From Candidatus Omnitrophota bacterium (lineage in GTDB: Bacteria; Omnitrophota; Gorgyraeia; Gygaellales; Profunditerraquicolaceae), in NCBI GenBank assembly GCA_041309145.1, contig JBFZAG010000079.1:15-64014 (forward strand): a stretch of 64,000 nucleotides of DNA, written 5' to 3'. The stretch's first letter is position 1. Each line of letters begins with the position of its first letter. The notes beneath the pieces are model-generated. The model worked only from the letters and a program-made list of their open reading frames with translations, made no database searches and was not told the DNA's origin. Made by a program: the position numbers and the translations under genes. This document shows, one piece after another, positions 1 to 64,000 of the stretch.

Positions 1-3000
1 AGCGCAAACAGCGCAATGTTTCTTTAAGCACCTGTTGTCGGGTCAGCCCCAAAGACACTTCCTTGAAATTGTTCTTTCTTTCTTTAAGCGAGAGCTTTTT
101 ACCGGTCTGTTTTCCGCCGCCGGCGGGTTTCATCGGCACATTGCATTCGTAGATGAATTTCTTGTAAAGTCCGGCAAAACGCGTCTCTGCCCCCATCAGG
201 GCGAGATCGATGGCCTGCGCGGCGTTTTTTCCGTCAGCCATGGCCTCCACCGCCGTAGACGGCCCCATGACCAGGTCGCCTCCGGCATAGACTTTGTCCA
301 GCGCGGTCTTTAAACTGAACTTGTTGATCGCGACCGTGTTGTTTTTGTTGACTTCCACTCCGGCATCCTTAAGAAAACCCGAGTCGACTTTTTCTCCGAT
401 AGCCACCATCACCGTGTCGCAGGGGATCCGGTAAAGCTCATCCGTGGCCACGGGCTTCCTTCTTCCGGTGACATCGAATTCCCCGGGCAGCATTTTTGCC
501 ACTTCCAGAGCCGCGACTTTTTGTTTGTCGTCTCCGATGATCTGTTTAGGTGCGGCGTAAAAAATGAACTTGATCCCCTCGGCCTCAGCCTCGCTGATCT
601 CGTCTTTATTGGCCGGCATATCCTCTTTATCCCTGCGGTAAACTATGGTCACCTCGCAGCCAAAACGCAACGCCGTCCGCGCGGCGTCTACCGCGACATT
701 GCCCGCGCCGATGACCGCCACTTTTTTGCCTAAAGAGACTTTCTCGGAAGCGGCGACCTTTTCCAGGAACCTTGTCCCGGACCAGACCCCTTTTAGCTCT
801 TCGCCGGGAATGCCCAGCGGCATATTCTTATAAGCGCCGGTAGCCGCAAACACCGCATCAAAACTCCCGGTTAATTTCTTAAGGTTTTCGGTATCGACCT
901 TTTTACGGCAGACGATCTTTACCCCCAGCTTTTTGATAAATCCGATTTCGCGAGCCAGGATCTCCTTTGGCAGGCGGTACTGGGGAATACCGTACCTTAA
1001 TATGCCTCCCGGCTCAGCCGCGGCTTCATAGACCGTGACACTATGGCCGAGCCTGGCCAAATAAAATGCCGCGGTCAAACCTGCGGGGCCGGCTCCGACT
1101 ACGGCGATCTTCTTCCCGGTCCGGGGCAGTTTTTCCCGGATGAATTTGTTGATGATCGCCGCCTCTTTTTTGGTCTTATAAACCGTATCGGCGATATAGC
1201 GGTGCACCTCGCCCTGGGATACCGGCTGGTCGATATCTTCTCTGCGGCAGCGCATTTTGCAGTGGAAATGGCAGATCCTTCCCGAAGAAGAGGGAAAAGG
1301 ATTATCCTGATAGATTGACTCAAAAGCCTGATACATATCATTGGCTTTCAAAAGCATCAAGAACCCGGGAATATTCATGTGCAGAGGGCAGGAGTTCTCG
1401 CAGGGAGAAATGAACAGGTCCAGGCACACTCCGGACCGGCATTTTCTGGCTTCGATATGCTCGTCGTACTCTTCTTTGAAATATTTTAGAGTGGTCAAAA
1501 CCGGGTTGGGTCCGGTCTGGCCCAGTCCGCAAAGCGCGGTATCTTTGATCACCTCTCCCAGGTCTTTTAATTTTTGCACGTCAGAAACTCCGGCAGAGCC
1601 TTTGGTGATCTTTTGTAGAATTTTAAGCCCCTGGAATAACCCTTCGCGGCAAGGGGTGCATTTTCCGCAGGATTCAGAGGTGGTGAACTCGGTAAAATAC
1701 CTGGCCACATCGACCATGCAATTGTCGTCGTCCATGACCACCATCCCGCCTGAGCCCATGATCGCGCCCAAAGCGGTCAGCGATTCGTAATCTACGGGAG
1801 TGTTGAATAATTCCACCGGGATGCATCCGCCGGAAGGGCCGCCGGACTGCACGGCTTTGACTTTTTTGTTGGTCCCGGTCCCTCCGCCGATATTATAGAC
1901 CAGGGTTTGCAAGGGCTCGCCTAAAGGCAGTTCCACCAGCCCGGTATTCTTGATCTTGCCGACCAGGGAAAAAACTTTGGTTCCCGCGCTGTTCTGGGTC
2001 CCGGTCCGGGTAAACCAGTTGCCGCCCTTGGCGATGATCACCGGGATATTGCACCAGGTCTCCACGTTGTTGATATTGGTCGGCTGGCCCCATAAACCTT
2101 TCTGGGCCGGAAAAGGCGGCCGCGGCCGGGGCTTTCCGGACTTGCCTTCGATGGAAGCGATCAGCGCGGTCTCTTCCCCGCAGACAAAGGCGCCGGCGCC
2201 CTCGACGATTTCCAGGTCAAAGCTGAAGTTCGAGCCGAAAATATTATTGCCGAGCAGGCCGTATTCCCGGGCCTGGCTGATCGCCAGTTTTAATCTCTGG
2301 ACCGCCAGAGGGTATTCCGCCCGGATATAAACCACCCCGGATTGGGCTCCCATGGCATAGGCGCCGATGACCATGCCTTCGATGAGCATGTGCGGGCTGG
2401 ACTCGATCTCATTGCGGTTCATATAAGCCCCGGGGTCTCCTTCGTCGGCGTTGCAGATGATATACTTCTTCTCCGCCCGGACATTCCTCATCAGCTCCCA
2501 TTTTCTTCCGGTAGGAAATCCCGCTCCGCCCCTGCCCCTTAGTTTAGAGACTTTCACCTCTTCGATGACTTGTTCCGGAGAGGTCCCGCTTAATACTTTT
2601 TGCAGAGAACTGTATCCGCCTACGGCGATATACTCCTCGATATCTTCGGGATTGATCAAGCCGCAATCGCGCAAAACGATCTTTTTCTGGCGCTTAAAAA
2701 AGTCGATCTCGTTCCAGAGCGGGATCCGGGAATAGCCTTTGCCAAAACTGATCTTCTCGCTGGTCAAATGGTCCCAATCTTCGATCTTGCCCAAAGCTTT
2801 TTTTTCGGGAAGCTTTCCCCGGATAATCCCGTTGACAATGTCGCTCACATCCCGAAGCGAAACTTTGTTAAAGATGACCAAAGGTTGGCCCGGGATATGC
2901 ACATTTACCAAAGGCTCCTGGGCGCAGAACCCGAAGCACCCGGTCCTGGCGAGATATGCGTTAATTTTTTTCTTCTTCAGCTGGCGGCTAAACTCTTCCA

Positions 3001-3129
3001 ACACCAGATCCGCGCCGTTGCCGATGCCGCAAGTGCCCATCCCGACCGCGATGCGCGGCTTCTCCGGCAAATACTTCTTTAAACCTTGCTCTTTGACTTT
3101 CTGGAGGCTGTTGTGATCAACGATCTTCA
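1..3129 (-). CDS. NuoF-like NADH-binding flavoprotein (51-kDa subunit family) fused to GltD-like FAD/NAD(P) oxidoreductase domains; N-terminal start at 3129, C-terminus beyond window edge (>1040 aa)
   Basis: Absent from the ORF track because it runs off the window. Read from the reverse complement: the start ATG at 3129..3127 overlaps the upstream stop (ATGA). Motifs in order: thioredoxin-like 2Fe-2S N-domain, GRGGAGFPTGRKWE (NuoF FMN/NADH site), ESCGKCTPCREG (NuoF 4Fe-4S), Cys clusters CENSCP..CHFHCKMRC, GltD-like KKIAVVGAGPAGLTAAFYLA and VAVIGAGNVAVDAARTA Rossmann motifs. Near position ~150-1 a second GltD-like N-terminal motif (KERKNNFKEV..RCLRC) appears in the same frame. Confidence 0.65.
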
Positions 3130-3654
3130 TCTCGGCCTCCTTCCGGCGGCGACGCAGTTGACGATATCTTTTAATTTATTCTCGGTCATGTGGCTGAAGA
3201 TCTTCCCGTCGATCTCCACGACCGGCGCCAAAGCGCACTGGCCGAAGCAGGCCACGGTGCGCAGGGTGAATTTGTTGTCGGCGGTGGTCAAAAACAATTT
3301 TTCGCCTTCCTGGGCCTCATCTTCATGCAGGCCAAGCATTACTTTCAAATATTCCAGCAGGTTTTTCGAACGGCGGGTATGGCAGGCGGTTCCCCGGCAG
3401 ATAATGATCGAGTGCTTGCCCTGGGGCTTGAGATTGAAGAAAGCGTAAAAGGTGACCACGCTGTAGATCCGCGATAACGGCGTGTTGGTTTTAAGGGAAA
3501 CGTATTCCAGGATTTCCCGGGGAAGGTATTTGTGCGGGTTAAGATTCTGTATTTCTTCCAGGATACCCAGGAGAGCTCCGGGCTTATCCTGGAACTTCAA
3601 GATTATTTTATCAAGATCTTTTTGCTGCGGCAGCTTAGCTTCTGCGATGGCCAT
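3127..3654 (-). CDS. NuoE/HoxE/HndA-like thioredoxin-fold [2Fe-2S] ferredoxin subunit
   Basis: 175 aa. Four spaced Cys (CRGTAC..CFGQCALAP) typical of the NADH dehydrogenase 24-kDa subunit family. Translationally coupled (ATGA) to the downstream NuoF-like gene. Confidence 0.7.
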   Translation of the reverse strand: MAIAEAKLPQQKDLDKIILKFQDKPGALLGILEEIQNLNPHKYLPREILEYVSLKTNTPLSRIYSVVTFYAFFNLKPQGKHSIIICRGTACHTRRSKNLLEYLKVMLGLHEDEAQEGEKLFLTTADNKFTLRTVACFGQCALAPVVEIDGKIFSHMTENKLKDIVNCVAAGRRPR

Positions 3655-3715
3655 GAACCCCCCTGTCTTTAGCGTCCCCGAACAATTTCAAATCCAGATC
3701 GATCTATATCTAAAA

Positions 3716-5116
3716 TTATTTCTTTTCGCTAAGATATCTGTCTATGGCCGCCGCGGATTTTCTTCCCGCGCCCATGGCCGTGATCACGGTCGCAGCTCCG
3801 GTGACAACGTCTCCTCCGGCAAAAACTCCGGCCATGGAAGTTTGGCCGTCTTCGTCAGCTTCTATCTCCCCGCGCTTTTTGGTCTTCAAGCCCGGGGTGG
3901 TGCGCGAGATGATCGGATTAGGGGTATTGCCGATCGCCACGATCACTTCATCCACATCGATCATGAATTCCGAGCCTTTGACCGGCATGGGACTGCGGCG
4001 CCCGGAAGAATCCGGCTCGCCTAATTCCATTTTCTGACATTCGACCTGCTTAACCACGCCCTTATCGTCCCCGATATATCTTAAAGGGTTGGTCAAAAGC
4101 CGGAAGTCAATACCCTCTTCCCTGGCCCGGATGACCTCTTCCTCCCGGGCCGGCATTTCTTTTTCCGATCTGCGGTAGATCAGATACACGTGTTTTGCTC
4201 CCAGCCGCAAAGCCGTGCGCGCTGAATCCATGGCCACGTTGCCGCCGCCGATGACCGCGACATAAGCTCCTCTTTTGACCGGGGTGTCGTATTCCGGGAA
4301 CTTATAGGCTTTCATCAAATTGACCCGGGTCAGGAATTCGTTGGCGGAATATACCCCGCTCAGGTTTTCTCCGGGAATGCCCATAAAATTCGGCAGGCCC
4401 GCTCCCGCTCCCACAAAAACCGCGCCGAAGCCTTCCTTAAAAAGCTCCTCGATGGTCAGCGCCCTTCCGATCAGGGCATTGTTGACGAATTTAACCCCCA
4501 GATCCTTGAGCAGATCTATTTCGCTCTCCACGATCGCCTTGGGCAAACGGAACTCCGGGATCCCGTACACCAGCACCCCGCCTAATTTATGGTACCCCTC
4601 AAAAACAACAGCGTCATATCCGATTTTCGCCAATTCCGCGGCGCAGGTCAGACCCGCGGGCCCGGAGCCGACTATTGCCACCTTTTTATTCTTTTTAGCT
4701 GCCTTGGCCGGATCAGCGCTTTTATCATTTCTGCGGTTTTCCAGGTCCCAATCCGCCAGGAACCGCTCCAGCCGGCCGATCGAGATCGGCTCGCCCATTT
4801 TCTTCATCACGCATACCGCCTGGCACTGTTCTTCCTGGGGGCAGACCCTTCCGGTGACGCAAGGCAAAGAATCGGAATCATGGATAATGTCGATGGCTTT
4901 CTGGAAATCTTTTTCCTTAAGCGCTTTGATAAAAGCCGGGATATCTATGAACACCGGGCAACCTTGCACGCAGGGCTTTTTCGCGCATTGCAAACAGCGG
5001 GACGCTTCTTTGAGCGCTTCGCTCTCGTTGTAGCCTAACGGGACTTCGTTGAAATTATTGATCCTTTCTTCTGCCGGCTGCTGGCGCATCGGGACTGCGA
5101 TCTTGTCTACGGCCAT
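3716..5116 (-). CDS. nfnB: GltD-like NADPH-dependent oxidoreductase, NfnB/SudA-type (glutamate synthase small-subunit family)
   Basis: Motifs: N-terminal [4Fe-4S] Cys clusters CLQCAKKPCVQGCP..CVTGRVCP, two Rossmann motifs VAIVGSGPAGLTCA and VAVIGGGNVAMDSA. The preferred start is the ATG at 5116 (MAVDKIAV) with AGGAGA 9 nt upstream. The track start at 5140 is a GTG inside the terminator hairpin. Confidence 0.75.
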   Translation of the reverse strand: MAVDKIAVPMRQQPAEERINNFNEVPLGYNESEALKEASRCLQCAKKPCVQGCPVFIDIPAFIKALKEKDFQKAIDIIHDSDSLPCVTGRVCPQEEQCQAVCVMKKMGEPISIGRLERFLADWDLENRRNDKSADPAKAAKKNKKVAIVGSGPAGLTCAAELAKIGYDAVVFEGYHKLGGVLVYGIPEFRLPKAIVESEIDLLKDLGVKFVNNALIGRALTIEELFKEGFGAVFVGAGAGLPNFMGIPGENLSGVYSANEFLTRVNLMKAYKFPEYDTPVKRGAYVAVIGGGNVAMDSARTALRLGAKHVYLIYRRSEKEMPAREEEVIRAREEGIDFRLLTNPLRYIGDDKGVVKQVECQKMELGEPDSSGRRSPMPVKGSEFMIDVDEVIVAIGNTPNPIISRTTPGLKTKKRGEIEADEDGQTSMAGVFAGGDVVTGAATVITAMGAGRKSAAAIDRYLSEKK

Positions 5117-5130
5117 CTGTTGTCTCCTTG

Positions 5131-5152
5131 AAAAACCCACCCCAGGGGTGGG
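5131..5152 (-). terminator. Rho-independent terminator/attenuator between nfnA and nfnB
   Basis: Perfect inverted repeat cccacccc/ggggtggg followed on the minus strand by a T5 run, placed between the nfnA stop and the nfnB RBS. Confidence 0.45.
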
Positions 5153-5158
5153 AAAAAG

Positions 5159-5968
5159 TTATTTATTGCAGCTGCATTCTTCGTTCTTGTAAGTATCCAA
5201 ACGTTTCATCAAGAGATCAAAATCAACCTGGTGAGCGTCGAAATCCGGGCCGTCCATGCAGGTAAAGCGGGTCTTCGCTCCGACCTCCACCCTGCAGGCT
5301 CCGCACATGCCCATGCCGCAGACCATCAATGAATTCAGGCTGACCACTGTTTTGATCCCCAGCGGCCGGGTCATTTCCGCTACCGCTCTCATCATCACTG
5401 CCGGACCTATGGCAAAGACTATATCGACCTTCTCGCCCGCGGCGACCATATCTTTAAACATATCGGTGACAAAACCCTTTTTCCCGTAAGAGCCGTCGTT
5501 AGTGGCGATGACCAGCCGGTCCGAGACCGCTTTCATTTTATCTTCCCAGAAAATATGCTCTTTAGAACGGTAACCGATGATCGAAGTGACTTTATTGCCT
5601 CTTTCTTTTAAAGCCCGGGCTAAAGGATAGACCGGAGCCACGCCTATTCCTCCGCCGATAACTACCGCATTGCCGTAATCTTCTATCTCGGTAGGGTTGC
5701 CCTGGGGCCCCAAAAGGTCCAAGAGATGATCGCCTTTTTTCATCCCGGCAAGCAGGGACGTAGTTTTCCCGGCTTCCTGAAAGACCAGGGTGATCGCGCC
5801 CTTAGCGGCGTCAAAATCCGCGATAGTCAAAGGCACGCGCTCTCCCTGCTCCCGGACCCGCACGATCACGAACTGTCCGGCTTTAGCCTTCTTAGCGATC
5901 AGCGGCGCATCCATCAGCACATAATGCATTTTCGGGCCCAGGACGTATTTATCCAGGATTTTGAACAT
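5159..5968 (-). CDS. nfnA: NfnA/SudB-like electron-transfer subunit (FAD/NAD-binding plus C-terminal [2Fe-2S])
   Basis: 269 aa. Ferredoxin-NADP reductase-like fold with C-terminal CGMGMCGACRV motif. ATG start with AGAGGAAGAA RBS. Confidence 0.7.
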   Translation of the reverse strand: MFKILDKYVLGPKMHYVLMDAPLIAKKAKAGQFVIVRVREQGERVPLTIADFDAAKGAITLVFQEAGKTTSLLAGMKKGDHLLDLLGPQGNPTEIEDYGNAVVIGGGIGVAPVYPLARALKERGNKVTSIIGYRSKEHIFWEDKMKAVSDRLVIATNDGSYGKKGFVTDMFKDMVAAGEKVDIVFAIGPAVMMRAVAEMTRPLGIKTVVSLNSLMVCGMGMCGACRVEVGAKTRFTCMDGPDFDAHQVDFDLLMKRLDTYKNEECSCNK

Positions 5969-5996
5969 TTCTTCCTCTCTTGATTATAGTTAAAGA

Positions 5997-7181
5997 TTAT
6001 GCCAGCGCAAAAGTATCCAGAGCGATCTGCAGCTCTTCGTTAGTCGGCACGACAAAAACTTTTACCGGGGAATCTTCTTTGCTGATCAAAGATTCCCGGC
6101 TGCTGGTTGATTCGCAATTCGCTTTCTCGTCCAGGTTGACCCCTAATTGCTCTAATCCTTTCAAACTTTCAAACCTGACCTCGGCGTTGTTCTCGCCTAT
6201 TCCTCCGGTAAAAACTATGGCGTCGGTCTTGCCCAGGACCGCCATATACGCGCCGATATATTTTTTCAGCCGGTAGCAGAAAATTTCGATGGCGATCTTG
6301 GCTCTTTCCTCGCCTTTTTCCCTGGCCTCGAAAAGATTGCGCATATCGTTAGAGATCCCGGAGATCCCCAGCAATCCGCTTTTTTTGTTGAGCAGATTAT
6401 TCAGCTCGTCCGCGGAATATCCTTTGCGGAACAGATAAAAGGTTATTGCCGGGTCGATATCCCCGCAGCGGGTCCCCATTACCAGCCCCTCCAAAGGGGT
6501 AAAGCCCATGCTCGTATCTACGGAAAAACCCTTTTCGATCGCGGCGATGCTGCAGCCGTTGCCCAAATGGCAGGTGATCACGTTGGCTTCGGGCTTGTTC
6601 ATCAGCATTGCCGCTCTCCTGGCTACATATAAATGGGAAGTGCCGTGGAATCCGTACTTGCGGATCTCGTATTTTTTGTACATTTCGTAAGGGATCGGGT
6701 ACAGGTAAGCCCTGGGAGGCAGACTGTGGTGGAAAGCGGTGTCAAAAGTGGCGATCTGGGCGGCGTTGGGCAAAGATTTCTGGCAGGCCAGGATCCCCAT
6801 CAGGTTAGGAGGGTTATGCAGCGGGGCAAGGTCCGAGTATTTCTGGATCTTGTCGATGACCTGGGGCGTGATCCTGACCGAAGCGGTGAACTCTTCCCCT
6901 CCGTGGACCACGCGGTGGCCGACCCCGGCGATCTCTTCGATCGAACTGACCGCTCCCCTATCCCTGTCCGCCAGTTTCGAGAGGATCAGCTTGATCCCGG
7001 TTTCATGGTCAAGAATGCTCTTTTTGAACTCAAGCGAGCCTTTTTCGCTTTTCTGGATAAAATGCGCTTCATCCTCTCCGATCTTTTCCAGAAGCCCTTT
7101 AGCAATGACTTTCTCTTCGGGCATCTCAAAAAGCTGGTATTTGATCGAAGAGCTGCCGGAATTTATGACCAATATCTTCAT
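5997..7181 (-). CDS. ackA: acetate kinase
   Basis: 394 aa. N-terminal KILVINSGSSSIKYQLF signature and full-length similarity to the acetate/propionate kinase family. Confidence 0.85.
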   Translation of the reverse strand: MKILVINSGSSSIKYQLFEMPEEKVIAKGLLEKIGEDEAHFIQKSEKGSLEFKKSILDHETGIKLILSKLADRDRGAVSSIEEIAGVGHRVVHGGEEFTASVRITPQVIDKIQKYSDLAPLHNPPNLMGILACQKSLPNAAQIATFDTAFHHSLPPRAYLYPIPYEMYKKYEIRKYGFHGTSHLYVARRAAMLMNKPEANVITCHLGNGCSIAAIEKGFSVDTSMGFTPLEGLVMGTRCGDIDPAITFYLFRKGYSADELNNLLNKKSGLLGISGISNDMRNLFEAREKGEERAKIAIEIFCYRLKKYIGAYMAVLGKTDAIVFTGGIGENNAEVRFESLKGLEQLGVNLDEKANCESTSSRESLISKEDSPVKVFVVPTNEELQIALDTFALA

Positions 7182-7268
7182 GCGCTGGCCTCAAAATAAA
7201 AAAGCTGCACCATTTTAGCATGTTAGCGCTAAGCGTCAAGCTCAGTGAACAATCCCTGAAAACCGGGC

Positions 7269-8225
7269 CTAAGACTGGTACGCCGAAAGCTGCTTAATGC
7301 GCTTGAGCATGTTGGGATGGGTGCTGTAGAGCTCCATTAATTTTTCCCCGAAACTGGTCCTGATCTTTTTTTTGCGCAAAGCGTCCAACTCCGAGGGCTC
7401 GATCGAACCGCTGCGGTCGCGGTCAAGCGCCTTAAGCTCTCTTATCTCGTTAAGCGCCTGAGAGGGATCGCTGGCAAAAAAAGCCTTTAGCCCTTCCACT
7501 TCCTTTATCGATTCTCTGTCTGTCCGGGCCGCGCCGTAGACCAGCTTGTACAAAGCCGAAGCCAGGCTCGAGGGGCTGTTGCCCAGAGCGATCGATCCCC
7601 GGTCAGCGAAATATTCCCGGATCCGTGAGCCGTAAAGGACCAGAAGATTGGTGATCAGATAGAAAATAAAAGCTGCCGCGCCGATGAATACGGTATTTGC
7701 GCCTCTTTCGTACCTCCGGCCGGAGAAGGCGAACCGCAAGTAAAGCCAGTACATGACCATGGGGATGACCGACAGCAGGGAGATGGTCAGAACATCGCGG
7801 CTTTTTAGATGGCTTAGCTCGTGGCCGAGCACCGCCTTAAGCTCCCGGTCATCTAAAAGATCCAGAAGCCCCCGGGTCACGCAAACCCTGCCGTCCCGGA
7901 CGCTTTTTCCGAAAGCGAAAGCGTTCGGAAGCCCGATCTGGGAGATCCCGATCCTGGGCATGGGTATTTCCGCCCGGATGGAAAGGGCTTCGACCATTTC
8001 AAAAAGCCGGGGGTGATCTTTCTTGGTCACGTACTTTACCCGCATGGTCCACTCTACCATTTTAGGTCCGACCAGATACTGGACGAACATCAACCCCAGG
8101 GCCACGATAAAGTAGACCAGAAAATTCCCGATCCCCAAATACGCGCCGATCATGACCATGACAGCGTAAATTATCGCAAAGAGCATTGCCGTCAGCATCA
8201 TTAACCTGATCTTTAAAAAAAACAT
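7269..8225 (-). CDS. htpX: HtpX-family M48 zinc metalloprotease
   Basis: 318 aa. N-terminal TM helices, HELSH zinc-binding motif. ATG start with GGAGGA RBS. Confidence 0.8.
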   Translation of the reverse strand: MFFLKIRLMMLTAMLFAIIYAVMVMIGAYLGIGNFLVYFIVALGLMFVQYLVGPKMVEWTMRVKYVTKKDHPRLFEMVEALSIRAEIPMPRIGISQIGLPNAFAFGKSVRDGRVCVTRGLLDLLDDRELKAVLGHELSHLKSRDVLTISLLSVIPMVMYWLYLRFAFSGRRYERGANTVFIGAAAFIFYLITNLLVLYGSRIREYFADRGSIALGNSPSSLASALYKLVYGAARTDRESIKEVEGLKAFFASDPSQALNEIRELKALDRDRSGSIEPSELDALRKKKIRTSFGEKLMELYSTHPNMLKRIKQLSAYQS

Positions 8226-8237
8226 TTTTCCTCCTTA

Positions 8238-8660
8238 AATGAGGCCATAACTTATGGAGCACGAAGTGCGACATAAGTTATTGGGCCGAATTTAAATGAG
8301 CGCATAAGTTGTGGAGCCAGCTACTAAATACGCCAAGCGACATCAACTTATTAGCGCGAATTTACTCCGAGCGTGTGAACAAATTCCCAGAGGAATTTGC
8401 GAGCGCCTACGCGAGGAGGCGATATTTAAATACCTAAATGAGCGCATAAGTTGTGGAGCCAGCTACTAAATACGCCAAGCGACATCAACTTATTAGCGCG
8501 AAATGAACACTCCTGCGGCAAGCCGCAGGATAGATCCAGGTTTCTTTACCTTAGTTCATTCCCTGCGCCTTAGCAGAAAATAATCAGCGCAGGCTTTTAC
8601 TCCGAGCGTGCGAACAAATTCCCAGAGGAATTTGCGAACGGCTACGCGAGGAGGCGATAC
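8238..8660. repeat. Mosaic of two interleaved hairpin-forming repeat families (R1 x3, R2 x2) plus a perfect hairpin, in the htpX upstream leader
   Basis: R1 copies lie at 8238-8290 (diverged), 8293-8360 and 8437-8503 (the last two identical, 67 bp). R2 copies lie at 8361-8425 and 8596-8660 (about 94% identical). The hairpin cctgcggcaagccgcagg is at 8510-8527. R1 has terminal inverted repeats, and the diverged copy carries compensatory changes that keep the pairing (gcgcataagttg/caacttattagcgc versus ggccataactta/taagttattgggcc). Confidence 0.6.
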
Positions 8661-8703
8661 CATAATCCGCGAATGGTTGCCGAGGACGAACTATTCAATA
8701 CTC

Positions 8704-9105
8704 CTATTGGACAAAAGCCTTGATCGTGAATTTTAAAACCGGATTTTCCGTGTCGTCGGTATCGACATACACAAACTGGGTGACCTCGCCCTTATAGCCT
8801 TTGCTGTTGAACTCCACGGAGATCTGCGTTGATTCTCCCGGAGCCAGGATCTTTTTCTTGGCCTCGGAAGCGGTGCACCCGCAGGAAGTGGTCACGCCGT
8901 TAATGGTCAGCGTCCTGGCTGAATCGTTCTTGACCGAAAAATCGTGTTTAACGATCTTGTCCTTCTTGATCTGGCCGAAATCCCAGGCCTGCGGGTCAGA
9001 GCCCTTCATCGGACTCTCCGGGGAAGAAACGTTAGCCGGCGCGCTCTGGGAAAAACAGCCGGTCAAAGGGAACAATAAAAATAAAATTATCAGAAAGATC
9101 TTCAT
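8704..9105 (-). CDS. DUF1573-family small lipoprotein
   Basis: The likely real start is the internal ATG giving MKIFLIILFLLFPLTGC (lipobox LTGC). The WDFG..beta-sandwich pattern is typical of DUF1573. The track ORF extends upstream in a different frame from the preceding gene. Confidence 0.5.
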   Translation of the reverse strand: MKIFLIILFLLFPLTGCFSQSAPANVSSPESPMKGSDPQAWDFGQIKKDKIVKHDFSVKNDSARTLTINGVTTSCGCTASEAKKKILAPGESTQISVEFNSKGYKGEVTQFVYVDTDDTENPVLKFTIKAFVQ

Positions 9106-9107
9106 TT

Positions 9108-10280
9108 TCAGCTCCTCAGGATCAGATATATCCCCAGAACATAAAACAAGACCGCGATCAAGACCTTGGAAAGCAGGAAATGTTTCTTCAGGAACCTGGA
9201 AAAATCCTCGGAAGTTGTTCCCGCTAACGCGCATAAAAATATCGCGAAAAGCGGCAAAACAAACATCAGATTATACAGCACAAGATAAGAAAAAGCTTTA
9301 AGTCGGATATCAGTGGATTTCAGCACAAAAGCAATGGTCGGCAAATACACCTGTCCGGTACAGACCGCCTCCAGAACAGAGATCAGAAATCCGGTCACCA
9401 GCGCGGTCGCGACCAGTTTCAAAAAAGATCCCGAACGAGAAGGCGCTGAAGCTTCCTTATTCTTGCGGTAATGCTCGCCGATTACTTTGTGGATCTGGTT
9501 TTTTACCGCCCGCGGCAGCTGAAGGCTCATGGCTTCGGTTTTGCCGGTTTTGAGGAATTTACCCAGATCAAAAGCCGCGATCATGCCGAATATCAAAGTT
9601 AAGATTCCGACGGTCAGGTTGAAGACCTTGCGCAGGACCCAGAAGCCTTTCAGGCTGTAAAAAAAGGTGAACATCCCCAGGCCGATCAAAAGATAAGTCA
9701 AAAATACCGCAAAGATAAAAAACAGGCCGATAACCGCGAGCTCTTTTTTCCTGTAGCCCTGGAGGGCCAGAAAAGAAATAAAAAAAACTATCACCGTAAA
9801 AGCGCAGGGGTTTATACCGTCGATAAGCCCGGCCCCGATGACCGTGAGCGGGGTAAAAGAAAGAAAGCTCTTGACCAGGTCGGCGTTCGGCCCGGGGTCT
9901 TCTAACGGGGAGCCTTTGTCCAGCTTTGAAGCGATGAGCTTTTCCAGCCCTTCGGAAATTTCTTTCTTCCCGCTTAAGAGCTTTTCCCCAAACTGCGCTG
10001 CCGGGACTGACCCTTTATGGTTTAAGCCGTATTTCTGTTTGAAGGCCAGAAGAAGCTTATAGTCCTCGATCTGACTTATATCGCGGAAACTAATTGTTAC
10101 CCGGTCTTTATATTTGGTTTCGATCCGGGCTATTACCTGTTCCCTGATTTCATGGCAGACGTGGCAGGAGGGAGAAAAGAAATAATTCAACTCGGGCTTC
10201 GGGGAAGGCGGATCTTGAGCAAAAACAAAACCGGCAAAACAAACGATTGCTAAAACCGCGCTAGTAAGATTTTTTAACAT
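9108..10280 (-). CDS. thioredoxin-like domain fused to DsbD/CcdA-type transmembrane thiol:disulfide transfer domain
   Basis: N-terminal signal peptide and CHVC redox motif. Downstream TM region carries the GINPCAF and EAVCTGQ cysteine motifs of the cytochrome c biogenesis DsbD/CcdA family. ATG at 10280 preferred over the TTG at 10301. Confidence 0.6.
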   Translation of the reverse strand: MLKNLTSAVLAIVCFAGFVFAQDPPSPKPELNYFFSPSCHVCHEIREQVIARIETKYKDRVTISFRDISQIEDYKLLLAFKQKYGLNHKGSVPAAQFGEKLLSGKKEISEGLEKLIASKLDKGSPLEDPGPNADLVKSFLSFTPLTVIGAGLIDGINPCAFTVIVFFISFLALQGYRKKELAVIGLFFIFAVFLTYLLIGLGMFTFFYSLKGFWVLRKVFNLTVGILTLIFGMIAAFDLGKFLKTGKTEAMSLQLPRAVKNQIHKVIGEHYRKNKEASAPSRSGSFLKLVATALVTGFLISVLEAVCTGQVYLPTIAFVLKSTDIRLKAFSYLVLYNLMFVLPLFAIFLCALAGTTSEDFSRFLKKHFLLSKVLIAVLFYVLGIYLILRS

Positions 10281-10303
10281 TAAAAAAGAATAAAATGACA
10301 AAA

Positions 10304-10771
10304 TTAATGTTCGTAGGTTTTAATGATCTTGAGTATTTCCTTCTTGTCTTTGGCGCTCTTCAAGCGGTCGACGATGAATTTATCCTTTACCAGGCGGGAA
10401 ATATCCGCCAGGATCTTCAAATGGCCTCCGATATCGGTTTCCGGAGAAGCTAAAATAAAAAAAAGATAGGTTTTTTCTCCGTCCAGCGCCCCGAAGTCCG
10501 TGCCCTCGGCATGCCGGGCAAAAGCGATTATGAAATCCTTGACTTTGGGGGATTTGGCGTGGGGAATAGCCACGCCGTTGCCGATGCCGGTGGAGCCTAA
10601 TTTCTCTCTTTTTAAGATCGCGTTGTAAAAGTTCTTCTTGTCTTTTAACTTTCCCGACTGGGATACAGCTTCCACTAACTCTTCTATGACTTTGTTCTTG
10701 GACTTCTCTTTCAAAGAAAGGATGATATACTTTTCTTTTAAGATACTGGAAAGCTTGGCGTCAGCGGCCAC
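10304..10771 (-). CDS. ptsN: PTS EIIA-Ntr-like nitrogen regulatory protein (PtsN family)
   Basis: 155 aa. GIGNGVAIPHAK active-site region of the PTS IIA type-2 fold. GTG start with GGAGGGA RBS. Confidence 0.6.
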   Translation of the reverse strand: MAADAKLSSILKEKYIILSLKEKSKNKVIEELVEAVSQSGKLKDKKNFYNAILKREKLGSTGIGNGVAIPHAKSPKVKDFIIAFARHAEGTDFGALDGEKTYLFFILASPETDIGGHLKILADISRLVKDKFIVDRLKSAKDKKEILKIIKTYEH

Positions 10772-10798
10772 AAGGCATCACTCCCTCCGGATTGACCT

Positions 10799-11779
10799 CT
10801 ACTCTACGGGGATCACTATCTTCATCCCCGCTCTAAGCTTATTGGGATTTTTGATCTTTTCTTTATTCAATTCGTAAAGGTATTTCCAACGGTGCGCTCC
10901 GCCCATTTCCTTCTGGGCGATCTTGGAAAGTGAATCTCCCTTTTGAACTGTATACTCCCTGGTCGAGACTTTGACTGCGCTCTCCACTTCTTCTTTGGTC
11001 TCTTCCACGAATTTGCCTTCTTCTATTTTCTGGGCGTCGGGAGGCATTACTTTCTGGATCTCCGTGCCGGAGGAACCGGACGGCGGCGCCGGGATCATGA
11101 TCTCTTCGACCTCGGCGACCATGAACTGGGCATTGCGGTCTTTCTGCATGCCCACCAGGTCCCGGACATGAGCCACCGCGTCAAGTTTGCCCCGGCTGAT
11201 GATCCGCACCCGCTCTTCGGCTACGCCGTTGTCCAGCATATAATTCTTGACCGCGTCGGCCCTTTTTCTTCCCAGTTTATCGTTATAAGCCTCGTTCCCC
11301 CGGGTATCGCAGTTGCCGGTGATCAGAATGTCGGCCTGAGGGTTCTTGTTCAAAGCTTTAACCGCGTCGGAAAGGATCGGCATCGCGTCCTGGCGCAAAG
11401 CCGCTTTATCGTAATCAAAATAGATCTTGACGTTCTTGATGATCTTGCGGATCAAAAGCGAAGGCCTCAATTCATCGGCCTTGGCCGCGGGAAGCTCATC
11501 GGCCTTGTAATCGTAGATGATCTTGTAGACATAAATATATCCCCGGTTGCCCCAGAGCTTGACCTGCCCGGGCTGCTCCGGCCACCACCAATATCCTCCG
11601 CGCTGGTCTTTGACCGGAGCGGGCTTGGCGTCAGTAGGCCACCAATCAAATTTTTTCTGCAGCGCTTCTAATTCGGTTTTTTTGCGCGCTTCCTTGTCCA
11701 CAGCGCAGCCGCTTGCCAAACCCGAAAAAATAACCCCGACCAGCAACAAAAACAACTTCTGCCTTAAAGCTTTTTTCAT
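10799..11779 (-). CDS. OmpA-family peptidoglycan-associated lipoprotein with C-terminal LysM domain
   Basis: Signal peptide with lipobox (LASGC). OmpA-like domain (ITGNCDTRGNEAYNDKLGRKRADAV). C-terminal LysM (YTVQKGDSLSKIA...IVIP). Confidence 0.65.
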   Translation of the reverse strand: MKKALRQKLFLLLVGVIFSGLASGCAVDKEARKKTELEALQKKFDWWPTDAKPAPVKDQRGGYWWWPEQPGQVKLWGNRGYIYVYKIIYDYKADELPAAKADELRPSLLIRKIIKNVKIYFDYDKAALRQDAMPILSDAVKALNKNPQADILITGNCDTRGNEAYNDKLGRKRADAVKNYMLDNGVAEERVRIISRGKLDAVAHVRDLVGMQKDRNAQFMVAEVEEIMIPAPPSGSSGTEIQKVMPPDAQKIEEGKFVEETKEEVESAVKVSTREYTVQKGDSLSKIAQKEMGGAHRWKYLYELNKEKIKNPNKLRAGMKIVIPVE

Positions 11780-12045
11780 CGCGCACCTCTCCTATTTAAT
11801 AAGTTTTTGAATCCTTTCGAATACGATTTAGGTGGGAATCGGCAAAAAATTCCGCATCTTCAAATGTTGAGATAATTTAGAGTTATTATAGCCTAAAATG
11901 GGGTTTTGTCAACAAGAGTTCTGCCTGCGTTATCCCGGGAATTCAAAGGTTATCCGTAAAGAAAACAGCCATCTGAAGTCGCTTTCGACAGGAATGAAAG
12001 ATTAAATTTGTAAAGGACTTACAGATAACGCCTTAAGTAAAACGT

Positions 12046-13122
12046 CTACAGGTCAGTGGCGAAATTCTTGCCGGTGACCAGACCTTCTTTTTCCAGCCTG
12101 GGGAAGAAAAGCGGGTAATATTTGAGGGCGACTTTCAATTGCCCGACCACCGGGCCGCCGACCTGGGCCCTTTCCTGCTGGAAAGTGAAAAGATCATTAA
12201 AGACCATCTCTTCCCCCCGTATATCCCGGATCTCGGTAATATAGGTGATCCTGCGGATGCCGTCCCGAAAACGCTCCATATGCACTATTAAATTAATGGT
12301 CCCGGCGATTATCTTCCTGATCTCCCCGGACGACAAGTTCAATCCTAACATCAGCACCAGGGACTCAAGCCGCGAGATCGCTTCTTTCGGCGAATTTCCG
12401 TGGATAATCCCGATGCTCCCGGCGTGTCCGGTGGCCATGGCTTGAAGCATGTCGATCGCCTCCAGCCCCCTTATTTCTCCGAATACCAGCCGGTCCGGGG
12501 ACATGCGCAAAGCGTTCCTGATCAGATCGCGCAATGTCACTTCCCCCTTGCCGTTGACATCCGGATGGCGGGTTTCCAGGGAGATCACGTTTTCCTGCGC
12601 TATCTGCAATTCCGCGGCGTCCTCGATGGTCACGACCCTCTCTTCGGGGGAGAAATACTGGGAAAGGATCTGGAGCAGGGTGGTTTTGCCTACTCCGGTG
12701 CCCCCGGAAAAGATCATGTTGACCCTTCCCTTGACGCAAGCCACCAGCATATCCGCCGCTTTCTGGTTCAACATGCCCAGTTTAACCAGGTCTTCTAAAG
12801 TTTTGATGGTCTGGGAAAACTTCCTGAGGGTCAGCGCCGACCCGAAACGGGAAAGCGGAGGGATGATCGCGTTGATCCGCGTGCCATCCTCCAAACACAG
12901 ATCGGCGAAAGGAAAATCCTGATCGATGCGCCGGTTATGCGCGGCAAAAATATTCTTGATCAGGCTATCTAATTCCTCTTTGTTCTGAAAAACAACGCCC
13001 GAACCGGATTTTTTGCCTTTTCTTTCAATAAAGACCTTCTCGTGGCCGTTGATCATGATCTCCGATATCTCCGGGTCATCCAGAAGCTTCTTGATCGGTC
13101 CAAAGTCGATTGTTTTATCCAT
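12046..13122 (-). CDS. CpaF/TadA/VirB11-family secretion ATPase; no other tad, pilus or T2SS genes in the window
   Basis: 358 aa. Walker A GGTGVGKTT, Asp box, Walker B and His box (GHAGSIGIIHG) of the type II/IV secretion NTPase family. It sits 250 bp downstream of the giant ORF on the same strand. Confidence 0.7.
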   Translation of the reverse strand: MDKTIDFGPIKKLLDDPEISEIMINGHEKVFIERKGKKSGSGVVFQNKEELDSLIKNIFAAHNRRIDQDFPFADLCLEDGTRINAIIPPLSRFGSALTLRKFSQTIKTLEDLVKLGMLNQKAADMLVACVKGRVNMIFSGGTGVGKTTLLQILSQYFSPEERVVTIEDAAELQIAQENVISLETRHPDVNGKGEVTLRDLIRNALRMSPDRLVFGEIRGLEAIDMLQAMATGHAGSIGIIHGNSPKEAISRLESLVLMLGLNLSSGEIRKIIAGTINLIVHMERFRDGIRRITYITEIRDIRGEEMVFNDLFTFQQERAQVGGPVVGQLKVALKYYPLFFPRLEKEGLVTGKNFATDL

Positions 13123-13299
13123 TTTGTTTTTGCTCCTATTCTTAGAGATACTCTTTTATCTTCGAACTGATTGTTGATTATTATCGCACAAACATAAATT
13201 TATGGCAACAATTTTGCGTAAAAACCTCAGCGGGATCGCAGCAAAAAAGCAAGCTTTTTTCAGGAAGGAACCGGCGGAAGTTACCGGCAATGGCTTTTA

Positions 13300-13374
13300 A
13301 ATTTAAAAAGGGGCGCCAGGAGGAAGGTTGTTTGTATCTGACTGTAAGTAAACCCTCGACTGGGACGCCCCTTA
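13300..13374 (-). terminator. possible terminator after the giant ORF
   Basis: Inverted repeat aaggggcgcc/gggacgcccctt overlaps the stop codon. It is followed on the minus strand by TTTTTAAATTT. The large loop makes it weak. Confidence 0.3.
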
Positions 13375-16300
13375 ATTTAAACTGCTCTCCTGCGATGCCA
13401 GAAACCAAAGTGCGGATTTTACCTCTGAAGGAGCCTGTTCGCACTCCCCCTCTTGCGCACGCAATATCGCGGCCAGACAGAAAAGTAATCCCGGCCTGAC
13501 CAGGCTGACCTGCCCCTGCAAGCTTGCCGCTTGCAGTATCCCGAAGATCCTTTCTACTGACGGCGCCATTCCGCTTTCGGCTAGAGTCTGGACAGATTCC
13601 AGTTCGCTCTGGCAATCCATTGCTGTCAGATTAAAATCCGCTGCTCCGTAATTAAGCGTATCCAACGCTCCGCGGACCTGAAAGGGGATCTGGCTCAGAT
13701 CAATGCCCCCGCGGTCGCTTTTTTGCCCGCCGTCCAGCCTGCTGCCCTGCGCCGAATCTTGTGGCTCTGAGATCACAACGCTTTCCTTAGCCGCATTCTC
13801 CGGATCAATGATCTCTGGGGGGGCCATCCCGAATAAGATGCGGTCCAGCGCCGCGCCCATGCGGAAAGCAAAACTGTTATCGATAGTCTCATCGCTGTGG
13901 TGAGTATGGTCCCCGGGCTGCTCGAACAAAGCGTGATGCTGAGATTCATGCACCGAATCTTCCAGAAATTCCCACAGATTCTTCTCGTCGGTTCTTAAAG
14001 CCTCCCCGATCTTTCCTGCCTGAGCAAGGCCGGCAAGAGCGCGCATCCTGGCTTCCGAGTATTCCAGATTCCAGAAAAAATAGGTGTTGTTTTTCACAAA
14101 AGCTATTGCGGCCGTAGGGAAATAACCGTAAACGACCTTTGGGTTCTTGATGCCGATGGCTTGCAGCAAGCGGATAAAAAGCGGCTCAACATAAACCAGC
14201 GCTTCTTCAGGGACTTGTTTTTTTTCGGGAGCGGCTTTGCCCCTTTGGGCCATTTCCTGGCCCAATAAACCGGCCAGCGCCTGCCCAAAAAGGGACTCGA
14301 GCCCCGCGGCTTCCTCAACTTGTTCCCCAAAAGAGCCTGAAGGGATCTTCCCGCTGAAAATGTCCGAAAAAGAACGGCTGCCGATATCAGCCGCTTCGGC
14401 GCGCGCTTTCCTGAGTTTTGCTTCTTCCAGAAGCTTCTCGCGGATAAGATGCAGAGTGATCTTGCCGTTGTGATTGCTCGAAGTAAAAGGCACGTGGCTG
14501 AGCAATTCGAAAAATTTAAGCGGATCCCTGACAAACGGCTCGAGCATCCCGGAAGTTATCCCTTCATATTCTTTCTCCTCCATCAGCCCGGCGATCTTCT
14601 GGGCCAGGATATCGTCATAGGCTGTCTCATTGGAATAATAATCCTGCGGCTCGCCCGGTATAGGGGCGACCCGCTCGGAATAATCTTTCAGGACAGCTTG
14701 CATCATCGCGTGCAAAATCGCCACCTGCAGCCGGTGGAGGAACTTGCCCTCCTGAGAATAGCCGTTGCGGGGGATGTTCAGCATGATCTCCCGCGGGACC
14801 ATGATATGCAACCCGCCAAAACGCTGATAGGCGTCGATGATCCGCTGAGGAACGTATTTAAGCTCTTTAGGGTCCGGGAATTTGATGAAGATCCCGTCCT
14901 GGATCACCCGTTTATTCAGCTTCTCTTTGGCTCTGGCCAGGGTCACCGTGCCCCAGTTTTTGCCGATTTCCAAGCTGGCCGCAACTTTGATTTCCTCGCG
15001 GAATGTCTTGCCGTTATATCGGATCTCCACGTCCCGGGCGTCCGGCTCTGATCCCTGCTCTTTGCTGCTCTGCGGAGACTGGATCGCCCCTGCGAAGCGC
15101 TGCAAAGCTTCCTGGATAAAAAGGCTTTCCAGCTGGGGATCGCTGCCGGCCAGATTCTTTTTCCTGCGGATCTCCGTGCCTTTATATTTTCCTTTTAGCA
15201 CCTCCCAGGAAACGATTACCGGCCCCTTCTGCGGATCATTGGCGATCACCAGCTCATTGATCATTCCCTTGCCTTCGGAAGTGCGGATAAACACCTCGTC
15301 AAAATCCGCGAACAGAGTGTAGTTGCCCTGGCCGAGATTGCCGGTATCCTCCAAATAATTCTTGGATGACTCGTCCAGAGGGAAATAATAGCGCGCCAGC
15401 TTCCAGAAGTCCATGCCCACCGGGTCGCGGATAGAATAGACCCACTCTTTTTTGTTGATAAAATTGCGGTGAATGATCGCGCCCTCATTTATTGCCAGCT
15501 CTCCTTCTTCCCGGGCTTTGCGGATAGCGTCCCGGGGATTCTGGATCCCGACCTCGCGCACCCAGACCCGCTCAGTGCGGTCCTGGCTTTCGATAGCCGA
15601 GAGCACGATCTGCAAATACGCAGCCAAATTTATGCTTTTAGCTGCGCCAAGCATAGCCAGGAATTTCTCCGGGGTCAAGCCGGGATCAGCTTTGATCTCC
15701 TCGGCGTTTTTGTCAAAAACGTAATTCAGCGCTGCCAGGGGGATCGGTTCCTTGGCAATGTTAACGATCTCTTTCCAGGACGGGTCGCGGGGCTCGACCT
15801 CGGCTTCCTCGATAAATTCAATATCTTTCTCTTTCAGGAACCGGACCAGATTGCGCTCCAGGGGCGGCAAGCCGGAAAGGTCGTCCCGGCTGTCCAGCGC
15901 GGCAAATCCGGAGCGGATCAAAGGCAAAGGTTTTTCCTTTTGTCCCGGCATTTTAATTGCCTTGCTCAGATCCCAGGATATAAAACCATTAAAACCATCT
16001 AACCTCCCGCTATCTCTGGCCACCGCTGATAATTCCTTAAGAATAGGATCAAAATTTATATCGTGAAGATATAGCGATCCGCGTTCTTCTTTAATATCCT
16101 TGAGCTCATATTGCCGTATTACTTGATACTCGTTTTTCTCAAGATCCAGGCTGGCGTAAATAAGCTTCCCCTTGCGCATGCTATCATAGAAAACTATTAC
16201 CGGTTTTCCCTGGTAATACAATTCAGTCCCTATAACCTCTGATGGCAATGTATCTCTTCGGACATTGGAAAAAGCAGACAGGCCATTATCCATCAGGATT

Positions 16301-19300
16301 GGTGCAAGCCTGATCGAATGAGAAGATAAGCTGTCGATTAGTTCAGGTCCCGGCGCGGTTTTTTTATACCGGGATGAAATCGGGATCACTTCCATCGCCT
16401 TAGTCTCTTTATCCAGAGTCAGAATTTTTATCTGGCTATTATCCACAAACAAAAAGACAACCTTGCCCTTGATCTCAAAAGTGGCGCGCCGCAACGATAG
16501 TATTGCCAAGCTGGCTTTTATGCTGTTTAAAGGTAAAGCCCGATTATTGGCGCAGTCCAGGGTAAAAACAGTAGCTGTGTAATTATGAGCAATAAAAACC
16601 GGCTTGTTGTCATCGTATAAGCCGGTAAATTCAACTTCAGGATGATAATCCAAACCGTTTTTTTCGGGATCAAAGCCGGCGATCTCCTCGATCTTATTAT
16701 CCTGCTGATTAAATTTAAAAAACTTTATTTCCTTAGAAGCTTGTAATGAAAAAACAGGATCTTCGCCTAAATGCCAGCCGGTAAATAAGGGGTTTTCGAT
16801 AGAGCTTAAGAATTTGAGCCGGAACTGCGCTCTTTCCTCTTTCTCTCCGTTCTTATCCACCGAAAAAACTTTTATTTTTCCCAGGCTGGCTTTTTCATGA
16901 ACAGCAAAAAGCCGGCGACCTTGTTTATCTTTTCCCAGATATGCGGCTTTTTCCCCTTTTAAATAACTGTGCTCGATCTTCATTTCCCCATCTGAAGGCA
17001 TATTCTCCGGCTCAAGGATCAAGGGGGTAGAGATAGCGCTCGGCTGCCTGGCCTTGGGCTCGTTCAGCGCCGCGGACAAGTCCAGCGAAAATACCCCCCA
17101 GGAATTTTTCTCATCATAAATACGCACAACAGAGGTAAATTCTCTTTTCTGCGGATCATAAGCCAGGTCATCAAGGCTAAAATTACTGGACTCTTCTATC
17201 TTTGAATGATCCTGAACATCCAATAATAAGTTACTACCGGACTCGCGTGCTTTTAGATTTTTAATGTCAACTTCCTTGATCCGCTCATAAGCATTGCCTT
17301 CAATATCCCAGGAGGCAAATATCAGCTGAGCCGTATCAAAAGCGTCCCAAAATATTATAACCGGCTTGCCCTGGTAGGACATAGCCGTAACCACAGGATT
17401 TCTGGGCCATGTTGCCGGGTCAATTTGTTGCTGGTTGAGCGCAGAAAACTTTATCTGCCAGGTGCGGGGATCAAGAGTCAACGCGATAAGCCCGTCGCTA
17501 CCGTGGCCGATAAAAACCTCAGCCCCATTTGATTTAAACCCAGTAGCCCGCAATTTCCTTATAGTGTTCAGTCCCGGGATCTCTGTCAAAGCTGCCATGC
17601 TCTTACTTTTGAAATCCAGGGTAAAAGCCGTGATCTTTTGGGAATAACAAATAAATACCGGTAGATCGTTATGGTATAAACCGCTGAATAAGATCTCGTT
17701 ATGCAGGGAATCAAATACTGTTTCATCTCTGTCGAACCGGGCCAGTTCCCGGATAGACTTCTCCTCTATGCTGTAAGCGTAGAATTTTACCCCCTCTGAA
17801 GAAAAAGCCGAAAATACGGGGTCAACTCCAGCGTGCTTGAAACCGGTTATAGAAATCCCGGCGACTGAAGACAGTGTCATATTAGTGTCAAAATTAGCCA
17901 GCACGGTTTTTTGGTTGGTGCTGCGGTCTATTGAAAGAACCGTGAGCGTTTGGCGGTCTTTTTGTGATTGAAGATACAGTGGCTTTCCGCGTGCTTCAAT
18001 ATTCAAGCTAAGAACTCTTTGCTGCTCATCAATTGGTTCTTGGAACTCCATATTAAGGGCCACATCCGAAAGAATGCGCTCCGGAACCAGGATCTGGCTG
18101 GATAAAGGAAGCAGCGGCTCCTTGGGCGCGGATCCGACCAGAGCATCGGAAAGATCATATTCGAAGGCTTCGATAGCTCTGGCGCTTTCCGGGTCGTTAA
18201 ACAACAGCGTCAATTTACCGCTCTCCCGGTCGAACCTCATATCTCTAAAATTAGCCACGGCAAGCTCATTCGGATAATCCTTCAGTATCGCGCCGGCATG
18301 CTTTTCAGGATCCAGGCTTAAAATATAAACTCCGTTATTGACAGCCATGGCGATGATTGTGTTTCCTTGCTTATCCAGCCCGATCAAAGAAGAATCATAT
18401 ACCTGGCCCAGCCCTTCCGGCCAGGAATGCGGGATTTTTTCAAACTTCGAACCGTCCACTGCAAAAACTGCCGGTTCGCCTCCAAGACAAGTAACCAAGA
18501 ACATGGGCTTACCGCCTCTGTCAAGACCGATCGGCTTCACTGACCCGATTCCCTGATTTGAGGATAAAACTACTATGCCATCCATAACCTCAGCTGTTCC
18601 ATGAATAAAATCAATCGCATAAAAATAAATGTGATTACCCGAGGTTGCCGTGAAAACAGGCTGGCCATCCTTGTTCATTCCCGTAAATTCCACTCTATTA
18701 CTCGAACCCAAGGCATTGCCTTGCTGATCAAAAATCACGCTTATCAGGCTCACTTTATTGTTTTCCATATCAAAAGCCATAAAAGCTACCCTGCCGTCAT
18801 CGGATTGGGCAACAAATACCGGCTTATCGCCCTGGAAATTCATGCCGGTAGCGATCACCCCGTTGCCAGGGAAAAAAGCCAAACCAAAATCAGTCAGCTG
18901 CATATTCTTCCGGCTGTCCCGGTCAACAGTAAAAATGTTGATTATATTCTTATTATTTTCATCCATTGCCGCGAAAAGCGGGTTACCGTCTTTATATGTG
19001 CCCAGCCGCTGGCTGGTTTTAGGAATATCGAAATAATGAAGTTTATGTTCGGTGACCAAACTAACAGGCAGTTTCTCAGGATCGACAATCTTAAAATCGT
19101 CCGCCGCTTTTTTGCCCTCAGCAGCTTTGAATTGCACGACCCGCAAAGACCCGTCATTGGGCGCGCTCAGCACCAGCCTGCCGTCGCCCAGGTAACTCAT
19201 CCCCTTCGGAATCAGCTCTCCCATTGAGCTCCATACTTCCTCACCGCTTTCCAGATCAATAATGATGGTGCGCAAACCGCCTTCCTCGCCTTTCTGCATG

Positions 19301-22300
19301 GCAAGCTTATTGTCGCCCAGATAAGCCAGGTTTGACTGATACTTATACGAAGGTTCGATCAAGGTTGTCGTGTGCATTCTTGACAACTGGCCGTCTTTCT
19401 CCTCAGCGAACTCGATCACCCGGATCCTCCCGTCATAATAGTCGCCCGCTGCCAATCTGTGATTGCCCAGGTAAGCTAATCCGCCGATCTCGTCCAAATC
19501 GTCTTCAGAATGCCGGATAACCTTTTTTGTTTTAAGGTCAAAAATTGCGATCCCTTCCTTTGCGCGGGAAGAACCGACAGCGAGTCTCCCCTCGCCCATA
19601 TACGCCAAAGACGAAGGAGACTCTATTCCCAGATCTTTCCCGGAAATCGCCGGGCCCATGGACTTAGTGTCGATATCAACAATAAAAATATTCTCCCCGT
19701 TGCTTGCCGCCAATTGGTCATTTCCCAGGTAAGCCAGACTTTTACCGTCAAAATTATAGAAAAACTCTTCCCGTTCCTGCCAGTTGTCCGCATCGATTAT
19801 CTTTATGCTTTTTGTTCCCCGATCCGCTATTGCCAGGCACCCCTTGAAAAGACCGTCTGTTATAAACGCGCTGACTCCCGGTTCCAGCAAACCTATATTA
19901 CTTATGGTCGTGACGCTTTCCGCGGAGCTGAAATCGTATTTTCCACTGGCCGCTGGTCTTTCTTGAGGCACAGCTTCCTGCTCCCGGACGAATTCCTTTT
20001 TCAGCATCTCGTAAAATTTATTGGCAGCCTGGGGATTGTTCTTGTAGATGCGCATCCAGCGCAAAATAAGCCTTTTGGCGCTATTGCCCTCAACATAACC
20101 AAGCCCCTCATTGATGGCTTGAAAACAGTCTTCATAGCCCTCCAGGTTTTTATCCTTAAAAACCTCTTGCGCGTACTCAAAGATCTCTTCATCCAGCAGG
20201 GCAACCGCTTTGGCCTCGACCTGGGAGATCAATGAATGCAGGATCCCGTTGCCGTTGAACCGGCGCAAACTGCCGGCGATCAGAAGATTGGAAGCATAAC
20301 GGTTCAAACGCGAGGGGTATTCCCGGTTGCCGAAATAAGCTCCGTGCACAGCCAGAAAATTTGCATCCGGCATAAAAATTCCGGCGGGGAATTTCAGCAA
20401 GGCCGAAAAGGCCTCTTGATCGGTCTCCTGGAAAGGCAGGATCTTCCCCCAATCAATGAGCTCGCGCAGGCTCGTTGGTATCCCTCCGGCGAAATCATTC
20501 AGGCGGATAAAAAGCTCTTCCAGGGCTTTTTCATCACTGGGATTATTCTTCAGGTGATCATGCAGCCATTGCTTTTGTTCTTCGGAAAGGACGGCGTTGA
20601 GAAAGGCTTTTTTCTCCAGTAATGGCAGTAATTGTACTTGCAGCTTCTTTTCCTGTTCCAGCCTTTTCTCATAAGGCAAAAACCAGCCTTTGTCCGGATT
20701 GCGCTTGCCGTATCCCACAAAAAAGTTCAGCCGCAGGTTCAACAGCAGCGGATACTCTTTCCATTTTTCGTAGATCGTTCTGTTGACCAGAATATAAGGG
20801 CCGAAAGTAAGATAGCTCAGGCGGGAAGATGCCTGGAACGGGACAGTGAAGGCCTTCTTGAACTTAGCTTTGGCGAAGCCAGCGGAAATATCTTCCGCTC
20901 CCGGGATCTGCTCAGGCGAGATGCTGTAGATCAGCTCTTCATCCAGGAAGAGCGTAGCCTCGGGATATTCTATCTGGTGGAACAGGCTGTCATTCGGCAG
21001 GATCAGTTTATTCTGCCGCATCACAAACGGGATGAGCTGGCCTTTTGCCGAATCAAGCAAAGGCTGCAGGGCTCCCACCCGCTTGTTCTTTCCGTCCAGA
21101 AGCTTGACCGCCTGCATGAAACCGTTGATCAGCGAAACCTGGTGGATGGGGTTCTTGGCGCTGATCTTGTCGGCCAGGGCCTTGATCGCGGCATGGGTGC
21201 TTTCGTCGATCTCGATCTCGTTGCGGGAAACCGGAAGCCGGGTGGATGACGGCAGCTGAATGACCAGCTCCTGCGGCAGGTCATAGCCGGATACCTCAAA
21301 CGACTGGATATTGATCCCGGCGACCTGGAAGACGATCCGGCATAATCCTTCCTTGCCGGCAAAGCTTGCGGCCCGGTAAAACAAATGCACCTGCCCGGAG
21401 ATCTCTTCCTCCGACTGCTGTTTAGGTATGGGGTTGTTTTCGCCTAAGCGCGGCACAAGATATTTCTTGAAGATCACCTCATCCGACATCCCGCTTCCCC
21501 TGTCTTCGACGATTATCCTGCCGTCTTGCACAGCCACGTCAATGCGCTTGCCGGGAAAATCGTAACGCAGGGTCTCGCCGTTGAGATAAACGTAAGAATC
21601 CAGCGGATTGAGCAGTTCGCCGTTCAAATAAACCGGCATCCGGGTAAAAAGATTAAGCCGGGAGCGCAGGTATTCAATGACCTCTTTTTCCACTCCGGCC
21701 ATATGGCCGGGGATTTCAATGTCGATAATGGTCCCGTTGGTTTCTTTGGTGGTTTTTTCGGCGGTAAAATAAATACCTTTGTCCTTGCCTCTGAAGAACT
21801 CGATCTGCCTGGCCTTGTTGCTTGAGGTAGCGGTCTGCACCCCGATCCTTCCGCCCTCATTCACAAAAGCCAGCATCTGCAAGCCGCCCATGCCGAACCT
21901 GCCTATGGACTGGCTTCTGCCGGTAATGGCGTCCGAGCAATTGGATACCAGCTCCAGGATCGACTGCAAAATGGTATCCGCCTGCCGGGTGATCAAAGGC
22001 TGGATATTCGCTGGCCCGTAATTACCGGCGTAGACTCTTTCCCGCAAAGCCTTAAGGTCATTGAAATCCTCAGCGCCATTTCCTTTTTCAGCCAGAGAAA
22101 CTTTTATATAGCGGATATAATCGGCAAGCGGTATCCCTCTGTTTTCGAGATCAAGGCCCAAAGCCCGTTTAGGGAGCGCGGGCTTTTCCGGAGCGGGAAT
22201 AATAGTTGCCCGGTTGTCTTCTTTTATTTTGAAACTGATCTTCAAAAAGTTCAGCTTTTCCGCGATAAATTTCAGGATGCCGGAAAATGCGCCCCCGGAG

Positions 22301-23388
22301 ATTATGATCCTGCCTCCGTCAGCCAGATTTGATCCGCTCTTCGGGTCAAAAATTATCCCGCCGCTGAAATACTGCCTTATTGTCAGCCCGTACGGGGTCT
22401 GGACGTTTTTCTGCAGATTATATTCTCCCTTTTTGAACGATCTTTGATACTCCTTAAAATACGTATCCTTTGTCCATTGGGTTACCGAAATCAACCCTTT
22501 TAACTCCCGGCTGTCGATCTTGGAAAGCAAAAAATCATGTTCTCCTTGTGACTTTGTGACCTGTGACCTCGTGACTTTGTCTTTAAACCACTGCGCCAGT
22601 ATCAGCGAGTAATAAACCTGGCGCAGGGCGGCGTAGCGCTTAGAGGTATTCACTTCTTTGGTCAGTTTGGGCAGGATCAATTCCCGGATCAGGAGAGAGG
22701 AATAATCATTGATCTTTTTTAAGCGCGGGTCATTAAATGCGCGCTCCGCAGAATCTTTCCGGTAATCCGCTTCCAGCATCACTTTTAAATTAGCCTTGTA
22801 GATATAGGCGTTGTCCGGGGATTCGCTGATGATCACTTCACCGGGAACGATCCAGGGGCGGGTCAAAGTGGGAATGCTGATGTTTTCGGACCCGAACAAT
22901 TCTTCGGCTTTAAGATAAAGCTTGTCCCAGTAATCTTTTCCTTCAGGGGTATCCGGAGAAGTATGCTTAGCAATGTCTTTTTTGAGCTGGACATCGGCTT
23001 CGAGCATGATCCTGCCCAGGTCGGTCTGGGCCAGACGATCATCAATTACTTCATCCGGGGAATCCGGCCGCAAATTTACCCAGAACATGCTGTCAGGCAG
23101 GGCCAGCCCGATCTGGAAATACTCCATTAATTTTCCGGCGGCTTCCTCTATTTGCGGAGGTTTCAAGTCGTTAATATCTCCTTTGTCCAAAAGGAAAACA
23201 AAATTCTTTCCGGAAGGAATATAAGTCAGGCTTCTTAAATGAGCGGGACGGAATATATCTTTAAGGGGAACAGACGGGTTCGGAAAAGCGGGAAGGCTTA
23301 TCTGTGGCCCGACCTGGCTGAAGCCGGCCTGCTCAAAAGTAAGACAGAAAACTATCAGCAGAGTAATAACTTTTTTCATCATTCTCAT
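13372..23388 (-). CDS. giant secreted multidomain protein (3338 aa): signal peptide, ~450-aa N-domain, GHKL/HSP90-like motif segment, long array of ~50-60-aa beta-rich repeats (propeller-like), ~900-aa non-repetitive C-terminal region with a His-rich patch
   Basis: Single uninterrupted 10,017-nt ORF with ATG start. N-terminal signal peptide MRMMKKVITLLIVFCLTFEQAGFSQ. Recurring motifs LAYLG[ND]..LA and G.PVF....G...F (more than 15 copies). ELVSNCSDA at aa 479, IGRFGMGG at aa 495 and IVEDRGSGMSDEVI at aa 626. HESQHHALFEQPGDHTHHSDE near the C-terminus. Confidence 0.8.
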   Translation of the reverse strand: MRMMKKVITLLIVFCLTFEQAGFSQVGPQISLPAFPNPSVPLKDIFRPAHLRSLTYIPSGKNFVFLLDKGDINDLKPPQIEEAAGKLMEYFQIGLALPDSMFWVNLRPDSPDEVIDDRLAQTDLGRIMLEADVQLKKDIAKHTSPDTPEGKDYWDKLYLKAEELFGSENISIPTLTRPWIVPGEVIISESPDNAYIYKANLKVMLEADYRKDSAERAFNDPRLKKINDYSSLLIRELILPKLTKEVNTSKRYAALRQVYYSLILAQWFKDKVTRSQVTKSQGEHDFLLSKIDSRELKGLISVTQWTKDTYFKEYQRSFKKGEYNLQKNVQTPYGLTIRQYFSGGIIFDPKSGSNLADGGRIIISGGAFSGILKFIAEKLNFLKISFKIKEDNRATIIPAPEKPALPKRALGLDLENRGIPLADYIRYIKVSLAEKGNGAEDFNDLKALRERVYAGNYGPANIQPLITRQADTILQSILELVSNCSDAITGRSQSIGRFGMGGLQMLAFVNEGGRIGVQTATSSNKARQIEFFRGKDKGIYFTAEKTTKETNGTIIDIEIPGHMAGVEKEVIEYLRSRLNLFTRMPVYLNGELLNPLDSYVYLNGETLRYDFPGKRIDVAVQDGRIIVEDRGSGMSDEVIFKKYLVPRLGENNPIPKQQSEEEISGQVHLFYRAASFAGKEGLCRIVFQVAGINIQSFEVSGYDLPQELVIQLPSSTRLPVSRNEIEIDESTHAAIKALADKISAKNPIHQVSLINGFMQAVKLLDGKNKRVGALQPLLDSAKGQLIPFVMRQNKLILPNDSLFHQIEYPEATLFLDEELIYSISPEQIPGAEDISAGFAKAKFKKAFTVPFQASSRLSYLTFGPYILVNRTIYEKWKEYPLLLNLRLNFFVGYGKRNPDKGWFLPYEKRLEQEKKLQVQLLPLLEKKAFLNAVLSEEQKQWLHDHLKNNPSDEKALEELFIRLNDFAGGIPTSLRELIDWGKILPFQETDQEAFSALLKFPAGIFMPDANFLAVHGAYFGNREYPSRLNRYASNLLIAGSLRRFNGNGILHSLISQVEAKAVALLDEEIFEYAQEVFKDKNLEGYEDCFQAINEGLGYVEGNSAKRLILRWMRIYKNNPQAANKFYEMLKKEFVREQEAVPQERPAASGKYDFSSAESVTTISNIGLLEPGVSAFITDGLFKGCLAIADRGTKSIKIIDADNWQEREEFFYNFDGKSLAYLGNDQLAASNGENIFIVDIDTKSMGPAISGKDLGIESPSSLAYMGEGRLAVGSSRAKEGIAIFDLKTKKVIRHSEDDLDEIGGLAYLGNHRLAAGDYYDGRIRVIEFAEEKDGQLSRMHTTTLIEPSYKYQSNLAYLGDNKLAMQKGEEGGLRTIIIDLESGEEVWSSMGELIPKGMSYLGDGRLVLSAPNDGSLRVVQFKAAEGKKAADDFKIVDPEKLPVSLVTEHKLHYFDIPKTSQRLGTYKDGNPLFAAMDENNKNIINIFTVDRDSRKNMQLTDFGLAFFPGNGVIATGMNFQGDKPVFVAQSDDGRVAFMAFDMENNKVSLISVIFDQQGNALGSSNRVEFTGMNKDGQPVFTATSGNHIYFYAIDFIHGTAEVMDGIVVLSSNQGIGSVKPIGLDRGGKPMFLVTCLGGEPAVFAVDGSKFEKIPHSWPEGLGQVYDSSLIGLDKQGNTIIAMAVNNGVYILSLDPEKHAGAILKDYPNELAVANFRDMRFDRESGKLTLLFNDPESARAIEAFEYDLSDALVGSAPKEPLLPLSSQILVPERILSDVALNMEFQEPIDEQQRVLSLNIEARGKPLYLQSQKDRQTLTVLSIDRSTNQKTVLANFDTNMTLSSVAGISITGFKHAGVDPVFSAFSSEGVKFYAYSIEEKSIRELARFDRDETVFDSLHNEILFSGLYHNDLPVFICYSQKITAFTLDFKSKSMAALTEIPGLNTIRKLRATGFKSNGAEVFIGHGSDGLIALTLDPRTWQIKFSALNQQQIDPATWPRNPVVTAMSYQGKPVIIFWDAFDTAQLIFASWDIEGNAYERIKEVDIKNLKARESGSNLLLDVQDHSKIEESSNFSLDDLAYDPQKREFTSVVRIYDEKNSWGVFSLDLSAALNEPKARQPSAISTPLILEPENMPSDGEMKIEHSYLKGEKAAYLGKDKQGRRLFAVHEKASLGKIKVFSVDKNGEKEERAQFRLKFLSSIENPLFTGWHLGEDPVFSLQASKEIKFFKFNQQDNKIEEIAGFDPEKNGLDYHPEVEFTGLYDDNKPVFIAHNYTATVFTLDCANNRALPLNSIKASLAILSLRRATFEIKGKVVFLFVDNSQIKILTLDKETKAMEVIPISSRYKKTAPGPELIDSLSSHSIRLAPILMDNGLSAFSNVRRDTLPSEVIGTELYYQGKPVIVFYDSMRKGKLIYASLDLEKNEYQVIRQYELKDIKEERGSLYLHDINFDPILKELSAVARDSGRLDGFNGFISWDLSKAIKMPGQKEKPLPLIRSGFAALDSRDDLSGLPPLERNLVRFLKEKDIEFIEEAEVEPRDPSWKEIVNIAKEPIPLAALNYVFDKNAEEIKADPGLTPEKFLAMLGAAKSINLAAYLQIVLSAIESQDRTERVWVREVGIQNPRDAIRKAREEGELAINEGAIIHRNFINKKEWVYSIRDPVGMDFWKLARYYFPLDESSKNYLEDTGNLGQGNYTLFADFDEVFIRTSEGKGMINELVIANDPQKGPVIVSWEVLKGKYKGTEIRRKKNLAGSDPQLESLFIQEALQRFAGAIQSPQSSKEQGSEPDARDVEIRYNGKTFREEIKVAASLEIGKNWGTVTLARAKEKLNKRVIQDGIFIKFPDPKELKYVPQRIIDAYQRFGGLHIMVPREIMLNIPRNGYSQEGKFLHRLQVAILHAMMQAVLKDYSERVAPIPGEPQDYYSNETAYDDILAQKIAGLMEEKEYEGITSGMLEPFVRDPLKFFELLSHVPFTSSNHNGKITLHLIREKLLEEAKLRKARAEAADIGSRSFSDIFSGKIPSGSFGEQVEEAAGLESLFGQALAGLLGQEMAQRGKAAPEKKQVPEEALVYVEPLFIRLLQAIGIKNPKVVYGYFPTAAIAFVKNNTYFFWNLEYSEARMRALAGLAQAGKIGEALRTDEKNLWEFLEDSVHESQHHALFEQPGDHTHHSDETIDNSFAFRMGAALDRILFGMAPPEIIDPENAAKESVVISEPQDSAQGSRLDGGQKSDRGGIDLSQIPFQVRGALDTLNYGAADFNLTAMDCQSELESVQTLAESGMAPSVERIFGILQAASLQGQVSLVRPGLLFCLAAILRAQEGECEQAPSEVKSALWFLASQESSLN

Positions 23389-23576
23389 ATTATTTTTTAA
23401 AGTTTTTAATTAGCCGGAATAAAAAAGCCACGTAAATCCGATGGGTACCCATCGGAGTCCGTGGCAAGAAGATTTTTTGTTAATTGGAAAAAATAAGTTT
23501 ACCTACAGTCATTACAAGCTTAACCTATAAATAAGCGGGATTCAAGTGTAAAATCCTGGCTTTTGAAACCCTTTTC

Positions 23577-23611
23577 AGGGACGGTTCTCACTTAGATCAA
23601 GAACTGTCCCC
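23577..23611. repeat. REP-like palindromic element (same family as the hairpins flanking the RAYT gene at 54.2 kb)
   Basis: agggacggttctc-ACTTAGATCAA-gaactgtcccc is nearly identical to 54180-54214 (agggacggttctc-GTTTAGATCAA-gaagtgtccct). Confidence 0.6.
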
Positions 23612-23673
23612 CCCCGGCCGAACAGCTTTGCTTTATCTTGAGAACTCCCCCTGATTATGGTATTATTAGATTT

Positions 23674-26232
23674 ATGGAAAATCTTACCCCCATGCTTGCC
23701 CAATACCAAAAGATCAAAAACCAGCACCCGGAAAGTATCCTCTTTTTTCGCCTGGGCGATTTCTACGAGATGTTTTACGATGACGCCAGGAAAGCCTGCG
23801 GGATCCTGGATGTGGTCCTGACTTCCCGGGACGCCGGAAAATCCGGAAAAGCGCCGATGTGCGGCATTCCTTATCACGCCGCTGATACTTATATTGCCAA
23901 GCTGATCAAAGCAGGGCTAAAAGTAGCTATCTGCGAACAGGTTGAAGACCCGGCTCTGGCCAAAGGCATAGTCAAACGCGAAGTGATCCGGGTGATCACT
24001 TCCGGGACTTATATTGACGAGGCGAATTTTGAAGCCCGCTCCCTGGCCAGCCTGGCCTTTGTGGATAAAAAGATCGGCCTGGCTTTCATTGACACTGCCA
24101 GCGGCACTCTTAAAACCCAGGAATTCTCCCAGCCTCTTCAGGTGATCGAGATCCTGGCCAAGAATTTTATCTCTGAATGCATATTCCCTCTCGGCCAAAA
24201 AACCGAGATACAGGAACTTTTTAAACACCCGGTTTTAAGAAACCGCTCAATAACTTTAAGCCCTTTTGAAGACTGGGCTTTTAACATTGACTTAAGCCGC
24301 AAAGCGCTCTGCGAGCACTTCCATACCCGCAATTTGCGCGGTTTCGGGATTGAAGAAATGCCTTCTGCGATCGCGGCCAGCGGCGCCATCCTGGAATACT
24401 TGAAACAGGTGCACAAACAGCCTCTCCGGCATATCGATAAGATCAGCCTCTATGTTGAAAGCGATCGCGTTTTTATCTCTCCGGCCGCGGTTTCAGGCCT
24501 GGACCTGGAAGGCCTTTTCAAGACTATTGACCGCACCCGGTCTGCTTTAGGCCGGAGAAAACTCAAAGACTGGCTTTACCATCCTTTAAAAACCCCTCTG
24601 GTGATCCTCAAGCGCCAGGAAGCGGTAAGTTTATTGAGAAACGCCCCGGATCTTCAGGAAGATCTGGGCAAGATATTGGCGGTTATGCCGGATATCGAGA
24701 AAAGTATTTCCCGGATCTCCTGCGCCACCTCCGGAGCCCGCGATCTTTTGGCTCTGCGCCATGCCCTTCTCGCCTTGCCGGAGATCGCAGAAATAGTTTC
24801 TCCTTTAAAAGAAAAAAATAATTTTTTTGACATTCAAGATATCCCGCATTTAAGGGAATATTTAGAAAAATCCATCAGCCCCGAGATCCCCCTCTCTCAT
24901 CCCGAAGGCAAGATCATTAATCAAGGGTTCAATCCAGAGCTGGACTCTCTGCGGGAGATCAGGGAAAACGGGAATACCTGGCTTAAAAATATGCAAGCCA
25001 AAGAAATCCAGCGCAGCAAGATCAATTCCCTGAAGATCGGCTTTACTTCGGTCTTCGGTTATTACATCGAGATCTCGAAATCAAACCTGGACCGCGTTCC
25101 CGCGGAATATATCCGCAAGCAGACCCTGGTCAACGCCGAGCGGTTCATAACCCAGGAGCTCAAGGATTTCGAGGAAAAAATGCTTTTCGCGGATGAAAAG
25201 ATCTTAAAGCTCGAAGCCTCGATCATCGCCGAGGTCCATAAAAATATCCTGGATAATGTAAAAGTTTTGCACGAATTCAGCTGGCAGATCGCGACCCTGG
25301 ACTGCCTCAATTCGCTTTGCTCTTTAAGCCGCCAGCCCGGCTACATTTGCCCTGAAATAAGCGATAGCCTGGAAATAGACATCAAAGACGGCCGCCATCC
25401 AATGGTCGAAAGATCTATTCCCGAGCCTTTTATCCCCAACGACACTTTTCTGGACTGCAGCCAAAATCACCTGGTCATCCTGACCGGTCCGAACATGGCC
25501 GGAAAATCCACTTACATCCGCCAGACCGCGATCCTGGTCATCTTAGCCCAGATCGGAAGTTATATCCCGGCAGCATCAGCTTCTATCGGCGTCGTGGACA
25601 AGGTCTTCACCCGCATCGGCGCTCATGACGAGATCACTAAAGGCCAAAGCACTTTTATGGTGGAAATGTCGGAAACCGCGGGGATATTGAATAATCTTTC
25701 CGAACGAAGTCTGGTTGTCCTGGATGAGATCGGCCGGGGAACCTCCACTTTTGACGGATTAAGCCTGGCCTGGGCGATCTCTGAATATCTGGCAAAACAA
25801 AAGTCCCGGACAATGTTCGCCACCCATTTTCACGAGCTCACCGCCCTGGCCGAGGAATTCAGCGGAGTAAAAAATTTTAATGTCTCGGTCAAGGAATGGA
25901 ACGATGAAATAATCTTTTTGCACAAGATCGTTCCCGGAGGAACCGACGACAGTTACGGTATTTACGTGGCTAAGCTCGCCGGGATCCCCCCGGAAGTGGT
26001 GCAGCGCGCGCAGAAGATCCTGACCCGGCTGGAGATCTCCGATGACCTCCAGGCCAAGATCCGCAACCGCATTCCGGAGGAAGAACAGATTTCCATATTC
26101 AACAAAAAGAACAACGCTCTCCTGGAAAAAATAAAAGACGAGATCGCAAATCTCGACGTAAATTCCCTGACGCCTTTGGAGGCCTTGAACAAATTACAGC
26201 AATTAAAAAAGAAGGTAGCTGACAATGAATAA
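23674..26232 (+). CDS. mutS: DNA mismatch repair protein MutS
   Basis: N-terminal mismatch-binding region (LTPMLAQYQKIK..FFRLGDFYE), Walker A GPNMAGKST, and the ST[FY]..E..E signature. ATG at 23674 preferred over the upstream TTG in the track. Confidence 0.9.
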   Translation: MENLTPMLAQYQKIKNQHPESILFFRLGDFYEMFYDDARKACGILDVVLTSRDAGKSGKAPMCGIPYHAADTYIAKLIKAGLKVAICEQVEDPALAKGIVKREVIRVITSGTYIDEANFEARSLASLAFVDKKIGLAFIDTASGTLKTQEFSQPLQVIEILAKNFISECIFPLGQKTEIQELFKHPVLRNRSITLSPFEDWAFNIDLSRKALCEHFHTRNLRGFGIEEMPSAIAASGAILEYLKQVHKQPLRHIDKISLYVESDRVFISPAAVSGLDLEGLFKTIDRTRSALGRRKLKDWLYHPLKTPLVILKRQEAVSLLRNAPDLQEDLGKILAVMPDIEKSISRISCATSGARDLLALRHALLALPEIAEIVSPLKEKNNFFDIQDIPHLREYLEKSISPEIPLSHPEGKIINQGFNPELDSLREIRENGNTWLKNMQAKEIQRSKINSLKIGFTSVFGYYIEISKSNLDRVPAEYIRKQTLVNAERFITQELKDFEEKMLFADEKILKLEASIIAEVHKNILDNVKVLHEFSWQIATLDCLNSLCSLSRQPGYICPEISDSLEIDIKDGRHPMVERSIPEPFIPNDTFLDCSQNHLVILTGPNMAGKSTYIRQTAILVILAQIGSYIPAASASIGVVDKVFTRIGAHDEITKGQSTFMVEMSETAGILNNLSERSLVVLDEIGRGTSTFDGLSLAWAISEYLAKQKSRTMFATHFHELTALAEEFSGVKNFNVSVKEWNDEIIFLHKIVPGGTDDSYGIYVAKLAGIPPEVVQRAQKILTRLEISDDLQAKIRNRIPEEEQISIFNKKNNALLEKIKDEIANLDVNSLTPLEALNKLQQLKKKVADNE

Positions 26233-27991
26233 AGTGCGTATTTTGCCGCCGGAAATAGTTTCCAAGATCGCCGCCGGAGAAGTGGTGGAAAGGCCGTCTT
26301 CGGTCTTAAAAGAACTTCTGGAAAATTCCCTGGATGCCGGGGCTTCTTCTGTCGAAGTGCTCTTAAAAGGAGCCGGGAAGAATTTGATCGAGATCAAGGA
26401 CAATGGGCAAGGTATCAGCAAAGAAGATATCGAGAATATTTTTATTCGCCACGCTACCAGCAAGATCTCAACGATAGACGATCTTTATAATATCTCCAGC
26501 TTGGGTTTCCGGGGAGAGGCTCTTTACAGTATCGCCGCCGTTTCCGATGTGACTTTGCGCAGTAAAACCCCGGACCAGGATTGCGGTTGGGAGATTCATC
26601 TGCGGGGCAACGAAAAAAACGCTTCCAAACCGACAGGGATGCGCGTTGGCACAGAGATCCAGGTCCAGGAACTTTTCTTTAATACCCCGGCCCGCAAGAA
26701 ATTTTTGAAATCAAATTCTTCCGAACTTAACCACTGCCTGGATATTTTCATTCCTTACACCCTCCTGCATCCGGACAAGCGCTTTGTTCTGACCTCAGAA
26801 AGCCGCAAGCTTATCGACCTCTCGCCTACCGGAGAACAACTTTCCCGGATCGGAGAAGCCCTTAACCTGAACAAAAAAGATTTCCTGGAAGATACCCGCG
26901 AATTTCCGGAGTTTAACGCTAAAATTCAACTGGTATTAGGAGACATCAATATCCAGCGCACCCATAAAGACCTGCAGTTTATTTTTATTAACGGCAGGCC
27001 GGTCATTGAGCGGGCCATCAGCTTTCACATGAACGAGATCTTCCGCCTGATATTCTCCCCCGGCGTATATCCGTTTTTTTGCGTATTCATCACCATGCCC
27101 GCGGACCAGCTGGATGTTAACGTCCACCCGGCTAAACGCGAGGTCAAGATCAAGGATGAATTCCGGCTTTTAGGGGTCCTCCGCCAGTTCACCGAGCATC
27201 TTTTAATGACTAAAAGCAAGCCCCTCCAGGCTGAAAGCCCGCTCTTTTGCAAACCCGAAAACCTTAACCAGCAGTCATCCGGATGGCAGGCTCCGGCAAG
27301 CCCCTCTGCTCCTGGCTATCCGGATCAAGTCCGCGAAAAAAACTTTGACCGGCAAACCAGCTTATCCTTAAATGAAAATATCCTCTTGTTCAAGACAGAC
27401 GACATCTTTGCCCGGAAAAAATCAGACCTCAAGGAAAGACTGAAACAATCCCGCTATTTGGGCAATCTGTTAAAAAAATACCTTTTATTCGAGACCGGGG
27501 ATTCTTTACTGGTCATCGATCAGCACGCCGCCCAGGAGCGCATCACTTTTGAGAAATTAAAGACTCAGATCGAAAAATCCGATGTTGAGGTTGCGCAATT
27601 GCTGGCTCCGGTTTTGATCAAACTATCGCCTCAGGAGAAGGTTTTTTGGGAAGAAAACAAAGAAGTGTTAGAAAAAGCGGGATTTTCGACAAGCCTGTTT
27701 GACCGCCAAACTCTGGCCTTGCATTCGCATCCCCAGTTGATTTCTCAGCCGGAAAACAGCGTGCGCAATTTATTATCGGGAGAGAATATTCCCCGGCTCG
27801 ATCCGGGAACCTTGGCCAGGATGGCTTGCCGCTCTTCGGTTATGGCCGGCTTTGCCATGAATAAAGAGCAAGCTGAGTTCCAGCGCCAGGCCCTGATCCA
27901 GTGCCTTGACCCCTTTACCTGCCCGCACGGCCGGCCGACAGTGATCGAAATCCTCGAAGAAACCCTGCAAAAACAGTTCCTGCGGAAATAA
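26225..27991 (+). CDS. mutL: DNA mismatch repair protein MutL
   Basis: GHKL N-terminus (ELLENSLDAGA, IKDNGQGIS) and C-terminal dimerisation domain. 8-bp overlap with mutS. Confidence 0.9.
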   Translation: MNKVRILPPEIVSKIAAGEVVERPSSVLKELLENSLDAGASSVEVLLKGAGKNLIEIKDNGQGISKEDIENIFIRHATSKISTIDDLYNISSLGFRGEALYSIAAVSDVTLRSKTPDQDCGWEIHLRGNEKNASKPTGMRVGTEIQVQELFFNTPARKKFLKSNSSELNHCLDIFIPYTLLHPDKRFVLTSESRKLIDLSPTGEQLSRIGEALNLNKKDFLEDTREFPEFNAKIQLVLGDINIQRTHKDLQFIFINGRPVIERAISFHMNEIFRLIFSPGVYPFFCVFITMPADQLDVNVHPAKREVKIKDEFRLLGVLRQFTEHLLMTKSKPLQAESPLFCKPENLNQQSSGWQAPASPSAPGYPDQVREKNFDRQTSLSLNENILLFKTDDIFARKKSDLKERLKQSRYLGNLLKKYLLFETGDSLLVIDQHAAQERITFEKLKTQIEKSDVEVAQLLAPVLIKLSPQEKVFWEENKEVLEKAGFSTSLFDRQTLALHSHPQLISQPENSVRNLLSGENIPRLDPGTLARMACRSSVMAGFAMNKEQAEFQRQALIQCLDPFTCPHGRPTVIEILEETLQKQFLRK

Positions 27992-28077
27992 AGGGGACAG
28001 GTCCAATTATTTTAAAAATGGGGACGGTTCTCCTTTTTTCTCTCAGGTTATTCAGTTAAAAAATGAGAACCGTCCCC
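27992..28077. terminator. bidirectional terminator built from REP-like hairpins between mutL (+) and the NHL-repeat gene (-)
   Basis: Half-site aaaggggacaggtcca at 27992-28007 (same family as the 35.2-kb palindrome). Perfect 13-bp inverted repeat ggggacggttctc / gagaaccgtcccc at 28020-28077 flanked by A/T runs. Confidence 0.55.
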
Positions 28078-28081
28078 ATTT

Positions 28082-30556
28082 TTATTTTATCTTGGTTATC
28101 TTGAATACTGCCTGGCCTTCCGGGTCGGCGACATAGAGATTGCCTTCCGGGTCCAAAGCCAGGGATTCCGGCCCGACCAGACCGTCCCTCCAATCAGCGA
28201 TAACGATCTTCTCGCCGCTTACTTGTTTGAATTGATAAATTTCGGCAGCCTCATCGGAACTCACGTAGATACTTCCGTCCTTATCGATGGCTATGCCTTC
28301 CGGACCGGGAAGTCCGCGTTTCGTCTCTATCAACTTTGCTTTAAAACCGTCGGCCTGATCGATGCTGATTTTGGAAAGACTTTTTTCCCCGTCTTCCGTC
28401 AGATAAAAATATCCCTGATGATAAACAATTTTTCTCGGCTCGAAATACTCGATCCCTTCCACAGTTCTGGCCTTTCCGTTATCCAGAACCAAGATTTTGT
28501 GTTTCTGTTCATCGGCGATATAAATCCTGCCCTGTTCATCAAGGGTTATGCCTTCGGGCGAAAACACTCCATCTTTTCTTGAAGCCAAAACTTCAACAGC
28601 GAAAGAGGCCCCCACGCGGTAAATATTGCCTGTGTCGCCGGTAGCAAAAAGCTCGCCGTTTTTACTGACAACCATCTCCCGGAATGCGGCGAGGTCTCTC
28701 CGGCACGCCCGGCTTAGTCTATTCCCCTCATATTTGAATATATTCTCAAAAGTCGAAATGTATAATAACCCTTTTCCAGCGTCAAAAGCCACTCCCATAG
28801 GCATGAATAATCCGTCGTCCAGGCCGCTTAGTTTCTGGATCCGATAGATTCCTTCTGCCGCTTCGCTCTTTTTCCTGTCCGGGGGCAGGAAATTCACCTC
28901 ATAAATAACCGCTTTTTTTATCCCCGCGGAATGAACATAAACTTTTCCGGTTTTAGATACTGCGATACCGCCTAAATGTCTCAGGGTCGACTGGTTGATC
29001 TTGACCGCGCCTTCAAGTTTTCCTTCCGGATTAAATTTATAGACCGTGCTGCTCTCTTCATCTGCCACATAGACAAATCCTCCGGAATCAATTGTTATAG
29101 CCCCCGGGCCGATCAATCCGGATTGATTGTCCGCAAAAACGCTTACCTTTCCCTGAGGCGATATTTTCAGGATCCGGTCATCCCACTCCGGAGCCACATA
29201 AATAAAATCTTTTGAATCAATTTCGATGTCCTCCAGACAGCGCAATCCGTCTTTCTGGGTGATAAATTCTGAGACTGCTCCCTGAGGAGTGATCTTAAAG
29301 ATAATCTTTGCTTTTTCATCTCCGATAAAGGCATTCCCGGATCTATCGAAAACCAGGGCCTGTGGCTCTTGAAGCCCTATTTTGCCGTCCGCGTAGACTG
29401 AAATGGCATTATTTTTCTTATTTATCTTGAAAACCTTGCCGGCTGAATCATCGGAAATATAACAATTACCGAAGGCATCCCAAGTTATCCCTTCGGGGTC
29501 CTGCAGCCCCTTTTCATAATCCATTACAATTTCCCGGGAGGAAGAATCTTTGTTTATCCTGACAATGCTCCGGCCTTCTCCGCAATACAGATTATCGTCC
29601 TTATCGAACTTCAGGACGTCGGATGAATTATTCCCCAGGGCATAAACAAACCGGTAGCCCTTAGAAACTTTTTTCGGAGCTATCCTGATAATCCTGGTGT
29701 TGGCAGGGTATGTCCCGGTGAGCAGGCAAATCGAGCCGTCTTTGCCGATTATCGGCCTTGAATGCGCTTTATGGTAGGAACTTAAAATGGCGATACTCCT
29801 GAATTCTCCGTAGCGGGTCATCACAAAAATCTCTTTCCCGCCTTTATCCAGGAGATAAATTTGGGAGCCGTTACCGCTGACGGCGATACTGCCGAGATCC
29901 TTGTTTTTCGGGATATCGTAGCTGATTTTGTAATTTTCCCCTTCCCGGCCCGAAACATAGATTTTCCCTGAGCCGGCCAGAATATACATGTTGTTTTCCC
30001 GGTCAAAACAGATGTCCCGGACAGGAAAATCAAATTTCCGCTGTTTAAGAACTCCGCGCTTGCTTAAATAATATACTTTGCCGGAGAGTTCTTCTGTTAT
30101 GTAGATCGTATCCTTAAAGTCTATCGCCAAACGGCCCGGCTTTAAAACAGCGCTGATTTTGGCCAGAGACAACTTCTTGCCGTCATTGTTCATCTTAAAA
30201 ACCTCGGTTCCATCTAATCCGATGATGCTGCCTTGAGAGCTAAGAGCGACATCAATTATTCCCTCCGGCAAGACGGGTCCCGAGCCGAAAGAAAGAAGCT
30301 TTCCCGGTTCCGGCCATAAAAATGCCCGCTTATCCTGATTCACGATGCAAAGCCCGCCTTCGGTATCAGCCGCGATTAAAGCCGGATGCCCCAACTGTTT
30401 ATTCCTGTAAAATAAATTCTCAACAATATAGCCGTCAACGGCTAAAACATTATTATACATTTCGATCATTTCCTTATGCTCGGCCGGGAATCCCTGGCTC
30501 AAACAATCCGCCGCCGTCAAAAACAAGAAAAGAATCGCAAAAAATATCTTGAGCAT
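28082..30556 (-). CDS. secreted NHL-repeat / six-bladed beta-propeller protein
   Basis: 824 aa. Signal peptide. Repeated G..EP.GIA.D..GN.Y[VI][AS]D motifs typical of NHL/SMP-30-type propeller blades. Confidence 0.6.
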   Translation of the reverse strand: MLKIFFAILFLFLTAADCLSQGFPAEHKEMIEMYNNVLAVDGYIVENLFYRNKQLGHPALIAADTEGGLCIVNQDKRAFLWPEPGKLLSFGSGPVLPEGIIDVALSSQGSIIGLDGTEVFKMNNDGKKLSLAKISAVLKPGRLAIDFKDTIYITEELSGKVYYLSKRGVLKQRKFDFPVRDICFDRENNMYILAGSGKIYVSGREGENYKISYDIPKNKDLGSIAVSGNGSQIYLLDKGGKEIFVMTRYGEFRSIAILSSYHKAHSRPIIGKDGSICLLTGTYPANTRIIRIAPKKVSKGYRFVYALGNNSSDVLKFDKDDNLYCGEGRSIVRINKDSSSREIVMDYEKGLQDPEGITWDAFGNCYISDDSAGKVFKINKKNNAISVYADGKIGLQEPQALVFDRSGNAFIGDEKAKIIFKITPQGAVSEFITQKDGLRCLEDIEIDSKDFIYVAPEWDDRILKISPQGKVSVFADNQSGLIGPGAITIDSGGFVYVADEESSTVYKFNPEGKLEGAVKINQSTLRHLGGIAVSKTGKVYVHSAGIKKAVIYEVNFLPPDRKKSEAAEGIYRIQKLSGLDDGLFMPMGVAFDAGKGLLYISTFENIFKYEGNRLSRACRRDLAAFREMVVSKNGELFATGDTGNIYRVGASFAVEVLASRKDGVFSPEGITLDEQGRIYIADEQKHKILVLDNGKARTVEGIEYFEPRKIVYHQGYFYLTEDGEKSLSKISIDQADGFKAKLIETKRGLPGPEGIAIDKDGSIYVSSDEAAEIYQFKQVSGEKIVIADWRDGLVGPESLALDPEGNLYVADPEGQAVFKITKIK

Positions 30557-30557
30557 A

Positions 30558-31952
30558 TTATTTTACCTTTCTTTTACTCGGCTCAAAGACCGGATCGATC
30601 AATTTATTGATCTGGTTGATCTGATAAGTCGTGCCTTTCCCGGACTGAATCTTGCGGATTTCTTGCGCGTACAAGTCGATAGCTTTCCTCTCCCCGGGTT
30701 GAGCTCTGGAGCTAAGCCTTCTCAGGGTTTTTAAAGCTGCGCCGCATTCCTTTTCCAAATCGCCGTTTTTATACCAGCAAACCTCGTAAATCCGATGGAT
30801 CACCCGGAAACCCTCTAAAGAGGCTATTGCGGATATTCGAACGGGACGGTCCGAAGGGCCGCTGCTGATCCGGCTGCTCTCTTTTAAAGCTGCCGTTAAT
30901 TTGTTTTCTAAATTTGCGATAGCCTGTTTTAAATTTTCCCCGGCTTCGAGTGTTTCCGGAAAATCAGCTTCAGCTCCGCGCTGAGCCGCTAAATCAAGAT
31001 ACAATTTCCTGAAACCTTCGGAAGTTTTGCGCTTGTTTAAAAATAAAGAATCTCTCCAGGATCCAGTTTTTTCCCTCAGCGCTCCAGTTTCGCTTCCCGG
31101 CCGGCTGTTTTCGCCCGGTCCGGTCAGATCCCGAATCACTTCTTCAAGCCGGGACTCGGGAAAATCGGCAATAAATCTGACAAAAGAGTAGGCGCGTTTT
31201 AAATCCAGGTCGATTTCCTTTTTCCGATAAGCCTCTTCTACCCGGCAGTAATAATTGGAATCTGCCGAGCTCTTAAGATTTCTATCGATCGCGACCATCC
31301 GCCCGTAATCCAGAACGCTGGCCTCAGGGTCCAAGCACGCGCAATCCTGGTCAATGCGCATTAATTTCTTTGCCAGGCCTTCTTTTCCGGAATTAAAAAT
31401 TAAGAAATTTGAGTAATTGGGATCGTGATCCCTCAACAGCCAGTCAACCACCTGTGCTTTCATAAGATATTCCAGCCCGCTAGCGGAGATATTGGACGGC
31501 GCGTAAGAAGAAAGCGTAAACGCTCCGGGAATAAATTCCTGCAAAGTGCCGGAAGCTGATTTCCCGTTTAAAATTAGCCGGGCATTGTGGATTTCCGGAG
31601 CGTCAAGACCGAATAAAGCGTAGAGCCTCTGGGCAATAATCCTATTGGCGCCTTTTTCTTTGAATACCCATTTTCTTCCTAAATTATCTTCTAAAATCAG
31701 CTTGAAAGTGGACCCTTCTTTTACAACTTGATCGCTAGACAGCTTAAAATCAAGCTTGTTGAACAATTCTTCCTGCAGCTGAAAATAGCGCTTATGAATA
31801 TTTACCAGGTTAGAGTAACTGTTCGTATTATCGCTGATTGGATCGGAGAAAACCGGGAGAGACTGGAAAAAGAATAAACAGATGAAGAAAAGAACAATAG
31901 CAGTTGTTCTCTGCAGCTTATGGAAATTTCTCAAATTTATACTTTTGGCCAA
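30558..31952 (-). CDS. hypothetical secreted or membrane-anchored protein with protein-kinase-like (PKL) catalytic motifs
   Basis: 464 aa. N-terminal hydrophobic segment. KWVFKEKG (putative ATP-binding Lys), LRDHDPNYSNF (DxHxxN-like catalytic loop), RIDQDCA (DFG-like). Start codon uncertain (TTG in the track, no clear RBS). Two nucleotides separate it from the downstream NHL gene. Confidence 0.4.
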   Translation of the reverse strand: MAKSINLRNFHKLQRTTAIVLFFICLFFFQSLPVFSDPISDNTNSYSNLVNIHKRYFQLQEELFNKLDFKLSSDQVVKEGSTFKLILEDNLGRKWVFKEKGANRIIAQRLYALFGLDAPEIHNARLILNGKSASGTLQEFIPGAFTLSSYAPSNISASGLEYLMKAQVVDWLLRDHDPNYSNFLIFNSGKEGLAKKLMRIDQDCACLDPEASVLDYGRMVAIDRNLKSSADSNYYCRVEEAYRKKEIDLDLKRAYSFVRFIADFPESRLEEVIRDLTGPGENSRPGSETGALREKTGSWRDSLFLNKRKTSEGFRKLYLDLAAQRGAEADFPETLEAGENLKQAIANLENKLTAALKESSRISSGPSDRPVRISAIASLEGFRVIHRIYEVCWYKNGDLEKECGAALKTLRRLSSRAQPGERKAIDLYAQEIRKIQSGKGTTYQINQINKLIDPVFEPSKRKVK

Positions 31953-31977
31953 GAAAGCGTATTTTTATATATGCGCT

Positions 31978-32718
31978 TCACCCTCGCGCCTTGTTTTCCT
32001 TGAGATCGCGGGCCAGGATTATCGCCTCGGCGATATCGCGCATGGATTTGCGGGAATCCATGCTCTGCTTCTGGATCAGCCGGTAAGCTTCTTGCGGAGC
32101 GATATTAGCTTCCTGGGCCAGGATCTCCTTGGCCCGCTCTACAACCTTGCGGGTAAACAGCGCTTCTTCGGCGCTGTTCGCCCTCAGAGCGAGCTCGGCA
32201 TTCTCAATGGCCATAGCCGCCTGGGTGGCCAAAGCGCTTAAAATGCTCAGTTCGGTCCTGGTGAATTCGTGTTTTTTTGAAGTATAACAATTTAATACCC
32301 CGATGACCCTTCCTTTTATTGCCAGGGGCACGCTGGCCAAGCTGACCAGCCCTTCTTTGCGGGCGAGATCCTGATTCAAATAGCGCCTCTCGGACTGCAG
32401 ATCCAATATCACGATCATCTTGTTATGCTGCGCTACCAATCCGGCGATGCCTTCGCCTATTTTGATGTTCGGCTTTTTATTGTAGGCTTCGGAGACCGAT
32501 TGGGTGGCCCGGATCACCAGCTCTTTTTTCGACTCGTCCAGGACCATGAGAGATGATATCTTGGAATTCATCACTTCCGCGGTAACGCTGACGATCAGCC
32601 GCAAAAGCTCATCCAGATACATGCCGGAAGCGATAAGATTGGCGACTTTTGAGAGAGCCTCGATCTGTTTCAGGTATATCTGATAGCCGACTTCAGTCCT
32701 TTTTTTCGGATTAACCAT
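31978..32718 (-). CDS. GAF-ANTAR RNA-binding antitermination regulator
   Basis: 246 aa. N-terminal GAF domain, C-terminal ANTAR motif (RKVVERAKEILAQEANIAPQEAYRLIQKQSMDSRKSMRDIAEAII). Confidence 0.65.
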   Translation of the reverse strand: MVNPKKRTEVGYQIYLKQIEALSKVANLIASGMYLDELLRLIVSVTAEVMNSKISSLMVLDESKKELVIRATQSVSEAYNKKPNIKIGEGIAGLVAQHNKMIVILDLQSERRYLNQDLARKEGLVSLASVPLAIKGRVIGVLNCYTSKKHEFTRTELSILSALATQAAMAIENAELALRANSAEEALFTRKVVERAKEILAQEANIAPQEAYRLIQKQSMDSRKSMRDIAEAIILARDLKENKARG

Positions 32719-32720
32719 AT

Positions 32721-33884
32721 CTAAGCTTTCTTATGCCGTTTCAGAAAAGCGTCTATCCGCCGTAAAGCTTCCTTGAGATTATCAAAACTTGACGCGTAAC
32801 AGATCCGGACGTAATCGTTGAGCTCATCCCCGAACGCGGTCCCCGGAACCACCGCTACTTTTTCCTCGATCAGCAGTTTTTTCGCGAACTCCAGGCAATT
32901 CATCCCGCTGCTCTTGATCGAAGGAAAGGCGTAAAAAGCCCCCTGAGGCATATGGCATTTCAAGCCGATCCGGTTGAGCTCTTTGACCACGAATTCTCTT
33001 CTCCGGCGGTATTCGCGCTTCATTTCCTCGACCGCGGTCCTGCCGGTATGCAGCGCTTCGCAGGCCGCCATCTGGCTGGTAATCGGCACGCACATGATCG
33101 TATACTGATGGATCTTGGTCATGGCGTCGATAATATCCTTCGGCCCGCAGGCATAACCCACCCGCCATCCGCACATGGCATAGCTTTTGGAGAAACCGTT
33201 GAGATATAAAGTATGGTCTTTCGTTCCTTTTAAACAAGGATACGGAGTATGTTCGAACTCATAAGTCAGATCGCAGTAGATCTCGTCGGAGATCACCAGG
33301 ATCTTGTGCTTTAAGAATACTTTCTTCAGAGCCTCGAGCTCTTTGCGGGTATAAGATACTCCGCTGGGATTGCAGGGGTAATTAAAGATGATCCCTTTGG
33401 TCTGGGAGTCAATATGGCTTTCCAGGTTTTTAGGCGTGAGCTTGAAATTATCCTTGCGGGTATCGATAGACACCGCTATTCCGCCGGCCAGCTCGGTCAT
33501 CGGCCCGTAAGAAACATAGCCCGGAGAAGGAACAAGGATCTTGTCCCCGGGATCCAGGATCGCCCGCAAAGCCAGGTCCACTCCCTCGCTGACCCCGACA
33601 GTGATCAGCATTTCATTTTCGAAAGAATAATTTAAATTATAATTTTTCTTAAGATAATGGCTGATCTCCTGGCGCAGCTTGACCAGGCCTTTATTGGAAG
33701 TATAGGAAGTAAAACCCTGCTCCAGGGAGCTAATTCCCGCCTCGCGGATCTCCCAGGGGGTGACAAAATCCGGCTCGCCCACGCCCAGGGAAATCACCCC
33801 CTTCATTCCCAGGACCAGGTCAAAGAAAGCCCGGATACCCGAAGGTTTCATTATCTCTACTTTTCGTGAAATAAGATTTTTCAT
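32721..33884 (-). CDS. class I/II pyridoxal-phosphate-dependent aminotransferase (aspartate/aromatic aminotransferase family)
   Basis: 387 aa. The SYTSNKG..PSPGYVSY..NYPCNPSG..SFSKSYAMCGWRVGY pattern includes the PLP-lysine region SKS. Confidence 0.8.
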   Translation of the reverse strand: MKNLISRKVEIMKPSGIRAFFDLVLGMKGVISLGVGEPDFVTPWEIREAGISSLEQGFTSYTSNKGLVKLRQEISHYLKKNYNLNYSFENEMLITVGVSEGVDLALRAILDPGDKILVPSPGYVSYGPMTELAGGIAVSIDTRKDNFKLTPKNLESHIDSQTKGIIFNYPCNPSGVSYTRKELEALKKVFLKHKILVISDEIYCDLTYEFEHTPYPCLKGTKDHTLYLNGFSKSYAMCGWRVGYACGPKDIIDAMTKIHQYTIMCVPITSQMAACEALHTGRTAVEEMKREYRRRREFVVKELNRIGLKCHMPQGAFYAFPSIKSSGMNCLEFAKKLLIEEKVAVVPGTAFGDELNDYVRICYASSFDNLKEALRRIDAFLKRHKKA

Positions 33885-33888
33885 TTTG

Positions 33889-34374
33889 TTAATAGGAGAT
33901 CGCTATACGCTTATCCTCATCCTTTTGCTTGAGCATTATCCCGTCTTCCTTGTATTTCTTCAAAAGAAAATGGGTCACCACGCCCCGGACATGCTCCATC
34001 GGCGAAAGCTTCTCGGATACGAACCTGGCCACGGTATGCAGGTCACGCCCCCGGACAAAAACCAGAAGGTCATAGGTCCCGGACACCAAAAAACAGCCGG
34101 AAACCTCGGGAAAAGAATAGATCCTCTCGGCGATCTTGTCAAAACCCAGGTCTTTCTGGGGCACCAGGTTGACCTCGATGATCGCCCGGACCTCGGCGTT
34201 CTTGTCCTTGACCAGTTCGCGGTTGATCACCGCTTTATAGGCGATGATGATCCCGTCTTTTTCGTATTGGGCGACTTTTTTCCGGACTTCCGCGGGTTTT
34301 TTCTTGAGCATCTTGGCCATCTCTTCGACGGAAATCCGGGCGTCTTTTTCCAGTATCTCTAATATTTCGTCCAT
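33889..34374 (-). CDS. Lrp/AsnC-family transcriptional regulator
   Basis: 161 aa. N-terminal HTH (ILEILEKDARISVEEMAKML) and a C-terminal RAM domain. Confidence 0.75.
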   Translation of the reverse strand: MDEILEILEKDARISVEEMAKMLKKKPAEVRKKVAQYEKDGIIIAYKAVINRELVKDKNAEVRAIIEVNLVPQKDLGFDKIAERIYSFPEVSGCFLVSGTYDLLVFVRGRDLHTVARFVSEKLSPMEHVRGVVTHFLLKKYKEDGIMLKQKDEDKRIAISY

Positions 34375-34414
34375 CTTCTCCTCCGGGATAAGATCAATTG
34401 CCTTGTACGCATCG

Positions 34415-35131
34415 TTATATTTTATAGGTCGCCGGCTTGCATCTTTTATGTTCCGATGATCTGACCAGTTCTTTTGCCCGTTTTACTTTGGCCGCGGGTA
34501 AAACCTGTTTTCTTTTCTTCTCCAGGCGGCTTAAAATATCATCCAGATCCGGATAAGTTATGCACATTTCGCCTTCGTCGGTCTGGCCCGGCCATAGTCC
34601 GGCTGTAGGCGCCTTATCGATGATCGGCTGAGGGATCTTTAATTCCTGAGCCAGTTTGCGCACCTGGGTTTTAAATAAATCTCCGATCGGCAGAATATCG
34701 CTGGCTCCGTCCCCGAATTTAGTGAAATACCCGGCCATTATTTCCGATTTATTGCTCGTCCCGCAAACCAGGTACCCGTATTTGCGGGCAAAATAGTAAA
34801 GAACGATCATTCTCAGCCTCGGCCGCAGATTAGCCTGGGTCATCCGGTCAGCCGCGGGCAAAAGCTTGATCAAATTATCGTAAACCCCGGTTATGTCAAC
34901 GACCCTGGTATTGATCTTGAATTTCCGGGAGAATAATCTGGCGTCATCGCCATCCCGCTTCTGGCTGTGGCAAGGCATTAATAAACCCAGGACATTTTTA
35001 GCTCCTAAGGCTTCTTTAGCCAAAGCCGCGGCCACGCAGGAATCCAGCCCTCCGCTCAAACCAAGAACAACTCCCTTGGCTTTAGCCAGGCTGACCTGCT
35101 TTTTTATCCAAAGCACGATTTTCTTACGCAT
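34415..35131 (-). CDS. nadE: NH3-dependent NAD+ synthetase
   Basis: SGGLDS PP-loop motif (GLSGGLDSCV). ATG at 35131 (MRKKIVLWIKKQV) preferred over the track start at 35170. Confidence 0.7.
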   Translation of the reverse strand: MRKKIVLWIKKQVSLAKAKGVVLGLSGGLDSCVAAALAKEALGAKNVLGLLMPCHSQKRDGDDARLFSRKFKINTRVVDITGVYDNLIKLLPAADRMTQANLRPRLRMIVLYYFARKYGYLVCGTSNKSEIMAGYFTKFGDGASDILPIGDLFKTQVRKLAQELKIPQPIIDKAPTAGLWPGQTDEGEMCITYPDLDDILSRLEKKRKQVLPAAKVKRAKELVRSSEHKRCKPATYKI

Positions 35132-35176
35132 TATAAACCAGATTATAGCACGGAATAACTCAGCAAACAAGTTCAG

Positions 35177-35234
35177 AAAATAAAGGGGACAGGTCCATTT
35201 ATTTTGAAAATAAATGGACCTGTCCCCTTTATTT
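35177..35234 (-). terminator. perfect 27-bp-arm palindrome acting as terminator after phoU (copy 1)
   Basis: aaataaaggggacaggtccatttatttt-gaaa-ataaatggacctgtcccctttatttt. GC-rich core stem ggggacaggtcc followed by T-runs in both directions. Confidence 0.6.
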
Positions 35235-35240
35235 TACTGG

Positions 35241-35909
35241 TCAGTCCAGTTGTTCGGGATGGTGCTTGACCACCTTGGCTTCGACCATGTAGACGACATC
35301 CTCGGCGATGTTGGTGGCGTGGTCGCAGATGCGCTCCAGGTAGCGGGCGATAAGCAGCAAAGGCACGGCCCGGTCCACGGTTTTGGCGTCCTTGGCCATG
35401 TAATCATTGATCAACTCGTCCTGGACTTTGTTCCGCAGAGAGTCGGCCTGGGAATCCGCGCGGACCACTCCGCGGGCAAGCTCAGCGTCGCGGTTGACAA
35501 AGGCGTCGATTGAATCCTTGACCATTTTCTGGGCGACTTCGGAAAGTTTGGGAATATCGATCAGGGGTTTAAGGATCGGCTTCTCGATCACCTCCAGCAC
35601 GCGCTGGCTGATATCCACGGCCAGGTCGGCGATGCGCTCCAGGTCGGCGTTGATCTTCATCGAGGTGGCGATAAAACGCAGGTCGCCCGCCATAGGCTGG
35701 TACCGGGCGATCAGGTCTATGCATTTTTCGTCGATAGCCAGTTCCAGCTCGTCTATTCTTTCGTCTGAGCTGATCACCGCTTGAGCCTGGGATTTATCCC
35801 GGTTTTTCAAAGACTCAATGGACTTGAATATCTCCTCCTGGGTCATAACGCCCATTTTCAGGATTTCCTTGTGTAATTCTTTAAGTTCCTCGTCGAAATG
35901 TCTTTGCAT
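35241..35909 (-). CDS. phoU: phosphate transport regulator PhoU (copy 1)
   Basis: Two PhoU repeats. ATG at 35909 (MQRHFDEEL) preceded by AGGAGGG. Confidence 0.8.
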   Translation of the reverse strand: MQRHFDEELKELHKEILKMGVMTQEEIFKSIESLKNRDKSQAQAVISSDERIDELELAIDEKCIDLIARYQPMAGDLRFIATSMKINADLERIADLAVDISQRVLEVIEKPILKPLIDIPKLSEVAQKMVKDSIDAFVNRDAELARGVVRADSQADSLRNKVQDELINDYMAKDAKTVDRAVPLLLIARYLERICDHATNIAEDVVYMVEAKVVKHHPEQLD

Positions 35910-35929
35910 GATCCCTCCTAGTCCAGGTG

Positions 35930-36685
35930 TCAACCGTAACGTCCGGTAATATATTCCTCGGTCCTTTTATCCCGCGGGGCGGTAAAAATAACATCGGTTT
36001 TTGAGAATTCGATCAATTCGCCCAAAAGCATAAAGCCGGTCTCATCCGAAACCCGGGCGGCCTGCTGCATGTTATGGGTGACTATTATTATAGTATACTT
36101 GTTCTTTAATTCACGCATTAATTCCTCGATCCGGGCCGTAGCCTGGGGATCAAGGGAAGAGCAGGGCTCGTCCATCAAAAGCACTTCCGGCTTGATCGCG
36201 ATCAGCCGGGCAATGCATAAACGCTGTTTCTGTTCCAGGGAAAGGCTTAAAGCCGATTTATTCAGTTTGTCTTTCAGGTCATCCCACAACAAAACCGACC
36301 TTAAACTGTTCTCGATTATCTCTTCATAATTGTTCCGGCCCTCGACCATGCTGTGGATCTTCAAACCGAAAATAATATTCTCGTATACTGACAGCGGGAA
36401 AGGATTCGGCCTCTGGAAAACCATCCCTACTTTCTTGCGCAGATCGATCAAATCCGCTGCAGGAGCAAGGATATTTCTGTCTTCAATAACCACCTCTCCG
36501 GCTATCTTGATCCCTTCGATAAAATCGTTCATCCGGTTAAACACCCGCAGTAAGGTAGACTTGCCGCAGCCGGAAGGCCCGATGATCGCGGTGATCGCTT
36601 TTTCCCGGAAAGAAGCGTTAACGTTTATTAACGCCTGAAATTTTCCGTACCACAGATCAAGTTTTTTAGTAACGATTTTATTCAT
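35930..36685 (-). CDS. pstB: phosphate ABC transporter ATP-binding protein PstB (copy 1a)
   Basis: Walker [13 protein letters not shown] signature [13 protein letters not shown], PstB-type C-terminus. ATG at 36685 (MNKIVTKK) chosen, which avoids overlap with pstB 1b. Confidence 0.8.
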   Translation of the reverse strand: MNKIVTKKLDLWYGKFQALINVNASFREKAITAIIGPSGCGKSTLLRVFNRMNDFIEGIKIAGEVVIEDRNILAPAADLIDLRKKVGMVFQRPNPFPLSVYENIIFGLKIHSMVEGRNNYEEIIENSLRSVLLWDDLKDKLNKSALSLSLEQKQRLCIARLIAIKPEVLLMDEPCSSLDPQATARIEELMRELKNKYTIIIVTHNMQQAARVSDETGFMLLGELIEFSKTDVIFTAPRDKRTEEYITGRYG

Positions 36686-36728
36686 TCTCTTTCGACTTGT
36701 GACATTTGACTTGTGACGTGTGACTTTC

Positions 36729-37475
36729 TCATCCAAACTTCCCCCGGATATACCCGTCCGTGCGCTTATCATTGGGGGCGGTAAATATCTTGTGAGTGCT
36801 GTCCAATTCCACCAACTCTCCGGAAAGGAAAAACGCGGTTTTATCCCCCACCCGGGCTGCCTGCTTGACGTTATTAGTCACCAGGATTATGGTGTAAGTT
36901 TTCTTTAATTCCACCATAGTATCTTCAACTTTGGCGGTGGAGACCGGGTCCAGCCCTGAGCAGGGCTCGTCGAACAGGATCACTTCCGGCTCAACCGCGA
37001 GAGTGCGGGCGATACAAAGCCGCTGCTGCTGTCCGCCGGAAAGCTTAAAGGCGGATTCGCTGAGCCTATCTTTCATTTCATCCCAGATATACGCCTGTTT
37101 CAGGGAGCGCTCGACGATCTCAGAAAGCTTTTTCTTATCCCTTTGGCCGTGCATGCGCGCCCCGTAAGCGACATTCTCAAAAACCGTCAAAGGAAGCGGC
37201 AACGGCATGGCAAATACCATCCCGATCTCCTTGCGCAAAAGTTCCAGTTCGATCTTGCGCACATCCTTGCCATCCATCTCCACCTTACCCTGTATCTTGA
37301 AATTTAGCTCCAGCTCGTTCAGCCGGTTGAGCATGCGTAAAAACGTGGTTTTTCCGCTGTTCGCCGGCCCGATCACGCTCAAGATCTGATTCTCCGGAAC
37401 CTGCAGGCTGACGTCCTTAAGCGCCTGAGTTTCCCCGAACCAAATATTCAGATTTTCGATATTAAATTTATTCAT
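36729..37475 (-). CDS. pstB: phosphate ABC transporter ATP-binding protein PstB (copy 1b, tandem paralogue)
   Basis: Walker [23 protein letters not shown]. 248 aa. Confidence 0.8.
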   Translation of the reverse strand: MNKFNIENLNIWFGETQALKDVSLQVPENQILSVIGPANSGKTTFLRMLNRLNELELNFKIQGKVEMDGKDVRKIELELLRKEIGMVFAMPLPLPLTVFENVAYGARMHGQRDKKKLSEIVERSLKQAYIWDEMKDRLSESAFKLSGGQQQRLCIARTLAVEPEVILFDEPCSGLDPVSTAKVEDTMVELKKTYTIILVTNNVKQAARVGDKTAFFLSGELVELDSTHKIFTAPNDKRTDGYIRGKFG

Positions 37476-37532
37476 ACATCTTTACCCTCAAAGTCAAAGT
37501 TAGTTTTTCGGGTAAAAAACTTTTACCCGTAA

Positions 37533-37707
37533 GACATTTAGCGGGTGGCAAGGCGTGGCGAGCAGGGCATAAAGGCTCCGAGCGGGCATGGTTTGCCCTG
37601 GTTAAATTTATCGGCAAGAGCGAGGAGCCGACCTGAGCGCAGGCCGCCACGCCGGGGCGGACAAGCGCCCCTGCGAGCCATGCCTTGACAGGACCCGCTA
37701 AATGCCT
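37533..37707 (-). ncRNA. GC-rich ~175-nt imperfect palindrome (long structured element) in the pstA-pstB intergenic region
   Basis: catttagcgggt at 37533 pairs perfectly with acccgctaaatg at 37696. Inner arms agcgggtggcaaggcgtggcgagcagggc and gcgcccctgcgagccatgccttgacaggacccgct are complementary with a few mismatches. An extra hairpin cgggtaaaa/ttttacccg lies at 37509-37530. Local GC is much higher than the flanks. Confidence 0.4.
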
Positions 37708-37751
37708 GCGCGGAAAATCCCAGGCGTTTCCCAAAAAATTATCGGAAATCA

Positions 37752-38603
37752 TCACCATTTCTTCTTTTTTCTGAACTGCGAACGAATAATAATCGCCACT
37801 AAATTCATGAATAGAACCATGACCAGCAGAACGAACGCGGTGCCGTAACGGATCTTCTGGTCCACGTTCGGGACCTGGGTGGAAATAACATACAAGTGAT
37901 AGGGCAAAGCCATGGCCTGGTCAAAGATCGACTTCGGCAAGCGCGGCAAATAAAACGCGGCCACGGTAAATAAGATCGGCGCGGTCTCGCCGGCCGCCCG
38001 GCCAAGCCCCAGGATCGTTCCGGTCAATATCCCGGAAATAGCGTTCGGCAAAACAATGTTGCGGATGGTCTGCCACTTGCTCGCCCCCAGAGAAAGGCTG
38101 ACTTCCCGGAAGGATTGCGGAACAGCTTCCAGCGCTTCCCGGGAAGCGGTAATAATAATAGGCAGGATCATGATCCCCAGGGTCAGCGATCCCGAAAGAA
38201 TGGAAACCCCGAATTTAAAAAAGACCACGAAAAGCGCCAAACCGAACAACCCGTAAACCACCGAAGGGACTCCCGAGAGGTTGACGATCGCCAGTTTGAT
38301 CATCCGGTTAAGGATGTTATCCTTGGCGTATTCGCTTAAATATATCGCGGCCAGGACCCCGATGGGAAGAGCGAAAATGATCGCGCCGCTGACCAGGTAA
38401 AGCGTGCCCACGATCGCCGGTAAGATCCCGCCGGCCCGCATGCCCTGGCGGGGCATATCGCTTAAGAACTGCCAATTGATCGCCGGCAGCCCTTTAACGA
38501 TGATCTCGACCACGATGAAACCCACCGGCAAGACAATAAGCAGGGTCGAGAACAATAAAAAGCTAAAGGCGATCTTCTGGGTCCTTAAAGGGTTTCTTCT
38601 CAT
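37752..38603 (-). CDS. pstA: phosphate ABC transporter permease PstA (copy 1)
   Basis: 283 aa, six TM segments, with the EAA-like motif region of ABC permeases. Operon position after pstC. Confidence 0.8.
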   Translation of the reverse strand: MRRNPLRTQKIAFSFLLFSTLLIVLPVGFIVVEIIVKGLPAINWQFLSDMPRQGMRAGGILPAIVGTLYLVSGAIIFALPIGVLAAIYLSEYAKDNILNRMIKLAIVNLSGVPSVVYGLFGLALFVVFFKFGVSILSGSLTLGIMILPIIITASREALEAVPQSFREVSLSLGASKWQTIRNIVLPNAISGILTGTILGLGRAAGETAPILFTVAAFYLPRLPKSIFDQAMALPYHLYVISTQVPNVDQKIRYGTAFVLLVMVLFMNLVAIIIRSQFRKKKKW

Positions 38604-39463
38604 TTCTTCCTGTGCAAAAATAGGTCCGCGCTCACGTTAATGATGAAACTGATCACGAACAAAACCACTCCGATGGCGAATAAGGCGAAATAATGCTCGC
38701 TGCCCACTACCGCCTCGCCCATTTCCGCGGCGATGGTCGCGGTCAAAGTGCGCACCGGCTGTAAAATGCTCTGGGGGATGACCGCGGCGTTGCCGGTGAT
38801 CATCATCACCGCCATGGTCTCTCCGATCACCCGGCCGATGCCCAGCATGACCGCGGCGAGTATTCCCGAAGAAGCCGCCGGCAGGATCACCCGCCAGATC
38901 GTCTGCCAGTGAGTGGCTCCTAAAGCGAACGCGCCTTCGCGGTAGGATTTGGGGACCGCGTAAAGCGCGTCTTCGGCGATCGAGACGATCGTGGGCATAG
39001 CCATGAAAGCGAGCATGATCGAGCCCGATAACGCGGTCAGCCCGGTCGGCAGATGGAAAACATTTTTCACCAGCGGCACCAGGGTCACCATCCCGATAAA
39101 GCCGATGACCACGCTGGGAATGGCCGCTAACAGCTCGATCCCTACCTTCAAGAATTCCTTGATCTTCCCCGGAGCCACTTCCGCGATATAGATCGCGCAG
39201 CCCACGCCGATCGGCACGGAAATGATCGCGGCTCCGAAAGTGACTAAAAGCGAGCCCAGGATAAGAGGAAGTATGCCCAGTTGCGCGGGCTCGGAGATCG
39301 GATACCAGCTTTTCCCGAAAAGGAAATCCGCCGGGGTGACGATCTTGAACAAAGCCAGCCCTTCTTTAAGCAGGAAAATAAAGATCAAAACCACAAAAAA
39401 AACAGAGGCCAATCCGCATAAAAGGATCAGCTTCTCGATGATGAACTCTTTGATCTTACGCAT
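38600..39463 (-). CDS. pstC: phosphate ABC transporter permease PstC (copy 1)
   Basis: 287 aa permease. 4-bp overlap with pstA. Confidence 0.8.
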   Translation of the reverse strand: MRKIKEFIIEKLILLCGLASVFFVVLIFIFLLKEGLALFKIVTPADFLFGKSWYPISEPAQLGILPLILGSLLVTFGAAIISVPIGVGCAIYIAEVAPGKIKEFLKVGIELLAAIPSVVIGFIGMVTLVPLVKNVFHLPTGLTALSGSIMLAFMAMPTIVSIAEDALYAVPKSYREGAFALGATHWQTIWRVILPAASSGILAAVMLGIGRVIGETMAVMMITGNAAVIPQSILQPVRTLTATIAAEMGEAVVGSEHYFALFAIGVVLFVISFIINVSADLFLHRKK

Positions 39464-39487
39464 AAGCGATTATTATCGTTTAACCCG

Positions 39488-40339
39488 CTATTTGACCGGG
39501 ACAAAATCGGTTTCCAGAACTATCTTCTGTCCTTCGGCGGAAAGTGCGAAATCAATAAATTTTTTAACCAACCCCTGAGGCTCGCCGTTGGTGTAAATAA
39601 ATAACGGCCGGGAGATGGGATAAATATTCTTGACCACATTGTCAATAGCAGGCTCGATGTACGCGGATTTTTCATCTTTAGCGATGGCCACCGGTTTTTG
39701 CTTAGCGCAAATATAACCCATGCCGTAATAACCGATCGCGGAAGAATTACCGGCGACTTCGTCGGCAATTGCCTGCGAGGAAGAAAGCATCAGCGCCTTG
39801 GGAGAAAATTCTTCTTTAGAATTAGGGTCGTTCTTCCTCAAGACATGCTCTTTGAAATAAACGTGGGTCCCGGAATTGACTTCCCGGGACAACAGGACGA
39901 TCTTCTCGTCCTTGCCTCCCAGCTCTTTCCAATTATTGATCTTGCCGCTAAAGATCGCGGCCAGCTGATCAAGAGTCAATTTCTCTATTGGATTCTTAGG
40001 ATTGACCACCACCGCGATACCGTCCAGAGCAACTTTAATTTCCCTGGGATCTATGCCCTTAAGCTTGGCCTGGTCGATCTCTTTCTGCTTGATCTCCCGC
40101 GAGCTCATCGCGATATCGCAGGTCCCGCTGAGCAGGCTGGCGATGCCGGTGCCTGAACCGCCGCCGGTCACCGCGATAAATTCTTCAGGATTCGTCTCCA
40201 TATATTTCTCCGCCCAGGCCTGGCCGAGATTGACCATAGTATCCGAACCTTTGACCTGCAATGAATTATCCTGGCGGGCGGCAAAAGCCGAAGTTGAAAA
40301 CATGACTGCGACCGCGAACAAAAAGATTCTCTTCAGCAT
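39488..40339 (-). CDS. pstS: phosphate-binding periplasmic protein PstS (copy 1)
   Basis: Signal peptide. Phosphate-binding motifs (TGGGSGTG...SSREIK). Confidence 0.8.
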   Translation of the reverse strand: MLKRIFLFAVAVMFSTSAFAARQDNSLQVKGSDTMVNLGQAWAEKYMETNPEEFIAVTGGGSGTGIASLLSGTCDIAMSSREIKQKEIDQAKLKGIDPREIKVALDGIAVVVNPKNPIEKLTLDQLAAIFSGKINNWKELGGKDEKIVLLSREVNSGTHVYFKEHVLRKNDPNSKEEFSPKALMLSSSQAIADEVAGNSSAIGYYGMGYICAKQKPVAIAKDEKSAYIEPAIDNVVKNIYPISRPLFIYTNGEPQGLVKKFIDFALSAEGQKIVLETDFVPVK

Positions 40340-40398
40340 ATTCTTCCTCCTTAAATATAATGTTTTGCTTTATTATAACCGACTTATCCGGAAATGAA

Positions 40399-40416
40399 TG
40401 TAAAATCTGTGTAAAA
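40399..40416 (-). promoter_or_regulatory. putative Pho-box-like direct repeats upstream of pstS copy 1
   Basis: On the minus strand TTTTACA occurs twice with an 11-bp period (plus-strand tgtaaaa at 40399 and 40410), about 20 bp upstream of a TATAAT and a GGAGG RBS. This resembles the 11-bp-period direct repeats bound by PhoB/PhoP. Confidence 0.3.
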
Positions 40417-40453
40417 TCTTAAAATGAAGGATTAAGGCTGGGAACTAAGGGGA

Positions 40454-41131
40454 TTATTCGCTGTGATCGAGTTTCTCCGGATGATGCTTGACCATTTTTG
40501 CCTCGATCATATAAATGATGTCTTCGGCGATATTTGTAGCGTGGTCGCAGATCCGCTCCAGATGCCTGGCTATTAAAAGTAAAGGTAAAGCCCGGGGGAT
40601 CGAAGAGCAGTCTTTGGACATATAATCATTGATCAACTCTGTCTGAACTGAATTGCGCAAGGAATCCGCTTCGCTATCCCTTAAGATGACTTTTTTGGCC
40701 AATTCCGGGTTGTCACTGAGAAAAGCGCTGATCACATCCCCGGTCATTTCCGTCGCGACAACGCTGAGCCTGGGAATATCAACCAGCGGCTTTAAGAGCG
40801 GCTTATCCGCCAACTCCAGCACGCGCTGGCAAATATCCACGGCCAGATCGCCCATGCGCTCCAGATCGGTATTCATCTGCATGGCCATGGTGATGAACCT
40901 CAGGTCCATTGCCATAGGCTGGCGCAGAGCCAACAGGTCAACGCAGGTCTTAACGATCTTCACCTCCAAATCATCCAAAAGCTTATCATTGGCGATAATT
41001 TGTTCGGCTTCCTCTTTATTCAATTCTTTAAGGGCTTGTATGGACTTGGCTATCGCTTGCTGCACCAGGCATCCTTCATAAAGGATATCTTTTTTTAAAT
41101 TTGCCAGCTCTTCATCAAAATGTCTTTCCAT
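40454..41131 (-). CDS. phoU: phosphate transport regulator PhoU (copy 2)
   Basis: 225 aa. Paralogue of copy 1 (MERHFDEELANLKKDIL versus MQRHFDEELKELHKEIL). GGAG RBS. Confidence 0.8.
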   Translation of the reverse strand: MERHFDEELANLKKDILYEGCLVQQAIAKSIQALKELNKEEAEQIIANDKLLDDLEVKIVKTCVDLLALRQPMAMDLRFITMAMQMNTDLERMGDLAVDICQRVLELADKPLLKPLVDIPRLSVVATEMTGDVISAFLSDNPELAKKVILRDSEADSLRNSVQTELINDYMSKDCSSIPRALPLLLIARHLERICDHATNIAEDIIYMIEAKMVKHHPEKLDHSE

Positions 41132-41143
41132 ATTATTGCTCCT

Positions 41144-41246
41144 AACGTAGAGACGTACACCAATCCATCCTATTGGATTGGGTGTAACGTAGAAACGTAC
41201 ACCAATCCATCCTATTGGATTGGGTGTAACGTAGAGACGTACACCG
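41144..41246. repeat. 2.4 tandem copies of a 42-bp unit containing a hairpin, followed by two more GC hairpins
   Basis: Unit taacgtagagacgtacaccaatccatcctattggattgggtg (copy 2 has a single G to A change). Internal hairpin caatcca-tcctat-tggattg. Downstream hairpins ccgacgc..gcgtcgg and ggcgc-gataa-gcgcc (41262-41316). Confidence 0.6.
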
Positions 41247-41326
41247 GCGCAATTCTACGCCACAAGGCGATGCCGACGCAATTCCGATTAGCGTCGGGCG
41301 CGATAAGCGCCGGGTGTCGGTGATTG

Positions 41327-41758
41327 TTAACTTTTAACATCAGTTTCTTGGAATTCCTCGGCAATGATCGCCCTGATCAGGGTTTTAACTTTTTCCCGTA
41401 TTTTTTCCCTTACCTGCCTGAAGAAATAAAGGGATTTTCCTTTAGGATCGTCAATATCCCACTCCACGCTCTTTTTAGCGGCGAAGATCGGGCAGACATC
41501 GTGGCAGCCCAAGGTTACCACGTAATCAAATTCTTTCGCCGGAAGGTCCTTAAACCCTTTTGATCCCTGTTTGGAAATATCAATTCCTTCTTCTTCCATT
41601 ACTTTGATAGCGTCAGGATTGATCTTGCCCGAAGGGTTCGAACCCGCGCTGTAAGCCTCGATCGAATTAGAACCGTAAAATTTCGCGAAGCCCTCAGCCA
41701 TCTGGCTGCGGCAGGAATTTTCCACGCAAACGAACAATACTTTCTTTTTCCCGCTCAT
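41327..41758 (-). CDS. low-molecular-weight phosphotyrosine phosphatase / ArsC-type (thioredoxin-coupled) arsenate reductase family protein
   Basis: 143 aa. [14 protein letters not shown]-loop (C-X5-R) near the N-terminus. 4-bp overlap with upstream pstB. Confidence 0.65.
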
Positions 41759-42600
41759 CCGAACCTCCCGGTTATATAGGCTTCGGTCTTACTGTCCCGG
41801 GGAGCGGTAAAAATAGTTTCTGTCCGGGAAAACTCGATCAGCTCTCCCATCAGGAAAAAACCGGTATGATCGGATACCCTGGCCGCCTGCTGCATGTTGT
41901 GGGTGACGATCACTATGGTGTAATTTTTTTTCAATTCCAGGATAAGCTCTTCTATCTTTCCGGTGGATATCGGGTCAAGGCTGGCGCAGGGCTCGTCAAA
42001 AAGGATGACCGAAGGATTGACCGCGATGCACCGGGCAATACAGAGCCGCTGCTGCTGCCCCCCGGAAAGCCTTAAAGCGTTGTCATAAAGCCGGTCTTTG
42101 ATCTCATCCCACAACGCCGCTTTCTTTAGCGACTGTACGACTCTTTCCTCGATAAACTCCTTGTCGCGGACGCCGTTGACCATCAGCCCGTAACTAATAT
42201 TTTCAAATATGCTTTTAGGAAAAGGGTTGGGTTTCTGGAAAACCATTCCCACTTTCCGGCGGATATCCACGGCGTCAACGCAGGGATCGAAAATATCCTT
42301 GCCGTCCAGATAAACATGGCCGGAAATGCGGGTATTGGGAACCAGTTCGTTCATCCGGTTTATCAGCCGGATAAACGTGGATTTTCCGCAACCCGAAGGC
42401 CCGATTATCGCGGTCACGCTGTTTTTGTAGATATCCAGATTGATGTTCTTTAAAGCCTGGGTCTTGGCGTAGAAAAAATCGAGGTTCTCTACCTTGATCT
42501 TTACTTCCGGCTTTGAGAACTCATCCCCATCACTTTGTTTCCGGGGAATACACACCTGATTAAGATTTAAATCCCGCAATAAAGGTTTAACCATTTTCAC
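41755..42600 (-). CDS. pstB: phosphate ABC transporter ATP-binding protein PstB (copy 2)
   Basis: Walker [23 protein letters not shown]. 281 aa. Confidence 0.8.
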
Positions 42601-43435
42601 TCCTTTGTTTCTGGCGGATAATAATCGCTACTGTGGAGATAGCCAGAACTAAAGCTAAAAGAATAAGCGAACACCCGTAGGCGATGGTCACTTGTTTATC
42701 CGGGTGCGTGCCTTCGGTCATCAACGCGTAAATATGGTAAGGTAAAGCCATCACTTCGGAAAATACTGATTTGGGTAACCCGCGCGAATAAAATGTCGCG
42801 GCGGTAAAAAGGATAGGGGCGGTTTCTCCGGCGATCCTGCCGACACTCAGGATCACGCCGGTTAAAATCCCCGGCAAGGCGTGAGGCAAAACTATCTTTT
42901 TGATGGTCTGCCAGTGGGTCGCGCCTAAAGCCAAAGATGCCTCGCGCAAGGACTGGGGCACTGCCATTAAAGCTTCCTGGGCCGCGCTGATTATGATCGG
43001 CAATGCCAGGATCCCCAGGGTAAGGCTGCCGGAAAGGATCGATACCCCGAACTTGAAGAATTTGACAAAAAGCGCCAGGCCGAAAAGCCCGAATACCACC
43101 GACGGGACACCGGCGAGATTATTGATGCTCATCCGGATAATATTGACTACAAACCCCTTAGGGCTGTATTCATTCAAATAGATCGCGCAGGCCAGCCCAA
43201 GAGGCAGGGCGAACATGATCGCTCCCATGGTCAGATAAAAAGTCCCCAGGATCGCAGGAGCGACTCCGCCTTCGGTCATGGCTTTGCGGGGAACATCGGT
43301 CAAGAATTGCCAGGAAATTATCCCAAATCCGCGGACCGCGATAAAATAAATGATCGAGCCCAGGAAAAAAAGCGTAAGCACAACACTTAAAGTTATCAGC
43401 CCGAACCCTATGCTTTGAGTGATATTTTTTTTCAT
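42587..43435 (-). CDS. pstA: phosphate ABC transporter permease PstA (copy 2)
   Basis: 282 aa, paralogous to copy 1 and co-linear with it. Confidence 0.8.
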
Positions 43436-44316
43436 CGGCCTAACCCCAGTTTGATCCTGAACCTGCGGCTGATGATCTCGGAGATAATATTAAAAACCAA
43501 AGTAAAAATAAATAGAACCAAACCTATCGAAAACAAAGCATTGTAATGCAGGCTGCCCATTACCGCTTCCCCCATTTCCGCGGCGATGGTGGAAGTCATG
43601 GGGCGGACCGGCTGGAAAAAACTGTGAGGGATAACCGCGGCTCCTCCGGCGACCATTAGAACCGTCATCGTCTCTCCCACCGCCCGGCTCATCCCTAAGA
43701 TTATCGCGGTGGATATCCCCGACCCGGCGGCGGGTATGACTACCCGGACCAGAGTCTGCCATCTGTTGGCGCCTACGGCCAGCGAAGCCTCGCGGAAACT
43801 AAGCGGCACGCAGGACAACGCGTCTTCGGACAGGCTGCAAATCGTTGGTATAGCCATGATCCCCAATATTAAACTCGCGGTAAAAGCGCATAAACCGGTG
43901 GGCAAATGAAAAGCCTTCTGTAATATCGGAGCGGCGATAGCCATGCCGAAGAAACCAAAAACCACCGAAGGTATGCTCGCCAGGATCTCGATCAAGGGCT
44001 TCAAGAACGCCTTCTGGCGGTTAGAAGCCAGCTCGTGAATATACAAAGCGCTGCCCACTCCCAGAGGAACGCAAACCAGCATCGCTCCCGCGGTCACCCA
44101 CAGCGAACCCAGGATTATCGGCAGGATCCCGAATTCCGCCTGATCATGGGTAGGATACCAATTATTTCCGAAGAGAAAATCATTTAATCCGACTTCTTTT
44201 AAAAGAGGGAAACTTTCCTTGAATAAAAGGATGATAATGCCTAATAAGAAGATCAACGAGGAAAACGCCAGGAGGGTAAAAAACCATTTATAAATTTTTT
44301 CTTTGATTTTATACAT
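43432..44316 (-). CDS. pstC: phosphate ABC transporter permease PstC (copy 2)
   Basis: 294 aa, paralogous to copy 1. Confidence 0.8.
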   Translation of the reverse strand: MYKIKEKIYKWFFTLLAFSSLIFLLGIIILLFKESFPLLKEVGLNDFLFGNNWYPTHDQAEFGILPIILGSLWVTAGAMLVCVPLGVGSALYIHELASNRQKAFLKPLIEILASIPSVVFGFFGMAIAAPILQKAFHLPTGLCAFTASLILGIMAIPTICSLSEDALSCVPLSFREASLAVGANRWQTLVRVVIPAAGSGISTAIILGMSRAVGETMTVLMVAGGAAVIPHSFFQPVRPMTSTIAAEMGEAVMGSLHYNALFSIGLVLFIFTLVFNIISEIISRRFRIKLGLGR

Positions 44317-44352
44317 TTTTTGTCTTCAGCCGTGAGTTTTCTGTTGGATTTT

Positions 44353-44391
44353 TGTGCGGCGAGAGTCTATAGCTAGCACTCTCGCCGCACA
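44353..44391 (-). promoter_or_regulatory. intercistronic 13-bp-stem hairpin between pstS and pstC (copy 2)
   Basis: Perfect inverted repeat tgtgcggcgagag ... ctctcgccgcaca with a 13-nt loop. Not followed by a U-run on the coding strand, so a partial terminator or mRNA-stability element is more likely than a full terminator. Confidence 0.45.
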
Positions 44392-44420
44392 AGGAGGATA
44401 AAATGAGTAATTATCCTTTC

Positions 44421-45230
44421 CTACTTGATGCTCACAAACCCTTCCTCTTCCACCAATTTTTGCCCCTCGGAACTGAGGATAAAATCGATGAATTCCTTAA
44501 CTAAACCGCTCGGTTTACCGTTGGTGTACATAAAAAGCGGCCGGGATAATTTGTACTGTTTGCTTAAAACGGTTTTTTTGCTCGCCGCTACGCCGTCTAT
44601 GTTGATCACTTTCACTCCGGACATATAGGCCAAACCCACATACCCGATGGCTCCCGGGGTTTTGGCTACAACCGAAGCCACAGCCTGGTTGGAAGCCTGC
44701 ATCAGGGCGTCTGATCTTACCTTGGCCTTATCCAAAGCTAACTCGGCGAACGCCTCGAACGTCCCGCTGGCTGAGTCACGGGAAACCACCACGATCTTCT
44801 TTCCGCTCCCGCCAACCTGGCCCCAATCTGAGATCTTGCCGGTATAAATAGCCTTAAGCTGAGCTTTAGTCAATCCATCGACTGTGTTGGCGTTGTTGAC
44901 GACGACCGCGATCCCGTCCATGGCCACGACATTGGCCTTGGGCTCTTTACCGCGGCCGACAGCCTTTTCCAACTCTTCATCCTTGATCGCCCGCGAAGAA
45001 TCAGCGATATCGCAGGTGCCCTCGATCAATGAGGTAATGCCTACTCCTGAACCGCCGCCGCGAACGGATATGTCCGCGTTGGAATTGGCGTTCATAAAGT
45101 CTTCAGCGGCTCTTTGGGCGATAGGCAGAACCGTGGTCGATCCTTCAACCACGATCTTTTCCGCGCAGGCCGGGATCGCCAGGCCTAACGCGAGTATTGA
45201 CAATATCACTAAACTGCTTAAACGTTTCAT
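44421..45230 (-). CDS. pstS: phosphate-binding periplasmic protein PstS (copy 2)
   Basis: Signal peptide and PstS motifs (RGGGSGVG..SSRAIK). Confidence 0.8.
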   Translation of the reverse strand: MKRLSSLVILSILALGLAIPACAEKIVVEGSTTVLPIAQRAAEDFMNANSNADISVRGGGSGVGITSLIEGTCDIADSSRAIKDEELEKAVGRGKEPKANVVAMDGIAVVVNNANTVDGLTKAQLKAIYTGKISDWGQVGGSGKKIVVVSRDSASGTFEAFAELALDKAKVRSDALMQASNQAVASVVAKTPGAIGYVGLAYMSGVKVINIDGVAASKKTVLSKQYKLSRPLFMYTNGKPSGLVKEFIDFILSSEGQKLVEEEGFVSIK

Positions 45231-45265
45231 TGCTTTCTTCTCCTTTTTGGATTGGGTGCCATTAA

Positions 45266-46561
45266 TTAGAATTTGGTTATCCAGTCGATCTGGTAAAGAG
45301 CGATATGCTTGCTGGTCCCGGTTAACGCCGGAGTTGTCCTGTAAGGATCGGTAATGAAATAATTCAGCCCCAGGGTGGAATTAGGCATAACCGCGTAGAC
45401 CATGCCGAACTTGTGGCCCTTTGCTCCGGTGCCGCCGAGATGAAAATCGGAATCATTGATCGTGGCGAGAACCGCGTTCTGGCCGATCTGGCGGTAATTC
45501 CAGTATGCTTCCCAGGTCCCTTTATCCTTAGCTTTGCCTAATTTCAAGCCGGCGAGCCAGGCTGTTTTATTAGTAGGGCTATTTTGGGCGAGATTCTGCG
45601 CGTAGTCCGCCACGATAGTCAACGGCATGCTGTTGCCCAGTACCGATAAATCCATCGGTGAATATTCCCCGGCGATCTCCATGATGTTAAAACCATACTT
45701 AAGTAAAGTTCCGTCTAAGGAGTTATTGCCCGTAGGGGTATAGTTAGCGCTGTAGGTATTCCAGCCATTGCCTTTGATGTTCTCGTAATTGTAATAAGAA
45801 ACAGCGAACTTATAGGGCCTGGCCATGACCACGCCGCTGGAACCTAACTGCCCCGCGACCAGGAACGGATCATTGGAATCCGAGCTGTTTTCGCCGAGCG
45901 GCAGAAAAGCGAAGGTCAGGAAAGGATTGAACGCCGCTCCCATAGACGGAGTGAACTTGACCACGCCTCCTTCGGGATTAATGTCGCCGTCCCAGACCAT
46001 ATCGGTAGTATAGAAGGGGTTGGCGAATTTACCGCCGGTCACCGCCATATCTTTGAAGAAAGTCAAGTCCGTGTTGCCGAAAGGCCGATATTCGACATAA
46101 GCCTGATCAACCCAGATCGGTTTATTCTGAAACGAATTGGTGAATGACTGGTTCGTGGATGTCTGCTCCGGCCCATTAGTCTTATTTTCTCCGGTTGCCA
46201 TTTTGAAGCCGACTTTCGTCAGCTCATTGGGTTTCATTTCGAATCCATAACGCAGTCTGAAACGGCCTCTGTCCCGGTGCTTGCTTCCGGTCTTAGTCTC
46301 TCCTTGATAACGGATGCGCATATCGCCGGCAAATTTGGTGGTTTGCAGCCATTTGGGCAGAGTTTCGTTCTTGCCCTGAGCGATCTCTTTTCTTGTTTCT
46401 TCTTTAGCCTCAGTAAGCATCTGCTGGGCTTCGCCCTGGGTCAAAACCCCTTTTTCCACCAGCTTGTTGACCAACACATCCACTTCACCTGCAAACGCAA
46501 AACTGACACACAAGAACACTGCCACCAGTAAAACCAAACAACTTAGCGCAGAACGCTTCAT
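45266..46561 (-). CDS. outer-membrane porin, phosphate-selective OprO/OprP-like
   Basis: ATG at 46561 with AGGAGG RBS gives signal peptide MKRSALSCLVLLVAVFLCVSFAFA. Beta-rich with a C-terminal ...WITKF (terminal Phe). It lies immediately upstream of pstS. Confidence 0.55.
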   Translation of the reverse strand: MKRSALSCLVLLVAVFLCVSFAFAGEVDVLVNKLVEKGVLTQGEAQQMLTEAKEETRKEIAQGKNETLPKWLQTTKFAGDMRIRYQGETKTGSKHRDRGRFRLRYGFEMKPNELTKVGFKMATGENKTNGPEQTSTNQSFTNSFQNKPIWVDQAYVEYRPFGNTDLTFFKDMAVTGGKFANPFYTTDMVWDGDINPEGGVVKFTPSMGAAFNPFLTFAFLPLGENSSDSNDPFLVAGQLGSSGVVMARPYKFAVSYYNYENIKGNGWNTYSANYTPTGNNSLDGTLLKYGFNIMEIAGEYSPMDLSVLGNSMPLTIVADYAQNLAQNSPTNKTAWLAGLKLGKAKDKGTWEAYWNYRQIGQNAVLATINDSDFHLGGTGAKGHKFGMVYAVMPNSTLGLNYFITDPYRTTPALTGTSKHIALYQIDWITKF

Positions 46562-46696
46562 TTCTTTCCTCCTCTTGTTAGGGTTGTTGAACGAAATACT
46601 TTTCCAATATTTCCACATTACCGTGGCGTATTATCCTAAAAAATAACTTCAAGACGATCCGACCAGAACCACATCTCGCCTATCAATATTTCCTCC

Positions 46697-47146
46697 TCAA
46701 AAAACCTCACTCTCACCTCCCCTCTCTGTTGAAAACAACTGCGCGTCCTGCATATTCGCCGGTTTTTCCTGCGAAGCGGCTAATTCTTTCAGGACGCTTA
46801 AAAGCGTCGCCATCTTAAAAGGTTTGGTCAAATAATAGTCCGTGCCCAGCACAAGAGCCTGGAGTTTGTCCAGAGCCTGTTCTCTGGCGGAAACTACCAC
46901 CACAGCCGTCCTCCTGGCCCGGAAATTCGTCCTGATCCGGCGCAAGACCGTAAAACCGTCTATGCCGGGAAGCATCAAATCAAGGATGACGATGTCGAAG
47001 ACCTCTTTGCCCAGTTTCTTTATCGCCACCCTGCCGTCGTAAACCGGCATTGGCACGAACCCGGATTTAAGTAGGTTATAGCAAATGCACTCATTGATCG
47101 CTTTTTCATCCTCCACTACCAGGACTTTTTTGGATTCTTTAAGCAT
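46697..47146 (-). CDS. stand-alone response-regulator receiver (CheY-like) protein
   Basis: VLVVEDE ... ILDLMLPGIDG ... K motifs. ATG at 47146 has a GGAGG RBS; the upstream ATG at 47185 has none. Confidence 0.6.
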   Translation of the reverse strand: MLKESKKVLVVEDEKAINECICYNLLKSGFVPMPVYDGRVAIKKLGKEVFDIVILDLMLPGIDGFTVLRRIRTNFRARRTAVVVVSAREQALDKLQALVLGTDYYLTKPFKMATLLSVLKELAASQEKPANMQDAQLFSTERGGESEVF

Positions 47147-47406
47147 CCCAACCGCCTCCGATATTTTTGAAATGTAGTCGGACATATTACGCGTATTGTT
47201 TATAGAAAAAACTGATTACCTCGATCTCTTCGTCGATGATCGATTTAATATACCTGGAAAACTTTGTCACGGCTTTCTTAAATAGCTTCCTCATCTTTCC
47301 GTCCTTTCTTTTAGTGTCAAGCAAAGTATATGTCATAGCCATTAAATCCGCTTGAAGCGGATGTAAAAAGTAAGTTAAATCATTTCGCGAGGTAAAAATA
47401 AGAAAT

Positions 47407-47512
47407 GGTCACAAGTCACATGTCACAAGGTCAAAAAAAAACGGAATTAGAATTACATCTAATCCCGTTCCTTTATACACTACTTGTGACGTGTGACTTT
47501 GTGACTTGTGAC
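47407..47512 (-). terminator. nested inverted-repeat element: Rho-independent terminator after phoR flanked by 27-30-bp TGTGAC-repeat arms
   Basis: Outer arms ggtcacaagtcacatgtcacaaggtca (47407-47433) and cttgtgacgtgtgactttgtgacttgtgac (47484-47512). Inner hairpin aacggaatta..taatcccgtt, which on the minus strand is followed by T8. Confidence 0.5.
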
Positions 47513-49285
47513 TTATTTCGGAAGGATGAACCAGAATTTTGAGCCCAGGCCTTCGGTGCTTTCTACTCCGACAGTGCCGCCGTGCAGATCGACTATGTGT
47601 TTAACGATTGCCAGCCCCAAACCTGTTCCGCCCATTTCCCGGGAGCGGGCCTTGTCCACGCGGTAGAAACGCTCGAAGATCCGGGGAAGGTCTATAGGAG
47701 GAATCCCCGGGCCGGAATCTTCAACAATAACTTTAATCTTGCCATCTAGCTCCTGAGAATAAATCCTGATGCTGCCTTTTTCACGGTTGAACTTGATGGC
47801 ATTATCGAGAATATTGGTGAATACCTGTTCGATCTTGGCCAGGTCAGCTTTCAGAGAAATCCTGGGAGGGATTTCATTTTTGACATCCAGGGATTTCTTC
47901 TGGATCTGCACTCGGAAACCCCCGAGGATCTTCTCAACCGGTTTTTTAAGCTCAAAACTTTGGCTCTCCAGCCGTATCCCCTTAGACTCTAAATACGACA
48001 AGTCCAAAAGATCATTGATCAGGTTATTCAACCGGTCAGTATGCTCCTGGATTATCTGCAGGAAGTGTCGGGCGTTTTCCTTGTCTTCCAGCGCCCCCTC
48101 GATCAAAGTTTCCACAAACCCCTTAATGGAAGTAAGCGGGGTTTTCAGCTCGTGAGACACATTGGCCACGAAATCAGAACGCACTCTTTCGAGTTTACGG
48201 ATCTCCGTTACGTCGTGCATCACCAGTAAACAGCCGGTAACTTCTTTATTCTGAAAAATAGGCGAAGCGTTAAGCTGAAAGATCCTGTTTACCGGCCAGA
48301 CAATGGAAAGCTCTTTAGTCAGCAGCTGGCCGCTCTTTAAAACCTGGTTGATAATTTCGGCGATATCATTATTAGGGATCGCCTCGAGGAATATTTTCCC
48401 TTCGATATCTTTAGCGGAAACTCCGAACATCCGCTCGATCGCTTCATTGACCGTGACTATTGCCGTAGTTTTATCCGCGACAATGATCCCCTCGATCATG
48501 CTTTGGAAAACATTGCGCAGTTGCTGATTTTTGATCTCCAGTTCCCGGATCTTGTTCTGGATATCCTCAGCCATGGCATTGAGGGTCAGCGCCAGCTCTC
48601 CGATCTCATCCTGGGAATTCTGGTATAACTGATGGTTAAAATCGCCCTGGGCGAATTTACGGGAAACATAAATGATGCGGTTAAGAGGTTTTATAATGCT
48701 GCGGGAAAGAAGAGAACCGATCATAAAGGCTAAGGCTAAAGCGAATAAAAGACTGAAGAATATGGTCTGACGGGTTGTGCCGAGGATTCTTTGCACCTGC
48801 TCAAGAGGAAGAGCCAAACGAATAACCCCGGCCACGCCCTGGTCAACTTTGATCGGAAGCGCGATATAGAGCATGTCGATCTTAAGGGTCCGGGAATAAC
48901 GAATGTCCTCGCCAATACTGCCGGAAAATGCTGTTTTGACTTCCGTACGGCCAGCGTGATTTTCCATGGCCGGAACTTCGGCGGCGGATTTCTCGGAATC
49001 AGCAAACACAACTCCCAGCTTATCGATCAAAGTCACCCGGGACTTTATTTTCGAGCTAACATCTTTAATCAGCTGCTCAAGCCGCGGCCGGCCGGTGTTC
49101 AATAAGTCTTCTTTCTTAACCAGGCTTTCAATAAGATAGGCCTGCTTAATAAGCGAGGTTCTGATATCCGCTAGCGCGCCCTCTTCCAGCTTTCTATCCA
49201 GAAGTATGGCCACAAAAACAAAAGGAATGATAATAAGCAGAATATACGACCAGATTATTCTTGATCTAAAACTTATCCTGAGCAC
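47513..49285 (-). CDS. phoR: phosphate-regulon sensor histidine kinase (PhoR-like: TM, HAMP, PAS, HisKA, HATPase)
   Basis: 590 aa. H-box SHELKTPL, N box (NAIKF), G boxes (DSGPGI, GGTGLGL). Confidence 0.75.
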   Translation of the reverse strand: MLRISFRSRIIWSYILLIIIPFVFVAILLDRKLEEGALADIRTSLIKQAYLIESLVKKEDLLNTGRPRLEQLIKDVSSKIKSRVTLIDKLGVVFADSEKSAAEVPAMENHAGRTEVKTAFSGSIGEDIRYSRTLKIDMLYIALPIKVDQGVAGVIRLALPLEQVQRILGTTRQTIFFSLLFALALAFMIGSLLSRSIIKPLNRIIYVSRKFAQGDFNHQLYQNSQDEIGELALTLNAMAEDIQNKIRELEIKNQQLRNVFQSMIEGIIVADKTTAIVTVNEAIERMFGVSAKDIEGKIFLEAIPNNDIAEIINQVLKSGQLLTKELSIVWPVNRIFQLNASPIFQNKEVTGCLLVMHDVTEIRKLERVRSDFVANVSHELKTPLTSIKGFVETLIEGALEDKENARHFLQIIQEHTDRLNNLINDLLDLSYLESKGIRLESQSFELKKPVEKILGGFRVQIQKKSLDVKNEIPPRISLKADLAKIEQVFTNILDNAIKFNREKGSIRIYSQELDGKIKVIVEDSGPGIPPIDLPRIFERFYRVDKARSREMGGTGLGLAIVKHIVDLHGGTVGVESTEGLGSKFWFILPK

Positions 49286-49287
49286 AT

Positions 49288-50019
49288 CTACTCCTCGAAT
49301 CGGTATCCGTAATTCTTGACGGTTATAATATGTTTGGCCGCGCGTTGAAGTTTTTTGCGAAGCGTCCGGATATGCACATCCACAGTGCGTGTCTGAATGT
49401 CCATGGCGTGGTCAAATCCCCAAATAGTATCTAAAAGGTAATCCCGGCTTAAAACCCGGCCCTTGGCCTGGACCAAAGTTTTTAAAAGTTCGAATTCCTT
49501 GGAGGTCAACTCTACCGGTTTATTGCCTACGCTGACCGAGATCTGAGATAAATCCATGATCAGATCTCCCAGTTTTACGATTTCCCGGGGAACCTCTTTT
49601 TCCGAACTGCGGCGCAAAACCGCCTTGATCCGGGCGATCAATTCTTTAAGGCTGAAAGGTTTGCTTACGTAATCGTCGGCGCCTAACTCCAGGCCGACGA
49701 TCTTATCCGTTTCCTGGGTTTTAGCGGTGAGCATTATTACGGGGATCCGGGAAGTCTTAACTTCTTTTTTCAACTGCTTGCATACTTCCAGGCCGTCAAT
49801 ACCGGGAAGCATCAGGTCCAGGATGATCAGATCCGGGTGCTCGCGCACGGCCAGATCCAAAGCGTCCTCGCCATCATGAGCGTCAACAGTCCGGTAACCT
49901 TCTTTTTTAAGGTTATAGTTAAGCATCTTGACGATGTCTTTTTCATCGTCGACGATCAGGATCTTTTCTTTGGCCTTTAGCTCTTTCATCTTTTTTCTCA
50001 GGATCACATCCCTGACCAA
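49288..50019 (-). CDS. phoB: OmpR-family response regulator (PhoB/PhoP-like)
   Basis: Receiver (ILIVDDE..ILDLMLPGIDG) plus winged-helix trans_reg_C (YGYRF). 3 bp upstream of phoR. Confidence 0.75.
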   Translation of the reverse strand: MVRDVILRKKMKELKAKEKILIVDDEKDIVKMLNYNLKKEGYRTVDAHDGEDALDLAVREHPDLIILDLMLPGIDGLEVCKQLKKEVKTSRIPVIMLTAKTQETDKIVGLELGADDYVSKPFSLKELIARIKAVLRRSSEKEVPREIVKLGDLIMDLSQISVSVGNKPVELTSKEFELLKTLVQAKGRVLSRDYLLDTIWGFDHAMDIQTRTVDVHIRTLRKKLQRAAKHIITVKNYGYRFEE

Positions 50020-50022
50020 TGA

Positions 50023-51636
50023 CTATTCCCGCAGGCTGTCCATTACCGCCTGAGCCACGTTAGTAAGATGGTCGCCGATCTTTTCCAGGTTGCTGATCAC
50101 GTCCAGGAATACCACTCCGGAGAGGACATTGCAATCTTTGCGCTCCAGCCTGCGGACATGGTTGTCTTTGAGCTTATTGCGCATTTCATTGACCTTGCAC
50201 TCTTCTTCCATGACGATCTTCGCCTCATCCGGGTTATTATTAGCCAAAGCTTTGACCGAACAATCGATCATCTTATTGATATCGTCGTACATGGCTTTCA
50301 GCTCCGCCACGGCCTCGCTGGAAAAACGCATCTTTTTATCGATCATCTCTTCAGCCAGGTCCCTTAAATTCTCGGCGTGGTCGCCGATCCTTTCCACGTC
50401 GTTAATCGCGTGTATAAGCGCGGGGATCTTCTTGGATTCAGACTGGCTTAACTCGCCCTGCATCAATTCCACCAGGTAATTGGTAATGGCGTTCCTTAAG
50501 GAATCCACCGCTTCTTCGCTGCGGGCGATTCTTTCCAGATTCTTGGAATCATTATACAAAAAACTCTTCATGGCCGAAGCCAGCATTTTCTGGGTCAGAA
50601 CTAAAGTCCTGATCGTCTCTTTGATCGCCGCGTCCAAAGCAAAAGGCGGGGTATTGAGTAAATGCCTTTCCAGATACTTCGGAGTATACTCGTCTTCCTC
50701 TTCCTCCTTGCCTTTGACAAACTTAGTCAGGATTTTTGCGTAAAGCCCGACGAACGGCAAGAAGATCAAAGTATTTATTATCTTAAAAAAAGTATTGGCG
50801 TTGGCGATCTGCCGGGGAAGCTCCATTGAAGTGCGCGCCGCAAGACTACCAAAAACAACCAGAAAAGGCAGAAGAATGATCACTCCGATAACATTGAACA
50901 AAACATGGGCTATTGCCGCTCTTCTGGCGGAAATATTCGTGCCCACCGAAGCGATCAAAGCCGTAACGCAGGTTCCGATATCGCAACCTAAAACCAGAGG
51001 AATAGCCGCTTTTAGGTCGATCAGATTAGCCATTGCCAGTCCAATGACCATACCGGTAGTAACTGAACTGCTCTGAACTATCGCGGTAACCACCGCTCCG
51101 GCCAGGATAGCCAAAAGAGGATTATTGCTGAAAGTAACGAATATATTGTTAAACCAGGAGTATTCGCCTAAAGGTTTGACCACACTGGTCAGAATGTTCA
51201 GCCCCAGGAAAAGAATTCCAAACCCCAAAACGCACTCGCCAAGATATTTATGGGCCTTTTTTTTGGCCACCAGCATGATCAGCATACCCAGGCCGAGGAT
51301 GGGCAGAGCGTAGTCGGTAAGCTTAAAAGCGATCAGCTGGCCGGTGACCGTGGTTCCGATGTTCGCTCCGAAGATCACTCCGATGGCCTGAACAAGGGTC
51401 ATTAACCCGGCATTGACAAAACCGACCACCATTACGGTTGTCGCCGAGGAGGATTGGATTATGCTGGTAATTCCCGTGCCGACCAATACGCCTTTGATCG
51501 GGCTGCCGGTCAGGCCGTGCAGGATCTTTCTCATCCTGTCCCCGGAAGCTTTATGCAGCCCTTCGCTCATCAGCCAGATCCCGTAAATAAAAAGCCCCAG
51601 CCCGCCGACAAGTCCGAAGACCAGATCCTTGATCAT
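50023..51636 (-). CDS. Na+/phosphate cotransporter (NptA/type II Na-Pi family) with C-terminal PhoU-like domains
   Basis: 537 aa. Duplicated Na/Pi transporter repeats (GTGITSIIQSSSATTVMVVGF, AIVQSSSVTTGMVIGL). Cytoplasmic C-terminal PhoU-like helices. Confidence 0.75.
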   Translation of the reverse strand: MIKDLVFGLVGGLGLFIYGIWLMSEGLHKASGDRMRKILHGLTGSPIKGVLVGTGITSIIQSSSATTVMVVGFVNAGLMTLVQAIGVIFGANIGTTVTGQLIAFKLTDYALPILGLGMLIMLVAKKKAHKYLGECVLGFGILFLGLNILTSVVKPLGEYSWFNNIFVTFSNNPLLAILAGAVVTAIVQSSSVTTGMVIGLAMANLIDLKAAIPLVLGCDIGTCVTALIASVGTNISARRAAIAHVLFNVIGVIILLPFLVVFGSLAARTSMELPRQIANANTFFKIINTLIFLPFVGLYAKILTKFVKGKEEEEDEYTPKYLERHLLNTPPFALDAAIKETIRTLVLTQKMLASAMKSFLYNDSKNLERIARSEEAVDSLRNAITNYLVELMQGELSQSESKKIPALIHAINDVERIGDHAENLRDLAEEMIDKKMRFSSEAVAELKAMYDDINKMIDCSVKALANNNPDEAKIVMEEECKVNEMRNKLKDNHVRRLERKDCNVLSGVVFLDVISNLEKIGDHLTNVAQAVMDSLRE

Positions 51637-51639
51637 GTT

Positions 51640-52320
51640 TTAATCTCTCCTTTTATTCCCGCGGCAAACATTCAAACATACTCCGCAAATATACTGTTCA
51701 GCTAAATGCAACTTTTGAAAACCTTTGATGGCGTCAAAACATTTTATATGGTCGAAATCCTCGCAATTTTCCTTGATCGCCTGTGCCGGGCAAACCTTCA
51801 CGCACATATGGCAGGCCCCGCAATTATCCGTAGACGGCTGATCGATCTTTAAAGGCATATCCGTAAGAATCGTCACCAGCCGGAACTGGCTGCCGAATTC
51901 CGGGCTGACCAGCATATTATTCCGGCCGATCCAGCCTAACCCGGCAAGGACTCCCATTTTTTTATGGGAAAGATGCCCGGTCTGTTTTTTCCAGTCCAAT
52001 ATCTGCGAAGTCGGGATCGGTAACGCCAGGTATCCTTGCGACTCGATATAAAGAGTAGTCTTGAGCGCTGACTGGTCTAAAAGCGAATTTAAAGTGCGAT
52101 AGTGGTAAGAATATAGCCGGGTCGGCGCCTGGACCAGTTCCCCTAATACGGTTTTGGATAATCTCCCGCCCAGAACCACGGCTTTATCCAGTTTAGCCAG
52201 CAACTCAGGGCTGACCACGAATTCCTGTTTGGCCTCTTGGATGTCCGCGACACCAAACAGGTCCAGCCCCAGGTCCTGGGTGAATTTTTTAAGCCCGGCG
52301 TAGTTCTTATCTATGTCCAT
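51640..52320 (-). CDS. QueG-like (DUF1730) 4Fe-4S protein, short form
   Basis: 226 aa. GLGWIGRNNMLVSPEFGSQFRL motif of the epoxyqueuosine reductase family followed by two CxxCxxC..CP clusters. Lacks the C-terminal HEAT-like part of full-length QueG. Confidence 0.5.
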   Translation of the reverse strand: MDIDKNYAGLKKFTQDLGLDLFGVADIQEAKQEFVVSPELLAKLDKAVVLGGRLSKTVLGELVQAPTRLYSYHYRTLNSLLDQSALKTTLYIESQGYLALPIPTSQILDWKKQTGHLSHKKMGVLAGLGWIGRNNMLVSPEFGSQFRLVTILTDMPLKIDQPSTDNCGACHMCVKVCPAQAIKENCEDFDHIKCFDAIKGFQKLHLAEQYICGVCLNVCRGNKRRD

Positions 52321-54172
52321 TTAGTTTCTTTAAATATACCATTAAAAGCGAGATAGCCGCGGGAGTCACTCCGGAGATCCGGGAAGCCTGGCCCAGGCTT
52401 ATAGGTTTTGCTTTCTTCAGCTTATCTTTGATCTCCCGGGAAAGCGAAGGAATAACGCTGTAATCCAGGTCAGCCGGCAGTTTGATCTTCTCTAAATTCT
52501 TGAACTTACTGACTTCCGTCCTCTGCCTCTGGATAAATCCTTCATATTTTACCTCAATTTCCGCTTGTTGGGAAACTAATTCTGGGAACTCGATTTTTAC
52601 TCCCTGCAGGGTTTTTAAAAATTTAAGATCGATCTCCGGCCTCTTCAGCAGATACTCTAAAGTAACTTTTCCTTTTAAAGCTACGGTTTTCAGGCCCTCC
52701 AGAGCTTTATTGATCTCTTTCCCGGGTTTAATGGTGGTGGTTTTGAGAGCCCCGATCGCTTTATTTATACTCTCCTGTTTTTCTTTAGTCTTCTCGAATT
52801 CTTTTTTGGAGACCAAGCCCACGCTATAGCCTTTTTCCCGCAACCGCAGATCGGCGTTATCCTCTCTTAAGATCAAGCGGTATTCTACCCGGGAAGTGAA
52901 CATCCGGTAAGGCTCATTGGTCCCTTTAGTGGTCAGGTCATCGATCAAGACCCCGATATAACCGCTGGCCCGGTCAAAAATTAGAGGCTCCGATCCTTTA
53001 ACCCTTAAACCGGCATTGATCCCGGCGACCAGGCCTTGGGCTGCCGCCTCCTCATAACCGGTAGTGCCGTTGATCTGGCCGGCCAGGAAGAGATTTTTGA
53101 TCAATTTGGTTTCCAGGCTGGGATATAACTGAGTCGGCTCGACAACGGTATGCTCAATGCCGTAGCCGAATTGCAGAATCTTAACCTGCTCCAACCCGGG
53201 GATGGAATGTAATAACGCCAGCTGAACTTCTTCGGGGAGGCTCGTGGATAAACCGTTAGGATAAACCTGGTCGGTGTCATAGCCTTCGGGCTCCAGAAAT
53301 ACCTGGTGGCGGAGCTTATCGCTGAATTTGACGATCTTGTCTTCGATGGACGGACAGTAACGCACTCCGGTAGAATTGATCTTGCCGGTATAAAGCGGGG
53401 ATTTGTCCAGGTTGTCCCGGATGATCTGGTGAGTATTCTGATTAGTGTAAGTTATATAACAGGGAACCTGTTTCTGTTTGAGGGCGCGGGTGGAAAAAGA
53501 AAAGGGCCGGGGAGGATTGTCGCCTTCATGGACGATTAAACTGGAATAATCGATGGTCTTTTTGTCCAGCCTGGGGCAAGTGCCGGTTTTAAAACGCAAA
53601 AGATTGAACCCGCATTCTTTTAAGCTGTTATCCAGAGCTAATGCCGCTGGCTCGTTGTTTCTGCCCCCCGGATAATGCTTAAGCCCGATATGGATTATAC
53701 CGTTGAGGAAAGTCCCAGAACAAATGACCACGGTTTTAGAGAGTATTTCTTCGTCCTTGTCGGTTATGACCCCCATAATAAGATTATCCCTAACGATCAA
53801 TTTAGCTGCTTGCGCGGCCTTGACCTTTAAATTCTTCTGGGCCAAAACCGTTTTCTTCATGTAATCCTTGTACAACCTGCGGTCGATCTGGGCCCGGGAA
53901 GACTGCACCGCCGGCCCCTTGGAGGCGTTGAGGATCCGGAACTGGATCCCGCAAACGTCCGCCGCTTTCCCCATTTCCCCGCCCAGAGCGTCGATCTCCT
54001 TGACCAGCTGGCCCTTGCCCACTCCGCCGATGGCCGGATTACAGCTCAGATGGCCGATGGTATCCATATCAAGGGTAAGCATCAAAGTAAAACAGCCCAT
54101 CCTGGCTGCGGCCAAAGAGGCCTCAATGCCGGCATGCCCGGCTCCGATAACTATGACATCATATCGATTCAT
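52307..54172 (-). CDS. mnmG: tRNA uridine 5-carboxymethylaminomethyl modification enzyme MnmG (GidA)
   Basis: 621 aa. N-terminal FAD motif YDVIVIGAGHAGIEA and full-length family similarity. Confidence 0.9.
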   Translation of the reverse strand: MNRYDVIVIGAGHAGIEASLAAARMGCFTLMLTLDMDTIGHLSCNPAIGGVGKGQLVKEIDALGGEMGKAADVCGIQFRILNASKGPAVQSSRAQIDRRLYKDYMKKTVLAQKNLKVKAAQAAKLIVRDNLIMGVITDKDEEILSKTVVICSGTFLNGIIHIGLKHYPGGRNNEPAALALDNSLKECGFNLLRFKTGTCPRLDKKTIDYSSLIVHEGDNPPRPFSFSTRALKQKQVPCYITYTNQNTHQIIRDNLDKSPLYTGKINSTGVRYCPSIEDKIVKFSDKLRHQVFLEPEGYDTDQVYPNGLSTSLPEEVQLALLHSIPGLEQVKILQFGYGIEHTVVEPTQLYPSLETKLIKNLFLAGQINGTTGYEEAAAQGLVAGINAGLRVKGSEPLIFDRASGYIGVLIDDLTTKGTNEPYRMFTSRVEYRLILREDNADLRLREKGYSVGLVSKKEFEKTKEKQESINKAIGALKTTTIKPGKEINKALEGLKTVALKGKVTLEYLLKRPEIDLKFLKTLQGVKIEFPELVSQQAEIEVKYEGFIQRQRTEVSKFKNLEKIKLPADLDYSVIPSLSREIKDKLKKAKPISLGQASRISGVTPAAISLLMVYLKKLNGHR

Positions 54173-54179
54173 ATAGGTT

Positions 54180-54797
54180 AGGGACGGTTCTCGTTTAGAT
54201 CAAGAAGTGTCCCTGAAAAAAGATTAATTTTTTAGTTAGATTTTCCGATTTTATACGTCTATTGTATTAGGAGGTGATGGATATGCCCAGAATAGCAAGA
54301 ATTACCTTGGATAATACTTGTTACCATATTATCACACGGGGAAACCAAAAACAACCGGTTTTTCTCGAGACTAAAGACTTCAGAAGGTTTATTTTTTTGC
54401 TTAATAGATGCAAAAGGAGGTTTAAATTCAAACTTTATTCTTTTTGTTTAATGCCTAACCATGTCCATCTTATGTTGGAAGTAGAAAAATCCGCCACCCT
54501 CCAGAGAATAATGCGGAGTTTAAACCTAAGTTACACTTTATATTTTAATTTTAAATACAATAAAGTAGGCCACCTTTGGCAGGATAGATACAAAAGCAGG
54601 ATCATTGAAAAAGATAAATATTTCTTTAAATGCATTGAGTATATTGAATCTAATCCCCAACGCGCTTGCCTGGCTAAAGATATAACTGCTTATCCCTGGA
54701 ATAGTTATGTTTTTAGAACCAACCAAAGTGCTATCTTGGACGATCTTTCTTGTGTTTGATAAGGGGACACTTCTCAATCTGGATGAGAACCGTCCCT
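54180..54797 (+). mobile_element. REP-RAYT unit: IS200/IS605-family (HuH Y1) REP-associated tyrosine transposase gene flanked by inverted REP hairpins
   Basis: Left REP at 54180-54214 (agggacggttctc-gtttagatcaa-gaagtgtccct). Right REP at 54764-54797, which is the reverse complement of agggacggttctc-atccagattga-gaagtgtcccc. TnpA/RAYT CDS lies between them. Further REP copies are at 23577-23611 and 28020-28077. Confidence 0.65.
54277..54759 (+). CDS. REP-associated tyrosine transposase (RAYT, IS200-like Y1 HuH transposase)
   Basis: 161 aa. HuH motif NHVHLMLE, conserved catalytic region ..GHLWQDRY (Tyr) and ..IESNP. ATG at 54277 with GGAGG RBS. Confidence 0.7.
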   Translation: MDMPRIARITLDNTCYHIITRGNQKQPVFLETKDFRRFIFLLNRCKRRFKFKLYSFCLMPNHVHLMLEVEKSATLQRIMRSLNLSYTLYFNFKYNKVGHLWQDRYKSRIIEKDKYFFKCIEYIESNPQRACLAKDITAYPWNSYVFRTNQSAILDDLSCV

Positions 54798-56079
54798 AGC
54801 TTTGGGCGGATTTTACAAGTAAGGGCAGGATATCCTGGCCGGCCAGTTCCCCCAGCGAGCCCGAGCGACAGGCCTTTTCGGAAAAGCTTAAAGAGCCGTC
54901 GGGCTTGATGTTCGCCCCGCAGACAAGTATGGGCACCGGGATCGCCGAATGGGCTTTGATATTGCAGACCGTGCAGAGGTCCGAGGTAACGCAGATCACA
55001 CAATCTTTCAGGTCGATCCCGGAGAGCAGGGCCGGGAAGAAATATTTGTCGATAGCTTCGATTATCTCTTTTTTCCTCAAAGAATCTCCGTCATGTCCGG
55101 GATCGTCCGGGCCTTTAATATGGACATACAGCCCGTCATAGCGGTTAAGAGAATCCAGGGCCACTTTGGCCCAGACCGGATAATCCACGTCAAGGTGTCC
55201 GCTGGAAGAAGGAACGTCGGCGATCTCCATGCCGGTCAAAAGGGCGATCCCCCGCTCCACCGGCATTTCCACAAAACAGCCGAATTTCATCTTGTATAAT
55301 TCCGAGATGTCAAGGAACTTAGGCAGGCTGTCCCCGGCTGAACGGCATAAAACCAGATTTGCCGGTAACATCCCCTGCTCGATCCTTTTTTTATTCACCG
55401 CGGATTCCGCCAGGACCCGATGGGACTTTTCGGTAAACTCGTTTAAAAGACCGGCGGCTTCCTGGGCCGAAAAATTATTTTCAAAGGCCGGCATAGGAGC
55501 CGACAAAGAAACAACTAAAGGAAAATTCTCCCTGGCTGATCCGAACATGCCCACCCGCTCGTAAGCCGGGTCGGTGTTGGTGATCCAGCCCGACAGTTCC
55601 GAGCGTATCCCCCTGATCACTAAGACGGCGCGGTGGCCGACAGTGTTTTTAAACTCAAAAGTCGCGCTGGAAAGCGCGACTTTGGTATTTATTTCTTTGG
55701 CCAGGAAAGTTGCTTCTTCTGTAGTCAGGGTTCTGGCCACCCGGCGGTCTTTGATCGTCTTACCATCGCTCTCAACCGTAGCGAAATTGGCCCGCAAAGC
55801 CAGATTTCCTTCATTTACGGCTATTCCTTCGGAAAAAGCCTCCAGCGGACCCCGGCCGGTGTAATATTTATTGGGGTCGTAGCCTAAAAGGCTGATCACC
55901 GCGATATCCGACTCAGGAGCTATGCCCGGAGAAAAAGTATGGACTAAACCGGTCCGGCCTTTTTGAGCCAGCCGGTCCATATTCGGGGTTAAAGCGGCCT
56001 CCAAAGGAGTCTTACCTCCGAGCTTTACCAACGGCTCGTCGCCTAAACCGTCCAGGACTATGTAGATTATTTTTTTCAA
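54796..56079 (-). CDS. apgM: 2,3-bisphosphoglycerate-independent phosphoglycerate mutase, archaeal-type (ApgM)
   Basis: 427 aa. N-terminal IVLDGLGD metal-site motif and ..HIKGPDDPGHDGD region typical of the ApgM family. Confidence 0.75.
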   Translation of the reverse strand: MKKIIYIVLDGLGDEPLVKLGGKTPLEAALTPNMDRLAQKGRTGLVHTFSPGIAPESDIAVISLLGYDPNKYYTGRGPLEAFSEGIAVNEGNLALRANFATVESDGKTIKDRRVARTLTTEEATFLAKEINTKVALSSATFEFKNTVGHRAVLVIRGIRSELSGWITNTDPAYERVGMFGSARENFPLVVSLSAPMPAFENNFSAQEAAGLLNEFTEKSHRVLAESAVNKKRIEQGMLPANLVLCRSAGDSLPKFLDISELYKMKFGCFVEMPVERGIALLTGMEIADVPSSSGHLDVDYPVWAKVALDSLNRYDGLYVHIKGPDDPGHDGDSLRKKEIIEAIDKYFFPALLSGIDLKDCVICVTSDLCTVCNIKAHSAIPVPILVCGANIKPDGSLSFSEKACRSGSLGELAGQDILPLLVKSAQS

Positions 56080-56124
56080 TAGGGCTTGTTATTTTCGTTT
56101 GATTCCATTGTGCTTTATAAAAGC

Positions 56125-56154
56125 TTCGGCCCGGCGTGCTTTGCCGGGCCGAAA
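56125..56154 (-). terminator. terminator hairpin after nrdJ
   Basis: Perfect 10-bp inverted repeat ttcggcccgg / ccgggccgaa with a 10-nt loop, followed on the minus strand by CTTTT. Confidence 0.5.
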
Positions 56155-56170
56155 CAGGAACTTTAACGAA

Positions 56171-58456
56171 TTAACATTTGGAATAACCGCAAAGACATTT
56201 GATGCAGCCTTCTTCGTGGCGTAAAGCTCCGCCGCAATCCGGGCACATTCCGACCACATCTGCCTGGGAGTCAAGCTCCAGGTGGACATCTTCCCGGGAG
56301 GAATGTTTCATGGCCATCATTGCCTGGTTTTCTGCCGGGACAGCATGCGCCTGGGCGTTAGCCAGCCTTCTTTCAATGACCCGGGCAATAGCGTCGGCGC
56401 AGGAGAATATTCTCTGGCCTTTTTCCCAGGAAGGGGACGGGCAGCGGATATTGCGCAGCTGTTCGATTATGGATTTGACCTCTACCCCGGCGCGAAAAGC
56501 CAGCGATACCATCCTGCCCACAGCTTCAAGCTGGCTGCCGGCGCAACCGCCGGCCTTGCCCATCTGGGTGAACAGCTCAAAAGGCCGGCCTTCTTCGTCC
56601 ATGTTGATGGTCACATAGAGATTGCCGCAGCCGGTAGCGACCTTAGTGGTGGTGCCGAAAACTACTTCCGGCCGGGGACGGGGAGTGATCTTGCCCGGCT
56701 CGCTCTTGGATTCTTTTCCGGAGGGAGCCTCAGCTTTATGATTAATGTTTAAGACCTGTTCTTCCCGGCTTCGATCGCGGTAAACGGTGATCCCTTTGCA
56801 GTTAAGATCATAAGCCAAAAGATAAGCTTTTCTGACGTCGTCCATCGTGGCTTCGTGGGGAAAATTTATCGTCTTGGATACGGCATTGTGGACATATTTC
56901 TGGAACGCCGCCTGCATCTTGACATGCCATTCCGGGTTGATATCGTGGGCGGTAACGAATATTGACTTAATGTCTTCCGGCACGCCTTCAATATGGGCTA
57001 AAGATCCGGATTCGGCGATCTTTTCCATGAGCTGCCGGCTGTAGAAACCGCGCTCTTTGGCGATCTCTTCGAATAAAGGATCCACTTCCACCAGCTTGTC
57101 ATTATCCATGACGTTGCGGTAATAAACAATGGCGAACAGCGGCTCGATCCCCGAAGAACAAGGCCCGGCAATAATGCTGATGGTCCCGGTGGGAGCGATG
57201 GTGGTCAAAGTCGCGTTGCGGACCCTGATCCCCTGTTTTTCCCAGGTGCTGCCTTTATAGGTCGGGAACACCCCTTTTTCCCTGGCCAGCTCTTCTGATT
57301 TCTTCTGAGCTTCCTTAAGGATAAAAGACATGACCTTTTCCCCTAAAGCTACCGCTTCGCCGCTGTTATAGGGTATGCCCAGGCGGATCAAAAGCGTAGC
57401 CCAGCCCATCACCCCCAAGCCGATCTTGCGGGTGGCCAAAGTAGCTTTTTCTATTTCGGGAAGAGGGAATTTGTTCACGTCGATCAGATTGTCCAGGAAA
57501 TGCACCGCCAGGCTGCTGACTGCCTTTAGCCGGTCCCAGTCCACCTTATAACCCTGTTCTTCTTTTTTCCAGAGCACAGCCAGGTTGATCGAACCCAGGT
57601 CGCAGCTTTCGTAAGGCAAAAGCGGCTGCTCTCCGCAGGGGTTAGTGCTTTCCATTTTGCCAAGATGCGGAGTAGGATTATCGACATTGATCTTATCGAT
57701 ATAGATAATGCCCGGTTCTCCGTTCTTATGGGCCTGCTTGACGATCAGGTCGAATACTTCTTTAGGGTTGATCTTTTTGAATAACTGGTGGGAGTGGGGA
57801 TCGACCAGGCTGTGCTCCTGCCCGCTTTTTAATTTAGCCATAAAATCGTCGGTCACGGCGACCGAGATATTAAAATTGCTGATCTCTTTGTTGTTTTCCT
57901 TGCAGACGATGAACTCCATGATGTCAGGGTGGTCAATGCGCAATATCCCCATGTTCGCGCCCCGGCGGGTGCCGCCCTGTTTTACCGCTTCGGTGGCGGC
58001 GTCGTAAACTTTCATGAAAGATACCGGGCCGGAGGCCACGCCGCCGGTGGTTTTGACCACGGAATTCTTGGGCCGGATCCGGGAAAAAGAAAATCCCGTG
58101 CCGCCTCCGGATTTGTGGATCATCGCGGTGGCTTTCAGGGTTTCAAATATCGAATCCATGGAATCGTTTATGGGCAGAGTAAAGCACGCGCTTAACTGGC
58201 CCAGGTCGCGCCCCGCGTTCATCAAACACGGGGAATTGGGGACGAATTCCAAAGAAGTCATGGCTTTGTAAAAAGTTTCCTCCAGCTCCGCGGTCTCCTT
58301 GACGGTCTTGCGGTAATTCTTTTCCGCCTCGGCTATGGCTTTGGCTACCCTGCGGAACATTTCCTGCGCCGTCTCAGTCACCTTGCCCGCTTCGTCCCTT
58401 TTCAGGTATCTTCTTTCCAGGACCTTGAGGGCATTCTCCGACAATTTCAAAGCCAT
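56171..58456 (-). CDS. nrdJ: adenosylcobalamin-dependent (class II) ribonucleotide reductase NrdJ
   Basis: 761 aa. RNR catalytic core motifs (NPCGEQPLLPYESCDLGS, thiyl-radical Cys region). C-terminal Cys-rich tail CPDCGG...CIKCLCGYSKC. Confidence 0.8.
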   Translation of the reverse strand: MALKLSENALKVLERRYLKRDEAGKVTETAQEMFRRVAKAIAEAEKNYRKTVKETAELEETFYKAMTSLEFVPNSPCLMNAGRDLGQLSACFTLPINDSMDSIFETLKATAMIHKSGGGTGFSFSRIRPKNSVVKTTGGVASGPVSFMKVYDAATEAVKQGGTRRGANMGILRIDHPDIMEFIVCKENNKEISNFNISVAVTDDFMAKLKSGQEHSLVDPHSHQLFKKINPKEVFDLIVKQAHKNGEPGIIYIDKINVDNPTPHLGKMESTNPCGEQPLLPYESCDLGSINLAVLWKKEEQGYKVDWDRLKAVSSLAVHFLDNLIDVNKFPLPEIEKATLATRKIGLGVMGWATLLIRLGIPYNSGEAVALGEKVMSFILKEAQKKSEELAREKGVFPTYKGSTWEKQGIRVRNATLTTIAPTGTISIIAGPCSSGIEPLFAIVYYRNVMDNDKLVEVDPLFEEIAKERGFYSRQLMEKIAESGSLAHIEGVPEDIKSIFVTAHDINPEWHVKMQAAFQKYVHNAVSKTINFPHEATMDDVRKAYLLAYDLNCKGITVYRDRSREEQVLNINHKAEAPSGKESKSEPGKITPRPRPEVVFGTTTKVATGCGNLYVTINMDEEGRPFELFTQMGKAGGCAGSQLEAVGRMVSLAFRAGVEVKSIIEQLRNIRCPSPSWEKGQRIFSCADAIARVIERRLANAQAHAVPAENQAMMAMKHSSREDVHLELDSQADVVGMCPDCGGALRHEEGCIKCLCGYSKC

Positions 58457-58547
58457 TTTTCCTCCCGCTATAAAGACGTTTTAAAATCGACTCTTCCTCT
58501 TGCTAAAAAAAAATTATACACCCGCTTAAATTTATGTCAATAAAAAA

Positions 58548-58594
58548 ATACAATATATAGTATATTTTCTGGTACCAGATACTACAAATTGTAT
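58548..58594 (-). promoter_or_regulatory. putative tandem NrdR boxes upstream of nrdJ
   Basis: Box 1 atacaatatatagtat (58548-58563) is a near-palindrome matching the NrdR consensus acaCwAtATaTwGtgt. Box 2 atactacaaattgtat (58579-58594). Centre-to-centre spacing is 31 bp, as is usual for NrdR operator pairs. Confidence 0.4.
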
Positions 58595-58603
58595 TATGGA
58601 GAT

Positions 58604-59635
58604 TTAGTTCTTCGTCGGGCCGGCATGCTGGCAAGACTCCCTGATCACCAGTTCCGTAGGAAGAAAAACCTTTTTTACCGGGGCTTTCTTTCCCAGGTTC
58701 ATGATAACGCTTAATTCTTTCACCGAGTCCTGAGCCATTTTTACCAAAGGCTGCCGCACCGTCGTCAAAGCCACCGGGCCGTAGAGCCCGGAAGGATTAT
58801 CGTCGAAACCGACCAAGGAAAGATCCGCGGGGATCTTCAGATCGTGCTCGTGGGCCATTGACATGACTTCCAGGGCCATCGAATCGGAAGCCACGAATAT
58901 GGCGGTCGGGCGGTCATTTAAAGTCAGCAAAGTCTGCGCCGCCTGCCTGGCCTGCCCGCGGGAATAATCGGTCTTTACAATATATTCGTCACGCACGGCT
59001 ATTTTATTTTTCGCCAGCGCCCGCTTATAACCTTCCAGACGGGCTTCCGCGGCCTGAGTGATCAGATCCCCGGTGATATGGGCGATCTTTTTATGGCCCA
59101 GCCCGATCAAATAATTCACCACGCTTTCCGCTCCTGCCCGGTTATCTATGGCAATACAGTTTACCGGCAGGTCCTGGACATAGTTATTGATCACTATCGA
59201 CGGTATCCCCAGGCTTAAAGCTTCTTCAACCTGTTTGCGGTTTGCGATGACGTCGGCGAATATCACCCCGCCGATGCCTCTGAGATTGAAATTAGAGCGG
59301 GCATCGGTAAGATGCAGCAATAGATCCAGCTTCATAGCCGAGGCCAGCGTTCCTATGCCGCGGATAAGCTCCAGCGCGTAAAAAGAATAGAATATGCCTT
59401 CGTAACGGGGGATGACCAGGGCGATAACGTTGCTTTTGCCGGTGGCCAGCCTCTGAGCAAAAACCGAGGGATGGAAATTAAGCTCGGAGATCACCTCTTG
59501 TACTCTTTTGCGGTTCTTTTCCTTGACTAAAGGGCTTTTGTTGATTACCCGGGAAACCGTGCTGATGGAAACCTTGGCCAGCCGGGCCACGTCGGTTATG
59601 GAGATCGTTTTAGAAGGCTCTTTTCTTCTGCGCAT
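58604..59635 (-). CDS. LacI-family transcriptional regulator
   Basis: N-terminal HTH (ISITDVARLAKVSISTVSRVINKS) and a periplasmic-binding-protein-like effector domain. Confidence 0.75.
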   Translation of the reverse strand: MRRRKEPSKTISITDVARLAKVSISTVSRVINKSPLVKEKNRKRVQEVISELNFHPSVFAQRLATGKSNVIALVIPRYEGIFYSFYALELIRGIGTLASAMKLDLLLHLTDARSNFNLRGIGGVIFADVIANRKQVEEALSLGIPSIVINNYVQDLPVNCIAIDNRAGAESVVNYLIGLGHKKIAHITGDLITQAAEARLEGYKRALAKNKIAVRDEYIVKTDYSRGQARQAAQTLLTLNDRPTAIFVASDSMALEVMSMAHEHDLKIPADLSLVGFDDNPSGLYGPVALTTVRQPLVKMAQDSVKELSVIMNLGKKAPVKKVFLPTELVIRESCQHAGPTKN

Positions 59636-59666
59636 GATTTTTTATGAGATTGTTGTAAAAAAAAGC

Positions 59667-60878
59667 TTATTTTGCTATATCTCCGACGGCTATAGCCATG
59701 GATTCATTATTTATATCGCAAGCCGAGATGTTATCCCTGACCTGAATGACTTCCACTTCGGCCGCTAAAATATCTTTTTTGAATATCCGGAAAGTATCCC
59801 CCACCTTGACCCCTGAGCTGGAGCCGATATTCAGGATCGCGAAATTATTCTCCCTGTTGATCGCGATCACCGAAACGGCCTTCTTAGCCTGCGGAGCCTG
59901 AAGCAGGTCCTCTTCTGTATTCTTGACCACAATCGGCGCCAGTTCAATCGAGCTTTTTCCCTTGGAACCGAGAGCTCCCGGACTTTGCGAAAAAGAATTC
60001 CTCTGGCTGTCTTCGGGCATGATTATTCCCAGGTCGGTCCTCAGGCTGTCGACCTGCAGGATCTTTTCCCGGACAAATGACTCCATTTTAGCCATGCTTG
60101 TTTCAAGAGCGGCATTCTTTTCCTGCAGTTCGGAGAATTTGTTTTCGAGCTTGGTTTTACGGTCGTAGATCGCTTTTAATTGCGACTTCAGGAATTTATT
60201 TTCGCTCTTCAAAGCTTTAAGAGTCTCCGAGAGCTGGAACTTATAGTTTTTCTCGCGGGTCAGCTCGGCGGTCAGATTATCCGCCAGCTTTTTGTTGTAT
60301 TCGAACTCCCGGGTGGTATCTTTGGTCTCAGTTTCATAGGTATGCATGTCCAGCTCCAGCTTGCTCTTTTCCTGTTTGAGCTGGTCATTTTCAAGCTTCG
60401 CGGCCTTAAGGTCTTTGATCAGGTTATCCAGCTTAAGCTCTAATTCCGCTTTTCTCTTTAAGATCCCCGCCCAATAGGCGTCAGCTCCGGAAGAAGTCGG
60501 AGTTTCCGATTCTTTTTTAGGCTCTTCCTGCTTAACGGCAGCGGACTTGACAGAAGCAATTTTAACGCTTAGCGCATCCAACCCGGCCTTCAGCTGATCT
60601 CTTTCTTCTGCCAGCGACTTGAACCTTTTTTCCGCCTCTGCCTTATCGGCCTCTACTTTATCCAGGGACTTCTTGGCGCTGTTAAAATCCTCCCTGATAC
60701 GCTTATTTTCCGCATTAAGGTTGGATATCTGCGCGGACAGGGCATTGCCTGCTTCTTTAAGCTCATCCCTTTCGGTCTTTAATTTACCGACATACTGGCT
60801 GGACTGCAGAAGCAAGAACAGCATGATGATGATCACCGCGGCCAGACCGATAAGCACAAACTTCATTTTGTCCTGCAT
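59667..60878 (-). CDS. membrane-anchored coiled-coil protein with small C-terminal beta domain (hypothetical)
   Basis: N-terminal TM helix, about 270 aa of heptad-rich coiled coil (LKAGLDALS, LENKFSELQEKNAALE), C-terminal G.KVGD-containing beta segment. Confidence 0.45.
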   Translation of the reverse strand: MQDKMKFVLIGLAAVIIIMLFLLLQSSQYVGKLKTERDELKEAGNALSAQISNLNAENKRIREDFNSAKKSLDKVEADKAEAEKRFKSLAEERDQLKAGLDALSVKIASVKSAAVKQEEPKKESETPTSSGADAYWAGILKRKAELELKLDNLIKDLKAAKLENDQLKQEKSKLELDMHTYETETKDTTREFEYNKKLADNLTAELTREKNYKFQLSETLKALKSENKFLKSQLKAIYDRKTKLENKFSELQEKNAALETSMAKMESFVREKILQVDSLRTDLGIIMPEDSQRNSFSQSPGALGSKGKSSIELAPIVVKNTEEDLLQAPQAKKAVSVIAINRENNFAILNIGSSSGVKVGDTFRIFKKDILAAEVEVIQVRDNISACDINNESMAIAVGDIAK

Positions 60879-60936
60879 CCAAACTCCTTAACGATCCAAA
60901 TCCGGTCCGCAGAAAATATATTGATATTATTAAGTC

Positions 60937-62175
60937 TCACCACAATTGGGCAAACAGCCTCTGCATCACCAGGCTGGCCGCCCCCAAAGCGACGGCGTTT
61001 TCCCTAAGCTGGGAATAAACGATCTTGAGATCTTCGGTCTCTTCCCGGAAAGACCATTCTCTTACCGTAGAGCTGACCTTGTTCAGAAAATTCTCGCCGG
61101 CCTCTTCTAAGCCGCCGCCGAGAACTACCATTTCGGGGTTCAGCAGATTAACCATGTGCGCGATCTTTATCCCCAGCCTTTTGGCCGCGCTGTCCAAAGC
61201 TGACAGGACCACCGGGTCTCCGGTGCGGCTGGCGATGAGCACGCTTTTAAAATCCACATTCTCCATATTCGAAGAGGTCAGTTTGAAAAATTTCGCGGCC
61301 GCTTCTTTGTCCTGAGAAAGCCTGGATTTGACTTCGTCTAAGATCCCCAGATCCATTTCCCAGCGTTTCAGAAAACAGCCGTTAGCCGCTTCGCAATTAA
61401 AAGTTTCCTGCTCTTTATAATTGTAAATAGCTACTTCTCCGGCGTACCCCTGGGAGCCCCGGTAGATCTGGCCGTTGATCAGCAGGCCGCAGCCTACGCC
61501 GGAAAACATATAAATGAGGTTCCGGATCCCGGATTCAATTCCCAGCCAGTATTCCCCGAAGCAGGCGCTGGTTGCGTCGTTTTCGATCAAGGTCGGAACG
61601 TTGAATTCCCTTTCGATCAGACTCTTTAAGGGAAGATCAACCGAAGCGTAAGTATAATAGTGGTCCATTTTCTGCGGCCAGTGGATGGAGCCGTCCTGCT
61701 TGTTGACCAGCCCGGCGATCCCCACCCCCACGCCCTTGATATTGGCGGTGTAATCTTTAGACCGGCGGAATATCTCGCGGATGATCTGAAGGAGGGCTTC
61801 GGTAATGTCTTTTACCGAAGGCTTCTGCGGCTTGGCGATCTGGGTCTTGGTGATGATGTTGCCTTTTAGATCGACCAGCAGCCCGACCATATTCATCAGG
61901 TTAAGCCCTACTCCTATAATATAGCCTCCCTGGGGGTTGAGATCCAGCAGGACCGGCCTTCTGCCGCCTTCGGAAATATCCAGCTCTTTTTCAAAAACCA
62001 GGTTGTGCTTGATAAAATCGTCGATGTAGTTGGAGATGGTCACGACGTTTATCCCGATCTCTTTGGAGATTTCCGGACGGCTGATGGGGCCGCGTTTCCT
62101 GAGGAGTTCGAGGATGTCGATATTACGTCTTTCTTTTTCGGAGAGATTGTCGCTCTGAAAATCAATGGGGTGCAT
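60937..62175 (-). CDS. ROK-family regulator/sugar kinase (NagC/XylR-like, N-terminal wHTH)
   Basis: 412 aa. wHTH (ILELLRKRGPISRPEISKEIGINVVTISNYI), ROK glycine motifs (GVGLNL, GVGVGIAGLV) and the Cys-rich zinc motif region (..CFGEYW..). Confidence 0.7.
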   Translation of the reverse strand: MHPIDFQSDNLSEKERRNIDILELLRKRGPISRPEISKEIGINVVTISNYIDDFIKHNLVFEKELDISEGGRRPVLLDLNPQGGYIIGVGLNLMNMVGLLVDLKGNIITKTQIAKPQKPSVKDITEALLQIIREIFRRSKDYTANIKGVGVGIAGLVNKQDGSIHWPQKMDHYYTYASVDLPLKSLIEREFNVPTLIENDATSACFGEYWLGIESGIRNLIYMFSGVGCGLLINGQIYRGSQGYAGEVAIYNYKEQETFNCEAANGCFLKRWEMDLGILDEVKSRLSQDKEAAAKFFKLTSSNMENVDFKSVLIASRTGDPVVLSALDSAAKRLGIKIAHMVNLLNPEMVVLGGGLEEAGENFLNKVSSTVREWSFREETEDLKIVYSQLRENAVALGAASLVMQRLFAQLW

Positions 62176-62357
62176 GGAATTTACCTTTCTTTACAGCAAT
62201 GGTGGGAATATTTTCTGGACGCTATGGTTAATTATATAAGTGGCATCATTATAAGTCAAGTTTTTTTAATAATTAATAGCCCTTAGATGATGCGATGAAG
62301 CGGTTTAAGTCAAAAAACAAAGACAGGCCCGGAAAAACCCGCCTCCGTTCTTCCAAA

Positions 62358-62385
62358 TTGACTTAAGGTTGACTATTAAATAAAA
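62358..62385 (+). promoter_or_regulatory. near-consensus sigma70 promoter for tRNA-Thr
   Basis: TTGACT (62358-62363), 16-bp spacer, TATAAT (62380-62385), about 20 bp upstream of the tRNA 5' end. Confidence 0.55.
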
Positions 62386-62405
62386 GTTGTTATAATGTTT
62401 TAAAT

Positions 62406-62478
62406 GCCGGCGTAGCTCAGTTGGTAGAGCAGCGCTTTCGTAAAGCGCGGGCCGGGGGTTCGATTCCTCTCGCCGGCT
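62406..62478 (+). tRNA. tRNA-Thr (anticodon CGU)
   Basis: Hand-folded. Acceptor gccggcg/cgccggc, D-arm gctc-agttggta-gagc, anticodon stem gcgct/agcgc with loop ttCGTaa, T-arm ggggg-ttcgatt-cctct, discriminator t. Closely resembles E. coli tRNA-Thr(CGU). CCA is not encoded. Confidence 0.85.
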
Positions 62479-62483
62479 TTTAA

Positions 62484-62850
62484 ATTATCGCACTTCCTTC
62501 CCCGGACCGAAAGGGGTGCGGGGAAAGAAATTTCCCCGCGTATTCGGGGTAACAGCGACAAGCGAAGCGCGGAGCGCCATAGGGGCAGAGCCCCTTTGGG
62601 AACGGGCCGGAGGGTTCGATTCCTCTCGCCGGCTTTTAAATTCTTATGCTTTTGACCCGGCCCAAGGGGGAGTTTGAGGGGGAAAATCTCCCCCTCAACG
62701 AGACACTTCCCGGTTACGCTACGGGGTGACAGCGAACAAAGTGAGCTTCAGAGGGGCAATAAGCCCCTATGAAGCGCGAGCGTAAGCGAGCGCGGCCGGA
62801 GGGTTCGATTCCCTGCCTGACGGCAGGCAGGCTCTCGCCGGCTTTTAAAT
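62484..62850 (+). repeat. two tandem homologous units (about 157 and 210 bp), each ending in a copy of the tRNA-Thr 3' end (T-arm plus 3' acceptor strand plus ttttaaa)
   Basis: ccggagggttcgattcctctcgccggcttttaaa recurs at 62611-62644, and again at 62797-62850 with a hairpin cctgcctgacggcagg inserted into the T-arm. Both units share an upstream core (cggggtRacagcgaaca..agcg..ggggca..gcccct) and contain GNRA-type and other stable hairpins. Neither unit has a 5' acceptor strand (no gccggcg). Confidence 0.6.
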
Positions 62851-62886
62851 AAAGCTTTTGATAACAGCGGCTTTTATTTCTTGCCT

Positions 62887-64000
62887 ATGTCTAAATTCAC
62901 TGAAATATTCAAAAACCGCGACTTCTTCCTGCTTTGGATCGGCCAGATCATCTCCCAGTTAGGCGACCGGCTTGACCAGATGGCCTTGATCGCTCTGGTC
63001 TATTCCAAAGCCCCGGGATCGACGATGAGCATAGCCAAGATCCTTTCCTTTACCATTATCCCGGTTTTCCTGATCGGTCCGGTTGCCGGAGTCTATGTTG
63101 ACCGATGGGACAGGCGCAGGATCATGTATATCTCCGATTTTTTGCGGGCAGCGCTGGTTTTATGCATAGCTGTGTCCTTCATTAATAAAAGCCTGGGTTG
63201 GGTGTACCTGATCATTTTCATAATTTTCTCTATCGGCCGTTTTTTTGTTCCGGCCAAAATGGCCATTATTCCTGATCTGGTCGAGCAAAAACACCTGTTA
63301 ATGGCTAATTCCCTGGTCAATACCACCGGGATGATCGCCGCGGTCCTTGGATTCGGAATAAGCGGGATCGTAGTCGAAAAACTCGGGGCAAAAGCCGGCT
63401 TTTATCTTGATTCCTTAAGCTTTCTGGTCTCAGGCTCCTGCATCTTTTTTATCGCCAAGAAAGCCATGAGCCTGACCAGCCTTAAGAAGGTCAGCCGGGA
63501 GGCCGTAGAAGTCCTGCGCAAATCCGTGCTTGAAGACATTAAAGACGGCTTGCTTTATTTTTTCAAAGAGAAAAAACTGCGCTTTACCGCAGGGGTGATC
63601 TTCGCTTTGTGGGCGGCTTTAGGAGCAGTTTACGTGGTGGTCATAGTTTTTATCCAGCAAACCCTGCATTCCGCAACTAAGGACCTGGGGCTGCTGATCA
63701 TGTTCTTGGGGCTGGGTCTTTTCATAGGCTCTTTGATCTACGGAAAATTCGGCCAACGGGTTTCCCACTACAAAATTATCTTTGTCTGCCTCATCCTGAG
63801 TGGTATAATGCTGGTTGTTTTCGCTTTCGGGATCAACTATTACCCTTGTTTTGCGGTAGCGGCTGCTCTGTCGTTTTTACTGGGAACGGTGATCTCCCCG
63901 ATCATGATCGCAACCAACACCATCATCCACAAAGTAAGCGCAAACCACATGATGGGAAAGACTTTCAGCTCTCTGGAAATCGTGATCCATCTGGGATTCA
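62887..64000 (+). CDS. MFS-family transporter (3' end beyond window edge)
   Basis: Absent from the track because it is edge-truncated. ATG at 62887, then MSKFTEIFKNRDFFLLWIGQIISQLGDRL and multiple TM helices. The DRWDRRR loop motif is typical of MFS transporters. Confidence 0.65.
   Translation, partial: MSKFTEIFKNRDFFLLWIGQIISQLGDRLDQMALIALVYSKAPGSTMSIAKILSFTIIPVFLIGPVAGVYVDRWDRRRIMYISDFLRAALVLCIAVSFINKSLGWVYLIIFIIFSIGRFFVPAKMAIIPDLVEQKHLLMANSLVNTTGMIAAVLGFGISGIVVEKLGAKAGFYLDSLSFLVSGSCIFFIAKKAMSLTSLKKVSREAVEVLRKSVLEDIKDGLLYFFKEKKLRFTAGVIFALWAALGAVYVVVIVFIQQTLHSATKDLGLLIMFLGLGLFIGSLIYGKFGQRVSHYKIIFVCLILSGIMLVVFAFGINYYPCFAVAAALSFLLGTVISPIMIATNTIIHKVSANHMMGKTFSSLEIVIHLGF

Follow-up and report, generated by a model that had tools for sequence, protein, structure and literature searches.

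A 3338-residue Omnitrophota protein belongs to an apparently undescribed family of exported proteins with conserved ends and a variable middle

The 64,000-nucleotide stretch of an Omnitrophota genome analysed here (the window) encodes a giant protein that belongs to a very large, multi-copy and essentially phylum-restricted family, in which a signal peptide and a head domain of ~300 aa are followed by a freely variable middle and a helical tail of ~115 aa. This is apparently an Omnitrophota family of exported proteins undescribed so far. Judged from sequence, the head and tail are most likely common tags that sort or anchor exported cargo, and this cargo would act on the host or at the cell surface. 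To this reading, taken jointly with the view that the ATPase gene downstream of the giant gene is a conserved orphan transcribed on its own, we give a probability of roughly 0.55.

The giant gene and its family

The 3338-codon ORF is uninterrupted over ~10 kb at 13372-23388 on the minus strand, and a random run of 3338 codons would lack a stop with a probability of ~(61/64)^3338, roughly e^-160. An identical protein of 3335 aa is present at NCBI (P0001), and its start, 3 codons further in, indicates that the true start probably lies 1-3 codons inside the ORF. Full-length orthologues with 35-77% identity (P0002-P0008) come from independent assemblies; the ORF is therefore a genuine Omnitrophota gene and a frameshift artefact is ruled out. 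An earlier note on this DNA, made from the sequence alone, had described a single uninterrupted 10-kb ORF for a giant, signal-peptide-bearing repeat protein of a candidate phylum, and each part of that description is supported. Codon usage, which the note had proposed as a check for horizontal acquisition, came out native.

The first ~348 aa of the giant consist of a conserved signal peptide (...EQxGFAQ) and a domain of ~300 aa. The Sec-type signal peptide (aa 1-24; 23317..23388, minus strand), recognised by its residue pattern and the family motif FEQxGF(A/S)|Q, has a K/R-rich n-region, a 12-residue h-region and a GFS|Q site with small residues at -3/-1, which matches the clean signal peptide noted earlier. 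It is the strongest hydrophobic segment of the protein, with a score under the usual transmembrane level, and a hydrophobicity scan of the giant gave no other segment of transmembrane strength. The (E/Q)QxGFAQ motif is present in 197 of 217 family proteins, where it ends at a median of residue 26. The head domain (aa ~46-348; 22345..23253, minus strand) is alpha/beta and gave no fold match among solved PDB structures. It was found in 7,424 protein clusters and is N-terminal in all 150 of the matches listed, so that the ~450-aa N-domain once taken as unique instead characterises paralogous proteins in their thousands. In species-representative genomes, at least 585 stretches carry the family, nearly all of them from Omnitrophota, with several copies per genome, tandem pairs included.

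The tail (aa ~3225-3338; 13375..13716, minus strand), delimited by an HMM and a structural model, comprises a GGID(F/L)..P motif and a four-helix unit, predicted as helices with pLDDT ~80-90. It is common to most complete family members: the HMM matches 183 of 218 family proteins, 180 of 196 matches lie within 40 residues of the C-terminus, and head and tail occur together in 182 proteins of 640-6439 aa. A variant head (LPxPGxMV...LWVNLSP) is accompanied by a different tail (GGIDLN...GFxPVIxxIxP...LLG) in 4/4 proteins, as against 0/207 with the common head, and an AxA|Q-type site is kept in the signal peptides of both head types. The middle (R1-propellers-R2) is orthologous across the common and variant types. 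With only four variant proteins, probably of one lineage, this co-variation might be due to common descent and not to functional coupling.

Between ends of identical type, the middles are wholly unlike one another. Pfam matches on record, together with the scan done here, place enolase, PGM, TIM, hexokinase, PPDK, radical SAM, GNAT, methyltransferases, HEAT, M23 peptidase and Glu dehydrogenase among the payloads.

Domain architecture of the giant protein

Two GHKL modules are present in the middle of the giant. Module 1 (aa ~445-780; 21049..22056, minus strand) is ATPase-like and carries its motifs in the permuted order N-box, G2, G1. With 8 orthologues combined in a profile, module 1 matches TRAP1/HtpG (E = 2e-5) as three out-of-order pieces, and hhalign of module 1 against module 2 aligns the N-box and then skips the G1 segment. 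E35, N39, D42, GRFGxG and DxGxGM are invariant. The HSP90/MutL-like ATPase motifs reported previously are confirmed as GHKL motifs at aa ~474-640. Module 2 (aa ~2560-3040; 14269..15711, minus strand) is Hsp90/TRAP1-like and combines a canonical GHKL N-domain, at aa ~2595-2770, with a middle-like domain. ATP-binding residues of both modules are invariant in orthologues down to ~30% identity. ATP-dependent domains are unexpected outside the cytoplasm, and the giant might remain inside despite its signal-like N-terminus. The region behind module 1 (aa 781-1139; 19972..21048, minus strand) is conserved and subfamily-specific by orthologue comparison: it is present in all orthologues, with 93% identity to P0002 and 61% to P0003, has no similarity to the region behind module 2 and gave no match to PDB sequences.

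The repeats that follow number ~21-23 in total, are beta-rich and have a period of 43-55 aa, which extends the earlier count of more than 15 with LAYLG and GxPVF signatures. Internal repeats define a first array (aa 1140-1433; 19090..19971, minus strand) of 5-6 LAYLG-type blades, a probable beta-propeller, with five clear blades at aa 1218, 1261, 1304, 1354 and 1397 and a possible degenerate sixth. Its Pfam match to WD40_CDC20-Fz (aa 1218-1331, E = 0.0027) is weak and below cut-off. The orthologue P0006, named at source a WD40 repeat protein, has WD40-type beta-propeller families on record in Pfam, most probably located in its middle region. Self-comparison divides the next stretch (15934..19089, minus strand) into three homologous units of ~350 aa (aa 1434-1769, 1770-2123 and 2124-2485), each of 5-6 GxPVF-type blades, with E values as low as 4e-23; a profile of the units gave only weak matches in PDB, all to beta-propeller proteins (FAP52, E = 0.0066). 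Periodicity, sub-threshold matches and one orthologue thus point to four probable beta-propellers. The propellers diverge fastest: the first propeller, unit 1 and unit 2 have 51-69% identity to P0002, compared with 89-94% for the ATPase modules.

A small zincin-like domain (aa ~3041-3190; 13819..14268, minus strand) holds a conserved HESQH...GDHTHH motif at aa 3147-3165 and is minigluzincin-like. The ~900-aa C-terminal region of the earlier note does contain the His-rich patch described there, which proves to be this HExxH...GDHTHH motif in a minigluzincin-like fold, but the Hsp90-type GHKL module in the same region had been overlooked.

The downstream ATPase

A stand-alone ATPase of 358 aa (12046..13122, minus strand) lies 250 bp downstream of the giant gene on the same strand. 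Pfam T2SSE is matched at E = 1e-52 (179.5 bits), in agreement with its earlier assignment to the CpaF/TadA/VirB11 family, and the protein has a Walker A motif (GGTGVGKTT), a Walker B-like motif and a His-box. It falls below every NCBIfam equivalog trusted cut-off (TadA-type, 276 vs 373; VirB11, 197 vs 250; TrbB, 198 vs 305). Its Omnitrophota orthologues are 355-358 aa long with at least 57% identity. A scan of 50 window ORFs of at least 150 aa, comprising every large non-overlapping ORF, gave no further pilus, T2SS or T4SS gene, in line with the earlier note.

That note had suggested a two-gene module in which this ATPase is a dedicated motor for export or remodelling of the giant. The two genes share a strand and a short interval, and they stand side by side in the closest relative (P0002 contig) and on the P0221 contig as well. 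In the three closest genomes with the ATPase at the same locus, the preceding gene always encodes a large protein; two of these are orthologous giants and the third, a 1302-aa protein without a Pfam match that precedes an 83%-identical ATPase, may be a family member. T2SS- or Tad-like genes are also reported near Omnitrophota giant genes (West-Roberts 2023; Nielsen and Lui 2026). However, the adjacency is confined to very close relatives: it is missing at orthologous giants with 52%, 40%, 35% and ~31-44% identity, no T2SSE gene adjoins P0003, P0005, P0006 and P0008, and none was found in 80 sampled family loci with flanks of up to 10 kb on each side (0/80). ATPase orthologues at 65, 62 and 59% identity are flanked by a coaBC-like gene and thrS, in a housekeeping block close to the origin and to dnaA, and one at 72% has unrelated neighbours. 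The two genes are also separated by a terminator-like hairpin and U-run that starts at the giant's stop codon (13303..13373, minus strand; RNA folding, -25.1 kcal/mol, z = -3.3 vs shuffles, then UUUUU), which a simple terminator scan missed because the loop is long, and by a sigma-70-like promoter matched by consensus (13180..13208, minus strand; TTGCCA, 17 nt spacer, TG-GATAAT), with 10/12 positions and an extended -10, 58 nt upstream of the ATPase ATG. Furthermore, a hexameric ATPase that works in the cytoplasm, with no platform, secretin or pilin genes to go with it, is not known to be able to export a Sec substrate. A dedicated motor is therefore very improbable, and the ATPase is most likely an unrelated neighbour outside the giant-protein system, with the housekeeping block as its probable ancestral place and local synteny as the probable cause of the adjacency seen here. 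A lineage-specific link may nevertheless exist, given the large proteins that precede the ATPase in the three closest genomes.

Proposed function and alternatives

In the proposed mechanism, the conserved signal peptide would carry the giant through Sec across the inner membrane, and head and tail would jointly serve as a common address or anchor, read by one shared, lineage-matched machinery that would export the protein further, attach it to the surface or pass it to a host cell. No machinery that reads head or tail was found; six upstream neighbourhoods of orthologous giants were all different. The variable middle would be the payload. That of the giant would be a protein-handling machine, in which the segment-permuted GHKL module and the Hsp90/TRAP1-like one with its middle domain would bind ATP and the ~21-23 fast-evolving propeller-type blades would capture targets, joined by a putative minigluzincin-like HExxH peptidase domain. 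Since the modules of this payload need ATP and other cytoplasmic cofactors, as do the enzyme payloads of many paralogues, action on or in a partner cell (host or prey), or in the contact zone, is favoured over action in the free periplasm.

The exported giant could instead stay on the surface as a coat or adhesin, anchored by head or tail, with propellers that bind molecules of the host surface and GHKL and enzyme-like domains that turn over no ATP. A signal peptide without transmembrane helices, fast-evolving propeller arrays, the M23 peptidoglycan peptidase of some paralogues and published views that see adhesins or cell-wall degraders in the giant ORFs of Omnitrophota are all consistent with this, but the invariance of the ATP-binding residues in both GHKL modules is not what it predicts, nor are the many paralogues with cofactor-dependent cytoplasmic enzymes (radical SAM, hexokinase, PPDK). 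No LPXTG, PEP-CTERM or T9SS-type beta-sandwich CTD was found in the giant, and the absence of RHS, LPXTG and classical adhesin domains agrees with the earlier note. A coat or adhesin is possible, with a lower probability than tagged cargo. That the family is not exported, the N-terminal stretch being a membrane tether or inactive and the proteins large multi-enzyme scaffolds in the cytoplasm or at its face of the membrane, would suit payloads that are overwhelmingly of cytoplasmic, ATP- or cofactor-dependent type, and many of the longer giants are reported to be transmembrane-only, their bulk lying in the cytoplasm (Nielsen and Lui). We consider it unlikely, because an h-region of only ~12 residues, preceded by K/R and followed by an AxA|Q-like site, has the shape of a cleaved Sec signal with the bulk outside, a signal-like motif in 197/217 members is hard to explain if unused, and M23 payloads act on peptidoglycan. 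Conserved gene ends might also be recombination handles, by which paralogues shuffle cassettes or convert and so diversify a surface repertoire; the multi-copy family with tandem pairs, the unlike middles between like ends and the presence of a different family member in the same syntenic slot in relatives would all fit. The ends are only 50-65% identical at the protein level, however, and the predicted head domain is well folded, which argues for selection on protein function rather than DNA identity, so that handles are improbable as the main explanation, although they could coexist with the tag role.

Comparison with known systems

Descriptions of large and giant Omnitrophota ORFs have been given by Seymour et al. 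2023 (PMC10066038), West-Roberts et al. 2023 (bioRxiv 10.1101/2023.11.21.568195) and Nielsen and Lui 2026 (bioRxiv 10.64898/2026.06.07.730766). They come from the same phylum, are likewise very long, modular and poorly annotated, share a domain vocabulary with the present family (HATPase_c, methyltransferase, GNAT, HAD, PGM, radical SAM, HEAT, WD40, NHL) and frequently bear signal peptides, and a host- or prey-directed role has been proposed for them. Those ORFs, however, reach at least 10,000 aa or exceed 20 kb, and most have numerous transmembrane helices, domains of SecA-like or C39 type and T2SS/Tad loci beside them, none of which applies to the 3,338-aa giant. The head domain, signal motif and tail that the present family shares were not found mentioned in the three studies.

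Among individual modules, the downstream ATPase shares the T2SSE fold family, Walker A, Walker B-like motif and His-box with CpaF/TadA, TrbB and VirB11 but scores below their trusted cut-offs, has no genes for pili or secretion beside it and, in most lineages, is found within a housekeeping block. Unlike the Hsp90 family (HtpG, TRAP1, GRP94) and sacsin, to which identity is only 13-22%, the giant's Hsp90-like module forms part of a larger multidomain protein with a signal peptide; no Hsp90 C-terminal dimerisation domain was identified in the giant, and its module 1 has the G1 segment moved behind G2. The zincin-like domain resembles minigluzincins (projannalysin, selecase) and Wss1-type small metallopeptidases but has the additional GDHTHH histidine cluster, which is not known as a feature of either group.

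As wholes, two-partner secretion exoproteins (TpsA) are likewise very large and have a conserved domain of ~250-300 aa right after the signal peptide as a secretion handle. TPS domains fold as a right-handed beta-helix and bear NPNL/NPNGI motifs, whereas the giant's head is mixed alpha/beta, and no TpsB/Omp85 partner adjoins the loci examined. The CTD, the conserved C-terminal sorting domain of type IX secretion (T9SS) cargo, is a beta-sandwich of ~80-100 aa. Although the giant's tail is helical and is joined by a conserved head, with no T9SS genes in view and in another phylum, the T9SS cargo of Bacteroidota follows the same logic, in which a Sec signal and one conserved terminal tag are common to dozens or hundreds of otherwise unrelated payloads in a genome.

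The giant gene and its predicted export signal

The giant gene is a single open reading frame of 3338 uninterrupted codons on the minus strand (13372-23388), a length that cannot be attributed to chance in DNA of 49% GC, where the probability of 3338 stop-free codons is (61/64)^3338, or approximately e^-160. The uninterrupted frame described in the earlier note is borne out by an identical database protein (P0001) and by full-length relatives from independent assemblies (P0002-P0008, 35-77% identity), whose source titles, where named, are all Candidatus Omnitrophota or Omnitrophica. P0001 begins three codons inside the frame. The first ATG (23380-23388) yields MRMMKKV; since the NCBI protein and the relatives begin MKKV or MLKKV, the true start probably lies 1-3 codons downstream of 23388. 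The giant gene and its ATPase neighbour stay within the range of the neighbouring housekeeping genes in GC content as well as in codon usage, and so the check for horizontal acquisition proposed in the earlier note returned two native-like genes and such an origin was rejected.

The N-terminus reads MRMMKKVITLLIVFCLTFEQAGFS and then, past the predicted cleavage site, QV, a pattern like that of a cleaved Sec signal: a positive n-region, an h-region within the expected 7-15 residues and small residues at -3 and -1, as for signal peptidase I. This call was made by inspection of the giant sequence and of 197 family members, with cleavage as a prediction only. Hydrophobicity of the whole protein revealed no segment of membrane-helix strength besides the signal peptide.

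The remaining genes of the window are housekeeping genes, including MutS/MutL, two pst operons, PhoU copies, PhoR/PhoB, a porin and ribonucleotide reductase. The stretch 35241-52320 is unusually rich in phosphate-uptake genes, with two consecutive pstS-C-A-B-like operons, two stand-alone PhoU genes, a Na/Pi cotransporter-PhoU fusion, a porin, an extra receiver-domain protein and a PhoR/PhoB-like pair. At 28082-31952, an 824-aa NHL/SGL-type beta-propeller protein and a 464-aa Pfam-less protein sit beside a GAF-ANTAR regulator, a trio kept on the contig of the orthologue P0002. Two ORFs of ~400 aa (9108-10301 and 59667-60878) match no significant Pfam family; the former overlaps the start region of the DUF1573 gene and has only a sub-threshold tetraspanin match.

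Domain architecture of the giant protein

The signal peptide (aa 1-24) is followed by a head domain (aa ~46-348), a first GHKL-type module (module 1, aa ~445-780) and a conserved region of no assigned function (aa 781-1139). Five clear LAYLG-type repeats, and possibly a sixth, occupy aa 1140-1433, and three mutually homologous units of ~350 aa, each with 5-6 GxPVF-type repeats, occupy aa 1434-2485. A second, Hsp90-type module with the canonical motif order (module 2, aa ~2560-3040), a zincin-like domain (aa ~3041-3190) and a tail (aa ~3225-3338) complete the protein, the tail forming four helices in an AlphaFold2 model that covers aa 2480-3338 with a pLDDT of 75. The exported repeat protein with GHKL motifs that had been read from the DNA is thus upheld. 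Single-sequence PDB searches returned nothing significant for aa 1-400, 400-1140, 1140-2480, 2480-3200 or 2997-3200, and the GHKL and zincin domains surfaced only through profiles and models. Four segments of the giant had no NCBIfam match, and Pfam returned two sub-threshold propeller hints for the whole protein and nothing else. RHS, LPXTG, cohesin and Ig readings were dropped for want of any Pfam profile match, in agreement with the earlier note.

Module 2 carries the N-box (ExxxNxxDA), G1 (DxGxG) and G2 (GxxGxG) motifs in order, and its profile matches HSC82/HtpG at E = 5e-9. Foldseek aligned the model of aa 2480-3338 with full-length TRAP1/HtpG over ~700 columns (E = 2e-8), at TM-scores of just 0.25-0.34. 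Assignment to the Hsp90 family proper turns on an N-domain, a middle domain with a catalytic Arg and a C-terminal dimerisation domain; in the giant, the zincin-like domain lies between module 2 and the tail. Module 1 possesses boxes that are invariant among orthologues but stand in the non-canonical order N-box (ELVSNCSDA), G2-like (GRFGMGG) and G1 (EDRGSGM). At aa ~474-670 (window ~21379-21969), G1 (DxGxGM) sits behind the G2 box and the next sheet. The module 1 profile matches TRAP1/HtpG at E = 2e-5 in three out-of-order pieces that are swapped likewise, and an hhalign comparison of the two modules exhibits the same gap, so that module 1 appears to be a segment permutation of the Bergerat fold kept in all orthologues. 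The regions behind the two modules exhibit no similarity in hhalign, and module 1 is therefore not called a full Hsp90-like unit. Nucleotide-binding residues are kept in both modules.

The repeats are the fast-evolving part of the protein, because three of the four arrays are 51-69% identical to those of the closest orthologue, compared with 89-94% for the ATPase modules. The Pfam hints are WD40_CDC20-Fz (17.5 against a cut-off of 200) and Lactonase (16.2 against 21.7), the best PDB match of the repeat profile is FAP52 (E = 0.0066), and the weak matches are confined to beta-propeller proteins. Periodicity and blade count fit a beta-propeller, and WD40-type propeller families are on record in Pfam for the orthologue P0006. 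Taken together, this indirect evidence suggests that the arrays are beta-propellers.

Assignment of the zincin-like domain as a minigluzincin-like metallopeptidase turns on an HExxH on the active-site helix, a third ligand and a fold match. HESQH followed by EQPGDHTHH (aa 3147-3165, window ~13894-13950) is conserved in all seven orthologues, and the additional His cluster next to the HExxH hints at a regulatory switch or at another metal site.

The neighbouring ATPase

The ATPase frame has 358 codons (12046-13122, minus strand) and follows the giant gene after 249 bp. It matches Pfam T2SSE (PF00437) with 179.5 bits against a cut-off of 24.9 and its translation contains the Walker A motif GGTGVGKTT, and by these features it is a bona fide member of the T2SSE superfamily. 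As an equivalog of CpaF/TadA, TrbB or VirB11 it was rejected, since it scores below every NCBIfam trusted cut-off (TIGR03819, 275.8 against 373.15; TIGR02782, 197.8 against 304.55; TIGR02788, 196.7 against 249.95). No platform, secretin, pilin or channel genes were found among the window ORFs scanned; membership of a Tad, T2SS or T4SS system was rejected for lack of such partners, and the description of the gene as an orphan holds.

The functional pairing of the giant with the ATPase, as had been suggested, fails every test run, whether on orthologue loci, on 80 family loci, on ATPase contexts or on the intergenic gap. The locus of P0002 (68-77% identity) retains the full order of MutL-MutS, giant and ATPase; no T2SSE gene lies within 10 kb of the giant orthologues P0003 (52% identity), P0005, P0006 and P0008, and a tblastn search with the ATPase found no match in 80 loci of head-bearing genes, each taken with as much as 10 kb of sequence to either side. 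Omnitrophota possess many orthologues of the ATPase, uniformly 355-358 aa long and at least 57% identical. The locus of an 83%-identical orthologue keeps the local synteny (OmpA-LysM, EIIA, DUF1573, M48, ackA), with a different 1302-aa protein without a Pfam hit preceding the ATPase, and a 72%-identical orthologue has unrelated neighbours; PilM/N-like genes lie ~8 kb away in the locus of one orthologue. In three distant genomes (L007, L088, L089 at 10001-11074), the orthologues at 65, 62 and 59% identity all occupy one and the same origin-proximal housekeeping block, in the order dnaN-dnaA, yidC, parAB, ndk, gmk, rpoZ, coaBC-like flavoprotein, ATPase, thrS-infC-rplT-pheST. A strong predicted hairpin with a U-run begins at the giant stop codon (-25.1 kcal/mol, z = -3.3), and 58 nt ahead of the ATPase start there is a consensus match to a sigma-70-like promoter with an extended -10. 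The stand-alone CpaF/VirB11-like ATPase looks like a housekeeping gene, and dropping its link to the giant removes a misleading lead.

A family with a common head and tail

The chief interest of the locus is not the giant and its ATPase neighbour but the family that the giant gene exposes. Among 120 listed homologues of the giant, residues ~3-348 are common to 119 at 54-65% identity, the last ~110 residues occur in ~40, and anything between occurs in ~12. An exhaustive search with the first 360 residues retrieved 7,424 clusters (clustered at 50% identity), of which 5,493 reached E <= 1e-30, and so the N-domain of ~450 aa that had been taken as unique is a recurrent one. The match starts within the first ~110 residues in 150 of the 150 listed proteins, nearly always between residues 1 and 30. 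Species-representative genomes yielded at least 585 stretches when scanned, almost all in MAGs named Omnitrophota; the few labelled Planctomycetales, Deltaproteobacteria or Colwellbacteria are put down to noise in binning or naming. A genome holds several copies, occasionally as tandem pairs, which are also present in L008, L018, L025, L057 and L084. On the contig of P0003 (L001 19657-26690), a second family gene, frameshift-broken in the assembly, sits right behind the giant orthologue in the slot held by the ATPase in the window.

The signal-peptide motif (E/Q)QxGFAQ is near-invariant (197 of 217 family members), and the tail, placed at the extreme C-terminus in 183 of 218 proteins, comprises GGID(F/L)xxLP, a variable spacer and then ...IPSxERIKEYL...CIADILRLEEE.... 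Lengths of 640 to 6,439 aa are seen among the proteins that carry both ends. The Pfam content on record for their middles varies from one to the next and includes enolase, phosphoglucomutase, triose-phosphate isomerase, hexokinase, PPDK, radical SAM, GNAT, SAM methyltransferases, metallophosphoesterases, receiver domains, HEAT/TPR, AAA and HATPase_c. A separate scan of eight members found an M23 peptidase with DUF7790, a PrmA-like methyltransferase and a Glu/Leu dehydrogenase domain, with no hit in the other five.

Four orthologues (P0004, P0005, P0006 and P0008; loci L002, L003 and L005) share the middle of the window protein, namely modules 1 and 2 with repeat arrays between them, which in P0006 are of propeller type, but begin with a variant head, LPxPGxMV...LWVNLSPYEKxRI. 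Near their C-terminus they carry GGIDLN...GFxPVIxxIxPxxLPxLLG, a tail unlike the common one and present in none of 207 common-head proteins. This variant tail resembles a distinct proline-rich hydrophobic sorting signal. One payload therefore occurs with two matched sets of ends, and we read head and tail as a putative functional pair fitted to lineage-specific machinery. The matching may also come from shared descent alone, given that the four variant-type proteins are a small sample and perhaps one lineage.

A possible sorting and delivery system

What has been observed directly is the architecture of the giant, how large the family is and in how many copies it occurs, that the signal and the two ends are conserved, what kinds of domain the payload holds, and that linkage to the ATPase is lacking. 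A probability of roughly 0.3 is given to the reading that the signal peptide, the ~300-aa head of no known fold and the helical tail constitute an undescribed phylum-wide Omnitrophota sorting or delivery system, which would carry thousands of different payloads, among them whole enzymes of cytoplasmic type and chaperone-like machines driven by ATP, either to the cell surface or into the cells of a host or prey, with head and tail types matched to lineage-specific machinery. That the head and tail mark a new sorting pathway has a fair chance. The proteins would be exported by Sec and cleaved between GF(A/S) and Q, after which a shared system would recognise the head, the tail or both and transport the proteins onward, retain them at the surface or transfer them. 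The giant payload would combine an ATP-driven clamp, target-binding propellers and a small peptidase.

The main rivals to such a delivery system are a purely surface-adhesin role for the family and retention of its proteins in the cytoplasm. Nucleotide-binding residues kept in the giant, together with the cofactor-hungry enzymes of many paralogues, imply that the site of action should contain ATP. For a protein with an export signal, such a site would most readily be a partner cell or else a contact zone that is sealed. Either place fits the predatory or parasitic lifestyle proposed for Omnitrophota (PMC10066038; bioRxiv 10.1101/2023.11.21.568195).

Comparison with known systems

Omnitrophota are widespread, ultra-small and thought to be predatory or parasitic, with a striking share of their small genomes spent on huge proteins. 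Giant or large ORFs are a recognised hallmark of the phylum, and published studies deal chiefly with those that encode 10,000 aa or more or that exceed 20 kb. They describe the proteins as mostly sequence-unique and rich in TM helices, often with SecA-like, C39 or dockerin domains, and with T2SS/Tad loci on their flanks, and largely treat them as sequence-unique, poorly conserved giants (PMC10066038; bioRxiv 10.1101/2023.11.21.568195; bioRxiv 10.64898/2026.06.07.730766). The window protein has none of these traits. No description of the head, the signal motif or the tail was found in these papers or in the further literature searched. The Archaeovorin and Dockerin types of West-Roberts exceed ~25-30 kb and possess many TM regions, SecA DEAD-like or dockerin/TSP3 domains, a T2SS-like locus upstream and pilZ downstream (bioRxiv 10.1101/2023.11.21.568195). 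The window gene was rejected as such a giant: it is 10 kb long, has no TM segment beyond the signal peptide and no such Pfam domains, and lies downstream of MutS/MutL.

A common head and tail on more than 7,000 clusters with interchangeable middles offers a concrete handle on the huge proteins of Omnitrophota, by which the members of the cargo set can be recognised from their sequence in any genome. The shared ends predict a receptor or transport apparatus in common, for which phylogenetic profiling over the two head/tail types could search, and the place where these enzyme-laden proteins act becomes directly testable.

Like T9SS cargo, the family places a common terminal tag on diverse payloads, but its tail is modelled as four helices, not the beta-sandwich CTD, and has no Pfam CTD match. 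Like TpsA, it has a conserved domain directly after the signal peptide, but the head is alpha/beta without a PDB match or a Pfam haemagglutination-activity domain, and there is no Omp85-type neighbour. Falling outside the defining structures of both T9SS cargo and TpsA, the family is one of large, modular, exported Omnitrophota proteins.

Follow-up and report, generated by a model that had tools for sequence, protein, structure and literature searches.

The tRNA-Thr locus

The window, i.e., the whole 64-kb stretch of DNA that we analysed, carries a canonical tRNA-Thr(CGU) gene at 62406–62478, in which the CCA is not encoded. ARAGORN called this gene as tRNA-Thr(cgt) and the Rfam tRNA model matched it with 65.6 bits, in agreement with a first-pass annotation made from the sequence alone. 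The gene and all window features described below lie on the forward strand. On its 3′ side we identified two units whose periods are 156 and 209 nt; they correspond to the two homologous units of about 160 and 210 bp annotated there, and both terminate in a copy of the tRNA T-arm and 3′ acceptor strand plus TTTTAAAT. The near-exact tRNA 3′ copies reported at the unit ends were recovered as a 38-nt block, GGGCCGGGGGTTCGATTCCTCTCGCCGGCTTTTAAATT, found at three sites (62449–62486, 62605–62642, and 62814–62851; spacings of 156 and 209 nt), with an identity of 92% at 62605–62642. A 29-nt core, GGTTCGATTCCTCTCGCCGGCTTTTAAAT, has two exact occurrences where 0 were expected (100 shuffles). No further copies of the repeat core or of the unit motif were found elsewhere within the 64-kb window.

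Repeat copy 1 (62449–62486) comprises the variable loop, T-arm, 3′ acceptor strand, and discriminator of the tRNA itself together with the TTTTAAATT trailer. Repeat copy 2 (62604–62642) forms both the 3′ boundary of the first unit (unit 2) and the 5′ boundary of the second (unit 3); it is a 39-nt repeat that reaches 8 nt past the tRNA end, and an A replaces the G of the tRNA in the 5′ strand of its T-stem. Repeat copy 3 (62794–62851) consists of GGCCGGAGGGTTCGATTCC, an inserted hairpin, and CTCTCGCCGGCTTTTAAAT. This hairpin, CTGCCTGacggCAGGCAG (62813–62830), splits the copy between ...GGTTCGATTCC and CTCTCGCCGGCT, as the first-pass annotation had described. Both window copies carry an A at the T-stem position where the tRNA has a G, so that the T-stem would break.

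A promoter-like site, TTGACT-16 nt-(TG)TATAAT, matches the consensus at 11/12 positions and spans 62369–62396, ending 10 nt upstream of tRNA-Thr. The promoter proposed earlier for this locus thus has a counterpart, although not at the 62358–62385 originally given. The orthologous loci L064 and L179 show the same TATAATGTTTT...GCCGGCG arrangement. This site is likely the start of a predicted tRNA-units(-MFS) transcript. The units contain no ORF and are flanked by genes for a ROK regulator and an MFS transporter; the latter gene (62887–64000; PF07690, 3.9e-29) runs off the window. Because it begins 36 nt past copy 3, it is predicted to share, probably, the same transcript as the units. The gene order tRNA-Thr(CGU), unit(s), MFS is conserved in L196 and L179.

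Composition of units 2 and 3

Unit 2 (62487–62642) is composed of a spacer, an antisense segment, a core, and repeat copy 2, and represents a type-1 member of the family described below. The covariance model R1, built here, matched it at 62506–62610 with 93.3 bits (E about 2e-17). Its antisense segment, CCTTCCCCGGACC (62496–62508), was read from the sequence; apart from one bulged A, it is the complement of GGGCCGGAGGG, with which copy 2 begins (62604–62614), and equally of the variable loop and T-stem 5′ strand of tRNA-Thr. The core contains helix H_B, GCGGGGAAA-gaaa-TTTCCCCGC (62518–62539), followed by an invariant joining strand, CGGGGUAACAGCGA, with a GUAA (GNRA-like) turn (62545–62558). 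The variable helix H_C, GCGA-caagcgaagcgcg-GAGCG (62555–62576), has tandem G.A pairs at its base. Helix H_D, CCAUAGGGGC-aga-GCCCCUUUGG (62577–62599), contains an internal U.U that covaries with the R of GURA.

Unit 3 (62643–62851) is a type-2b member with a spacer, an antisense segment, an extended core, and the hairpin-interrupted repeat copy 3; R1 matched it at 62660–62783 with 43.4 bits (E about 1e-6), and it can be aligned with L022, L055, L064, and L048. The antisense segment GACCCGGCCC (62654–62663) pairs with the first bases of copy 3, GGCCGG(A)G (62794–62801). Helix H_B, TTGAGGGGGA-aaatc-TCCCCCTCAA (62674–62698), occupies the same position as in unit 2, with a different but compensated sequence; the GAAA-loop hairpin that had been assigned to each of the two units is present in unit 2 only. 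The invariant strand CGGGGUGACAGCGA (62722–62735) is a GUGA variant, which, according to the family rule, goes with the CAGAG/CUAUG variant of H_D, here UUCAGAGGGGC-aauaa-GCCCCUAUGAA (62747–62773). The extension of the core corresponds to an extra 23-nt segment and helix H_E, GCGCGA-GC-GUAA-GC-GAGCGC (62774–62793), with tandem G.A pairs and a GNRA loop.

The homology of the two units extends outside the tRNA-derived part. They have in common CGGGGTRACAGCGA (62545–62558 and 62722–62735) and AGGGGC-loop-GCCCCT, and each has a G/C hairpin of differing sequence at the equivalent position.

A family of units next to stable-RNA genes

A scan with the strict motif CGGGGTRACAGCGA-N10-40-AGGGGC returned at least 119 loci, and about half of the matches listed were in Omnitrophota MAGs. 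With a cut-off of E<1e-4, R1 identified 73 copies in 68 loci, including both window units. The hosts are mainly Candidatus Omnitrophota, with some Planctomycetota and a few other phyla, and in several MAGs between two and four separate loci are occupied. Members have a period of about 145–260 nt and a common layout, in which a short A/T-rich spacer is followed by a segment antisense to the T-arm region of the adjoining tRNA, a core of ~100 nt, and a near-exact copy of the tRNA tail. These results show that the two window units, each of a different subtype, belong to a hitherto undescribed family of small structured non-coding elements, for which no description was found in the searchable literature. 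The family is a candidate for a new type of mobile or regulatory RNA element.

Among the strict-motif matches listed, 46 of 61 copies have a tRNA on the same strand directly upstream, and the neighbouring tRNAs represent at least 19 anticodon types when strict-motif and covariance-model matches are taken together. Almost every copy has the orientation of its tRNA, and many copies lie inside tRNA operons (e.g., Lys-unit-Leu, Met-unit-Val, and Thr-unit-Tyr). The 5S rRNA has units at both ends, each pointing outward; in two MAGs the one at the 5′ end runs antisense to the rRNA operon and has an intact core with G.U pairs on its own strand. Other intact cores have no tRNA copy and form the 5′ leaders of tRNAs or protein genes (L030, L094, L057, L077, and L196 type 3), which suggests that the core has a job independent of mobility.

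The tail copy and the closing helix

The last 12–30 nt of the upstream tRNA are repeated exactly on the 3′ side of the core. This copy of ~25 nt contains the T-arm, the 3′ acceptor strand, and the discriminator, and it changes with the adjacent tRNA or 5S gene, the 5S-associated members carrying 5S sequence in its place. Across 47–48 units with an upstream tRNA, the repeat begins 24 nt (median) upstream of the tRNA end, and in 20 of 48 units it stops no more than 1 nt to either side of that end; the length of the target duplication is 17–49 nt. Over the final 13 or so positions tRNA and copy are 97–100% identical (47 loci). A DGR-like A-to-N pattern between copy and tRNA was not seen in this comparison across loci.

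The antisense segment and the copy together form a closing helix, in which the T-arm part of the copy is paired with the antisense segment and not folded as a T-arm. The mean energy of this helix is −17.2 kcal/mol for cognate and −13.8 kcal/mol for non-cognate combinations (p=4e-9), and the pairing of the antisense segment with the upstream tRNA has a mean of −18.8 kcal/mol. In the T-loop part, the closing helix has a tandem G.A mismatch at its centre. Orthologous tRNA-Lys loci show joint changes in the T-stem, in its copy, and in the antisense segment. Many members have a hairpin that interrupts the T-arm part of the copy, mostly inside the T-loop; in window copy 3 it is localised just after the T-loop, a few bases downstream of the usual position in the family.

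Structure and covariation of the core

The core contains near-invariant purine-rich joining strands (AAAGGGG, CGGGGURACAGCGA, GAGCG, GGAGCGA, and GAGCGAC), and the GAGCGA...GAGCGAC motif is found family-wide. The CGGGGURACAGCGA strand is invariant in 52/52 sequences except at R. In the core alignment 94% of cells are paired and 10 pairs show double changes. The covariation that the first-pass annotation had proposed to look for in the hairpins of relatives is present, with 97 compensated cells versus 37 in shuffles, a value reached by 0/500 shuffles. Six pairs of H_B show double (compensatory) changes across the family, and the H_C pairs 54-84, 55-83, and 58-80 are supported, with 29 double changes at 58-80. 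The R of the GURA turn and a W position covary as (A,U) in 31 sequences and (G,A) in 18, with 3 exceptions; this covariation of a GNRA-like loop with the internal loop of H_D suggests a tertiary contact. The mini-hairpins C(GAA)G and GCGAAGC, which are unusually stable as DNA, are frequent in the family. The core is unrelated to tRNA, and the tRNA-derived part is the 3′ flank only.

Several other structural assignments were tried and discarded. RNAalifold paired the C-run of H_B with the CGGGG strand, and this alternative was rejected because Y-R covariation supports H_B and the alternative gives A.C mismatches. Pairing of AAAGGGG with CCCCUUU or with a CUUU linker showed no covariation. An RNase P-type reading of “GCGAC|tRNA” junctions is not general, since they are present in only 4 of 114 tRNAs. 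Mappings onto a group I intron, the hairpin ribozyme, or an HDV-like fold were a poor fit by eye, and the corresponding Rfam models had no match.

Database and neighbourhood searches

At gathering thresholds, Rfam matched only tRNA in the whole window. A cmscan of 62300–62900 at E<=10 likewise gave only tRNA above noise, the best non-tRNA score being 18.7 bits against a threshold of 70, so the Rfam comparison proposed earlier for the unit region did not assign the units to a known RNA family. None of the 4227 families of Rfam 15 provided a ribozyme, group I intron, riboswitch, T-box, or omega-RNA match in the units. Neither unit received a tRNA call from ARAGORN or from Rfam RF00005 even at E<=10, consistent with the earlier statement that they are not ordinary tRNA genes. 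ARAGORN found no tmRNA or permuted tmRNA, and the best Rfam tmRNA fragment scored 9.8 bits (threshold 84).

The strict unit motif had 0 matches in IMG/VR. A loose motif had 40 there, none of which scored with the family model apart from one at chance level (24 bits). An att-like 22-nt core was found in IMG/VR only inside the tRNA genes of two phages, without integrase context, and unit 2 matched no phage or plasmid record in a blastn search. Among 429 ORFs within ±3.5 kb of units, we failed to identify any recurrent integrase, transposase, RT, or nuclease; the ORF clusters reflect housekeeping synteny only. There is no integrase near the units in the window, and none recurs at related loci.

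Occupancy and constraint

Related genomes differ in which units they carry. At the tRNA-Thr(CGU)-MFS locus, L196 and L179 have a type 1 unit, L064 has one of type 2, and the window has both types; at the tRNA-Thr(UGU) locus, L039 has no unit and L101 has one. L005 contains identical tandem copies. One MAG has cores of 91% identity at tRNA-Asp and tRNA-Thr, with the closing helix fully re-matched at each. The L044/L085 pair, within one MAG, is a very recent duplication with 99% identical cores, in which the core and the first part of the copy are shared and the spacer and antisense segment differ; this pattern looks like gene conversion between resident units and not like transposition. Core identity within MAGs mostly does not differ from that between MAGs, which gives no evidence of recent bursts save for L044/L085, L048/L064, and the L005 tandem. 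A clean pair of empty and occupied sites was not found in any near-identical genome pair among the family loci.

The core is 78% identical where frr is 70% (nucleotide) and 69% (protein) identical. In a comparison of L073 with L083, identity is about 98% for the tRNA and the 5′ half of the core, and the flanks are unalignable. Given this retention at orthologous housekeeping loci, with conservation like that of tRNA, a host function fits as well as homing.

Interpretation of the family

The first-pass annotation offered two readings of this locus, which our analysis partly supports; each is partly true, and each misses the main point. As att-site scars without cargo, the repeats do resemble target duplications of an insertion; the intervening 100–170 nt, however, are a conserved, covarying element. 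As tRNA-3′-mimic RNAs, the units do form a structured family, probably expressed from the tRNA promoter according to our prediction, but their core is unrelated to tRNA. We tentatively favour, with confidence that stops a little short of even, a reading in which the units are new small structured elements that are co-transcribed with tRNAs, have spread by target-duplicating insertion, and are strongly constrained; the mechanism of spread is inferred. The units would be transcribed from the tRNA promoter within the tRNA-units-MFS transcript and would act as RNA, and their G.U pairs indicate that the functional strand is the tRNA strand. Insertion may take place at the outer end of stable-RNA genes and duplicate the terminal segment, by which the gene stays intact. 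Targeting could proceed by base pairing of the element-borne, target-matching segments with the conserved T-arm, and, since the element encodes no protein, catalysis would be provided in trans. Strong constraint on resident copies would come from a requirement for the folded RNA in continued homing or from co-option by the host. Tandem units such as those of the window may arise when a second member inserts at a repeat copy or by unequal exchange between copies. The more specific version, a new class of protein-less RNA-structured mobile element of ~150 nt that homes by base pairing to the ends of stable-RNA genes, namely either end of 5S and the 3′ end of tRNAs, and duplicates their terminal ~25 nt, is rather unlikely in our estimate.

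The most serious alternative, which we rate as somewhat unlikely, is a host-functional RNA module of stable-RNA operons that spread long ago and is now inherited vertically, with a core that would be a ligand- or protein-binding RNA or a ribozyme located in the trailers, leaders, and spacers of tRNAs. Its antisense segment would pair with the real T-arm or with the decoy copy and thereby control or time the folding and processing of the tRNA, or determine what becomes of the downstream RNA. The conservation of the core at syntenic loci, which is at least that of frr and equal to that of tRNA, is in line with such a module, as are the co-orientation of nearly all copies with tRNAs, the many copies in tRNA operons, the intact copy-less cores in leaders, and tertiary covariation of the kind typical of riboswitches and ribozymes. 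The antisense segment also pairs equally well with the upstream tRNA, and the acceptor part of the copy, which lies outside the closing helix, is still 100% identical to the tRNA. A module of this kind is harder to reconcile with the antisense placement, relative to the rRNA operon, of the 5S 5′-end units of two MAGs, whose cores are still intact, with the differences in occupancy between related genomes, and with tandems of different subtypes. No single cis function suits trailers, leaders, antisense spacers, and mRNA 5′ UTRs alike, and the T-arm part of the copy, often with a bulged A or a hairpin, makes no faithful decoy. Movement as folded ssDNA, in the manner of IMEX/CTX phages or integron attC sites, is improbable. 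Here the antisense/copy hairpin of a miniature integrative element would mimic the target T-arm duplex, a host tyrosine recombinase would exchange one strand, and replication would fix the product. The closing helix does reproduce the target duplex apart from a tandem G.A mismatch at its centre, the units encode no recombinase and form tandem arrays, the 5S cases indicate that the site and not transcription sets orientation, and the DNA-stable mini-hairpins are frequent. Yet the repeat goes well beyond the hairpin, up to the tRNA end, the T-loop GTTCRAN is unlike the attC R-box or the dif consensus, no recombinase is linked to the units, and the GNRA loop-receptor covariation and complex junction are features of RNA. 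To our knowledge, a free circle of 150–200 nt has no known means of replication or transfer, which also counts against this model.

The remaining explanations carry less weight. It is quite improbable that the units are free-standing guide RNAs that serve an RNA-guided protein (OMEGA/TnpB/Cas12 or bridge-RNA type) whose gene lies elsewhere. The core would be the scaffold, and the tRNA-identical 3′ tail of 17–25 nt, with or without the antisense segment, would guide the protein to tRNA genes. The layout agrees with this, as the scaffold is joined on its 3′ side to a segment that has the length of a guide and repeats the target (97–100% identity in about the last 13 positions), and as this segment varies with the neighbouring gene while the scaffold is constant, but there is no recurrent protein gene within ±3.5 kb and no Rfam omega-RNA match, some cores are tail-less, the guide would match its own locus twice, and the two target-matching segments pair together instead of being open. 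We consider it very improbable that the units are tRNA-derived small RNAs whose 3′ end mimics the T-arm and acceptor for CCA addition, RNase P/Z, or EF-Tu. The copy includes the whole T-arm sequence as well as the 3′ acceptor strand, and in many cases the discriminator is its exact last base. Against the mimic stand the lack of a 5′ acceptor strand and of ARAGORN or Rfam calls, a core not related to tRNA, and 5S-associated members that bear 5S sequence. A tRNA-mimicking fold is moreover contradicted by the pairing of the T-arm part with the antisense segment, by the A for G that breaks the T-stem in the window copies, and by the T-loop hairpin of many copies. Direct repeats of the 3′ part of a tRNA are the classic signature of island or prophage integration (PMC9897764), and nested att-site scars of integrase-bearing islands or prophages, with decayed remnants between the repeats, would account for this feature and for tandem accretion, which is known for integrase-bearing elements. 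This explanation is nevertheless contradicted, and in our view extremely improbable, given a conserved, covarying core of ~100 nt between the repeats at about 70 loci and many tRNAs. No integrase is nearby, the att-like core in viral contigs occurs only inside phage tRNA genes, and neither a match nor an attP was found in phage or plasmid records.

If the favoured reading of co-transcribed, inserting, constrained elements holds, Omnitrophota and neighbouring phyla carry widespread compact folded non-coding elements that are in no database and whose conservation is of riboswitch or ribozyme grade. Should the protein-less version of it be true, each new target sequence would automatically join the element's own transcript, and the family would represent a programmable, self-retargeting bacterial counterpart of SINEs/R2 or a ribozyme-driven inserter. 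The presence of sense and antisense copies points either to base-pairing-guided DNA insertion without an encoded protein or to a new control of tRNA maturation, and either outcome would be relevant to RNA biology and to programmable insertion tools. The family is also an annotation hazard, as partial tRNA copies are easily mistaken for integration scars or pseudo-tRNAs.

Comparison with known systems

Prophages, islands, and ICEs with tRNA-targeting tyrosine integrases resemble the units in leaving a whole tRNA and a far-side repeat that runs from the T-arm region to the 3′ end, and in tandem accretion at one tRNA. Unlike these elements, the units have an insert of only about 100–170 nt without integrase or ORF, possess a conserved structured core and an antisense target copy, use one core for at least 19 tRNA types and 5S, and are absent from viral, phage, and plasmid collections. 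CTX-phage attP(+)/IMEX and integron attC sites also have no recombinase of their own, and they share with the units a hairpin that reproduces the target duplex with central mismatches, tandem arrays, and an orientation set by the site. However, the units target the T-arm or the 5S end instead of dif/attI and have no R-box or dif consensus; the closing-helix sequences ...GAGAAC../..GTTCGAG.. share only AAC/GTT with the attC R″/R′ boxes (RYYYAAC/GTTRRRY). The repeat of the units is far longer than the hairpin, and what would be the “variable terminal structure” is here the most conserved part and resembles folded RNA.

The omega/reRNAs of IS200/IS605 TnpB and IscB and the bridge/seek RNAs of IS110/IS1111 are comparable in having a scaffold of 100–200 nt with target-matching segments, whereas the units match nothing in Rfam and do not adjoin a transposase or nuclease gene, their target-matching segments are mutually complementary, and the target duplication is long. 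A duplication of 17–49 nt, no tnpB-like neighbour, and no Rfam match likewise set them apart from the IS200/IS605 type. Classical MITEs differ as well, since the inverted segments of the units are target-derived and locus-specific and the duplication is long and of variable length. The T-arm sequence and 3′ acceptor strand are shared with tmRNA and other tRNA-like structures, but the units have no 5′ acceptor strand, tag reading frame, or ARAGORN call, and their tRNA-like part, which repeats sequence of the adjacent gene letter for letter, is sequestered in a helix.

The units may be similar to site-specific non-autonomous retroelements (SINEs and R2-type elements), in that they are non-coding, plausibly co-transcribed with a stable-RNA gene, and associated with target duplications of variable length and target-matching sequences; the units differ in being bacterial, without an A-rich tail or a 5′-truncated series. 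From self-cleaving ribozymes and riboswitch aptamers the units are distinguished by matching none of the 4227 Rfam families and by their multiple copies with target duplications. They nonetheless resemble these RNAs in size, in the multi-helix junction with invariant joining strands and variable peripheral hairpins, and in having a closing P1 helix and covariation of the tetraloop-receptor type.

Tandem units downstream of tRNA-Thr(CGU)

As the first-pass annotation had described, the window contains a canonical tRNA-Thr(CGU) gene (62406–62478, + strand; ARAGORN; Rfam tRNA, 65.6 bits) followed by two homologous units, unit 2 (62487–62642) and unit 3 (62643–62851). Each unit ends in a copy of the tRNA's final 30 nt and the adjoining trailer TTTTAAATT, located on the + strand at 62605–62642 (copy 2) and 62794–62851 (copy 3), with repeat spacings of 156 and 209 nt. 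The 29-nt repeat core has two exact occurrences in the window and none in shuffles. The hairpin reported in the third copy was also recovered; these 18 nt (62813–62830) interrupt copy 3 immediately after the T-loop, where the 3' strand of the T-stem begins. Both units contain CGGGGTRACAGCGA and AGGGGC-loop-GCCCCT, and a G/C hairpin occupies the same position in each, its arms differing by compensating changes. The GAAA-loop hairpin assigned to both units is present only in unit 2. The annotation had proposed screening the units with Rfam and tRNA models; ARAGORN and Rfam made no tRNA or tmRNA call in either unit, and no Rfam family matched even at E≤10.

The insertion at 62813–62830 is a mini-palindrome, CTGCCTGCC-loop-GGCAGGCAG, that also occurs at five loci from other genomes or contigs (L091, L095, L073, L064 and L072). 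Its insertion sites vary between variable hairpins and positions at or beside the T-loop of the copy, and free-standing examples lie nearby. The pattern is suggestive of a small hairpin repeat spreading independently in these genomes. A second small repeat of ~90 nt with inverted ends, CAGAGCAATTGAGCAAT...GCTCAATTGCGGTCTA, was found at L007 (after the unit), L072 (4482–4570) and L040 (6296–6380); it lies just 3' of units in two MAGs and splits a unit in L040.

A strong sigma-70-like promoter (TTGACT-16-TATAAT with an upstream TG) precedes the tRNA at 62369–62396 on the + strand, rather than at 62358–62385 as first annotated. The locus is flanked by genes for a ROK-family regulator (60937–62175) and an MFS transporter (62887–64000), and a divergent promoter-like site (TTGACT-17-TATAAT, 11/12; 62231–62259, - strand) lies upstream of the former. 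The MFS start codon lies only 36 nt beyond copy 3, and tRNA-Thr(CGU), unit(s) and MFS occur in a conserved order (window 62369–62396 and 62887–64000; L196 1041–1480; L179 2428–2900), so a transcript from 62369–62396 must cross the units. From this arrangement, the units are probably transcribed together with the tRNA. The spacing, which leaves no room for a separate promoter, suggests a tRNA–mRNA co-transcript with the units as the 5' region of the MFS mRNA.

A family of units found mostly behind tRNA genes

A strict motif scan (CGGGGTRACAGCGA-N10-40-AGGGGC) of one genome per species across 185,579 species identified at least 119 loci. Candidatus Omnitrophota MAGs made up about half of the matches listed, and inspection showed that these share the entire unit architecture, which also occurs in several Planctomycetota, a PVC-group MAG, and Acidobacteriota, Methylomirabilia, Rokubacteria and FCPU426 MAGs. 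Matches outside these groups, in GC-rich genomes, are due to chance. A covariance model (R1) derived from an alignment of 52 cores (A2) detected 73 copies in 68 loci at E<1e-4; across the 64-kb window it matched nothing beyond unit 2 (62506–62610, 93.3 bits) and unit 3 (62660–62783, 43.4 bits). Unit 2 belongs to the common type 1, and unit 3 to a type-2 subgroup that has an additional ~23-nt segment ahead of the invariant strand and is nearest to L022 and L055. A third core variant occurs in L087 and L196. At L196 (650–890), the type-3 variant (UGGGGGAGAACAGCG ... AGCGUUAGAAGGGGGC..GCCCCCUCCUAAGGAACGA) lies in the tRNA-Thr(CGU) leader with its own promoter, TTGTCA-17-TATAAT, upstream; at L087 it lies 3' of the 5S gene.

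A same-strand tRNA lies immediately upstream of 46 of the 61 strict-motif copies, most of the others being at contig edges. With R1 matches included, the upstream tRNAs represent at least 19 anticodon types (four Arg, two each of Lys, Thr, Gln and Gly, and Met, Trp, Asp, Leu, Glu, Val, Tyr and Ala), and the core is always followed by a copy of the 3' part of the unit's own upstream tRNA. Among the 47–48 units with an upstream tRNA that were measured, the median start of the repeat is 24 nt ahead of the tRNA end, corresponding to the T-stem start. The repeat has a median length of 28.5 nt and ends within one base of the discriminator in 20 of 48. Identity between tRNA and copy is 97–100% over the last ~13 positions and 87–100% over the rest of the T-arm (47 loci).

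Some intact cores have no tRNA copy and form leaders that directly adjoin the 5' end of a tRNA, or a ribosome-binding site (L030, L094, L057, L077, the second copy of L179, and the L196 type 3), in which a local hairpin substitutes for the closing helix described below. The L057 and L077 cores lie directly upstream of the ribosome-binding site and start codon of small-protein genes. One product is an HU/IHF-type DNA-binding protein (PF00216, 2.4e-30), and the other, 77 aa long, has no Pfam match; in the closing helix, the upstream partner (GGTTCTTTC...GAAAGAACC) resembles a decayed T-arm. Several tRNA genes in some MAGs (L084, L049, L196, L100, L051) are directly preceded by AUAGCGAAGUGAC or AGCGAACGAC, the GAGCGA..GCGAC motif with which the unit core closes immediately ahead of the tRNA copy. 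This motif abuts +1 of a complete tRNA in L094, L179 (13747–13924), L084 and L049.

Conserved core structure

The core begins with AAAGGGG, helix H_B (GYGGGG/CCCCRC), CUUU and the invariant strand CGGGGURACAGCGA. Next come H_C, a variable helix with GCGA/GAGCG on its two sides (tandem G.A pairs), then H_D (CCAKAGGGGC-loop-GCCCCUWUGG), GGAGCGA, an optional H_E and GAGCGAC. The annotation had suggested looking in relatives for covariation in the predicted hairpins, and A2 contains covarying helices: 94% of cells pair, ten pairs show changes on both sides, and 97 cells are compensated versus 37 in shuffles, a value reached by 0 of 500 shuffles; slid controls collapse. In L196, an H_C pair has switched cleanly from C-G to G-C. 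Because U.G pairs occur at the H_B base, the functional strand is the tRNA strand. The R of GURA (GUAA/GUGA, GNRA-type) covaries with a non-canonical pair within H_D, with A paired to the U.U state in 31 cases, G to the G.A or U-A state in 18, and three exceptions. Both states are seen within orthologous tRNA-Lys loci, and the switch has therefore been repeated. This covariation looks like a tetraloop–receptor-type tertiary contact.

The tRNA copy as part of the fold

The 10–20 nt immediately 5' of AAAGGGG are complementary to the start of the tRNA copy, forming a closing helix (for example, GCGAACCC/GGGTTCG in L039, CCCGACCCG/CGGGTCGGG in L011 and GGGATTTGAAC/GTTCAAATCCC in L048). Cognate antisense–copy duplexes have a mean stability of -17.2 kcal/mol versus -13.8 kcal/mol for non-cognate ones (p=4e-9). 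At orthologous tRNA-Lys loci, MAGs differ in the T-stem (cgcg, cgtg, cgag), and the copy and antisense segment each track the variant present. In a large subgroup, a hairpin inserted in the T-loop of the copy (GGTTC-UAG-hairpin-CG-GAGTCC) turns the closing helix into a three-way junction. Both window copies have an A in place of the T-stem G of the tRNA; this A is bulged in the closing helix and would disrupt a T-stem, so the copy is part of the element's own fold and not a tRNA mimic. The earlier proposal of tRNA-3'-mimic RNAs holds as regards a structured RNA family and fails as regards mimicry.

Evidence for movement and constraint

Several observations suggest that the family has moved, beginning with the many tRNA types in use. 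In L114 (4226–4424) and L087 (3029–3500), the 23S–5S spacer contains a unit antisense to the operon, bounded by a 37–38-nt direct repeat whose sequence is the 5S 5' end in reverse complement. L087 carries a second, divergent unit after the 5S 3' end, on the 5S strand, and here it is the 3' end that is copied. Units therefore face outward from the gene end irrespective of transcription. Occupancy also varies: at the tRNA-Thr(CGU)–MFS locus, L196 and L179 have a single type-1 unit, L064 has a single type-2 unit and the window has both types, and a tRNA-Thr(UGU) locus downstream of one common gene is occupied in L101 and empty in L039. L005 has two identical units in tandem, and one MAG has 91%-identical cores behind tRNA-Asp and tRNA-Thr with the closing helix perfectly re-matched at each. 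L022, L057 and L077 are decayed relatives. As a side observation, the very close relatives L011 and L078 are collinear through the tRNA-Thr gene and unit and diverge completely a few bases past the copy end, so that the outer edge of the copy coincides with a rearrangement breakpoint.

Constraint is suggested by the genomic neighbourhoods, by core conservation and by the intact leader cores described above. The neighbours of the units are syntenic housekeeping genes. In 8–9 MAGs, frr/pyrH/tsf/rpsB are followed by tRNA-Lys, the unit, tRNA-Leu and PTS IIA; among other arrangements, nusG/rplK/rplA lie downstream of tRNA-Trp and a unit. No recurrent integrase, transposase, RT or nuclease was found among the neighbouring genes. 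Core identity at the tRNA-Lys loci is 78%, versus 70% (nucleotide) and 69% (protein) for frr. L073 and L083 are ~98% identical over the tRNA and the first (5') half of the core, with peripheral hairpins swapped and flanks unalignable.

The analysis establishes the sequence family together with its genomic context, fold and distribution. Our tentative general reading, held with slightly less than even confidence, is of a mobile structured RNA element under constraint. The family would have spread through insertions at outer gene ends, each duplicating the last ~25 nt of a stable-RNA gene; this would leave the gene intact while the new target sequence joined the element's transcript. Because the element encodes nothing, the insertion chemistry must be supplied from elsewhere; candidate routes are RNA (target-primed copying, SINE/R2 style), folded single-strand DNA (CTX phage/attC style) and homologous exchange. 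The main rival, which we consider rather unlikely, is a host-functional module of stable-RNA operons, in which the antisense segment would toggle between the real T-arm and the decoy copy. Such a module accounts better than mobility for the conservation and the leader versions, but it leaves the antisense 5S units and the variable occupancy unexplained. Mobility and host function could both be true if hosts co-opted a mobile element.

Comparison with known systems

The original observation is real and unusual, and neither interpretation attached to it is correct in the form given. On the evidence of these tools, the family is a new kind of element, with a putative mechanism. We found no match to it in Rfam or in phage, plasmid and viral contig collections, and no description in the searchable literature. 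A phage contig (IMGVR_UViG_3300028920_000032; L002, 4300–4476) carries a tRNA-Thr(UGU) with the same 3' end as the window tRNA, followed by a long near-perfect hairpin (AATTAGTGGTTTTCCTGCGCAGG ... CCTGCGCAGGAAAACCACTAA) unrelated to the family. The direct repeats of the family resemble the attL/attR sites of tRNA-targeting islands (PMC9897764), and the target-duplication aspect of the att-scar proposal stands. However, the family differs from these islands in having neither integrase nor cargo, and the supposed scar is itself the conserved part.
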